Under the pieces are notes generated by a model. The model was not told the origin of the DNA and ran no database searches. It saw only the letters and a list, made by a program, of their open reading frames with translations. Positions 1-32,000 of a DNA stretch of 32,000 nucleotides are shown piece by piece (positions within the stretch are counted from its first letter, which is position 1; every line of letters starts with the position of its first letter). A program made the position numbers and the translations under genes. Source of the DNA: Megasphaera elsdenii DSM 20460. GTDB lineage: Bacteria > Bacillota > Negativicutes > Veillonellales > Megasphaeraceae. The stretch is taken from NCBI RefSeq assembly GCF_003010495.1, contig NZ_CP027570.1:2446943-2478942 (forward strand). Reading direction: 5' to 3'.

Positions 1-311
1 TATTACAAAGGGAATCGAAATTTGAAGGGTCTGTACTCGGATTTATCGGCTATGGCCTCATCTTAGTCATCATTACGATTTGTACGTTCGGAATCGCCTA
101 CCCTTGGGGCGAAGTCATGTTCCGCCGCTGGATCTGCCGCAATACGATCATCGACGGCCAGCGTCTCACTTTTGATGGAACAGGTCTGCAGCTCTTCGGC
201 AGCTACATCAAATGGTGGTTCTTCACTCTCATCACGTTGGGCATCTATGGCTTCTGGCTGTTCAACAAGATGACAGCCTGGCGGGTCAAACATACGCATT
301 TCGCAGAATAA
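1..311 (+). CDS. DUF898/YjgN-family membrane protein, C-terminal part (5' end lies outside the window)
   Basis: The frame is open from base 3 to TAA at 309-311. Translation is LQRESKFEGSVLGFIGYGLILVIITICTFGIAYPWGEVMFRRW...DGQRLTFDGTGLQLFGSYIKWWFFTLITLGIYGFWLFNK. It shows two copies of the DUF898 pattern F-x-G-x-G ... T(L/F)GI(Y/A)YPW. A terminator follows directly. Confidence 0.6.
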   Translation, partial: LQRESKFEGSVLGFIGYGLILVIITICTFGIAYPWGEVMFRRWICRNTIIDGQRLTFDGTGLQLFGSYIKWWFFTLITLGIYGFWLFNKMTAWRVKHTHFAE

Positions 312-347
312 AAAAAAGGCGCTGTCACACGAAGGCAGCGCCTTTTT
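311..347. terminator. Bidirectional rho-independent terminator between convergent genes
   Basis: A-run 311-317, stem GGCGCTG (318-324) / CAGCGCC (336-342), T-run 343-347. It lies between the DUF898 stop (311) and the stop of the minus-strand gene (352). Confidence 0.75.
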
Positions 348-351
348 AACA

Positions 352-1578
352 CTATACGACCTGGAACAAATAGAATTTCAGGTAATTCGTTTCCGGAACG
401 TTCCAGAGGATGGGATGGTCCGGCGACTGCTGGCGGCCTTCAATCTGGCGGAGGCGGACGCCGGCGTCTTTGGCGGCATCGTGGAGCATCTGGCGGAACA
501 GATCGTCGCGCATGAAGTGCGAGCACGAGCAGGTCGCCAGATAGCCGCCGCGGGGCAGGAGTTTCATCGCTTTCAAGTTGATTTCCTTATAGCCCCGCAT
601 GGCGTTGCGGACGGTATGGCCCGACTTGGTGAAGGCCGGCGGGTCGAGGATGATGAAGTCATAGTCGTGGCACTTGTGGTCGGCCAGGTCGGTCAAGAGG
701 TCGAAGACGTTGGCCTGCTTGGCCGTGACGATGGCTTCCAAGCCGTTGCGGCGGATGTTCTCGTTAGTCATGTCAACGGCTTCCTGGGAAATATCGACAG
801 CCGTGACGCTGGCTGCCCCGCCCTTGGCCGCATTGAGGGCAAAGGCCCCGGTATGGGTGAAGCAGTCCAGGACGTGTTTGCCGGCGGCGATTTTGGCAAC
901 AGCCAGGCGGTTGTATTTCTGGTCCAGGAAGAAGCCCGTCTTCTGGCCATTTTCGACGTCTACATCATAGAGGATGCCGTTTTCGTCGATTGTCGTCAAG
1001 ACGCTGCCCGGCTGAGGCAGGAAGTCCGCTTCATACCAGCCTTTATACTCTTCCATGCCGTCCAGTTTACGGACCTTGACGTCATTCCGTTCGTAAATGC
1101 CGCGGATGGTGACGCCCATGGCAGCCAATTCATCGACGAGGGCTTTGAAGATGACCGGTTTTACCTGGTCCATGCCGTAGCACAAGGCCTGGGCGACGAG
1201 GACATCGTTGTAGCGGTCTACTGTCAACCCCGGCATATCGTCGGCATCGCCGAAGATGAGGCGGCAGCAGGCAAAGTCCTTATCGCCCATGACGGTCTTG
1301 CGGTAATCCAGGGCGTACTTGACCCGGCGCTGCCAGAAGGCTTCATCGAAGCGGTCGTTGGCATTGCGCGACACGATGCGCACGCGGATTTTGGAAATAT
1401 CATTGGCAAAGCCCGTCCCGAGATAGCGGTCCTTATCGCTGTAAACGTCGACGATGTCCCCGGTCTGATACGTGCCTTCGACATGGGTCACTTCTTCCCC
1501 ATATACCCAGGGGTGGCCACTGCGGGCGGCCCGTTCCCCTTTTTTCGTAATCGTTAATTTTGCATAAGGTCGGTTCAT
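352..1578 (-). CDS. Class I SAM-dependent rRNA (cytosine-C5) methyltransferase with N-terminal PUA-like domain (RlmI/YwbD-like)
   Basis: 408 aa. N-terminus KKGERAARSGHPWVYGEEV is the PUA/RlmI signature. The SAM fold is VLDCFTHTGAFAL...AVDIS...IILDPPAF. Confidence 0.85.
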   Translation of the reverse strand: MNRPYAKLTITKKGERAARSGHPWVYGEEVTHVEGTYQTGDIVDVYSDKDRYLGTGFANDISKIRVRIVSRNANDRFDEAFWQRRVKYALDYRKTVMGDKDFACCRLIFGDADDMPGLTVDRYNDVLVAQALCYGMDQVKPVIFKALVDELAAMGVTIRGIYERNDVKVRKLDGMEEYKGWYEADFLPQPGSVLTTIDENGILYDVDVENGQKTGFFLDQKYNRLAVAKIAAGKHVLDCFTHTGAFALNAAKGGAASVTAVDISQEAVDMTNENIRRNGLEAIVTAKQANVFDLLTDLADHKCHDYDFIILDPPAFTKSGHTVRNAMRGYKEINLKAMKLLPRGGYLATCSCSHFMRDDLFRQMLHDAAKDAGVRLRQIEGRQQSPDHPILWNVPETNYLKFYLFQVV

Positions 1579-1590
1579 AGTACCCCCGTT

Positions 1591-2994
1591 TTATAAAATA
1601 TAATGGCTCAAGTCGACGTTCTGGACGACGTCGTTCAGTTTGCCCGAAACGAATCCCTTGTTGACGACGATGTGTTTTTCGTCGATGTCCGGTGCTTCAT
1701 AAGCTACGTCTTCGAGGATTTTTTCCAAAATCGTGTGCAGCCGGCGGGCGCCGATGTTTTCCGTTTCTAAATTGACGCGGTATGCGTATTCGGCAATAGC
1801 GTCGATGCCGTCATCGGTAAATTCCAGGGTGACGCCGTCTGTTTCCAAGAGGGCCTTGTACTGTTTGACCAGGGACTGGTTCGGTTCAGTCAGGATGCGG
1901 CGGAAATCGTCGACTGTCAAGGACTGGAGTTCGACGCGGATCGGGAAGCGGCCCTGCAGTTCCGGAATGAGGTCGCTCGGCTTGGAAACGTGGAAGGCAC
2001 CGGCAGCGATGAAGAGGATGTGGTCCGTCTTGACCGGGCCGTATTTCGTATTGACCGTGGCCCCTTCGACGATGGGCAGGATGTCGCGCTGTACGCCTTC
2101 TCGGGAGACGTCCGGCCCGTTGGCGTGGCCTTTTTCAGCGATCTTATCAAATTCGTCGATGAAGACGATGCCCGATTCTTCTGTCGCTTCGATGGCTTTA
2201 TCGACGATGATGTCCATGTCCAGGCATTTTTCCAATTCTTCTTCCTTGAAGATTTCCCGGGCCTTGGCGACGGTCATCTTCTTTTTCTTCTTCTTTTTCG
2301 GCATGATGCTGCCCAGCATTTCCTGGAAGTTATTGGTTAGTTCTTCCGTCGAATTGCCCGTCAGGATGCCCTGGAAACCCTGGTTCTGTTCAGCCACTTC
2401 GACTTCGATTTCCCGGTCGTCCATCTTGTGGGCGCAAATATCTTCAAACATCTTCTGGCGGCGGTCGGACTTCGGTTCTTCGAGCTGCTTCGGTTCTTCC
2501 GGCGTATCTTCTTCATCATCGTCGCTGCTGAAGAAGACGTCCATCGGGTTCTTGACCTTTTCCTTGATGGATTTCTTGGGCCAGAAGACCTGAAGGATGC
2601 GCTTGTTGGCTTCTTCTTCCGCCTTTTCTTCATAGCGCTGGCTTTCCTGTTCCTGGACCATGCGGATGGCGTTGGCCACGAGGTCGCGGATCATCTGTTC
2701 GACGTCGCGACCGACATAGCCGACTTCCGTATATTTCGTCGCTTCGACTTTGATGAACGGTGCGCCGACGAGCTTGGCCAGGCGGCGGGCGATTTCTGTC
2801 TTGCCGACACCGGTCGGGCCGATGAGCAGGATGTTCTTGGGGATGATTTCATCCTGCATGTCTTCACTCAGGCGTTTGCGGCGCCAGCGGTTGCGCAGGG
2901 CGATGGAAACGGATTTCTTGGCTTCGCTCTGGCCGACGATGTATTTATTCAGTTCCGCCACGATCTGTTTTGGCGTCAATTCTGTTTTTTCCAT
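1591..2994 (-). CDS. hslU: ATP-dependent protease HslVU, ATPase subunit HslU
   Basis: 467 aa. N-terminus LTPKQIVAELNKYIVGQSEAKKSVSIALRNRWRR, Walker A GPTGVGKTEIARRLA, Walker B VFIDEFDKI, C-terminus GARRLHTILEKILED. It sits downstream of hslV. Confidence 0.97.
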   Translation of the reverse strand: MEKTELTPKQIVAELNKYIVGQSEAKKSVSIALRNRWRRKRLSEDMQDEIIPKNILLIGPTGVGKTEIARRLAKLVGAPFIKVEATKYTEVGYVGRDVEQMIRDLVANAIRMVQEQESQRYEEKAEEEANKRILQVFWPKKSIKEKVKNPMDVFFSSDDDEEDTPEEPKQLEEPKSDRRQKMFEDICAHKMDDREIEVEVAEQNQGFQGILTGNSTEELTNNFQEMLGSIMPKKKKKKKMTVAKAREIFKEEELEKCLDMDIIVDKAIEATEESGIVFIDEFDKIAEKGHANGPDVSREGVQRDILPIVEGATVNTKYGPVKTDHILFIAAGAFHVSKPSDLIPELQGRFPIRVELQSLTVDDFRRILTEPNQSLVKQYKALLETDGVTLEFTDDGIDAIAEYAYRVNLETENIGARRLHTILEKILEDVAYEAPDIDEKHIVVNKGFVSGKLNDVVQNVDLSHYIL

Positions 2995-3009
2995 GGAAAT
3001 ACCTCTTTC

Positions 3010-3561
3010 TTAGATTTCTTCGACAATGACATTGTGGTTGGTGTAAACGCAGATGTCCGCTGCGATATGCAGGGACTTTTCAGCGATATCCCGGGCCGAC
3101 AGGTCCGTATTCTGCAGAAGGGCCCGTGCCGAAGCCAGGGCGTAGTTACCGCCGGAACCGATAGCCAAGACGCCGTCATCCGGTTCAATGACTTCGCCAT
3201 TGCCGGAAATGAGCAGGATACGCTGACTGTCAGCGACCAGGAGCAGGGCTTCCAATTTATGGAGAATCTTGTCGGACCGCCAGTCCTTGGCCAGTTCGAC
3301 GGCGCTGCGGACGAGGTTGCCGTTGTGTTCGTTCAATTTAGCTTCAAAATGGTCGAATAAGGTGAACGCATCGGCGACAGAACCGGCAAAGCCGCTGATA
3401 ATCTTACCGTGGTAAAGGCGGCGGACTTTCTGGGCCGTCCCCTTCATGATGACGGCGTTGCCCATCGTGACCTGGCCGTCACCGGCAATGGCCGTCTTGC
3501 CGTCGCGCTGGACGGCGCATATCGTAGTAGCGTGGAATTCAGTAGACATTAATTCAGACAT
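3010..3561 (-). CDS. hslV: ATP-dependent protease HslVU, peptidase subunit HslV
   Basis: 183 aa. FHATTICAV with catalytic Thr after a short propeptide, then GDGQVT...[20 protein letters not shown] lies 6 nt before ATG 3561. The gene overlaps the trmFO 3' end by 13 nt. Confidence 0.95.
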
Positions 3562-4874
3562 GGGTAATCCCCCTTCATTTGTTCGATTTCATCGAGCGCC
3601 CGCTGAGCCAGCAGGGCGTTCTTTTCTTTCTTCTTCATGCGCTTCTTGATGCCCAGCGGTTCCATGAGGCCGAAATTGATATTCATCGGCTGGAAATGGT
3701 CGTTCGGGCCGCTGGAGATATATTGGCTCAGGCCGCCCATGGCCGTACGCCTGGAAAAGGTCAATCCGTCTTCCCCTTGCAGGAGGCGGGCTGCATTGAC
3801 ACCGGCCAAAAGGCCCATGGCTGCCGATTCCAGGTAGCCTTCGACGCCGGTCAGCTGGCCGGCAAAGAGGAGGTTCGGCTGCTTGCGCAGCTGCAGCGTC
3901 GGCAAAAGCAGTTCCGGCGAATTGATGTAGGAATTGCGATGCATGACGCCGTAGCGGACGAATTCGGCGTGTTCCAGGCCGGGGATCATGGAAAAGACCC
4001 GTTTCTGTTCGGGGAACTTGAGGTGCGTCTGGAAGCCGACGATATTGTACAGCGTAGCACTGCCGTTATCCTGGCGCAGCTGGACGACAGCATAAGGCAG
4101 TTCACCCGTACCGGGCAGTTCCAGGCCGACCGGCTTCATCGGGCCATAGCGCATGGTGTCGATACCACGGCCAGCCATGACTTCGATAGGCATACAGCCT
4201 TCAAAGACACTGTCGTCCTTTTCAAATTCGTGGAGTTCGGCACATTCAGCCGTCGTCAGGGCCTGCCAGAAGGCTTCATATTCTTCTTTGGTAAAGGGGC
4301 AGTTCAGATAGTCTGCCCCGCCCTTGCCGTAACGGGCCGCGCGGTAGACCTTGGTCATGTCCAGGGAGTCGACGGCGACGATAGGCGCTGCGGCATCGTG
4401 GAAATGGAAATAGTCTTCCCCCGTCAGGCGGCGGATGGTATCGGCCAGGGCGTCACTGGTCAGAGGGCCGCTGGCGACGATGCAGATCTGGTCATCCGGC
4501 AGTTCCGTCACTTCTTCATGACGGATAGTGACCAAAGGATGATTCTTGAGTTTTTCCGTCACATACTGGCTGAAAGGGACGCGGTCGACGGCCAGAGCGC
4601 CGCCAGCCGGGACGCGGTGCGTATCGGCTGCGTCCATGATGAGCGAGCCCAGACGACGCATTTCTTCCTTCAAGAGGCCGACGGCGTTTTCGATATTGGC
4701 TGCCCGCAGGGAGTTGCTGCAGACGAGTTCAGCAAAATATTCTGTATGGTGTGCCGGCGACGATTTGACCGGCCGCATTTCGACGAGTTCTACTGGAACG
4801 CCGCGGCGGACGAGCTGCCAGGCAGCTTCCGAACCGGCCAGACCGGCACCGATGATTAAGACACTATTCTTCAT
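3549..4874 (-). CDS. trmFO: Methylenetetrahydrofolate--tRNA-(uracil54-C5)-methyltransferase TrmFO (Gid)
   Basis: 441 aa. FAD motif [15 protein letters not shown], then LVCSNSLR and [22 protein letters not shown]. It occupies the conserved Firmicute position between topA and hslV. Confidence 0.95.
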
Positions 4875-7134
4875 TCACTACCTCACCTTTTTTATGGTTT
4901 TCACATTCTGCATTGCTGCAAAAAATCTTATCAGGCCCTTTTTTATAATGTTTGACAATCATGATACTGCCGCAAACAGGACATTTCTTGTCGACAGGCT
5001 GGTTCCAGAGGACAAAGTCACATTCCGGATACTGGCTGCAGCCGTAGAAGACGCGGCCCCGCTTGGATTTGCGCTTGATGAGCGTCCCCTTGCCGCACTT
5101 GGGACAAGTAATGCCCAGGTCTTCGACGATGGCCTTGGTATTGCGACATTCCGGGAAATTAGAGCAGGCCAGGAACTTGCCGAACCGGCCGAATTTATAG
5201 ACCATAGGCGCGCCGCAGAGTTCGCAAACCTGCCCTGAATCCTGGCCGGAAATCGTGACCTTTTCCATCTTTTCTTCGGCTTCGTCCATTTCCGGCTTAA
5301 AAATATCGTAAAATTCCTGCAAGACGTGACGGTACGTATCCTGGCCCTGCTCGATGGCGTCCAGTTCTTCTTCCATGTGGGCCGTAAAGCCGACGTTGAT
5401 GATCTGGGCGAAATATTTTTTCAGTAAATCGACGATGATGACGCCCAGTTCTGTCGGGACGAACTGTTTGTCCTTCTTTTCTACGTAATTGCGGTTCTGG
5501 ATGGTATCCATGATCGGCGCATACGTACTCGGCCGGCCAATGCCCTTTTCTTCCAGCGTCTTGATCAGGCTGGCTTCGGTATAGCGGGCCGGCGGCTGAG
5601 TGAAATGCTGCTGCGGCGTGACCGCCTGATTGTGGACAACGGTATTCGCCGAAATGTGCGGCAGTTCAGCCAGAGTCTTATCTTTCTTGGCGTCTTCATA
5701 GAGTTCCGTAAAGCCCTTGAACAGGACCTTGTAGCCGGCAGCCCGCAGTTCATAGCGGCCGCTCTCGATGATGATGGCCATGTGTTCCGTTTCGACCGAT
5801 TCCATCTGGCTGGCCAGGAAGCGGTTCCAAATGAGGGTATACAGGCGCAGCTGGTCGCGGGACAGAAATTCCGACACCTTGTACGGCGTCAGTTCCAGCG
5901 ACGTCGGACGGATAGCTTCATGCGCATCCTGACTGGTCTGCTTGGTCTTGTAGACGCGGGGCTTTTCCGGGATATATTCTTCGCCATAGTTCGACGTAAT
6001 GAATTCCCGCGCAGCCTGGACCATGTCGTCGTTGATGCGGACCGAGTCTGTACGCATGTAGGTTATGAGGCCGACATGGCCCTGGTCGCCCATATCGAGG
6101 CCTTCATAGAGCTGCTGAGCCAGCATCATGGTCTTCTTGGCACCGAAATTGAGCTTGCTGACACATTCCTGCTGCATCGTCGACGTCGTGAACGGTGGCT
6201 GGGGCTGGCGTTTGCGCTTGCGCTTTTCGACTTTTACAATCATATCGGGGTCGTGCGTTTCGCCGCGGCTTTCCCAGGTCAAGTCGTGAGCAATGGTTTC
6301 GGCTGCCTCCTGTGTCGGGATTTCCGCCTTCTTGCCGTCGATCTTGGTCAGTTCCGTCGGCAACGTCAGGCCGTCTTCCGTCGTATAGGTCCCGCTGACA
6401 GTCCAATATTCTTCCGGTACGAAGGCCTTGATGGCTTCTTCCCGTTCACAGATGAGGCGGACGGCGACGGACTGGACGCGGCCGGCGCTGAGGCCCTTGC
6501 AGACTTTCTTCCACAGGAGAGGGCTCAATTTATAGCCGACGATGCGATCCAGGACGCGGCGGGCCTGCTGGGCGTCGACTTTCTTCAAATCGATTGGTTC
6601 CGGGTCCTTGATGGCCTCGAGGATGGCTTTCTTAGTAATTTCGTGGAACATGATGCGGCACTTATCGTGCGGATCGATTTCCAGCAAATGGGCCAAATGC
6701 CAGGAAATGGCTTCCCCTTCGCGGTCCGGGTCCGTTGCCAGATAGACTTTTTTCGAGCGGATGTATTCGTTCTGCAAGTCTTCGATGAGCTTGCGCTTAT
6801 CCCACATATTGGTATACGTCGGTACAAAACCGTCTTCGATATTGACACCGAACTGATTGCGCGGCAAATCGCGCAGGTGACCGCGGCTGGCCATGACCTT
6901 ATAGCCGCTGCCTAAAAAGCGTTCAATCGTCTTGGCCTTGGCCGGCGATTCGACGATGACCAGGTTCTTGGCGTTCTTCGGAAGCGGATCCAGCTTCTTC
7001 AGCGGTTCCTTCTTGGGCAGATTGACTGTGCCGTGGATGACGGTCTTCTCACCGTCGCCTTTTTTCTTGCGGCCTCGCTTCTTCTTTTTGGAATCATCAA
7101 TAATGATCGTGCGTTTAATCGGAAATTCTAACAT
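4864..7134 (-). CDS. topA: DNA topoisomerase I (type IA) with three C-terminal Zn-ribbons and a Lys-rich N-terminal extension
   Basis: 756 aa. Toprim [13 protein letters not shown], then [14 protein letters not shown] and ITYMRTDS (active-site Tyr). There are three CxxC...CxxC modules at the C-terminus. SD GGAGA precedes ATG 7134. Confidence 0.96.
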
Positions 7135-7257
7135 CTATCTCCATCCTGCCTCTCGCTGTACACGAAATCTGAAAATGTACTTAAACTATTTTCCATCATA
7201 CACTATTCGCCGCTACCTTTCAAGGTGTGACTCTCTTTAATACTATAATATAGGTGC

Positions 7258-7295
7258 AAAAAAGGAGCTGTCGCATCGTGACAGCTCCTTTTTGA
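7258..7295. terminator. Rho-independent terminator ending the leu operon (symmetrical, usable in both directions)
   Basis: AAAAAGGAGCTGTC-GCATCGT-GACAGCTCCTTTTT. Stem 7264-7272 / 7280-7288 with A and T runs on both sides, 32 nt downstream of the leuB stop. Confidence 0.8.
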
Positions 7296-7326
7296 GTATT
7301 AAGTTAGCAGTTTGCAGCCAAACGAT

Positions 7327-8397
7327 TTATTGAATTTTGCTGATGATGACATCGGTCATCTTCTGGGTATCGGCTTTCTTAAAGCCTTCCTTATAGAGGT
7401 CCGGTGTGCGCCAGCCGTCCGCTAAGGCGGCATCGACGGCTTTTTCGATCTTGTCGGCCGCTACGTCTTCATCTAAGGAGTAGCGCAGGAGCATGGCTGC
7501 CGAGAGGATGGTCGCGCAGGGGTTGGCAATGCCCTGGCCAGCGATGTCCGGTGCCGAACCGTGGATCGGTTCGTAGAGGCTGGTCATTTCGCCGATGGAA
7601 GCCGACGGCATCATGCCGATGGAACCGCCGAGGACGGCCGCTTCGTCGCTGAGGATGTCGCCGAAGAGGTTGCTCGTGACGATGACGTCGAACTGTTTCG
7701 GATTGAGGGCCAGCTGCATGGCGCAGTTATCGACGTAGAAATGATTCAAGTCGATATCGGGATAGTCCTTGGCGACGTCGATGACCGTGCGGCGCCACAG
7801 GCGGGACGTAGCCAGGACGTTGGCCTTGTCGACGGACGTGACCTTATGACGGCGCTTCTGAGCCGCTTTCATGGCAAACGTGCTGATGCGCTGTACTTCC
7901 GGGACGCTGTAGTTTTCCAGGTCCCAGGCGCGTTCGACGCCGTTGTGGATTTCCGATTCGCAGCGGTCGCCGAAGTAGATGCCGCCGACGAGTTCGCGGA
8001 CGATGAGGACGTCCGTGCCGGTGACGATGTCCGGTTTGAGCGGCGAATATTCAGCCAGGACTTCCGGCACTTTGACCGGACGCAGGTTGACGTAGAGTCC
8101 CAAGGCCTTGCGCAGCCCTAAGACAGCCTGTTCGGGCCGCAGTTTCGGGTCGACGTTATCCCACTTGTCGCCGCCGACGGCGCCGAAGAGGATGGCATCG
8201 GCCTTCTTAGCCGCTTCAATCGTATCTTCCGGCAAGGGCGAGCCGCAGAGGTCATAAGCCGTACCGCCAGCCGGTTTCTTTTCAAAAGTCAGGCCAATGT
8301 GGCAGACTTCATCGATTTTCTGTAAAACTTTGACGGCACCTGCCGTGATTTCTTCCCCGATTCCGTCGCCGGGGATGACGACGATATGTTTAGCCAT
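7327..8397 (-). CDS. leuB: 3-isopropylmalate dehydrogenase
   Basis: 356 aa. IVVIPGDGIGEEI...NLFGDILSDEAAVLGGSIGMMPSAS...HGSAPDIAGQGIANP. It is the last gene of the leuACDB cluster. Confidence 0.96.
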   Translation of the reverse strand: MAKHIVVIPGDGIGEEITAGAVKVLQKIDEVCHIGLTFEKKPAGGTAYDLCGSPLPEDTIEAAKKADAILFGAVGGDKWDNVDPKLRPEQAVLGLRKALGLYVNLRPVKVPEVLAEYSPLKPDIVTGTDVLIVRELVGGIYFGDRCESEIHNGVERAWDLENYSVPEVQRISTFAMKAAQKRRHKVTSVDKANVLATSRLWRRTVIDVAKDYPDIDLNHFYVDNCAMQLALNPKQFDVIVTSNLFGDILSDEAAVLGGSIGMMPSASIGEMTSLYEPIHGSAPDIAGQGIANPCATILSAAMLLRYSLDEDVAADKIEKAVDAALADGWRTPDLYKEGFKKADTQKMTDVIISKIQ

Positions 8398-8398
8398 G

Positions 8399-8887
8399 TT
8401 ACTTAGACTCCTTTACGTAATTGATCAAGCCGCCAGCCTGGGCGATATCCTGGATGAAACCCGGCAGCGGCGGGGCCTGGAAAGTATCGCCCGTTGTCTT
8501 GTCGATGATCTTCCCCGTACTGAGGTCGATGGAAAGGATGTCACCGGCCTTGATCTTTTCGACGTCGTCGCCGATTTCCAGGGCCGGCAGGCCGACGTTG
8601 ATGGCGTTGCGGTAAAAGATGCGGGCGAAGCTGGCCGCAATGACGACGGGAACGCCCGAAGCCTTGATGGCAATCGGCGCGTGTTCACGGGACGAGCCGC
8701 AGCCGAAGTTGTGGCCGCCGACCATGATGTCCCCTTCTTTGACATTGCCGGCAAAAGTTTCGTCAATGTCGACCATGCAGTGCGTGGCCAATTCCTTCGG
8801 GTCGAAGCTGTTCAAATAACGAGCCGGGATGATTACGTCTGTATCGATATTGTCGCCGTAGCGCCATACTTTTCCTTCTAATGTCAT
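8399..8887 (-). CDS. leuD: 3-isopropylmalate dehydratase small subunit
   Basis: Homology begins at MTLEGKVWRYGDNIDTDVIIPARY (ATG 8885-8887), 2 nt after the leuC stop (8890-8892). The longer ORF reaching 9025 would overlap leuC and has an Arg/Ser-rich out-of-frame-looking N-terminus. GGHNFGCGSSREHAP is present. Confidence 0.93.
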   Translation of the reverse strand: MTLEGKVWRYGDNIDTDVIIPARYLNSFDPKELATHCMVDIDETFAGNVKEGDIMVGGHNFGCGSSREHAPIAIKASGVPVVIAASFARIFYRNAINVGLPALEIGDDVEKIKAGDILSIDLSTGKIIDKTTGDTFQAPPLPGFIQDIAQAGGLINYVKESK

Positions 8888-8889
8888 GA

Positions 8890-10149
8890 TTAACGGACCT
8901 CCTTCGGTGCGGCAATCTTGCCGAGAATCGCACTGGCTGCGGCCACCTGAGGACCAGCCAGGTAAACTTCGCTGTCGACGTGACCCATGCGGCCGCGGAA
9001 GTTGCGGTTCGTCGTGGAGACACATTTTTCACCAGCCGTCATGATGCCCATGTAGCCGCCCAGGCAGGGGCCGCAGGTCGGCGTCGAAACGGCACAGCCG
9101 GCGGTGATGAAGGTTTCAATATAACCGGCCTTCATGGCTTCCATGTAGACGTGCTGGCTGCCGGGAATGACGATGCAGCGCACATCAGGATGGACCTTAT
9201 GGCCTTTCAAAATATCTGCAGCGATTTTCAAATCTTCCAGACGGCCATTGGTACAGGACCCGATGACGACCTGGTCGATCTTGATGTCGCCGAAAGTGCC
9301 GATGACCTTGGTGTTTTCCGGCAAATGCGGGAAGGCGACGACCGGCTTTAATTCGGACAAGTTGATTTCCACAGTCCGGCTGTAATGAGCATCTTCGTCG
9401 GCCGTGACGATGTCGTAGCCATCGGGGACGCGTCCCTTTTCATAGGCCATGGTCTGTTCATCGACGGGGAAAATGCCGTTCTTGGCACCGGCTTCGATAG
9501 CCATGTTGGCAATGGTGAAGCGGTCGGTCATATCCAGGGCGGCAACGCCTTCGCCAGTAAATTCCAGGGACTGGTAGAGGGCACCGTCGACGCCGATCAT
9601 GCCGATAAGGGTCAGCATGACGTCTTTCCCGGTAATGTCGTCCGGTTTCGTGCCCGTCAGGTGGACGTTGATGGCATCGGGGACCTTGAACCAGGCCTTG
9701 CCCGTCGCCATGGCAACGCCTAAGTCCGTCGAACCGACGCCTGTGGAGAAACCACCGAGAGCACCATACGTACAGGTATGGGAATCTGCACCGATGGTCA
9801 ACATGCCCGGAGCGACGATGCCCTGTTCCGGCAGGAGGACGTGTTCAATGCCGACGCGGCCGACTTCAAAGTAATGCGTAATGCCGTGCTTCTTGGCAAA
9901 ATCGCGGACGATCTTGGCCAAGCCGGCCGACTTGATATCCTTATTCGGCGTAAAATGGTCTGGAACCAGGGAAATCTTCGTCTTATCGAAGACGGGCTTG
10001 CCAATCTTATTGAACTGTGCAATGGCCGGAGGAGCCGTAATATCGTTGGCCAGGACCATATCGAGATTACAAGTAATTAAATCACCCGGTTTCACCGAGT
10101 CGACGCCGGCATGTTTTGCCAGGATTTTCTGCGTCATCGTCATACCCAT
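8890..10149 (-). CDS. leuC: 3-isopropylmalate dehydratase large subunit
   Basis: About 419 aa. [11 protein letters not shown]...[14 protein letters not shown]...[11 protein letters not shown]...CGPCLG (aconitase-family Fe-S ligands). The listed ORF start at 10161 is a GTG overlapping the SD AAGGAG (10161-10166). ATG 10149 is the best-spaced start, and 10143 or 10137 are also possible. Confidence 0.93.
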
Positions 10150-10210
10150 ATGTATATACACTCCTTAATATGTCACTAAAATCTAATACAGCTAAGTTTC
10201 TATCATGCTT

Positions 10211-10298
10211 GAGTTTGATGTGGTAGGTTTGATGTTTGATGTAAGTGATTTTACGTCAAACATCAAACATCAAACCTCAAACACCAAACATCAAACTC
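10211..10298. repeat. Imperfect long inverted repeat built from tandem heptads (6 x CAAACNT on the plus strand, complementary NGTTTGA units in the other arm) in the leuA-leuC spacer
   Basis: 10257-10298 reads caaacat caaacat caaacct caaacac caaacat caaactc. 10211-10242 reads gagtttg atgtggt aggtttg atgtttg atgt. The ends pair (10 bp plus 17 bp) with an internal bulge. The last heptad touches the leuA stop codon (10298-10300). Confidence 0.8.
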
Positions 10299-12040
10299 TA
10301 ATGCTGACCCGACGTGGCTTTGAAGGCCGTAATCGTATCCGGCGTGGACTTGAGGGCCCGGAACTTGACGCGCTGGGCCATGCCGTCCATGCGGTTAATA
10401 GCCGTCATGAAGGCGAAGATGGAAGCCGTAATGGTGTCCGTATCGACGCCAGCGCCCCAGGTCGTATGGCCGGCTTTATCAGTCAGGCCGAAGTAAGCAA
10501 TGCCGCGGGAATCAGAATCGCGGTCCAAATCGTGTTCACTGTAGACGAGGTTGCTGAATTCGATGCCATAGGCTTTGCAGACAGCGTTGCTGACGGCATT
10601 CAGCTGGCCGTTGCCAGCCCCTTCGAGGACGACTTCTTCGTCATTGGCGCGGACCAGGACTTTGCCGACCCATTTGTCGCCTTTCTTCTTGAGCGAGAAG
10701 TCTTCGACTTTCAGCGGCGTTTCGGCATTGAGGTAATTCTTCTGGAAGACGTCGTAGATTTCGGCCGGTTTCAGTTCCTGATGCTTGTGGTCCGAAACTT
10801 CCTTGACGAAGTAGCTGAAGTCTTCGCGCATCTTCTTCGGCATATCGATGCCGTAGTTCTGTTCCATAATGAAGCCTACGCCGCCCTTGCCGGACTGGCT
10901 GTTGATGCGGATGACGTCGGCATCGTACGTGCGGCCCACATCATGCGGGTCGATGTACAGATACGGGCAGGTCCAGTACTGTTCGTTGTTTTCCTGGCGG
11001 AAATGCATGCCCTTGGCGATGGCGTCCTGATGGGAACCGGAGAAAGCGGCGAAGACCAGCTGGCCGGCATAAGGCTGACGTGGATGGACATGCATGCGGG
11101 TCACTCGTTCGTATGTTTCCACCAGTTTCGGCATGTTGGAGAAATCCAGGCCCGGATCGACGCCTAAGGCATACATGTTCATGCCGATGGTGACGATGTC
11201 GGCGTTGCCCGTCCGTTCACCATTGCCGAACAGGGTCCCTTCAACGCGGTCCGCGCCGGCGAGCATAGCCATTTCAGCATCGGCAACGCCTGTGCCGCGG
11301 TCATTGTGGGGATGAACCGATAAGATGACGTTGTCCCGGTATTTCAAGTTCTGCGACATATAGGCAATCTGCGAAGCGAAGACGTGAGGCATGGACATCT
11401 GTACCGTCGACGGCAGGTTGATGATGGCCTTGCGGTCAGCCGTCGGTTTCCAAACATCGAGGACGGCATTGCAGACTTCCAACGCATATTCCGGTTCCGT
11501 ACCGGTGAAGCTTTCCGGCGAATATTCAAAGCGGAAGTTGGCACCGGCTTCGTCCGTCAGGCGCTGTAATAATTTCGCACCGTCAACGGCAATCTGCTTG
11601 ATTTCTTCCTTCGATTTGCGGAAGACCTGCTGGCGCTGGGCAAAGGACGTGGAATTGTAAACATGGACGATAGCGTTCTTGACGCCCTTCAGGGCGTCGA
11701 AGGTCTTGCGGATGATGTGTTCGCGAGCCTGGGTCAGGACTTGGACCGTGACATCATCAGGAATCATATCGTGATCAACTAAGTAGCGCAGGAATTCAAA
11801 TTCCGTTTCCGAAGCAGCCGGGAAGCCGACTTCGATTTCCTTGAACCCCATACCGACTAAGACTTTATAGAATTCAATCTTTTCTTCAAGGCTCATAGGA
11901 ATGATGAGGGCCTGGTTACCATCGCGCAAATCGACGCTGCACCAAATCGGCGCTTTATCGGGATATTCTTTCTGTGTCCAGGACATATCGACAGCGGGGG
12001 GCATAAAGTAACCTTTTTTGTAATGTTCTACGTTTTTCAT
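10298..12040 (-). CDS. leuA: 2-isopropylmalate synthase (long LeuA form)
   Basis: 580 aa. WCSVDLRDGNQAL...SVHPHNDRGTGVA...FSGSHQDAI plus a C-terminal regulatory domain. SD AGGAGAG lies upstream of ATG 12040, and a Leu T-box leader precedes the gene. Confidence 0.96.
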   Translation of the reverse strand: MKNVEHYKKGYFMPPAVDMSWTQKEYPDKAPIWCSVDLRDGNQALIIPMSLEEKIEFYKVLVGMGFKEIEVGFPAASETEFEFLRYLVDHDMIPDDVTVQVLTQAREHIIRKTFDALKGVKNAIVHVYNSTSFAQRQQVFRKSKEEIKQIAVDGAKLLQRLTDEAGANFRFEYSPESFTGTEPEYALEVCNAVLDVWKPTADRKAIINLPSTVQMSMPHVFASQIAYMSQNLKYRDNVILSVHPHNDRGTGVADAEMAMLAGADRVEGTLFGNGERTGNADIVTIGMNMYALGVDPGLDFSNMPKLVETYERVTRMHVHPRQPYAGQLVFAAFSGSHQDAIAKGMHFRQENNEQYWTCPYLYIDPHDVGRTYDADVIRINSQSGKGGVGFIMEQNYGIDMPKKMREDFSYFVKEVSDHKHQELKPAEIYDVFQKNYLNAETPLKVEDFSLKKKGDKWVGKVLVRANDEEVVLEGAGNGQLNAVSNAVCKAYGIEFSNLVYSEHDLDRDSDSRGIAYFGLTDKAGHTTWGAGVDTDTITASIFAFMTAINRMDGMAQRVKFRALKSTPDTITAFKATSGQH

Positions 12041-12098
12041 ACTGCATCTCTCCTATGATTATGAAATAAATTTAAAATAAATCATTACACAATCAAAA

Positions 12099-12133
12099 TA
12101 AAAAAATCTTCCGTCTCAAAGAGACGAAAGATT
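12099..12133 (-). terminator. Intrinsic terminator of the T-box leader (attenuator)
   Basis: Minus strand reads AATCTTTCGTCTC-TTTG-AGACGGAAGATTTTTTTATTTT, immediately 3' of the T-box motif, whose bases can alternatively pair with the 5' half of this stem (antiterminator). Confidence 0.85.
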
Positions 12134-12390
12134 ATACTTACGCGTTACCACTCTAATTCCTATCCGAAGATAGGCTCTCTACAGGTACGGACAACTGTCG
12201 ATACCCTCCTGTCTGTTAACGGCCAGGCCCCGGCTCCACCTACTCCTTTTGTTTCAGCGAGCTGCTTAGAGATGAGTTCTGTTCCGTGCCGCTGCTGCCT
12301 CACACCACCCGGCAGCTCTCTGGAAACATTCCGGAACTTACTAGTTCTCTTCAACGCATTTTTATTTTGGATTGTTTGTCTGTTGACGCT
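12099..12390 (-). promoter_or_regulatory. T-box riboswitch leader, leucine-specific (specifier CUC), controlling leuACDB
   Basis: On the minus strand, Stem I is AGAGA-ACUAGUAA-GUUCCG ... AGAGAGCUGCCGGGUGGUGUGAGGCAGC ... CGGAAC-AGAA-CUC-A-UCUCU. It has the AGUA/GAA S-turn, with specifier CUC at 12276-12274 followed by the conserved purine. The T-box motif AAUUAGAGUGGUAACGCG lies at 12158-12141, followed by a terminator. The 87-aa ORF 12160..12423 is spurious. Confidence 0.9.
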
Positions 12391-12394
12391 TTGT

Positions 12395-12423
12395 ATGTTA
12401 TCATACCCTTTTGTAATTTGCAA
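12395..12423 (-). promoter_or_regulatory. Putative sigma-A promoter of the leu T-box leader
   Basis: On the minus strand: -35 TTGCAA (12423-12418), 17-nt spacer ending in TG (extended -10), and -10 TAACAT (12400-12395). Confidence 0.45.
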
Positions 12424-12564
12424 GGATTTTTCCAGAACTTTTCCGAATATTTTTAGCTTAAACGTGGTACTTTATTTAAGAAAAACCAGTAAAACCAGGT
12501 TTAACGTTTATCTTTATGCAAGTCTTCTCCTATACTCCCGCCCCTATCTTTTTCCCTTGATTAA

Positions 12565-12573
12565 TGCTATAAT
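12565..12573 (+). promoter_or_regulatory. Putative extended -10 promoter (TGcTATAAT) of the DEAD-box helicase gene
   Basis: TGCTATAAT lies at 12565-12573. The -35 is poor (TATCTT). SD AGGAGG is at 12591-12596 and ATG at 12603. Confidence 0.45.
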
Positions 12574-12602
12574 AAATAAGTTACACAACAAGGAGGAAGT
12601 AC

Positions 12603-14183
12603 ATGTTAGAACAATTCCAAAATTTGAATATTAGCGAAGTCATTATCCGCGCTCTCAACGAAATGGGCTTTGAAGAACCGACGCCAATCCAGGCTGAATC
12701 GATTCCTGTCGCCATGAGCGGCAGCGACATGATTGGTCAGGCCCAGACCGGTACGGGTAAGACCGCTGCCTATGGCATCCCGGTCCTGGAAAAAATCCTG
12801 AAAGCCGAACCGTCCAAGGATATCCAGACCGTCGTCCTGTCGCCGACGCGTGAACTGGCCATGCAGGTCGCCGAAGAACTGAACCACCTGGCCCAGTTCA
12901 CCAACATCCAGGCCCTGCCGATCTACGGTGGCCAAGATATGGAACGCCAGCTGCGCCGCCTGCGCAAATGCCCGCAGATCATCGTCGCTACGCCGGGCCG
13001 CCTCATCGACCATATGAAACGCGGCACCATCGATTTGAGTCACATTACGACTATCGTCCTCGACGAAGCCGACGAAATGCTGGACATGGGCTTCATCGAT
13101 GACATCAACATCATCATGGCCGCTACGCCGAACACGCGCCAGACCCTGCTCTTCTCGGCTACCATGCCCAAACCGATTCAACAGCTGGCCGAAACGTTCC
13201 TGCACGACCCGCTCATCATCCGCATGAAGGCCAAAGAAGTCACGATGGACCTCATCGAACAGTCTTACATCGAAGTGCCGGACCGCCAAAAATTCGACAT
13301 CCTCTGTCGTCTCCTGGACCTGCAGGAACCGGACCTGGCCATCATCTTCGTCCGCACCAAGCGCCGCGTCGACGAAGTATCGGAAGCCCTCAAGAAGCGT
13401 GGATATTCCGCCGAAGGTATCCACGGCGATCTGACCCAGGCGAAGCGCGACACGGTCATCCGCCAGTTCCGTGAAAAGACCATCGACATCCTCGTCGCTA
13501 CAGACGTTGCCGCCCGCGGCCTCGACATCAGCGGCGTCACGCACGTCTTCAACTACGACCTGCCTCAGGACCCGGAAAGCTACGTCCACCGCGTCGGCCG
13601 TACCGGCCGTGCCGGCCAGAGCGGCGAAGCGACGACCTTCGTCATTCCCCGCGAAATGGAACACTTGCGGACCATCGAACGGCTCATCAAGCGCCGCATC
13701 ACCCGCCGCAAGGCACCGACCTTCTCGGAAGCCCTGGAAGGCGCCCAGCAGGCAGCCATCCGCAGCCTGATCACGACGACAGAAGAAGGCAATTTCGGGA
13801 CGTACAAAGAAAATGCCGAAGAACTCCTGTCCAACTACGACTCGGCTGCTCTCGTAGCTGCTGCCATCAAGCTCTTGACGAAAGAACCGGACACGACGCC
13901 AGTTAAGATCACCGAAGAAGCCCCGCTCCGCGTCCACCGCAGCCGCAACAACCGCGGCGACCGCAATAACCGCCGCTACAACCGTAACGACCGCCGGGGA
14001 GACCGCCGCAACCGCAAAGACGACGGTGAAGGCAACAGTGAACACCGCGGTGAACGACGCCGCCATTTCGCTCCCAAGAATCGGGACAACAACCGCAATA
14101 ATTCCCGCAACAACCAGCGCCGTGAAAATAAACAGCATAAAGAACCGAACCGTTCCGTATTCAAACCTTATTTTAAGGATTGA
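12603..14183 (+). CDS. DEAD-box ATP-dependent RNA helicase (CshA-like) with an Arg/Asn-rich basic C-terminal tail
   Basis: 526 aa. Q-motif FEEPTPIQ, then AQTGTGKT, PTRELA, DEAD, SAT and HRVGRTGRAG. The roughly 90-aa tail is RNNRGDRNNRRYNRNDRRGDRRNRK... The gene ends in TGA (14181-14183) followed by a strong terminator. Confidence 0.95.
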   Translation: MLEQFQNLNISEVIIRALNEMGFEEPTPIQAESIPVAMSGSDMIGQAQTGTGKTAAYGIPVLEKILKAEPSKDIQTVVLSPTRELAMQVAEELNHLAQFTNIQALPIYGGQDMERQLRRLRKCPQIIVATPGRLIDHMKRGTIDLSHITTIVLDEADEMLDMGFIDDINIIMAATPNTRQTLLFSATMPKPIQQLAETFLHDPLIIRMKAKEVTMDLIEQSYIEVPDRQKFDILCRLLDLQEPDLAIIFVRTKRRVDEVSEALKKRGYSAEGIHGDLTQAKRDTVIRQFREKTIDILVATDVAARGLDISGVTHVFNYDLPQDPESYVHRVGRTGRAGQSGEATTFVIPREMEHLRTIERLIKRRITRRKAPTFSEALEGAQQAAIRSLITTTEEGNFGTYKENAEELLSNYDSAALVAAAIKLLTKEPDTTPVKITEEAPLRVHRSRNNRGDRNNRRYNRNDRRGDRRNRKDDGEGNSEHRGERRRHFAPKNRDNNRNNSRNNQRRENKQHKEPNRSVFKPYFKD

Positions 14184-14187
14184 TGTG

Positions 14188-14224
14188 AAAAAAGGAGCTG
14201 TCGCAAAGCGACAGCTCCTTTTGT
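14188..14224 (+). terminator. Rho-independent terminator of the helicase gene
   Basis: AAAAAGGAGCTGTCGC-AAA-GCGACAGCTCCTTTTG. The 11-bp stem is 14194-14204 / 14208-14218, followed by a T-run. The stem is almost identical to the terminator at 7258-7295. Confidence 0.85.
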
Positions 14225-14280
14225 GGTTCGTTTGGCGTAATTCGTTTGCCGAAAATCTGCACAAATACAGCACAGGCTGT

Positions 14281-14322
14281 TCACAGAATTCGCGCGGGCG
14301 CCCGGTATGGGCGCCCCTACGC
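14281..14322. repeat. REP-like element, family A (GGGCGCCC hairpin + CTACGCT)
   Basis: cacagaattcgcgcGGGCGCCCggtatGGGCGCCCCTACGCT, an 8-bp GC-only stem with a 5-nt loop. A near-identical copy lies at 17265-17306. Confidence 0.8.
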
Positions 14323-14375
14323 TGACCTGCGGCTTGCTCCATTACGACAAACGCCCCACGGCAAACGGCAAACGT

Positions 14376-14412
14376 GAAAAAAAAGCTTCATGTATGACGT
14401 CAGAGGCTTTTT
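14376..14412 (-). terminator. Possible weak terminator after rsmA
   Basis: Minus strand reads AAAAAGC-(19 nt containing the TGACGTCA palindrome)-GCTTTTTTTT. The stem is A/T-rich, so support is modest. Confidence 0.3.
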
Positions 14413-14417
14413 CATGC

Positions 14418-15269
14418 TTACTGCAGCGCGTCCCAGGCGTTGGCGACGTCGGCAAATTCCTGCAGGGACAGGGTTTCGCCCCGGCGCTTGCCGTCGATAC
14501 CGGATTTTTCCAGTACCTGGACAATCTGTTCCTTGCTCATGCCCGTATTCTTCAAGGCATTGGCAAAGGTCTTGCGGCGCTGCTGGAAAGCGGCCTTGAC
14601 GACCTGGAAGAAGCGCTTTTCATCGAGCAAATCGACAGGCGGCTTCTGGCGGACATCCATGGAGACGACGGCCGACGTGACTTCCGGCGCCGGCATGAAG
14701 CATTTCGGTGAGATTTCAAAAAGCATCTGAGGCTTCGTATAATACTGGACCGAGACGGACAGGGCGCCGTAAATCTTATGGCCTGGTTCGGCCACCATGC
14801 GTTCAGCCACTTCCTTCTGGACCATGACGACGATGCGCTTGATAGGCAGCTTCTGTTCCAGGAGCTTCATGATAATCGGCGTCGTAATATAGTATGGCAA
14901 ATTGGCGCAGACCGTAAAGGGCTGGTGGTTCATGACTTCTTCGATATCGATGCGCAGGATATCGCCGTGGACGACGCGCACGTTGTCATAGTGTTCCAGC
15001 GTCTTGTCGAGGACGGGCAGCAGATGGTCGTCCAGTTCGACAGCCGTCACAGCCGCTCCCGTTTCAGCCAGGGCCTGGGTCAGCGTGCCGATACCCGGCC
15101 CGATTTCCAGGACCGGGTCGCCTTCACCGATGCCGGCTGCGTCGGCAATGTCGTCGACGACGGCGTGGCGGATGAGGAAATTCTGGCCCAGCTTCTTATT
15201 CATGCGCAGGCCAAAGCGTTTGACGACGTAGCGGACGACGTCGGGATTGGACAAGTCGACTTCTTTCAT
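14418..15269 (-). CDS. rsmA: 16S rRNA (adenine1518/1519-N6)-dimethyltransferase RsmA/KsgA
   Basis: 283 aa. KKLGQNFL, LEIGPGIGTLTQAL and NLPYYITTPI. The start abuts the rnmV stop. Confidence 0.96.
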   Translation of the reverse strand: MKEVDLSNPDVVRYVVKRFGLRMNKKLGQNFLIRHAVVDDIADAAGIGEGDPVLEIGPGIGTLTQALAETGAAVTAVELDDHLLPVLDKTLEHYDNVRVVHGDILRIDIEEVMNHQPFTVCANLPYYITTPIIMKLLEQKLPIKRIVVMVQKEVAERMVAEPGHKIYGALSVSVQYYTKPQMLFEISPKCFMPAPEVTSAVVSMDVRQKPPVDLLDEKRFFQVVKAAFQQRRKTFANALKNTGMSKEQIVQVLEKSGIDGKRRGETLSLQEFADVANAWDALQ

Positions 15270-15815
15270 TTATTTCACCTCGTGGATCTGACGGAGAGCG
15301 GCGTCCCATTCGTCACGGGTGACGCCGTAATGATTCAAGCGTTTCAAAAACTGTTTGGCATTGCCATAGCCGATACCCAGGATAGCGCCCACTTCGGCCC
15401 GGCGGTCGGCGGCATCCGGCGTCCCGTTGAGGCCGGCAGCGGCGATGTCCTGCATCGTAAAGGTTTCCTGCGGTTCATACGTGGCACAGCGGACTTTGGA
15501 CAAAGCCAGGCGGATGGCTTCCGGCGAAGCCTGTTCGACACCCAGGTCATTGTTGGCAATGGCATCTTTCCGGGGAATGAAGGCGTGCTTAGCCTTCGGG
15601 AAGCGGTCGGTCAGGAATTTACGGATCTGCTCTCCTGCCCGGTCGGGGTCGGTCAGGATGATGATGCCCCGCTTTTCATAGGCACAGCGTATCTGTTCCA
15701 GCGTATGGGGCTTCAAATTGAAGCCGTCTGTCGTAATCATATCGACGTCGATATGGCTGGCCCGGATGCGGGCGACATCAGACCGGCCTTCGACGACGAG
15801 GACTTCCTTAATCAT
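15270..15815 (-). CDS. rnmV: Ribonuclease M5 (Toprim domain, 5S rRNA maturation)
   Basis: Homology starts at MIKEVLVVEGRSDVARI (ATG 15815), with ILTDPDRAGEQIRKFL further in. The start overlaps the upstream gene's stop in ATGATTAA. The 23 residues upstream in the listed ORF overlap that gene and are not RNase M5-like. Confidence 0.9.
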   Translation of the reverse strand: MIKEVLVVEGRSDVARIRASHIDVDMITTDGFNLKPHTLEQIRCAYEKRGIIILTDPDRAGEQIRKFLTDRFPKAKHAFIPRKDAIANNDLGVEQASPEAIRLALSKVRCATYEPQETFTMQDIAAAGLNGTPDAADRRAEVGAILGIGYGNAKQFLKRLNHYGVTRDEWDAALRQIHEVK

Positions 15816-17064
15816 GAGCGGCTCCTTCCCGATGTTCAGCAATGTACTGCGCTGCGCTGAGGATGGCCAGGACATTGTGTTCAAAGACGATGCCCCCTTG
15901 GAGATAAATCATATAGGGGTCGCGGATTGGGCCGTCAGCAGACAATTCGATAGATGACCCTTGGACGAAATCGCCAGCAGCCATGATGATCTTATCGGCA
16001 TAGCCCGGCATATCGTCGGGAATTGGCGTGACATGGGCATCGACAGGCGAGAAGGACTGGATGCCCTGGCAGAAGAGGCACATATTCTGTTCGTTTTCCA
16101 GATAAATGGTCTGAATCAGGTCGACTCGCGGATCCTGGACGGCCGGTGAGACCTTGAAGCCCATCTTTTCAAAGACAGCTGCCGCGAAGACAGCGCCTTT
16201 GATGGCCTGTGCCGTGACGTGCGGTGCCATGAAGAAGCCCTGGAAAAAGAGGCGGTACCCAGCCGCATAGGAGCCGAGTTCGTCGCCCAGTCCGGGAGCC
16301 GTCAGGTAGTCGGCGGCTGCATGGACCAGTTCTTCTTTACCGGCAATATAACCGCCTGTCGGAGCGATGCCGCCACCGGGATTCTTGATGAGCGACCCGG
16401 CGATGATGTCGGCACCGGCTTCAATCGGTTCTTCTTCGGCAGCAAATTCACCGTAGCAGTTATCGACAAAACAAATCGTCTTCGGACTGACCTTCTTGAC
16501 GACAGAAATAATCGAACGGATATCATCAATCGTCAAAGAGGCCCGCGTGCTGTAACCGCGAGAACGCTGAATGAGGACCAGTTTTGGCTGCTTTTCAGCT
16601 ACGGCGGCCTCAATACCGGCCAAATCATAGGCGTTGTCCTTCAAGGGGACTTCTTCATAGCGGACGCCTTTTTCCTTTAGAGAATGGGGCGTTTCATGGG
16701 CGTAGCCGATAACGCCCTGCATCGTATCATACGGTGCGCCGACAAGGCTCATCATGAGGTCGCCTGTCTGCAGCAGGGCCAGCAGGACCGTCGCCAGCGC
16801 ATGGGTCCCCGATACGAAATGAGGACGGACAATGGCCTTTTCCGCTTTAAAGACGCGGGCAAAGACTTCGTCGAGCTTTTCCCGGCCCATGTCGCTGTAG
16901 CCATAGCCCGACGTACCGGCAAACTGGTACGACGAAATCTGGGCTTCCTTATAAGCAGCCAAGACTTTCGCCGTATTATGGAGACAAATCGTATCAATCC
17001 GTTCAAACTGGGCCGCACATTCGGCCAGCGCTTCTTTTCGTAAAACTTCTAAATCCAAAGACAC
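15808..17064 (-). CDS. YnbB-like PLP-dependent enzyme (methionine gamma-lyase family / aluminium-resistance family protein)
   Basis: 418 aa. SSYQFAGTSGYGYSDMGREKLDEVFARVFKAEKAIVRPHFVSGTHAL ... GSLIKNPGGGIAPTGGYIAG is the characteristic YnbB-family pattern. Confidence 0.85.
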   Translation of the reverse strand: MSLDLEVLRKEALAECAAQFERIDTICLHNTAKVLAAYKEAQISSYQFAGTSGYGYSDMGREKLDEVFARVFKAEKAIVRPHFVSGTHALATVLLALLQTGDLMMSLVGAPYDTMQGVIGYAHETPHSLKEKGVRYEEVPLKDNAYDLAGIEAAVAEKQPKLVLIQRSRGYSTRASLTIDDIRSIISVVKKVSPKTICFVDNCYGEFAAEEEPIEAGADIIAGSLIKNPGGGIAPTGGYIAGKEELVHAAADYLTAPGLGDELGSYAAGYRLFFQGFFMAPHVTAQAIKGAVFAAAVFEKMGFKVSPAVQDPRVDLIQTIYLENEQNMCLFCQGIQSFSPVDAHVTPIPDDMPGYADKIIMAAGDFVQGSSIELSADGPIRDPYMIYLQGGIVFEHNVLAILSAAQYIAEHREGAAHD

Positions 17065-17104
17065 TGTTATGATTCCTTTCTGTATTTGCTTAGTTTATAA
17101 TGAA

Positions 17105-17306
17105 AGGCTCTCCTAATAGGGGAGCTGTCAGCTTTGCTGACTGAGGGGTTGCTTTTCTCTCATACCGTTTGCAGAATTCTGAAAAAACAACCCTTCCGCC
17201 TCTTCGAGGCACCTCCCCTATTAGGGGAGGCTTTCTGCTCTTCGCTTTCATTCATCAGGATGTGCACAGGATTCGCGCGGGCGCCCCACGTGGGCGCCCC
17301 TACGCT
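17105..17306. repeat. Cluster of REP-like elements (family B copy, its partial inverted partner, family A copy) filling the miaA-ynbB spacer
   Basis: 17105-17160 reads AGGCTCTCCTAATAGGGGAGCTGTCAGCTTTGCTGACTGAGGGGTTGCTTTTCTC and matches 20069-20122 inside mutL. 17208-17240 carries the inverted CCTCCCCTATTAGGGGAGGCT. 17265-17306 is a family A copy matching 14281-14322. No credible ORF is present; the 66-aa plus-strand ORF is repeat-derived. Confidence 0.8.
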
Positions 17307-18238
17307 CTCCAGTGAGCGTCTATATCACGGATGACGGCCCGGGCCAGGGCGGCTTCGTCCTCGTACTGGTCTTTTTCGTACCAATGGATGTAGGGCATGC
17401 GTTTGAACCACGTGAGCTGACGCTTGGCAAAACGCCGCGTCCGGGTCTTGATGCGGGCCACAGCGTCATCGAGGGGCATCTGTCCCTGGAGATACAGGGC
17501 CAGCTCCTGATAGCCGATGGCCTTCATGGCCTGACAGTCCGTCGGGATGCCCCGGTCCAACAAGTGCCGCACTTCATCGACCCAGCCGGCAGCGATCATA
17601 GCGTCGACGCGTTCTTCGATGCGGGCATATAAGACGTCCCGCGGCAGGCGCAGACCGATGACATAGGCGTCATAGACCAGACCGTGAGCCTTGCCGGCGC
17701 GGACGAAGGTCTTCCCTTCGCCCTGTTCGATAGCACTGACCAAGCGGGTCAGGCGATGCGTATTGGAAAGCAGCTCGTGCCAATCTGGCGGCTGCCAGTC
17801 CGTTTCCCGGACAATATAGTCTTTCAGCGCCCCTTCATCGAGGGAGGCAATGCGTGCCTGAGCCGCTTCCTTGTCAGCTTCGGTCATGCGGGCCGTCTGA
17901 AAATCGTAGCCTTCCAGGAGAGATTGGACATAGAGCCCTGTGCCGCCGACGACGATTGGGACTTTGCCCTTCCCGTTGACTTCGGCAATGGCGCTCCCTG
18001 CCATCTCACAAAAACGGGCTGCCGAATAGGGCTCGTCAGGTTCGGCAATATCGATGAAATAATGGTGATAGCGGGCTAATTCGTCCGCCGTCGGTTTCGC
18101 CGTACCGATATCCATATGGCGGTAAATCTGGTAGGCGTCGCCAGAAATGAGGTCGGTCCCGTACTGTTCGGCCAGGGCAAAACTGAGCGCCGTCTTGCCG
18201 ACCGCCGTCGGGCCGATGATGGCCATTACTTTTTCCAT
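17300..18238 (-). CDS. miaA: tRNA dimethylallyltransferase (i6A37)
   Basis: 312 aa. P-loop GPTAVGKTALS, then LISGDAYQIYRHMDIGTAKPT and RRFAKRQLTWFKR. The last codons and the TAG stop lie inside the family A REP copy. Confidence 0.95.
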   Translation of the reverse strand: MEKVMAIIGPTAVGKTALSFALAEQYGTDLISGDAYQIYRHMDIGTAKPTADELARYHHYFIDIAEPDEPYSAARFCEMAGSAIAEVNGKGKVPIVVGGTGLYVQSLLEGYDFQTARMTEADKEAAQARIASLDEGALKDYIVRETDWQPPDWHELLSNTHRLTRLVSAIEQGEGKTFVRAGKAHGLVYDAYVIGLRLPRDVLYARIEERVDAMIAAGWVDEVRHLLDRGIPTDCQAMKAIGYQELALYLQGQMPLDDAVARIKTRTRRFAKRQLTWFKRMPYIHWYEKDQYEDEAALARAVIRDIDAHWRA

Positions 18239-19035
18239 GAATCACACTCCAATACGGCATAGCCAATGCGGCTGTATTTACCGCCATATAAAACAGCTTC
18301 CGGGAAATCGCGGCAGAGTTGGCGGAAATCCCGCTCCTTGATGACGACCCGGCGCCGGGCTTTCTGCAGCGCCCGTTCAATCAGGTCCCGCGTCAGACCG
18401 CCGTGTTCCATAATGGCCCGGACGGGCTGGAACTGGCAGCTCGCCTCGACAGGCCGCTGGAACATGGGATCGAAATAGAGGACGTCGTACACGGGCCCTT
18501 CGTCGGATAATAGGTAATCGCGATAATCGCCACGGCGCAGAGAAATCCGTCGCAGTGCCGCCGTGACGTCGTCTTTCTTGTGGACAAAATGGGAAAAGCC
18601 CCACGATGTGACCGCTTCCAATAGGGGTGACACCTCCAGGGCATCGACGCGTGACCCAGTAGGCAAGCCAAAAGAAGCAACGGCCGCATCGGCGCCAAAG
18701 CCGCAGGTGCAGTCGAGGACGGTGATAGGCAGCTTGGAAGACCCCCTCCCCATCAGCGCTTCCAAGAGATGGTCGCGCTGGCCTTTCCGCAAGTTCTGGA
18801 TGCGTAGTTCGGCCATGTTGAGACTGAAGAAATGGCTGCCTTCCGGACGGTCGATTTGGGGTCCCCGCGACGAATAGACGAGGAAGTCCTCGCCGTATTC
18901 ATCCATCAAGTCCTGGATAGTCCGCTGGTGCCGCAACACATAGGTGAAGCCCTGGCTTTCGGCCCAGGCCTTCCCTTCACATTGTAATTTTTCTTTGGCC
19001 TTCAATGAAGGCACGACGTAAATCATATGAGTCAT
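18226..19035 (-). CDS. Class I SAM-dependent methyltransferase, RsmJ/DUF548-like (putative 16S rRNA m2G methyltransferase)
   Basis: 269 aa. VLDCTCGFGADAAVASFGLPTGSRVDALEVSPLLEAV resembles the RsmJ motif VxDATAGLGRDAFVLAS...ERNP, and LYFDPMF is present. The gene overlaps the mutL stop by 4 nt and the miaA start by 13 nt, suggesting translational coupling. Confidence 0.6.
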   Translation of the reverse strand: MTHMIYVVPSLKAKEKLQCEGKAWAESQGFTYVLRHQRTIQDLMDEYGEDFLVYSSRGPQIDRPEGSHFFSLNMAELRIQNLRKGQRDHLLEALMGRGSSKLPITVLDCTCGFGADAAVASFGLPTGSRVDALEVSPLLEAVTSWGFSHFVHKKDDVTAALRRISLRRGDYRDYLLSDEGPVYDVLYFDPMFQRPVEASCQFQPVRAIMEHGGLTRDLIERALQKARRRVVIKERDFRQLCRDFPEAVLYGGKYSRIGYAVLECDSWKK

Positions 19036-19688
19036 GTCCGTTTAAATAAATGGGCTAATTCTTTCGGTGTAAAGCGGATGATCGTCGGCCGGCCATGAGG
19101 GCAGACATAGGGTTTTTCCGTATGGAACAAATCATCCAAAAGTTGTTTCATCTGGCGGATATTGAGGCTGTCGCCGGCTTTGACAGCACCGTGGCAGGAC
19201 AGATAGGCCAGGGAACGATGACGGACCATGGCTTTATCCGGTTCCTTCTGGTCGTGTAAGAGCAGGCAGATATCTTTCAGGGAATCAGCAATATCGCTGG
19301 TCTGCAAATCGCAGGGTACTTCTTCCACGCGCAGCGTCGTCGGCCCGGCTTCAGAATACGTATAACCCAGGTCGTTGAAGACGTCCTGCCGTTCCAGCAG
19401 AAGCGTCATATCGTCGCTGTCGACATCGACGAACTCCGGCGTCAGCAGCTGCTGGCTCGGCATCCGTTCGACACGCTTACAAAAGGTATCATAGCGGATC
19501 CGTTCGTGGGCGGCATGTTGATCGACGATATATAAATCCTGGCCCTTCTTGGCAATGATGAAGCAGTCCGCCACTTCTCCCAAAGGAATGAAGACGTCGT
19601 CATCGCCATCAAAGACGATTTTCGGCGCCCCTGCCTCGGAAACGACAGATGTCGCCTCTGACGGGCCGCCTTGTCCATGCTGGGCCAA
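19032..19688 (-). pseudogene. mutL: mutL C-terminal fragment (dimerisation/endonuclease domain), out of frame with the N-terminal fragment
   Basis: PLGEVADCFIIAKKGQDLYIVDQHAAHERIRYD, SCHGAVKAGD and CPHGRPT are the endonuclease-type MutL C-terminal-domain motifs. The frame is open upstream to a TAA at 19782-19784, and the first start-like codon is TTG 19688. There is no SD and the frame differs from the N-terminal ORF. Confidence 0.85.
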
Positions 19689-19744
19689 AGCCTGGGAAAA
19701 GAGACTGGGTTGATCGGCTCCCCCACGTTCTTGGCGGGCACCCC

Positions 19745-20207
19745 ACGCAGGAGGCTCCCCTAATAGGCCCTTTGGGCCCGGTTAGGACCATCCGCAAGAG
19801 GCTCCCCTGATAGGCCCTTTTGGGCCCGGTCAGGACCATCCGCAGGAGGGTTCAGGCCGGCTGCCCAAACGGAGAGCCCGGCTGGAGCTGTCCGCGCAGC
19901 GGACTGAGAGGTTGTCTTTTCCTGCGGGCCGGCTGGAGCTGTCCGCTGCGGGCCGCCCTCTGGGACGGCCCCTACGGAGGTTGCTTTCTCCCACTGCGGG
20001 CCGCCCTTTGGGACAGCCCCTACGGTGGTTGTTTTGCCACCCTCTTGCGGGCGGGCGCCCCACACAAGAGGCTCCCCTGATAGGGGAGCTGTCCGCGTAG
20101 CGGACTGAGAGGTTGCTTTCTCCTGCGGGCCGCCCTTTGGGACGGCCCCTACGGAGGTTGCTTTTTCCTGCGGGCCGCCCTTTGGGACGGCCCCTACATC
20201 GACACCG
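19745..20207. repeat. Array of REP-like palindromic units (families B, C and D) embedded in the mutL interdomain linker
   Basis: Family C unit CTGCGGGCCGCCCTTTGGGACGGCCCCTACGGAGGTTGCTTT occurs at 20167-20197, 20122-20166, 19994-20036 and 19946-19990. Family B occurs at 20068-20122 and 19881-19922. Family D (GAGGCTCCCCTRATAGGCCCTTTGGGCCCGGTYAGGACCATCCGCA) occurs twice in tandem at 19751-19796 and 19798-19844. Confidence 0.85.
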
Positions 20208-21226
20208 ATGGTCTTGGCGATGGCTTCGGGCTTTTCCTGGGCCACCAAGGCCGTGACGATACTGTGGTAAATGGCCCGATAAACGGCTTGTTCATCGGAG
20301 AATTTGATTTCCGTCTTGGCAGGATGGACATTGACGTCGATCGTCGCCGGGTCGACATGGAGATGGAGCATGGCAAAGGGATAGCCCGATTTCGGCAGCA
20401 TGGCGTGATAAGCATTGTCGATGGCTTTGAACATCAAAGGATTATGGACGATGCGGTGATTGACGATGCACGTCTGCCAGTTGCGGTTGCTCTTTAAGAC
20501 CGACGGCTTGCCTACATAGCCTTCCAGGCTGATGCCGTCCTGGTCGGCAGAGATGGCAAAGACATCGCGGGCGACGTTGGCCCCGTAGATATTGGCAATC
20601 GTTTCCCGCAGGTCCCCTGTACCGCCGGTCTTCATCGTCGTCCGGCCATTATTGGTAAAGGTAAAGGCAATAGCCGGATTGGCTAGAGCCAGTTTAGTCA
20701 CCATTTCAGAGATTTTCGAACTTTCTGTCCGTTCGCTCTTGAGGAACTTGCGCCGCGCTGGCGTATTGTAAAAGAGGTCGCTTACTTCCATCGTCGTCCC
20801 GACCGGTGCACCGGCCTGGTCTTCTGCTGTAATTTCGCCCCCATCGAGGATGAGGTGCGTGGCAAAATCGTCGTCAGCCTGGCGCGTCGTAATCTGCATG
20901 TGCGATACGGCAGCAATACTGGGCACGGCTTCGCCGCGGAAGCCCAGAGACGTAATGGCAAAGATATCTTCGACAGAACTGATTTTGCTCGTGCCGTGAC
21001 GGATGATGCACTTATGGGCATCTTCCGGACTCATGCCGCAACCGTCGTCAGTGACCCGCATATAGGACTGGCCGCCATCGGCGATTTCCACTTCAATGGC
21101 ATGGGCACCGGCATCAATGGCATTTTCCACCAATTCCTTGATGCACGACGCCGGCCGTTCGACGACTTCGCCGGCAGCGATTTTATTGCGCGTCGCTTCA
21201 TCTAAGACATGAATGATTGAACTCAC
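19760..21226 (-). pseudogene. mutL: mutL N-terminal fragment (GHKL ATPase + transducer domain + repeat-filled linker) ending at TAG 19760-19762
   Basis: IHVLDEATRNKIAAGEVVERPASCIKELVENAIDAGA...DDGCGM...SLGFRGEA are the canonical MutL N-terminal-domain motifs. After about residue 335 the sequence becomes VGAVPKGGPQEKATS repeats. The stop lies inside a family D repeat, and the start overlaps the mutS stop by 4 nt. Confidence 0.9.
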
Positions 21227-23820
21227 TGGATCCCACTTCCTTCTTTGGCATCTTTTTGCAGATTATATAAGAAAGAAATCGCTTCAATCGGCGTCATACT
21301 GCTGACATCGACACTGAGCAGCTTATCGATGACGGGACTGGAAAAGAGATTGTCCCCCATGGGTGACGGCGCAGGGTTCACAGGCGCCTTGGCCGGGACG
21401 GGAGCGCCGCCGTTCTTTTCCAAATCTTCCAAAATGACGTCGGCCCGCTTGAGCAGGCTTTCCGGCAAGCCGGCCAGGCGCGCCACGTGCAGGCCGTAGC
21501 TGCGATCGGCGCCGCCGGGAATGATGCGCCGCAGGAACTTGATGTTCTTGCCCCGTTCCTTGACGGCGACCGTATAATTCTTGATTTTCGGCGAATCGTC
21601 GGCCATGGCGATGAGTTCGTGATAATGCGTCGCAAACAGCGTCAAGGCGTGGATATGCTTCAGGCAGTATTCGATGACGGCCCTGGCGATGGACATGCCG
21701 TCAAAGGTGCTCGTCCCGCGGCCGATTTCATCGAGGATGAGCAGGCTGCGGCTAGTCGCATGTTTCAGGATGTACGACACTTCCTTCATTTCCATCATGA
21801 ACGTACTCTGACCGGTGAGGATATCATCGCTGGCGCCGATGCGGGTAAAGATGCGGTCTACCGGGCAAATAGACCCTTCCTTGGCCGGAATGAAGGAGCC
21901 AACTTGAGCCATGAGGACCAACACGGCGACTTGGCGCATATACGTCGACTTACCGGCCATATTCGGTCCGGTAATGACCAGGATTTCATGATCTTCATGG
22001 TTCAAAGTGACGTCATTGGGAACGAACAATTCGTCTTTCAAATACTTTTCAATAATGGGATGACGGCCGTCCTTGATGGAAATCGTCGCCTTCGTGTTGA
22101 GGCTGGGACGGACGTAGCGGTTGTCATAAGCCGCGCAGGCCAGGCTGTACAAGCAGTCGATGCGGGCAATGGCCCGGGCCGTTGCCTGCATGGCCGGGAT
22201 ATGTCCCTGGATCTGACGGCGGATGTCGCCGAAAAGCTTATATTCCAAAGCCAGCATCCGTTCCTGGCTGGTCAGGACTTTGACTTCAAACTCCTTCAAT
22301 TCCGGCGTGATATAGCGTTCGGCATTGACCAAGGTCTGCTTGCGTACGTAATAATCGGGAATGGGCTTGGTATTGGCATGGGAAATCTCGAAGTAATAGC
22401 CAAAGACTTTGGTATAGCCGATTTTCATCTTAATGCCGGTCTTTTCCTTTTCCTTCTCTTCCAGTTCCTGCAAAAAGGCATGGCTGTTGGCCGCAATGGA
22501 ACGGATTTCATCGAGTTCCGGCGAAAAACCATCGCGGATGACGCCGCCGTTGCGGATGACCAATCCCGGTTCGTCCTTGATGCCCCGGCAGAGCAGGTCA
22601 TAGACGTCGTCATGGGTCTGCAAGCGGTCATTGAGGTTGTGCAGGAGGTCGGCGCTGGCCCCGGCCAAGACGTTTTTGAGCTGCGGAATGACGGCCAGCG
22701 ATTCCCGCAGGGCCACTAAGTCTTTCGGGCTTACCGTTCCCGTTTCGATACGGGTCAGGATGCGTTCAAAGTCGTAGATCCGGTTCAGCACGTCAGCTGT
22801 ATCTTGGCGCATGATTTCGTGGAGGACGAAGTCTTCGACGGCATCTTGGCGGCGCGTAATATCGGCAATGCGGATAAGCGGCGCTTCCAACCACTTGCGC
22901 AGGAGCCGCCCGCCCATAGCCGTCTGGGTCTTGTCCAAGACATCGAGGAGCGTCCCCCGGCGGCCGCCGTCGCGGACGTTCTGCGTGATTTCCAGATGGC
23001 GCAGGCTGGCCGCATCGACGACCAGGCGCCGGTCATTGTCGATGTGTTCCAGGGAATTGATGTGAGAAATATCGGACTGCATGACGTCGCTGACATAGTC
23101 CAGGAGCATGCCGATGCAGTCGCCAGCCGCTGTGGCAGCCGCAAAATCTTCAGGCGGGAAATAGGACCGGGCCTGTTCGCTATAATCGACGTTGTCATCA
23201 GCAGGAAATTCCGTGACCGTACATTGCGCCAAATGGCTTCGCAAGTATTCGCGGACAGCGTCCATATCCTTCCCCATATGGGCGTAAATGAGTTCACTCG
23301 GTTCGTAGACGGCAAGGATATCGAACAAGGAGTCTTCCATGACCGACGCAGCGCAGTCAGCCCACAGACATTCGCCGGTCGTGACGTCCATAAGGGCCAT
23401 AGAAAGGATGCCTTCTTTTTCATTCAGGCAGCCGATGTAATTGTTCTGCTTCGACGCTACGGCATTTTCCAGGGTAATCGTCCCTGGCGTAATGACCTTG
23501 ATGATCTTGCGCTTGACCAAGCCTTTCGCCAGCTTCGGGTCCTCCATCTGTTCGCAGATAGCGACCTTATAGCCTTTGTGGACCAGCCGTTCAATATAGG
23601 TATCGGCCGAATGAAAGGGCACGCCGCACATAGGGACTTTTTCCTTATTGCCGCCAGCCCGGCCCGTCAAGGTCAGGTCCAATTCGCGCGACGCCGTCAG
23701 GGCATCGTCAAAAAACATTTCATAGAAGTCGCCGAGGCGGAAAAAGAGGATTTTATCCTGGCACTGCTCTTTGACTTCCATGTACTGCTGCATCATAGGC
23801 GTTAATTTTTTTCCTGCCAA
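21223..23820 (-). CDS. mutS: DNA mismatch repair protein MutS
   Basis: LTPMMQQYMEVKEQ...FFRLGDFYEMFFDDA, Walker A GPNMAGKSTYMRQ, and DEIGRGTSTFDG. The likely start is TTG 23820, giving (M)AGKKLTPMMQQY, with SD AAGGAAGG upstream and no overlap with miaB. The maximal ORF reaches ATG 23865. The gene ends in TGA. Confidence 0.95.
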   Translation of the reverse strand: MAGKKLTPMMQQYMEVKEQCQDKILFFRLGDFYEMFFDDALTASRELDLTLTGRAGGNKEKVPMCGVPFHSADTYIERLVHKGYKVAICEQMEDPKLAKGLVKRKIIKVITPGTITLENAVASKQNNYIGCLNEKEGILSMALMDVTTGECLWADCAASVMEDSLFDILAVYEPSELIYAHMGKDMDAVREYLRSHLAQCTVTEFPADDNVDYSEQARSYFPPEDFAAATAAGDCIGMLLDYVSDVMQSDISHINSLEHIDNDRRLVVDAASLRHLEITQNVRDGGRRGTLLDVLDKTQTAMGGRLLRKWLEAPLIRIADITRRQDAVEDFVLHEIMRQDTADVLNRIYDFERILTRIETGTVSPKDLVALRESLAVIPQLKNVLAGASADLLHNLNDRLQTHDDVYDLLCRGIKDEPGLVIRNGGVIRDGFSPELDEIRSIAANSHAFLQELEEKEKEKTGIKMKIGYTKVFGYYFEISHANTKPIPDYYVRKQTLVNAERYITPELKEFEVKVLTSQERMLALEYKLFGDIRRQIQGHIPAMQATARAIARIDCLYSLACAAYDNRYVRPSLNTKATISIKDGRHPIIEKYLKDELFVPNDVTLNHEDHEILVITGPNMAGKSTYMRQVAVLVLMAQVGSFIPAKEGSICPVDRIFTRIGASDDILTGQSTFMMEMKEVSYILKHATSRSLLILDEIGRGTSTFDGMSIARAVIEYCLKHIHALTLFATHYHELIAMADDSPKIKNYTVAVKERGKNIKFLRRIIPGGADRSYGLHVARLAGLPESLLKRADVILEDLEKNGGAPVPAKAPVNPAPSPMGDNLFSSPVIDKLLSVDVSSMTPIEAISFLYNLQKDAKEGSGIQ

Positions 23821-23834
23821 AGTCTCACCTTCCT

Positions 23835-25163
23835 TTAGTGCACTAAGTGACCTTTGAGGACCCATGTCTGGCCCTTGTCGACCTGGACCGGCACGGTATC
23901 ACCGATAGCGACGGAGCCGTCATTTTCCCAAATGATCATCTTGTTGCCCGTCGTCCGGCCGAACCAGTGATTGGCGTCATTCTTAGTCGGCCCTTCGACG
24001 ATGACATCATAGACATGGTCTTCCATTTCTTTATTCTTGGCTCAACTATAGACGTTCTGTACTTCCATCAGGCGCTGAAGGCGACGGCTCTTTTCTTCCT
24101 GCGGAATCTGGTCTTCCATCTTCGCTGCCGGTGTCCCTGTCCGCGGCGAATAAATGAACGTATAAGCCATATCGTACTGGACGCGTTTGAGCAGGTTCAG
24201 CGTATCTTCAAACATGGCTTCCGTTTCGCCAGGAAAGCCGACGATGATGTCCGTCGTCAGGACCAAGTCGGGCATGCGCTTGCGGGCATAGTCGACGAGT
24301 TCCAAGTAATGTTCCACCGTATAACCGCGGTTCATCTTCTTCAAGAGCTCATTGGAACCGCACTGGATAGGCAGATGCATGTGGTTGACGACCTTCTGGC
24401 TGTCGGCAATGGCGTCGATCATGGCAAAGGTCATATCCTTGGGATGGCTGGTCATGTAGCGCACCCGTTCGATACCGTCGATATCATCGACAGCGGCGAC
24501 GAGCTTGGAGAAATCCGTGCCGTCTTTGAGATCCAGACCATACGAATTGACGTTCTGACCGAGCAAGGTGATTTCCTTGTAGCCTTCAGCGGCAACCTTC
24601 TTGATTTCTTCCACAATGGCGTCGATAGGGCGGCTCACTTCGCGGCCCCGGACATAAGGCACGATGCAGTACGTGCAGAACTTGTTGCAGCCGTTCATGA
24701 TGGGAATCCAGGCAAAGAACTTCTGGAAACGCTTGACCGGCATATCGTGGAAGGCCGGCAGGCTCATGTCGGCAGCCATATAATGGTCGGCCTTGCTGCG
24801 CCGTTCCTGGATGAGCTCGATGAGCTTGTGGATGTTGTGCGTCCCAATGACCAAGTCGATATGAGGCGCCCGCTTGAAGAGCTTATCCTGCCATTCCTGG
24901 GCCATGCAGCCCGTGACGGCAATGATCAAATCGGGGTTCTGCGTCTTCAAGTGCTTGAGTTCGCCAATCTTTCCCAGCGTCTTGTCTTCCGCCGTTTCGC
25001 GGACACAACACGTATTGATGAGGATGACATCGGCTGTATCCAAATCCTCCGTATGATGATAGCCCAGCTCTTCTAACTGCCCGGCATAATGCTCACTGTC
25101 AGACATATTCGCCTGACAGCCGTAGGAAATAATATGATAAAATCGATTGCTCTGAAAATCCAT
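23835..25163 (-). pseudogene. miaB: tRNA-2-methylthio-N6-dimethylallyladenosine synthase MiaB, interrupted by one in-frame TGA (24042-24044) between the radical-SAM core and the TRAM domain
   Basis: ORF 24042..25163 carries the UPF0004 domain (YGCQANMSDSE) and the radical-SAM motif CNKFCTYCIVP. ORF 23835..24026 is a TRAM domain (VYDVIVEGPTKNDANHWFGRTTGNKMIIW). The two are in the same frame, separated only by TGA plus five sense codons. Confidence 0.9.
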
Positions 25164-25211
25164 GTAATCTCTCCGTTTTTCACAAAAATCATAATTTAGG
25201 GTTTACAGTAT

Positions 25212-25241
25212 ATAATACCATATATGGGCCGCCTATGTGAA
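25212..25241 (-). promoter_or_regulatory. Putative promoter of miaB-mutS-mutL
   Basis: On the minus strand: -35 TTCACA (25241-25236), 18-nt spacer ending in TGg, and -10 TATTAT (25217-25212), about 50 nt upstream of ATG 25163. Confidence 0.4.
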
Positions 25242-25700
25242 GGGCTTTTTAGGGCCTAGCGGCCCCGTTCATCGTAGGTCGTTCATCGTTCATCGAATTT
25301 TGGGGACTGACGGCCCGCCGGTCGCCGGTCGCCTCGGACTCAGATGCCGCTTCGCGGCAATAACCTCCGACTAACAACATCGCCTCGAGTGACCTTCGGC
25401 TCGTGGAAAAAATCGTGGCTCGTGGTTCGTGGTTTGTAAAACCTCACCATTATACTCGAATGGGCTGTGGTCGAATCTCACAGCGGGCCGCCAGCCACGG
25501 CTGTCCGTTTTGGCAACCGTCTTGCACCTCCCGTTGGTCGGCACCTGTCGGGCCAAAAAGGCTTCTAGGCCGGCCCCTACGCACAAGGCCGTTAGCCATT
25601 GTATTTGGGTTATATTCGGTAAACGACCTTCCCACTCATCGCCTGTATGCGATACGTAGGGGCCGACCTGTCCAAGGCGGCCCGCCATCTGCGGCCTGCG
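25226..25700. repeat. Non-coding, GC-rich spacer of about 475 bp made of degenerate REP-like units and short tandem repeats
   Basis: Family-C-like units with GGCCCCTAC/GTAGGGGCC occur in both orientations: 25551-25583 (GGGCC...GGCCGGCCCCTACGC) and 25646-25676 (reverse complement GCGGGCCGCCTTGGACAGGTCGGCCCCTACG). Short tandem repeats are GTTCATCG x3 (25267-25296), CCGGTCGC x2 (25318-25333) and TCGTGG x4 (25401-25432). All ORFs here are Arg/Pro/Gly-rich and unconvincing. Confidence 0.65.
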
Positions 25701-25701
25701 T

Positions 25702-26525
25702 TCACTGGTCCTCGTGTCTCCGTTTGATGCGGTAGACGGTGGATTGGCCGATACCGAGTGCTTTGGCGATTTGGGCACCGCTTTTGCCTTCACGGCTCAT
25801 TTTTTCAATCATTTCATAGGTGCGCCCCCTGAGATGGCCTTCTTCGTCAAGTTTTCCCCGTTCCTCAGCAACAACATCCCGAGGCATGACACGCAAGACG
25901 TCTTTTACCTGAATCGTCTGATTCTTGACGACCAGCACCAGTCGTTCGATGATATGGGCCAACTGCCGTACATTACCGGGCCAGGGCTGATTCTTCAAAA
26001 GCTCCCAGACATTGGTATCAAAGGTCCCGATAAGATCCGTAACCCCTTGGGACGCGGCCCGCCGGATAAGGTCCCGCAATTCCCGTTCATCATATTCCGG
26101 CGCCAAGCGATAAAAAGAGACATCCATGACCTGCAACGCATCTTCCAAGTCATCATAGTAATCGCGGAGGGCAAAGGGGATGATAGCCCCTAGTTTCCCG
26201 CCTTTAGGGGTAAAATAAATACACCTCAACAGATCCAGGACACTAGGCTGAATCACATAGACCTGTACCTGAGGATAGGAAGCCGCCAGCTTCGTCGCCA
26301 TCGGTTCCCAGGCAAAAAAGCGACCACTTCCGAACGGACGGCTTCTGCAATCTGAAGCTTGGCCCCTTTACGCGCCCCGTTAATGAGGATAACCTGTGAG
26401 GGTTCAATCCATCGGGATACCCGTGTCATCTGCTGGACCATGTCATAGGCAGCCCCATTCAGCGTAATAACAAAAACTTTTAAGTTTCCATTTACCAATC
26501 CCGCGTAAAATCTCTCGTCATTCAT
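25702..26525 (-). pseudogene. PrpR_N-domain regulator derived from a sigma-54 activator (no AAA+ core; lid + HTH retained), frameshifted at a T6 run
   Basis: ORF 26253..26525 gives KVFVITL...VILINGARKGAKLQIAEAVRSEVVAF. ORF 25702..26301 gives VQVYVIQPSVLDLL...GVTDLIG, fused directly to WPGNVRQLAHIIERL and the HTH SGAQIAKALGIGQSTVYRIKRR. The frames join at ttttttg (plus-strand A6 at 26314-26319). Confidence 0.7.
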
Positions 26526-26644
26526 ACCTGCTCCTTTATATTTTTAAAAACGGTCTCCAGCAATATTGAACGTAGTATTAATTCAATATTTGATTTATAT
26601 TTTGTATTGAATACGTACATTATACAATAACTGAGAAGAAAACA

Positions 26645-26693
26645 CAAAAAAGCCAGCACCGGATGATTTGACTCATCGAGTGCTAGCTTTTTC
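26645..26693 (-). terminator. Rho-independent terminator after the RHH gene
   Basis: Minus strand reads AAAAAGCTAGCACTCGATGA-GTCAAA-TCATCCGGTGCTGGCTTTTTTGTGTT, a long imperfect stem followed by T6. Confidence 0.65.
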
Positions 26694-26698
26694 ATGAT

Positions 26699-26884
26699 TT
26701 AATGTCTCATATCATTCTGACCTGGAGCCTTTACTTCAAAGGGAATCCGTTGTTCCCGGACAGCGGTCTTGATGAACAAGATGATCGCTGTAGACATGCT
26801 CAGTCCAACGGAATCACAGAAGGCTTCAAAGTCTTCTTTCAACTCCTTATTGATACGAAAAGATACTCCAATTTGTGAAGCCAT
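26699..26884 (-). CDS. RelB/DinJ-family ribbon-helix-helix protein (antitoxin-like, no toxin partner visible)
   Basis: 61 aa. VSFRINKELKEDFEAFCDSVGLSMSTAIILFIKTAVREQRIPFEV matches the RelB/DinJ pattern. SD AGGGGGA lies 7 nt before the ATG, which is 14 nt downstream of the adhesin stop. Confidence 0.8.
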   Translation of the reverse strand: MASQIGVSFRINKELKEDFEAFCDSVGLSMSTAIILFIKTAVREQRIPFEVKAPGQNDMRH

Positions 26885-26898
26885 AATAGTCCCCCTTT

Positions 26899-29800
26899 TT
26901 ATTTAGCATCGGAAATGACGCGGACGCGTTCGATGGTCGGTTTGCCATCGCGGTCTTTCTGAATCGTGTCGATGCGGATGTACTGGAGTTCTGGCGAAAA
27001 TTCTTTGACCAGCTTGCTCAGTTCCGGATCCGTGCTGCCGACACCGCTTTCGACGATGCGGTAGACGATGGCAGCAAATTCATAACGCGTCATCATGCGG
27101 TCGCCTTTAAATTCGCCATCCGGGTAGCCTTCAAGGATACCTTTCTTGGCCAGCGTCGTGACGTACTGGTAAGCCCAATGGTTTTCGGCCACATCCGGGA
27201 AGAGCACGCTCTTGGCCGGGTCGACAGCCATGCCATGCATACTTTGCAGTTTGGCAATGAGGGCGTCCTGTTCGGCCATGTGCTGGCGCATGGCTTTCAT
27301 TTCCTTAGCCATGGCCACGCGAGATGTGGAAACATGGTTACCCTGGCCAAGCTTAATGCTGACACCGGCATTGACCATGTTTTCCCCGCCGCCGAAGGAA
27401 CCGCCGACGCTGAACATGGTGTCTTCATTGGGACGGTAGTAAGCACCGACAGCGGCCGCATTGGCACCACGGTAATTGCCGTAACCAGCGGCGAAGTCCC
27501 ACTTATCATCCGGGTCGAAGTCCAGCGGATGGAGAGCTGCCAGTGCAGCGGCACCGGCACCGACGCGATTGATGCGGTTGCCCAGTTTATTGACCGAACC
27601 GCTGAGGCCATTGATAGCCTGGTCACGCTGCCAGAGCTGGCTGCCGTTGACGGCATCCGTCGAATCCTGGCTGACCTTGCCCGGTGCAACGCCTTCAATC
27701 TTGTTGCCGCCCATATTGACAGCGCCCTGCTGGATGGTAATGTCCTGATGACTGCTATCGCCGGTTTTGATGGTAAGACCACCGTTATCCATAGTCGTGT
27801 TGCCTGTCGTAATGGTTTTAGCTTCGATACTGCTGATACCTTTAAGGTCTTTGGCCAATTTGACTTGCAATTTGGCATTATCACCATCTTGCGAAGCAAC
27901 GACACCGATATTATTGCCATCGGCATATTCCGTAGCACCACCGTAAATCTGGACATTCTTGTTCAGTTTCACCGCAGCATTGCCGGAATCGCCGCTGTAC
28001 TTCATGCCATCGTCCATGGTAGCCACTTCATGAGTTACATGGTTGTGGTCTTCGTATACGACGCGGTCCATGCCGTCTTTGCCACCATGGCCGTCGGTAC
28101 CATCGACACCGACCTGGCCATTCTTGACATGGATATCAGCCGATGCGTTCTGACCATCTTTGCCGGCAGAACCCGTCAGGCCAATGTGGCCTTCCGTACC
28201 ATTCTTACCGTCGATACCCTTGATGGTGACACCATCTTTGCCATCTTTACCTTTGATGGAAATGCCATCCTTGCCATCAATGCCGATGCCGGACTTGCCA
28301 TCAGCCCCATTGATACCCATATGGCCATTCTGTCCATCTTTACCGTCTTTGCCAGCACCACCGATATTCAGGTTATCGCTGAGCTTCAGATCATAAACCT
28401 TCTGCCCATCGTCGCCTGTCTTCTGAGCAATCTGGAGGTTGCCTTCCGAATACGTATTTTCTGTTGTTGGTGCAACTGTACCGCCATTGACGGTGACTTC
28501 CGTATGATGCTTGTCGACCTTATCGATCTTCGTGTTCACATCAGCGATCTGCTTGTTGACATTCGACTCGACCTGATGGAGCTGATCCTCTGTAGCAGCA
28601 CGGCCGCTGACATAGGAACCATCATTCTTCCAGGTCTTATTATCCAGATTAGTGACAAACTTACCGCCATCGGCTTTCTTATCCGTAGCCTTGCCATCCT
28701 TATCATAAATGGTCAGGCTGCTGTCGCCATTTTTGATGTTGCCAATCTTGACGCCATTGTTGCCGCCAGCGACAATCTGGCCCTTCGAGCCATCGACAGT
28801 GACCTTGTTGTCGCCTGTACCGGCCGTAATCGTGCCATCGGTGCCGCTGATAGCAACTGTCTTGTCACCCTTAGCGGTATCGCCAAAAGTGACATCCTTG
28901 GCCAAATCGACGGTGTATTTTTTACCGCCAGTCGAATTCATACCTTCTGTGACAGTGATATTCTTCGAACCAGCTTCTACCGTCGCATGCTGACCAGCCA
29001 GAGTCTTGACGTCATTCAACTGGGATACATTTACAGCATCCGTATCATTGGTACCAGCAACCACATTGGTAATTCTGTTGCCGCCGTTGTCGAGGCCCCT
29101 ATCCGTCAACGAGACTGTCGTCGTCTTATCTCCCTCTTTCTTGGTAATGGCCATACCGCCATCGTTGATGGTCGTATTGCCCATCGTGACAGAGCCGTTG
29201 TTGCCCAGGTTGAGGTCCTTGTTCAGTTTGACCAGCAGCTGGCCGTTATCTCCGTCCTGGCTCGATACGACGCCGATGTTGCCGTCTGTAAGGTCGCTTT
29301 CATTCTTGGCATTGCCTTTGACATTGACCTGTTTGTCCAGTTTGACTGCCGAGGGGGTGCCAAAGTCACCACCGAATTTCAGGCCATCATCGAGGGTGGC
29401 CACTTCATGTTTGGTCTGGCTCTTGTCTTCGTAGATGATGCGCGTTATGCCATCTGTCCCATCGACGCCTGCTTTACCTTTGTCGCCCTTGATGGTGAGG
29501 CCGTTGGCCCCATCCTTGCCATTCAGGCCGATGCTGCCGTCCCTGCCGTTGATGACTACGGCCGAGCCGTCTTTGCCATTGACGCCGATCGTACCGTCAA
29601 CACCATTCTTGCCCGGTTCGCCTTTTTCACCGACCGTGACGCTGTTGCCCTTGATGTCCTTGTCCATCTTGATGGTCAGGCTGCCATCGGTATTCCCGAT
29701 GACCTTGAGGTTTTCTCCGGAATAATTCGCATCCGCTTTCGTGCCTTCCCCTTGGATGGTCAGTTTCTGGCCCAGGTTGCGGTGAACGGTGACTTCCTTG

Positions 29801-31806
29801 TTGTTACCCTGGAAATCCAGGCCTTTCATTTTCAGGTCAGTTTCCGTAGTCTGAACAATGTTCTTCACGTCCCCGATATTCGCGCCGTTGGTCAGCGTGT
29901 TATAGGTCGGTTTGCCATCAGCCGTGCCATCGGAGCCGCTGCCCATGTTCTTCACCTGGTTGCCGCCCAGCATTACATTGCCCTCTGTGATGGCAATATT
30001 CTTATTTGTATCATCATTCTTGATGGTCAGGCCGCTGTTGTCGATGGTGGTATTTCCCGTCGTGACACTCGTCAGGTCCGTCAGCTTCTTTGCCATCTGG
30101 ACTTTCAGTTTGCCATCGGCCGTACTCTGGACAGCGATGTTCTTATCCGTCAGGTCGCCCTGGGCTCCGCCGACGATGTCGAGCTGTTCATTCAGTTTCT
30201 TCGTGATGACCTTATCATCATCGCCCTTGAACTTCAGGCCGTCATCAAGGGTAGCCACTTCATGTTTGGTCTGGCTCTTGTCTTCGTAGATGATGCGCGT
30301 TATGCCATCTGTCCCATCGACGCCTGCTTTACCTTTGTCGCCCTTGATGGTGAGGCCGTTGGCCCCATCCTTGCCATTCAGGCCGATGCTGCCGTCCCTG
30401 CCGTTGATGACTACGGCCGAGCCGTCTTTGCCATTGACACCGATCGTACCGTCAACACCATTCTTGCCCGGTTCGCCTTTTTCACCGACCGTGACGCTGT
30501 TGCCCTTGATGTCCTTGTCCATCTTGATGGTCAGGCTGCCATCGGTATTCCCGATGACCTTGAGGTTTTCTCCGGAATAATTCGCATCCGCTTTCGTGCC
30601 TTCCCCTTGGATGGTCAGTTTCTGGCCCAGGTTGCGGTGAACGGTGACTTCCTTGTTGTTACCCTGGAAATCCAGGCCTTTCATTTTCAGGTCAGTTTCC
30701 GTAGTCTGAACAATGTTCTTCACGTCCCCGATATTCGCGCCGTTGGTCAGCGTGTTATAGGTCGGTTTGCCATCAGCCGTGCCATCGGAGCCGCTGCCCA
30801 TGTTCTTCACCTGGTTGCCGCCCAGCATTACATTGCCCTCTGTGATGGCAATATTCTTATTTGTATCATCATTCTTGATGGTCAGGCCGCTGTTGTCGAT
30901 GGTGGTATTTCCCGTCGTGACACTCGTCAGGTCCGTCAGCTTCTTTGCCATCTGGACTTTCAGTTTGCCATCGGCCGTACTCTGGACAGCGATGTTCTTA
31001 TCCGTCAGGTCGCCCTGGGCTCCGCCGACGATGTCGAGCTGTTCATTCAGTTTCTTCGTGATGACCTTATCATCATCGCCCTTGAACTTCAGGCCGTCAT
31101 CAAGGGTAGCCACTTCATGTTTGGTCTGGCTCTTGTCTTCGTAGATGATGCGCGTTATGCCATCTGTCCCATCGACGCCTGCTTTACCTTTGTCGCCCTT
31201 GATGGTGAGGCCGTTGGCCCCATCCTTGCCATTCAGGCCGATGCTGCCGTCCCTGCCGTTGATGACTACGGCCGAGCCGTCTTTGCCATTGACACCGATC
31301 GTACCGTCAACACCATTCTTGCCCGGTTCGCCTTTTTCACCGACCGTGACGCTGTTGCCCTTGATGTCCTTGTCCATCTTGATGGTCAGGCTGCCATCGG
31401 TATTCCCGATGACCTTGAGGTTTTCTCCGGAATAATTCGCATCCGCTTTCGTGCCTTCCCCTTGGATGGTCAGTTTCTGGCCCAGGTTGCGGTGAACGGT
31501 GACTTCCTTGTTGTTACCCTGGAAATCCAGGCCTTTCATTTTCAGGTCAGTTTCCGTAGTCTGAACAATGTTCTTCACGTCCCCGATATTCGCGCCGTTG
31601 GTCAGCGTGTTATAGGTCGGTTTGCCATCAGCCGTGCCATCGGAGCCGCTGCCCATGTTCTTCACCTGGTTGCCGCCCAGCATTACATTGCCCTCTGTGA
31701 TGGCAATATTCTTATTTGTATCATCATTCTTGATGGTCAGGCCGCTGTTGTCGATGGTGGTATTTCCCGTCGTGACACTCGTCAGGTCCGTCAGCTTCTT
31801 TGCCAT
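26899..31806 (-). CDS. Trimeric autotransporter adhesin (YadA-like stalk/head repeats, YadA membrane anchor, coiled coil, C-terminal SLH domain). This is the reading frame downstream of a 20-bp duplication; the true gene continues upstream.
   Basis: 1635 aa. Repeated modules TTGNTTIDNSGLTIK and G-x-x-G runs (GEKGEPGKNGVDGTIGVNGKDG). Neck DAVNGSQLW, then anchor AGAAALAALHPLDFDPDDKWDFAAGYGNYRGANAAAVGAYYRPNEDTMFSVGGSF (about 27340-27657). SLH domain FPDVAENHWAYQYVTTLAKKGILEGYPDGEFKGDRMMTRYEFAAIVYR (about 27050-27200). The 'start' at 31806 is an internal Met of the repeat unit. Confidence 0.93.
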   Translation of the reverse strand: MAKKLTDLTSVTTGNTTIDNSGLTIKNDDTNKNIAITEGNVMLGGNQVKNMGSGSDGTADGKPTYNTLTNGANIGDVKNIVQTTETDLKMKGLDFQGNNKEVTVHRNLGQKLTIQGEGTKADANYSGENLKVIGNTDGSLTIKMDKDIKGNSVTVGEKGEPGKNGVDGTIGVNGKDGSAVVINGRDGSIGLNGKDGANGLTIKGDKGKAGVDGTDGITRIIYEDKSQTKHEVATLDDGLKFKGDDDKVITKKLNEQLDIVGGAQGDLTDKNIAVQSTADGKLKVQMAKKLTDLTSVTTGNTTIDNSGLTIKNDDTNKNIAITEGNVMLGGNQVKNMGSGSDGTADGKPTYNTLTNGANIGDVKNIVQTTETDLKMKGLDFQGNNKEVTVHRNLGQKLTIQGEGTKADANYSGENLKVIGNTDGSLTIKMDKDIKGNSVTVGEKGEPGKNGVDGTIGVNGKDGSAVVINGRDGSIGLNGKDGANGLTIKGDKGKAGVDGTDGITRIIYEDKSQTKHEVATLDDGLKFKGDDDKVITKKLNEQLDIVGGAQGDLTDKNIAVQSTADGKLKVQMAKKLTDLTSVTTGNTTIDNSGLTIKNDDTNKNIAITEGNVMLGGNQVKNMGSGSDGTADGKPTYNTLTNGANIGDVKNIVQTTETDLKMKGLDFQGNNKEVTVHRNLGQKLTIQGEGTKADANYSGENLKVIGNTDGSLTIKMDKDIKGNSVTVGEKGEPGKNGVDGTIGVNGKDGSAVVINGRDGSIGLNGKDGANGLTIKGDKGKAGVDGTDGITRIIYEDKSQTKHEVATLDDGLKFGGDFGTPSAVKLDKQVNVKGNAKNESDLTDGNIGVVSSQDGDNGQLLVKLNKDLNLGNNGSVTMGNTTINDGGMAITKKEGDKTTTVSLTDRGLDNGGNRITNVVAGTNDTDAVNVSQLNDVKTLAGQHATVEAGSKNITVTEGMNSTGGKKYTVDLAKDVTFGDTAKGDKTVAISGTDGTITAGTGDNKVTVDGSKGQIVAGGNNGVKIGNIKNGDSSLTIYDKDGKATDKKADGGKFVTNLDNKTWKNDGSYVSGRAATEDQLHQVESNVNKQIADVNTKIDKVDKHHTEVTVNGGTVAPTTENTYSEGNLQIAQKTGDDGQKVYDLKLSDNLNIGGAGKDGKDGQNGHMGINGADGKSGIGIDGKDGISIKGKDGKDGVTIKGIDGKNGTEGHIGLTGSAGKDGQNASADIHVKNGQVGVDGTDGHGGKDGMDRVVYEDHNHVTHEVATMDDGMKYSGDSGNAAVKLNKNVQIYGGATEYADGNNIGVVASQDGDNAKLQVKLAKDLKGISSIEAKTITTGNTTMDNGGLTIKTGDSSHQDITIQQGAVNMGGNKIEGVAPGKVSQDSTDAVNGSQLWQRDQAINGLSGSVNKLGNRINRVGAGAAALAALHPLDFDPDDKWDFAAGYGNYRGANAAAVGAYYRPNEDTMFSVGGSFGGGENMVNAGVSIKLGQGNHVSTSRVAMAKEMKAMRQHMAEQDALIAKLQSMHGMAVDPAKSVLFPDVAENHWAYQYVTTLAKKGILEGYPDGEFKGDRMMTRYEFAAIVYRIVESGVGSTDPELSKLVKEFSPELQYIRIDTIQKDRDGKPTIERVRVISDAK

Positions 31807-31840
31807 CTGGACTTTCAGTTTGCCATCTGGACTTTCAGTT
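31801..31840. repeat. 20-bp direct tandem duplication (tgccatctggactttcagtt x2) that frameshifts the adhesin gene
   Basis: Other copies read ...cttctt-tgccatctggactttcagtt-tgccatcggcc (for example 30945-30975). Here the 20-mer occurs twice (31801-31820 and 31821-31840). The unit is bounded by the 7-nt microhomology TGCCATC. Confidence 0.95.
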
Positions 31841-32000
31841 TGCCATCGGCCGTACTCTGGACAGCGATGTTCTTATCCGTCAGGTCGCCCTGGGCTCCGC
31901 CGACGATGTCGAGCTGTTCATTCAGTTTCTTCGTGATGACCTTATCATCATCGCCCTTGAACTTCAGGCCGTCATCAAGGGTAGCCACTTCATGTTTGGT
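31815..32000 (-). pseudogene. Upstream part of the same adhesin gene (extends beyond the window), terminated by TGA 31815-31817, which is created by the duplication
   Basis: In the repeat-unit frame, translation reads ...LKFKGDDDKVITKKLNEQLDIVGGAQGDLTDKNIAVQSTADGKLKVQMAN-stop. It is identical to the other repeat copies up to the duplication. Confidence 0.85.

Follow-up and report, generated by a model that had tools for sequence, protein, structure and literature searches.

How does a core DNA-repair gene come to contain a stretch that looks like intergenic repeat DNA, and is the gene still read through it? The question is raised by mutL of Megasphaera elsdenii DSM 20460, as it stands in the 32,000-nucleotide stretch of DNA analyzed here (the window). 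The gene is encoded on the minus strand, and coordinates are quoted on the plus strand. Its N-terminal open reading frame (19760-21226, minus strand, 488 amino acids) comprises the GHKL ATPase, the transducer domain, and most of the linker, with Pfam matches to HATPase_c_3 (residues 27-127) and DNA_mis_repair (residues 210-327), and is ended by a premature TAG at 19760-19762, such that the window lacks a single continuous mutL frame. The translated C-terminal frame (19032-19781, minus strand, 249 open codons, stop at 19032) lies in the -1 frame relative to the N-terminal ORF and holds the dimerisation/endonuclease domain (MutL_C, residues 67-206, E = 2.7e-31). All three MutL domains (GHKL ATPase, DNA_mis_repair, and MutL_C) are present but split over two halves, and apart from this break both halves are intact, with no other lesion.

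Endonuclease-type MutL proteins carry the motifs DQHA(X)2E(X)4E and C(P/N)HGRP together with a clamp-binding QxxLxP-like motif. In the C-terminal translation we found DQHAAHERIRYD, in which D replaces the last E of DQHA(X)2E(X)4E, as well as CPHGRP and QQLLTP, and this mutL is of the endonuclease, MutH-independent type. Insertion of one T restores, in translation, a MutL of 731 aa with 2 residue differences from an intact M. elsdenii protein (P0005), and the closest database matches of this reconstruction are named M. elsdenii MutL. A sequence-only reading of this DNA had placed the stop inside a family D repeat unit, had seen the C-terminal frame as open from 19781, and had proposed that one indel would restore a full-length protein, and these points all held. 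We conclude, at a probability of roughly three in four, that the M. elsdenii mutL linker is an array of palindromes that are normally extragenic, and that one missing base breaks the gene, without any programmed switch.

The interdomain linker (19704-20197, ~495 nt) encodes ~160 residues, nearly all of them from repeats, and is a mosaic of ten hairpin modules drawn from at least three repeat families. The sequence-only reading was right about its hairpin-built nature and gave its extent as about 460 bp. Pattern counts of the linker units in the window were far above those in shuffled sequences. Followed in the direction of translation, the array begins with two tandem 45-nt copies of the unit C REP (20108-20197, minus strand), read as VGAVPKGGPQEKATS twice; the tandem repeat at 20109-20197 has a 45-nt period and 97% matches, in line with the in-frame spacing noted earlier, and each copy in reverse orientation is GTAG followed by an imperfect palindrome. 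Unit B (20066-20107, minus strand) is next, with two adjoining hairpins (GCTCCCCT-GAT-AGGGGAGC and GTCCGC-GTA-GCGGAC) read as QSATRTAPLSGEPL and a DNA fold of dG = -16.3 (z = -4.7). It is followed by module W (20024-20065, minus strand), which translates as VWGARPQEGGKTTT and amounts to half of a REP hairpin of the GCGGGCGCCCCAC type (the full hairpin occurs at 17278-17303 and in linkers from other strains), and by a 48-nt unit C REP copy, VGAVPKGGPQWEKATS, with one stem mismatch (19976-20023, minus strand). Module c (19907-19975, minus strand) combines a shortened unit B with a unit C REP in one fusion (GGAGCTGTCCGC joined to TGCGGGCCGCCCTCTGGGACGGCCCCTAC), and its B/C junction recurs in intergenic DNA of a sister lineage (contigs L153, L179, L224, and L230). 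Module b (19844-19906, minus strand) contains, together with a junction, the second hairpin of unit B type (GGAGCTGTCCGCGCAGCGGACTG) and is read as QSAARTAPAGLSVWAAGLNPP. Family D forms a 48-nt tandem repeat at 19746-19849, with an intact 48-nt copy (19796-19843, minus strand; read as ADGPDRAQKGLSGEPL, fold z = -1.7) and a distal, frameshifted copy of 47 nt (19749-19795, minus strand; dG = -8.1, z = -0.6), of which the repaired reading would be ADGPNRAQKGLLGEPP. A half-REP remnant, module w (GGCGGGCACCCCACGC; 19704-19748, minus strand), forms the C-terminal end of the array.

Unit C, GGGGCCGTCCC-AAA-GGGCGGCCC, has a stem of 9-10 bp with one bulge and a DNA fold of dG = -11.7 (z = -2.8). The sequence GGGCCGCCCTTTGGGACGGCCCCTAC occurs four times in the linker with at most one mismatch (19950, 19998, 20127, and 20172), matching the count first given for family C, and was absent from all 100 shuffles. 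REPs were defined by shape as GC-rich imperfect palindromes of 20-40 nt with a stem of 5-13 bp and a loop of 2-20 nt; unit C has this shape and bears the terminal GTAG as well. In reverse orientation a GTAG start is common to unit C and to intergenic variants at 14295, 17278, and 25656, and is not seen in units B and D. The linker had been said to share its units with intergenic DNA of the window. This was correct for unit B and for variant GTAG-tagged palindromes but not for the exact unit C core, which has no copy in the window outside mutL. The first variant (14295-14320, minus strand), recovered by a palindrome scan, lies between convergent genes. The second (GTAGGGGCGCCCACGTGGGGCGCCCG; 17278-17303, minus strand) is at the 3′ end of miaA, where it overlaps the stop codon, and its sequence recurs in other strains as the linker module 'VGAPTWGAR'. 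The third (25656-25683) is an inverted GTAG REP within a REP-rich intergenic stretch (25465-25683) that also contains a disrupted copy of unit C with CCCCTAC as its last bases.

Capture of REPs by the gene, as had been proposed, depends on the units being present elsewhere. The exact unit C core was found in at least 116 metagenome stretches, 103 of them without a MutL domain, and unit C occupies at least 65 distinct non-mutL flank contexts, none convincingly intragenic, in a count pooled from many samples and species that is therefore no measure of copy number per genome. All five unit C contigs tested for taxonomy belonged to Megasphaera. Two copies that had seemed intragenic (L128 and L235) were dropped, their spanning frames resembling antisense translations. 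On contig L215, a RAYT-like ORF (Y1_Tnp, PF01797, E = 3.5e-9) lies 230-330 nt from an inverted REP pair, and its homologue on L068 (47% identical) has a different motif, also an inverted hairpin, at its flanks, so that the RAYT association comprises two cases, in one of which the ORF is truncated. We class unit C as a REP-like hairpin with a GTAG tag that belongs to the genus Megasphaera.

The likeness of the family B unit to an intergenic copy at 17105 was borne out as well, with unit B at 20069-20119 matching 17105-17155 at 86% over 51 nt (E = 2e-7), the sole significant match to the linker elsewhere in the window. This match lies within a complete unit-B-type palindromic element (17105-17240, plus strand, intergenic) that folds into a four-way cruciform (dG = -38.1, z = -7.8) and has long complementary ends; the flanking CTCCCCTAnTAGG repeat, a candidate target-site duplication, itself belongs to the hairpin. 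A 105-nt portion of the element (17125-17229) is missing from M. elsdenii contigs L001 and L002, and a 60-nt in-frame module in the neighboring SAM_MT gene is present in both contigs and absent from the window. Unit B was recovered in at least 120 genome stretches of Clostridia, Bifidobacterium, Alphaproteobacteria, Deinococcus, and Bacteroidales, and of 138 copies, 136 keep the two unconstrained paired bases complementary. The unit represents one half of a larger palindromic element with a cross-phylum distribution. With the non-mutL contexts of unit C, this distribution upholds the idea that the linker derives from REP-like units dispersed in non-coding DNA. Unit D had two weak relatives outside mutL in 778 kb of other Megasphaera DNA. 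An Rfam E-value search of 16900-20400 returned no family, the only sub-threshold match being the Caulobacter sRNA CC3552 (RF01529) at 20047-20148, with 24.5 bits against a threshold of 50, and no family reached its gathering threshold at the 20 repeat-bearing loci searched. Full-text literature searches for the repeat sequences, and searches for M. elsdenii repeats together with mutL, retrieved nothing relevant. Elsewhere in the window, an adhesin gene is also frameshifted in association with a repeat, by a 20-nt duplication.

The mutL frameshift site is a run of three T on the plus strand (19771-19773; A3 on the coding strand) in the loop of the distal unit D hairpin. The sister repeat and all conspecific sequences compared have four such bases, CCCTTTGGGCCC of the distal copy (19768-19779) being CCCTTTTGGGCCC in each of them, and the premature TAG arises in the shifted frame from a TATTAG variant of unit D. 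Against contigs L001 and L002, the frameshift base is the sole indel in mutL. Contig L123, which is 99.9% identical to the window and encodes the same MutS protein, has A4 at the site and an intact 747-aa MutL, and between it and the window, 2 SNPs in 7.6 kb contrast with two changes in the linker, one of a 48-nt unit and one of 1 nt. We rejected a single slippage of 49 nt relative to L123, as the SNP pattern of the last unit needs a 48-nt unit change plus a 1-nt deletion. The 488-aa product had no record in exact look-ups with either V or M at position 1, and the allele is known from one assembly. If the base is missing, the ATPase half therefore stops after 488 residues and the C-terminal half is left without a credible route to translation. 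We consider it somewhat more likely than not that the base really is missing, in which case this would be a recent loss-of-function allele and the strain a mutator.

It is also possible, if somewhat doubtful, that the frameshift is an artefact of sequencing or assembly, and that the true MutL is an intact protein of 731 aa with the commonest linker architecture; the repeat-built linker would be real in either case. One homopolymer base in a GC-rich hairpin within tandem repeats is a classic trouble spot, every conspecific sequence compared is intact, including that of the nearly identical L123, the truncated product is found nowhere else, and the adhesin-gene duplication could signal weak assembly of repeats. 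Against an artefact, neither the ~17 kb aligned to L001 nor the 7.6 kb aligned to L123 contains a further 1-nt coding indel, so the assembly is not generally error-prone, and a four-base run is seldom miscalled in short-read or HiFi data. Moreover, loss-of-function alleles of mutL are frequently encountered among bacteria, both in nature and in the laboratory.

Comparison with mutL of relatives, for module copy number and for frame, showed total MutL lengths of 672-787 aa across 120 relatives, with modules gained, lost, and reordered into ~43 tokenised module orders and individual modules present or absent between strains. The 120 closest MutL protein clusters were all full length with their modules in frame, in a list biased toward full-length proteins. 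Within the linker, dN was 0.003-0.018 and dS 0.007-0.023, while the flanking domains had dS of 0.05-0.19 and dN of at most 0.008. Linker dS is accordingly 5-25 times below that of the flanking domains, with dN ~ dS, and the linker therefore evolves like repeat DNA and not like protein; recent exchange of segments between strains could be an alternative source of the low linker dS. A linker-only search of 1.84 billion representatives placed the modules, in the linker frame, almost only in Megasphaera-like MutL. We infer, only indirectly, that the ancestral linker was free of repeats.

As a mechanism, we propose that the MutL linker would behave as a disordered tether in which insertions that keep the frame and contain no stop are tolerated. 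Resident repeats would then expand, contract, and reshuffle in steps of one unit (45 or 48 nt) as a result of slippage or unequal recombination, with their nucleotide likeness kept by homogenisation with other copies or by constraint on the DNA, and such turnover may generate the linker differences from strain to strain. The present lesion would reflect loss of a base from the coding-strand A4 run that the last unit D hairpin carries in its loop and, if the base is truly missing, mismatch-repair deficiency as opposed to a programmed switch.

The nucleotide-level conservation of the linker (low dS relative to the flanks, dN ~ dS) also points to a stronger reading, namely that the array is kept in mutL as REP DNA and acts as an instability hotspot that now and then knocks out, and is able to restore, mismatch repair, giving M. 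elsdenii populations a self-limiting supply of mutators made by their own selfish repeats; we think this unlikely. Less likely again is that mutL is a contingency locus in which slippage or REP-directed rearrangement toggles mismatch repair and yields transient mutators, comparable to the tandem-repeat mutL switches proposed for Salmonella. The array architecture does change fast between strains, as in the two linker events that separate the near-isogenic window and L123, a repair-deficient background would favor reversion of the A3 run by +1, and repeat-mediated conversion of mutL alleles has a precedent (PMC2955026). However, the unit lengths of 45 and 48 nt are all divisible by 3, and ordinary slippage therefore preserves the frame, and the run of 3-4 nt is far shorter than typical phase-variable tracts. 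Likewise, linker DNA of ~16 other mutL loci inspected, a limited sample biased toward intact genes, showed no frame break, and out-of-frame linker peptides had no match among 5.8 billion proteins, in a search to which quickly stopping frameshifts are invisible. The suggestion in the sequence-only reading that mutL might be switchable thus found no support, and its suggestion of expression as two pieces, taken up below, fared no better.

An origin of the linker repeats within mutL itself, their intergenic likeness being incidental or the result of outward spread from the gene, is very improbable. Two unit types are tandemly duplicated within mutL, unit D is nearly restricted to it, and in the linker reading frame the modules occur almost only in Megasphaera MutL, all of which would suit such an origin. 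The wide occurrence of units C and B outside mutL (at least 65 contexts, and at least 120 stretches across phyla, respectively) argues against it, as do the structure-preserving covariation that marks units B and C as independent families, the identical B/C junction in intergenic DNA, and the related modules that are polymorphic insertions in the neighboring gene and the intergenic region. That MutL functions as two polypeptides, or as one through ribosomal frameshifting, is barely credible: both halves are otherwise intact and the indel is in a dispensable-looking linker, but we found no promoter-like site inside mutL for the C-terminal half, its first start codon is TTG at 19688 with no Shine-Dalgarno upstream, the tether has been shown to be important in its own right for MutL function (PMC6902014, PMC6393296), and a -1 shift would be needed where no canonical slippery site exists, because CCCAAAG does not fall in phase with the zero frame (GCC CAA AGG). 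Transcriptional slippage was rejected too, the run being of 3 bases, and terminator-like sites in mutL were at chance level only.

The reading of intergenic-type repeats as a protein linker was fairly described as unusual, although intragenic REPs in DNA-repair genes have already been documented (PMC3733652), and the mutL array is an extreme further case of these. In that work, intragenic GTAG/CGTC REPs are mostly extragenic palindromes read in frame in flexible linkers or loops, clusters of them can encode tens of residues, and genes of replication and repair are over-represented among their hosts (Di Nocera et al. 2013, PMC3733652). Rickettsia palindromic elements (RPE) are likewise palindromes occasionally in frame inside genes (Ogata et al. 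2000, as cited in PMC10969869). The mutL array resembles these cases in being read in frame, in its linker site, and in its repair-gene host. It differs in that mutL is absent from the hosts in the paper and in the portion of its supplements examined, in that its host organism is a Negativicute, in its size (~ten modules of at least three families, ~160 aa, and nearly the whole linker, versus 43-82 aa in PMC3733652), and in being reshuffled between strains.

Among REP/REPIN-RAYT systems (PMC3116915, PMC3337134, PMC3733652), unit C has close counterparts: a GTAG plus a GC-rich imperfect palindrome of 9-10 bp, and copies, counted here across pooled contigs, that are dispersed, mostly extragenic, and sometimes in inverted pairs. 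The RAYT-like Y1 ORF beside the inverted pair on L215 is a possible further likeness, with the qualification that the ORF is truncated and that its 47% homologue has a different hairpin. Units B and D differ from these systems and are without the GTAG tag. Pneumococcal BOX is a chiefly intergenic composite of hairpin modules in variable number (reviewed in PMC10969869). BOX and MITE-like repeats share with the present elements stable folds, variable modules, and presence/absence polymorphism between strains; for the unit B element, neither a cognate transposase nor terminal inverted repeats accompanied by a clear target-site duplication were established.

Two systems bear on mutL directly. In Salmonella, 6-bp tandem repeats in the ATPase region of mutL change copy number in frame, with reversion demonstrated (Chen et al. 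2010, PMC2955026). As there, repeats inside mutL are substrates for slipped-strand events able to inactivate the gene; in contrast, the M. elsdenii event is a 1-nt deletion in a four-base run of a linker REP hairpin, known from one case and with no sign of reversal. In Streptococcus pyogenes, the 13-kb island SpyCIM1 enters and leaves the chromosome in a site-specific manner at the 5′ end of mutL (PMC4689407), and is similar in that a mobile element at mutL modulates mismatch repair, whereas the small repeats of M. elsdenii are a permanent coding part of mutL.

The whole interdomain tether of a core DNA-repair protein is here written in repeat DNA and remodelled between strains, a case of selfish DNA tolerated within a gene of an essential pathway, and the known preference of intragenic REPs for genes of replication and repair can now be seen in mutL and in the Negativicutes as well. 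M. elsdenii is a ruminant probiotic and production host, and if mutL were truly broken, the strain would be genetically unstable. Finally, the strains offer repeat-encoded linkers of ~100 to ~215 residues, a natural test of how much variation the MutL tether tolerates, and the linker is usable as a strain-typing marker.

The mutL gene lies on the minus strand, and its start overlaps the end of mutS (21223-23865) by 4 nt. Its N-terminal ORF of 488 codons (19760-21226) encodes the Pfam domains HATPase_c_3 (residues 27-127) and DNA_mis_repair (residues 210-327) and is ended by a TAG at 19762-19760. Another minus-strand frame, open from 19781 to a stop at 19032, encodes MutL_C (E = 2.7e-31), and its translation contains DQHAAHERIRYD, CPHGRP, and QQLLTP; given these motifs and the domain, MutL is of the endonuclease type. 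Both the N-terminal stop and the second open frame were where the sequence-only reading had placed them.

That reading had also described the segment between the MutL halves as composed of hairpin units, including four family C copies, two of them spaced 45 nt apart, and a family B unit with an intergenic counterpart. All of this was borne out. Specifically, a 45-nt tandem repeat spans 20109-20197 (97% matches), and a 48-nt repeat spans 19746-19849 (91% matches, one indel). Four copies of the family C core, GGGCCGCCCTTTGGGACGGCCCCTAC, lie in the linker, each with at most one mismatch (none in 100 shuffles), and the family B core has two linker copies and one in the miaA-metC intergenic region (none in shuffles). 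The single significant BLAST match between the linker and the remaining window joins 20069-20119 to 17105-17155 (86% over 51 nt, E = 2e-7). Folded as single-stranded DNA, units B, C, and intact D gave dG values of -16.3, -11.7, and -9.9 kcal/mol (z = -4.7, -2.8, and -1.7, respectively). Ten minus-strand modules were mapped, in the gene order C-C-B-W-C-c-b-D-D*-w, with W and w denoting half-modules of repetitive extragenic palindromes (REPs), b and c variant or composite modules, and D* the frameshifted copy: C (20153-20197), C (20108-20152), B (20066-20107), W (20024-20065), C (19976-20023), c (19907-19975), b (19844-19906), D (19796-19843), D* (19749-19795), and w (19704-19748).

The two D copies are unequal in length, with CCCTTTTGGGCCC in the proximal versus CCCTTTGGGCCC in the distal copy (19768-19779), and by DNA folding the frameshifted run forms the hairpin loop of unit D. 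A single indel had been expected to restore full-length MutL, and one T added after 19773 indeed merged the frames; the resulting 731-aa protein reads the D units as ADGPDRAQKGLSGEPL and ADGPNRAQKGLLGEPP. The repaired protein differs at two residues from an intact M. elsdenii MutL (P0005), and its best database matches are named Megasphaera elsdenii MutL. This base is the sole mutL indel between the window and two related contigs (L001 and L002, ~98% identical), and no further 1-nt coding indels were present in the ~17 kb aligned to L001. A metagenome contig (L123) that encodes the window's exact MutS, with 99.9% identity over 7.6 kb and two SNPs outside the linker, has an intact MutL of 747 aa; its last D unit has A4, yet carries the window's private SNPs, and it possesses one more 48-nt D unit. 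The window therefore differs from its nearest known relative by a change in unit number and a 1-nt deletion, while a single 49-nt event is ruled out by the SNP pattern. Exact look-up returned no record of the truncated mutL product outside the window. The sequence does contain the frameshift, which is recent and known from this one instance; we put the odds that the base is truly missing, versus an artefact, at roughly 60:40.

A genuine deletion would leave an N-terminal fragment of 488 residues ending in ...RAQRAY, and a null allele would then be the simplest reading; a disordered tether is required for the function of MutL and MutL-alpha (PMC6902014, PMC6393296). Expression as two pieces, suggested from the sequence alone, lost ground, since the C-terminal frame has no ATG ahead of MutL_C, its first start is a TTG at 19688 without a Shine-Dalgarno sequence, and no promoter-like site was found inside mutL. 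The companion suggestion, that MutL is switchable and the repeat array a programmed switch, had nothing in its favor and is improbable: linker unit lengths are divisible by three, the frameshifted run is only 3-4 bases, and, as a weak negative, 5.8 billion proteins included no out-of-frame linker products. None of the ~16 other mutL loci whose linker DNA was inspected has a frame break. Ribosomal frameshifting would have to be by -1, and the CCCAAAG heptamer does not line up with the zero frame (GCC CAA AGG). Transcriptional slippage would need a run longer than three bases.

Across the best 120 MutL clusters, protein length ranged from 672 to 787 aa, with all of the variation falling within the linker, and tokenising yielded ~43 module architectures, the commonest being that of the window, CCBWCcbDD (26 of 120). 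Isolate genomes were represented among the variants (693, 709, and 731-732 aa). Among four strains sharing one architecture, in each of the six pairwise comparisons, the flanking domains (19032-19700 and 20215-21226) had dS of 0.05-0.19, dN of at most 0.008, and dN/dS below 0.1, while the 160 repeat-encoded codons (19704-20197) had dS of 0.007-0.023 and dN of 0.003-0.018. No protein-level selection is evident in the linker (dN ~ dS), yet divergence there is 5-25 times slower than at neighboring synonymous sites. Low dS with dN close to dS points to repeats that may be homogenised with other copies or constrained as DNA; recent exchange of the linker segment between strains is an alternative explanation for the low divergence. 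A linker-only phmmer search of 1.84 billion representatives recovered three proteins, two of them partial Megasphaera MutL and the third a short protein extended at its N terminus by linker modules. Modules in this reading frame are essentially a speciality of Megasphaera MutL. The neighboring SAM_MT gene (18226-19035, minus strand) behaves like the mutL linker: it encodes 269, 271, 286, or 305 aa by strain, and at ~18746-18750 L001 and L002 have a 60-nt in-frame, hairpin-forming module (…GAESLSCEGEGDRSRW…) that is missing in the window and recurs in MutL of a different Megasphaera lineage (P0121), within the linker.

The proposal that the linker captured REPs was upheld and extended by the distribution of unit C in at least 65 non-mutL clusters and of unit B across phyla. 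Scanning metagenome contigs with GGGCCGCCCTNTGGGACNGCCCCTAC returned at least 116 stretches bearing unit C, at least 103 of which, among the matches listed, lacked a MutL domain; at least 138 matches fell into at least 74 flank clusters, at least 65 without any mutL locus. Two non-mutL matches among those listed lay in frames that stay open for 70 codons or more in both directions, and both frames resemble antisense translations. All five unit C contigs tested by exact protein look-up were Megasphaera. Read in reverse orientation, unit C consists of GTAG and a GC-rich, imperfect palindrome, as is characteristic of the GTAG REP superfamily (PMC3733652). A window scan gave seven such palindromes, including 14295-14320, 17278-17303, and 25656-25683, versus 1.4 in shuffles (maximum 4), and the hairpin at 17278-17303 has the sequence of the linker module 'VGAPTWGAR' of other strains. 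A human-gut metagenome contig that carries unit C (L215) has an IS200-like Y1_Tnp ORF resembling REP-associated Y1 transposases (4582-5007, minus strand) next to an inverted pair of unit-C-type REPs. The ORF's IS200-like homologue on a Megasphaera genome contig (L068, 1291-1742; 47% identical) is flanked by inverted GC(C/T)GCGGC…GCATyTGArTCCGAG hairpin motifs resembling the second hairpin of unit B. The association of this ORF with unit C REPs is suggestive only. Tandem 8-nt arrays (GTGGCTCG / GTGGTTCG, equivalent to CGAGCCAC / CGAACCAC / CTAGCCAC) are very often immediate neighbors of unit C REPs, both at 25400-25430 in the window and at many metagenome loci (e.g., L141, L175, and L238), which suggests a larger composite element.

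The unit B core, GGAGCTGTCNGCNNNGCNGACTGAG, matched at least 120 genome stretches (L003-L122), and the matches listed came from Clostridia, Bifidobacterium, Collinsella, Caulobacter, Phenylobacterium, other Alphaproteobacteria, Deinococcus, Bacteroidales, Selenomonadaceae (Negativicutes), and Megasphaera. In the window, the motif GGAGCTGTCNGC-NNN-GCNGACTGAG lies at 17121-17145, 19884-19908, and 20085-20109. Of the 138 copies listed, 136 keep Watson-Crick complementarity at the motif's two free paired positions, with all four pair types represented, and the hairpin upstream of the core also co-varies. The intergenic stretch 17105-17240 is a complete unit-B-type element with a four-way cruciform fold (dG = -38.1 kcal/mol, z = -7.8), a 105-nt part of which (17125-17229, bounded by CCTCCCCTAATAGG / GCTCCCCTATTAGG) is missing from L001 and L002; the miaA-metC spacer measures 125-236 nt among strains. 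Non-mutL Megasphaera contigs (778 kb) contained ~20-25 copies of unit B and two of the unit D core. No Rfam family matched the linker or intergenic elements at threshold. Terminator-like hairpins at 312-346, 7258-7292, and 14188-14222 have a common stem, AAAAAAGGAGCTGTCGC-NNN-GCGACAGCTCCTTTT, with the same 5' arm (GGAGCTGTC) as unit B, and similar CTGTCGCA…TGCGACAG hairpins recur beside REPs on Megasphaera contigs.

Unit B also lies in frame in the linkers of real proteins from other phyla: between DEAD (32-203) and Helicase_C (292-395) of an Lhr-type DNA-damage helicase (L109, Phenylobacterium sp. LjRoot225, near 674), and between the lipoyl (10-80) and E3-binding (208-241) domains of an E2 acyltransferase (L020, Hyphomonadaceae MAG, near 1382). 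Di Nocera et al. reported GTAG and CGTC REPs inside genes, many for replication or repair (uvrA, uvrB, uvrD, polA, recBCD, and dnaE2), with intragenic clusters encoding 43-82 aa, and suggested neutrality because the insertions fall in flexible linkers or loops (PMC3733652). The main text of that study mentions neither MutL nor Firmicutes, and the parts of its supplements that we consulted neither MutL/mismatch nor Megasphaera/Veillonella. The Rickettsia palindromic elements are the classic in-frame case (PMC10969869), and repeat-mediated conversion of mutL alleles occurs in Salmonella (PMC2955026). In light of intragenic REPs, the Rickettsia elements, and unit B in other linkers, the phenomenon is already known; the mutL linker is an extreme case, differing in its host gene, its phylum, its composition wholly of repeats, and its strain-level remodelling.

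At 25371-26301, an HTH/AAA_lid gene that encodes 246 aa in L001 appears to be broken into two overlapping ORFs, whose lengths are 140 and 199 aa in the window, 90 and 199 aa in L123, and 73 and 135 aa in a further contig (L240). The break adjoins a REP-rich stretch (25340-25700), and this gene may be in decay or may vary among strains. Repeat-associated frameshifting is seen a second time in the window, in a YadA-like adhesin gene (26899-32000+, minus strand), where a 20-nt unit, TTTGCCATCTGGACTTTCAG, is tandemly duplicated at 31799-31838 in the third 855-nt repeat and is single-copy in the other two. The duplication is bounded by a 9-nt direct repeat, TTTGCCATC; the frame from the window end stops directly after it (…KVQMAN*), and the gene goes on in another frame.

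Follow-up and report, generated by a model that had tools for sequence, protein, structure and literature searches.

A 20-nt tandem duplication that probably inactivates a giant trimeric autotransporter adhesin gene in the Megasphaera elsdenii type strain

The question

A giant surface adhesin gene of Megasphaera elsdenii is broken by a 20-nt tandem duplication lying inside an array of long, near-perfect repeats. Is the duplication one position of a reversible switch, an error of assembly, or an ordinary mutation? We address this question in a 32,000-nucleotide stretch of DNA (hereafter the window). Our analysis favors an ordinary mutation: the locus probably carries a young, strain-specific null allele produced by replication slippage, with no programmed on/off switch.

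A duplication within a repeat array

The gene is encoded on the minus strand. Its repeats, and the duplicated and unduplicated forms of the site (2x and 1x), lie as follows.

29374..32000, minus strand: 855-bp (285-aa) tandem array, in-window part, about 3 copies
30089..30117, minus strand: 1x site of the last repeat copy, unduplicated
30944..30972, minus strand: 1x site of the sixth repeat copy, unduplicated
31799..31847, minus strand: duplicated tract, 49 nt, 2.45 perfect copies of a 20-nt unit

A search of the window for the unit, TGCCATCTGGACTTTCAGTT, returns exact matches at 30091, 30946, 31801, and 31821; 100 shuffles return 0. The 20-mer is thus present once in each of the two other in-window repeat copies and as a tandem pair at 31801-31840, exactly as a preliminary description of this DNA had reported. 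That description placed the pair in the third repeat copy, which is correct inside the window, but the complete gene, available in the near-identical complete genome CP198969.1, has seven site-bearing 855-bp repeats, and the duplication is in the fifth. It also took the heptamer TGCCATC for the bounding repeat; the actual direct repeat is 9 nt long, TTTGCCATC. The undamaged site spans 29 nt and consists of this 9-mer twice with 11 nt between, so that each 855-bp repeat encodes GATGGCAAA-CTGAAAGTCCA-GATGGCAAA (Asp-Gly-Lys ... Met-Ala-Lys). The 20-nt unit is present in 2.45 copies here; the count is 1.45 in other strains and in the remaining six repeats of this gene. Tandem Repeats Finder reports the tract at 31799-31847 with a period of 20, 2.5 copies, and 100% matches, and it is the sole perfect out-of-frame tandem repeat found by that program within the window. 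The extra 20 nt have no unique position inside the tract.

The array is highly homogeneous. Repeat copies 2-6 are 100% identical in DNA over 855 bp, and start-to-start spacing of the long repeats runs 855, 855, and then 875 across the duplication. No significant hairpin exists at the duplication site (z-scores -0.7 to +0.5), which rules out hairpin-promoted slippage. On the practical side, the PCR across 31700-31900 suggested in the preliminary description could not serve as a test: its primers match every one of the seven repeat copies, and a fixed 6:1 mix of products would result.

Comparison with deposited genomes places the window, as judged from sequence identity, in the lineage of the M. 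elsdenii type strain (ATCC 25940 = DSM 20460). Specifically, positions 1-17134 are 100% identical to HE576794.1, the 2011 reference, and positions 15703-32000 match CP198969.1, duplication included, with a single base different at w19773. The latter difference falls in a homopolymer in mutL; it is probably an error in the window assembly, and CP198969.1 corrects it. Outside the array, one base differs over about 29.4 kb between the window and three other type-strain assemblies. Both assemblies that resolve the array (the window and CP198969.1) carry the 2x form at copy 5, and the lesion is thus stable at the consensus level in two deposited assemblies. HE576794.1, with about 6 kb of the gene collapsed at the array and a 1-nt deletion at the junction, and GCA_965137425.1, with an N-gap at the array, were dropped as independent witnesses for those reasons. 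Logan short-read contigs of the type-strain lineage end in the last repeat, short of placing the duplication. A third NCBI record, of type-strain size, provides an 864-aa protein (P0123) that starts at an ATC inside a frame that is open in the window; its source record may differ in the array.

One adhesin gene, two reading frames

The consequences of the duplication for the gene are laid out below.

31815..31817, minus strand: premature TGA stop (TCA on the plus strand), made by the duplication; ends the N-terminal 2,612-aa ORF
31804..31806, minus strand: internal ATG, the Met of ...KVQMAKK..., first possible start of the 1,635-aa frame
31815..32000, minus strand: 3' end of the N-terminal ORF (2,612 aa in full), which extends past the window end
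26899..31806, minus strand: C-terminal ORF, 1,635 aa, with three 285-aa repeats, collagen-like stalk, YadA_stalk, YadA_anchor, and SLH
27352..27516, minus strand: YadA-like membrane anchor (beta-barrel), PF03895, E 5.3e-12, residues 1431-1485 of the C-terminal ORF
27073..27201, minus strand: SLH periplasmic domain, after the anchor, PF00395, E 8.5e-12, residues 1536-1578 of the C-terminal ORF

The 20-nt insertion shifts the frame by +2, and a TGA follows two codons on. Read on the minus strand, the upstream frame ends in ...DGKLKVQMAN*, with the TGA at 31817-31815, 8 nt from the restart ATG. The frameshift, the stop, and a downstream frame that can restart only at the internal Met at 31806, lacking a signal peptide, had all been described beforehand and are borne out. 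No promoter-like site was found upstream of the restart ATG (31806-31804), which speaks against an internal promoter for the C-terminal ORF, and reading the bases before that ATG revealed no Shine-Dalgarno-like sequence.

The N-terminal ORF lies in full at 2154-9992 of sequence L001. When one 20-mer is deleted from L001, the ORFs of 2,612 and 1,635 aa become a single open frame of 4,244 aa. By its domains, the repaired gene encodes a trimeric autotransporter adhesin (type Vc) of the Negativicutes type, in keeping with the giant adhesin proposed earlier. The domain order is ESPR signal, YadA head, collagen-like stalk, YadA anchor, and C-terminal SLH, with the seven 855-bp repeats situated in the stalk. 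The ESPR (PF13018, E 9e-16) occupies residues 1-49 of the 2,612-aa ORF, in the part of L001 outside the window. This upstream ORF further matches YadA_head (E 1.6e-56), YadA_stalk (E 5.7e-20), and Collagen, and the 1,635-aa ORF matches YadA_stalk (E 1.1e-19) and Collagen (E 6.7e-19). In type Vc secretion, export of the passenger needs the signal peptide and the barrel in one chain. With the frame broken at 31815-31817, signal peptide, passenger, and anchor are no longer joined in one polypeptide. An SLH-type domain is reported in 99.8% of Negativicutes trimeric autotransporters (bioRxiv 10.64898/2026.01.22.700529). By ancestry, the locus is a member of this family, and its present form is a frameshifted allele.

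Alleles in other strains

An intact counterpart exists. A 2,531-aa orthologue is uninterrupted on the 588-kb metagenome contig L085, and when the repaired protein is stripped of its six identical repeat copies, the remaining 2,534 aa are 99.57% identical to it end to end. The type-strain gene is therefore collinear with an intact orthologue once a single defined lesion is repaired. The site is 1x on the L085 contig and on two further contigs, and several wild rumen and gut strains have an intact orthologue. Other strains have unrelated inactivating lesions at this locus (deletions and truncations), and the GTDB species representative of M. elsdenii (MSK.21.52) has no more than an 834-aa remnant, which lies in another context. 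At the homologous site, other alleles have GGCAAA...GGCCAAA or GCCAAA...GGCCAA; the perfect 9-mer pair is found only in this repeat type.

Searches for the sequence itself returned little. A GTDB species-representative scan found the 20-mer in 0 of 77 loci, and two scans of JGI metagenomes, one with a gapped pattern for 1x or 2x and one with the plain 29-mer, gave 0 matches. The repaired 4,244-aa protein has no exact match among about 15 billion proteins. Thus, neither a 1x version of the type-strain allele nor a revertant was found in the JGI metagenomes or the protein collection, an absence from databases that is weak evidence. A homologue search with the unique 775-aa C-terminal part returned proteins of at most 1,354 aa, mostly contig-end fragments. 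Finally, a nearby defect in miaB is a TTA to TGA substitution, which rules out a mutational signature common to the two genes.

Slippage, switching, or error

The following sequence of events accounts for these observations. A 9-nt direct repeat with a 20-nt period would have arisen by chance in each 855-bp repeat. In the fifth copy, slippage between the two 9-mers would have added one 20-nt unit, and the resulting +2 shift and TGA would have split the adhesin gene in two. The N-terminal, 2,612-aa passenger fragment possesses a signal peptide and lacks the beta-barrel anchor, and the C-terminal, 1,635-aa fragment possesses the anchor and SLH domain and lacks a signal peptide. Given how type Vc secretion works, we infer that neither fragment could be displayed on the cell surface, and the allele would for this reason be null. 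The 12.7-kb gene contains no other stop or frameshift, so either the duplication is recent or the gene is still selected in some conditions. As the sole defect in the gene, amid otherwise identical repeat copies, the lesion appears to be young. Like any tandem duplication, it could in principle revert: slippage could excise the 20-mer again, or the 855-bp copies on either side, being identical, could restore the frame through unequal recombination or gene conversion.

That reversibility raises the possibility of true phase variation, in which the 20-bp unit or the 855-bp repeats switch often and the sequenced cultures happen to be mostly OFF. Surface adhesins are commonly subject to phase variation. 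Here, the tandem duplication has 29 nt of self-homology, permitting precise excision, the identical flanking 855-bp copies offer a second path to frame restoration, and the duplication is the only lesion in the gene. Moreover, a frame-destroying in-ORF tandem duplication is what underlies reversible capsule phase variation at Streptococcus pneumoniae cap3A (Waite 2001, via PMC11163986), and the present lesion is of that kind. We nonetheless consider phase variation unlikely, contrary to the ON/OFF proposal of the preliminary description. The two assemblies that resolve the array show 2x at one and the same copy, and the exact repaired protein does not occur among the roughly 15 billion searched, so both states are not seen in the clone or its close relatives at the level of assembly consensus. 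The tract, at 2.45 copies (1.45 undamaged), falls far short of a hypermutable tract of many short units. It is also not conserved across alleles, the 9-nt microhomology being degraded in the others. That other strains have lost the gene through deletions and truncations of unrelated kinds is easier to reconcile with dispensability than with a switch. The site has neither a significant hairpin nor a promoter-like sequence ahead of the restart ATG, and no further perfect out-of-frame tandem repeat accompanies it in the window. Finally, for BadA, the best-studied parallel, regained expression has never been described (PMC8859334).

A more elaborate version would be a working switch that resets in two ways, by slippage of the 20-mer or by RecA-type recombination or gene conversion among the identical 855-bp repeats around it. 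We judge it quite improbable. Were it true, M. elsdenii cultures would always include a minority of cells in which the adhesin is repaired, frequently at a reduced repeat number; the perfect homogenisation of the array would keep such frameshifts reversible; and the mode of adhesin phase variation would be new for diderm Firmicutes.

Could the duplication instead be an artefact, with an assembler or polisher having added 20 bases in a near-perfect 6-kb repeat and the real gene intact? The array is plainly hard to assemble, given its collapse in HE576794.1 and the N-gap in GCA_965137425.1, and the window assembly contains at least one probable homopolymer error (mutL, w19773). For ATCC 25940, the published assembly was made by Canu from PacBio RS II data, with no polishing step reported (PMC6346161). 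In addition, the window assembly and CP198969.1 may share data, and polishing of those data might have yielded the latter. Against these points, a perfect 20-nt unit with 9-nt microhomology borders is the mark that biological slippage leaves, and most errors in a long-read consensus are indels of 1 nt. The artefact, which the preliminary description kept as its alternative, is unlikely because two deposited assemblies, one base apart, carry the same duplication in the same copy, and the second of them corrects the homopolymer difference of the first. The window is otherwise accurate, with its one differing base over about 29.4 kb outside the array, and the reported coverage exceeds 200x (PMC6346161).

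The notion that a whole product is nevertheless made, by programmed ribosomal frameshifting or transcriptional slippage, or that the two halves cooperate, draws on the adjacency of the ORFs, the 8 nt between stop and restart, and the intactness of every domain, but is hardly credible: restoring the frame would take a -1 (or +2) shift, the sequence GGC AAA CTG AAA GTC CAG ATG GCA AAC TGA contains no X XXY YYZ slippery heptamer, on which ground programmed frameshifting is rejected, no stimulatory structure exists at the duplication, the duplication is absent from intact orthologues and from the other six copies, and the C-terminal half lacks the signal peptide and the N-terminal half the barrel that passenger export requires in one chain.

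Implications for the reference strain

ATCC 25940 / DSM 20460 is the M. elsdenii reference strain and is used as a benchmark and an engineering chassis. If the slippage knockout is real, the type strain is without its largest surface adhesin, and adhesion, aggregation, and biofilm data obtained with it may understate these behaviors in wild strains of the rumen and gut. In annotations, the 2,612-aa product and the 1,635-aa product belong together as a single frameshifted gene; about 6 kb of this gene is collapsed in the 2011 reference. Otherwise, this is a routine case of slippage mutagenesis in a repetitive adhesin gene.

Comparison with known systems

Slipped-strand mispairing is known to alter expression of trimeric autotransporters, with Neisseria NadA (a TAAA tract) and Moraxella UspA1 (poly-G) as examples. 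Those tracts comprise many units of 1-4 nt, are conserved across strains, and often lie in promoters. The tract described here has a 20-nt unit, normally in 1.45 copies, lies inside coding sequence, and is not conserved.

At cap3A, the type 3 capsule gene of S. pneumoniae, a spontaneous in-ORF tandem duplication is the OFF state and its precise loss the ON state, and both directions occur at measurable frequency with a colony phenotype (PMC11163986); here, only the OFF state is seen. The two cases also differ in gene kind and organism. Waite and colleagues reportedly found, in 2001, that the frequency of cap3A reversion scaled with duplication length.

Veillonella parvula SKV38, of the same class (Negativicutes), has split trimeric autotransporters. 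Specifically, FNLLGLLA_00036-37 and 00040-41 are split relative to Vpar_0041 and Vpar_0048, and, as here, the split is strain specific and leaves an N-terminal piece and an anchor piece without a signal peptide; the consulted portions of the two sources describe no lesion behind these splits and report no 855-bp perfect array at them (PMC7549365; bioRxiv 10.64898/2026.01.22.700529). A partial adhesin without a signal peptide was judged unable to reach the periplasm (bioRxiv 10.64898/2026.01.22.700529).

BadA of Bartonella henselae differs in several respects. Bartonella is a proteobacterium, and BadA has no SLH periplasmic domain; its lesions are deletions, of 262 bp and of 1 bp, and not a short tandem duplication; and its loss of expression was demonstrated experimentally, whereas here the loss is deduced. 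There are also likenesses. BadA, too, is a trimeric autotransporter of giant size, and its long neck/stalk array is repetitive and varies in length among strains (PMC8859334). Phase variation was proposed for badA, reversion was never observed, and the lesion was visible only with long reads (PMC8859334). The gene is frameshifted in B. henselae ATCC 49882T var-1 and in Berlin-I, and, as in M. elsdenii, a laboratory variant of the type strain carries an in-repeat frameshift and a premature stop, in that case with expression lost (PMC8859334).

A 20-bp duplication divides the adhesin gene

Within one 855-bp repeat of the adhesin stalk, a 20-nt unit is present twice in tandem. Specifically, exact matches to TGCCATCTGGACTTTCAGTT lie at 30091, 30946, 31801, and 31821 of the window (shuffled sequence gave none in 100 shuffles), so the 20-mer is doubled at the 31801 site and single in the two other in-window copies, as the preliminary description had claimed. 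Its stop and restart coordinates are likewise correct, and they appear below with the other features of the array.

29374-32000 (5959-12438 of L001, the adhesin locus on CP198969.1), minus strand: array of 855-bp repeats
31799-31847: tandem tract, period 20, 2.5 copies, 100% identity (Tandem Repeats Finder)
31817-31815, minus strand: TGA ending the upstream adhesin frame, which reads ...STADGKLKVQMAN
31806-31804, minus strand: ATG of the downstream frame, 1,635 aa, ending at 26899
28215-28278: in-frame, imperfect tandem repeat of 33 bp (1.9 copies, 80% matches) within the stalk's collagen-like G-X-Y stretch
29912..30289, 30767..31144, and 31622..31936, plus strand: examples of recurring antisense ORFs

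Long-repeat spacing across the site is 855, 855, and then 875 bases. An undamaged copy reads TTTGCCATC-TGGACTTTCAG-TTTGCCATC at this site, a direct repeat of 9 nt, rather than the 7 nt originally proposed, with a 20-nt period; the unduplicated state comprises 1.45 copies of the unit. The 9-mer pair arises from the particular codons used for D-G-K and M-A-K in this adhesin repeat type. Seven repeat copies of L001 contain the 20-mer, and copy 5 alone has it doubled. Array copies 2-6 are identical across the full 855 bp and copy 1 differs by one base; such near-perfect identity implies very recent expansion or ongoing homogenization. The plus-strand ORFs of 94-142 aa that recur every 855 bp (29006-31936) run antisense to the adhesin coding sequence and seem to be mere products of its repetition instead of genes.

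The 1,635-aa ORF encodes collagen-like repeats, YadA_stalk, YadA_anchor, and then SLH. When a periplasmic SLH or coiled-coil domain comes after the anchor, the architecture is the Negativicutes form of trimeric autotransporter adhesins (PMC7549365; bioRxiv 10.64898/2026.01.22.700529). The closest named homologs of the C-terminal part are M. elsdenii proteins, and the gene is filed as a trimeric autotransporter by ancestry. Exact-protein look-up places an identical ORF on CP198969.1, a 2,479,069-bp chromosome, where it follows a 2,612-aa ORF that encodes YadA head repeats and stalk behind an ESPR signal peptide. Deletion of one 20-mer from L001 fuses both ORFs into a single open frame of 4,244 aa. 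The duplication is the sole lesion in the 12.7-kb gene. Without the six identical repeat copies, the repaired protein is 99.57% identical end to end to an uninterrupted 2,531-aa ortholog (L085, on another contig).

Consequence for adhesin display

The signal peptide stays with the N-terminal fragment, which lacks the barrel; the C-terminal fragment possesses the barrel and SLH domain and lacks the signal peptide. Upstream of the C-terminal fragment's ATG, no promoter-like site was found, and no Shine-Dalgarno-like sequence was seen on reading the bases. In type Vc secretion, passenger export requires a barrel within the same chain. A Veillonella partial adhesin with no signal peptide was judged incapable of reaching the periplasm (bioRxiv 10.64898/2026.01.22.700529). 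From this requirement and this precedent, we infer that surface display is lost. Programmed frameshifting was rejected: there is no slippery heptamer near GCA AAC TGA and no stimulatory structure.

The duplication in type-strain assemblies

Window positions 1-17134 are 100% identical to HE576794.1, the 2011 DSM 20460 type-strain genome, and 15703-32000 match CP198969.1 save for one missing T at 19773, which is also the only difference from HE576794.1 and GCA_965137425.1 outside the array. The window sequence is distinct from CP198969.1 itself, and all four sequences belong to one strain lineage. With one difference in about 29.4 kb of non-array sequence relative to the other type-strain assemblies, the window is otherwise accurate.

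Replication slippage yields a perfect 20-nt unit bounded by 9-nt microhomology, and long-read consensus errors look different. The lesion has the slippage form, the window contains no second perfect tandem repeat that is out of frame, and the duplication occupies the same repeat copy in both array-resolving records (the window source and CP198969.1, the only two). Together with the accuracy outside the array, these points make it improbable that assembly or consensus created the extra 20 bases, the main caveat being that the two duplication-bearing assemblies may be non-independent. HE576794.1, in which the array is collapsed (about 6 kb missing) to one junction that bears a 1-nt deletion, and GCA_965137425.1, with a run of N within the array, are therefore uninformative. 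ATCC 25940 was also assembled from PacBio RS II reads with Canu (PMC6346161). Finally, an 864-aa NCBI protein on a 2,478,942-bp contig starts at the ATC codon at 29491-29493 (minus strand), inside the open 1,635-aa frame of the window; thus, this third assembly of type-strain size was annotated differently or has a different array.

Switch or plain mutation

The preliminary description offered a reversible ON/OFF lesion or an assembly artifact. The duplication, stop, and restart stand, and the interpretation as a whole is partly supported. The lesion is not classed as a contingency locus, because three defining features were sought and not found: a many-copy short-unit tract, both states among the close relatives whose assemblies resolve the array, and a tract conserved across alleles. 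A true switch with recombination-based reset is improbable. In favor of reversibility, the gene is otherwise undamaged and its repaired, repeat-reduced product closely matches the intact ortholog; slippage can excise any tandem duplication; and the identical 855-bp copies on either side of the lesion offer a second route, by which gene conversion or unequal recombination could remove it and restore the frame, perhaps at the cost of some repeats. Against a selected switch, the gene is OFF at the same copy in both array-resolving assemblies, exact look-up did not find the repaired protein in the protein collection, and the site is absent altogether in two metagenome scans. Moreover, the 9-mer pair is degraded in other alleles (Leu in place of Met, and GGCCAAA), and the normal state is merely 1.45 unit copies. 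The lesion is best classed as a slippage frameshift, giving a young pseudogene or null allele. Events of this type are well known, and this is a new example; in practice it matters only for annotation and for those who work with the M. elsdenii type strain.

The locus in other strains and neighboring genes

States of the adhesin locus in other strains
Intact adhesin genes: 1,980 to 3,112 aa
N-terminally replaced form: 1,131 aa
Upstream sigma-54 activator fused to the adhesin C-terminus: 1,426-aa ORF (L086, one metagenome contig)
Remnants: 834 aa; some (L089) only reflect gaps in the assembly

An array of varying length and frequent inactivation by unrelated lesions are in keeping with a surface protein that is dispensable and evolves fast. 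A full-length sigma-54-dependent activator lies upstream of the adhesin (L001 326-1828), and on the downstream side the adhesin and relB are followed by a fragment of its paralog. The fragment varies from 135 to 384 aa among strains; this variation and the L086 fusion suggest recombination between the two activator copies.

26699-26884, minus strand: RelB-family antitoxin-like gene, 61 aa, immediately after the adhesin; product identical across thousands of Megasphaera contigs (4,811 blocks in the index)
About 26520-26695: conserved 57-aa ORF after relB, with no recorded Pfam domain
25702-26301, minus strand: activator 3' fragment, 199 aa, AAA lid and HTH only
23835..25163, minus strand: miaB-like radical-SAM gene
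19760..21226 and 19032..19688, minus strand: mutL ORFs

Two further genes are interrupted in the window sequence. In mutL, the window has TTT at 19771-19773 versus TTTT in HE576794.1, CP198969.1, and GCA_965137425.1; MutL consequently ends after 488 aa, not 731, and loses its C-terminal domain. The variant falls within the MutL linker, in a tandem repeat of 48 bp that keeps the frame (19746-19849), and reflects either a consensus error at the homopolymer or a genuine defect in mismatch repair in that stock. In the miaB-like gene, a TTA-to-TGA nonsense change at codon 374 (24042-24044) splits a 442-aa methylthiotransferase into 373 and 63 aa; it is common to all type-strain assemblies, and the other strains examined carry an unbroken gene.

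Comparison with known systems

The closest parallel is BadA of Bartonella henselae, likewise a giant repetitive trimeric autotransporter, whose type-strain laboratory variant is frameshifted inside the repeats, a lesion that long reads alone resolved (PMC8859334). Phase variation was proposed for BadA, and regain of expression was never seen. If the M. elsdenii lesion were reversible, the pneumococcal cap3A duplications would be closest in mechanism (PMC11163986). By architecture, the closest relatives are the split adhesins of Veillonella parvula SKV38 (PMC7549365).
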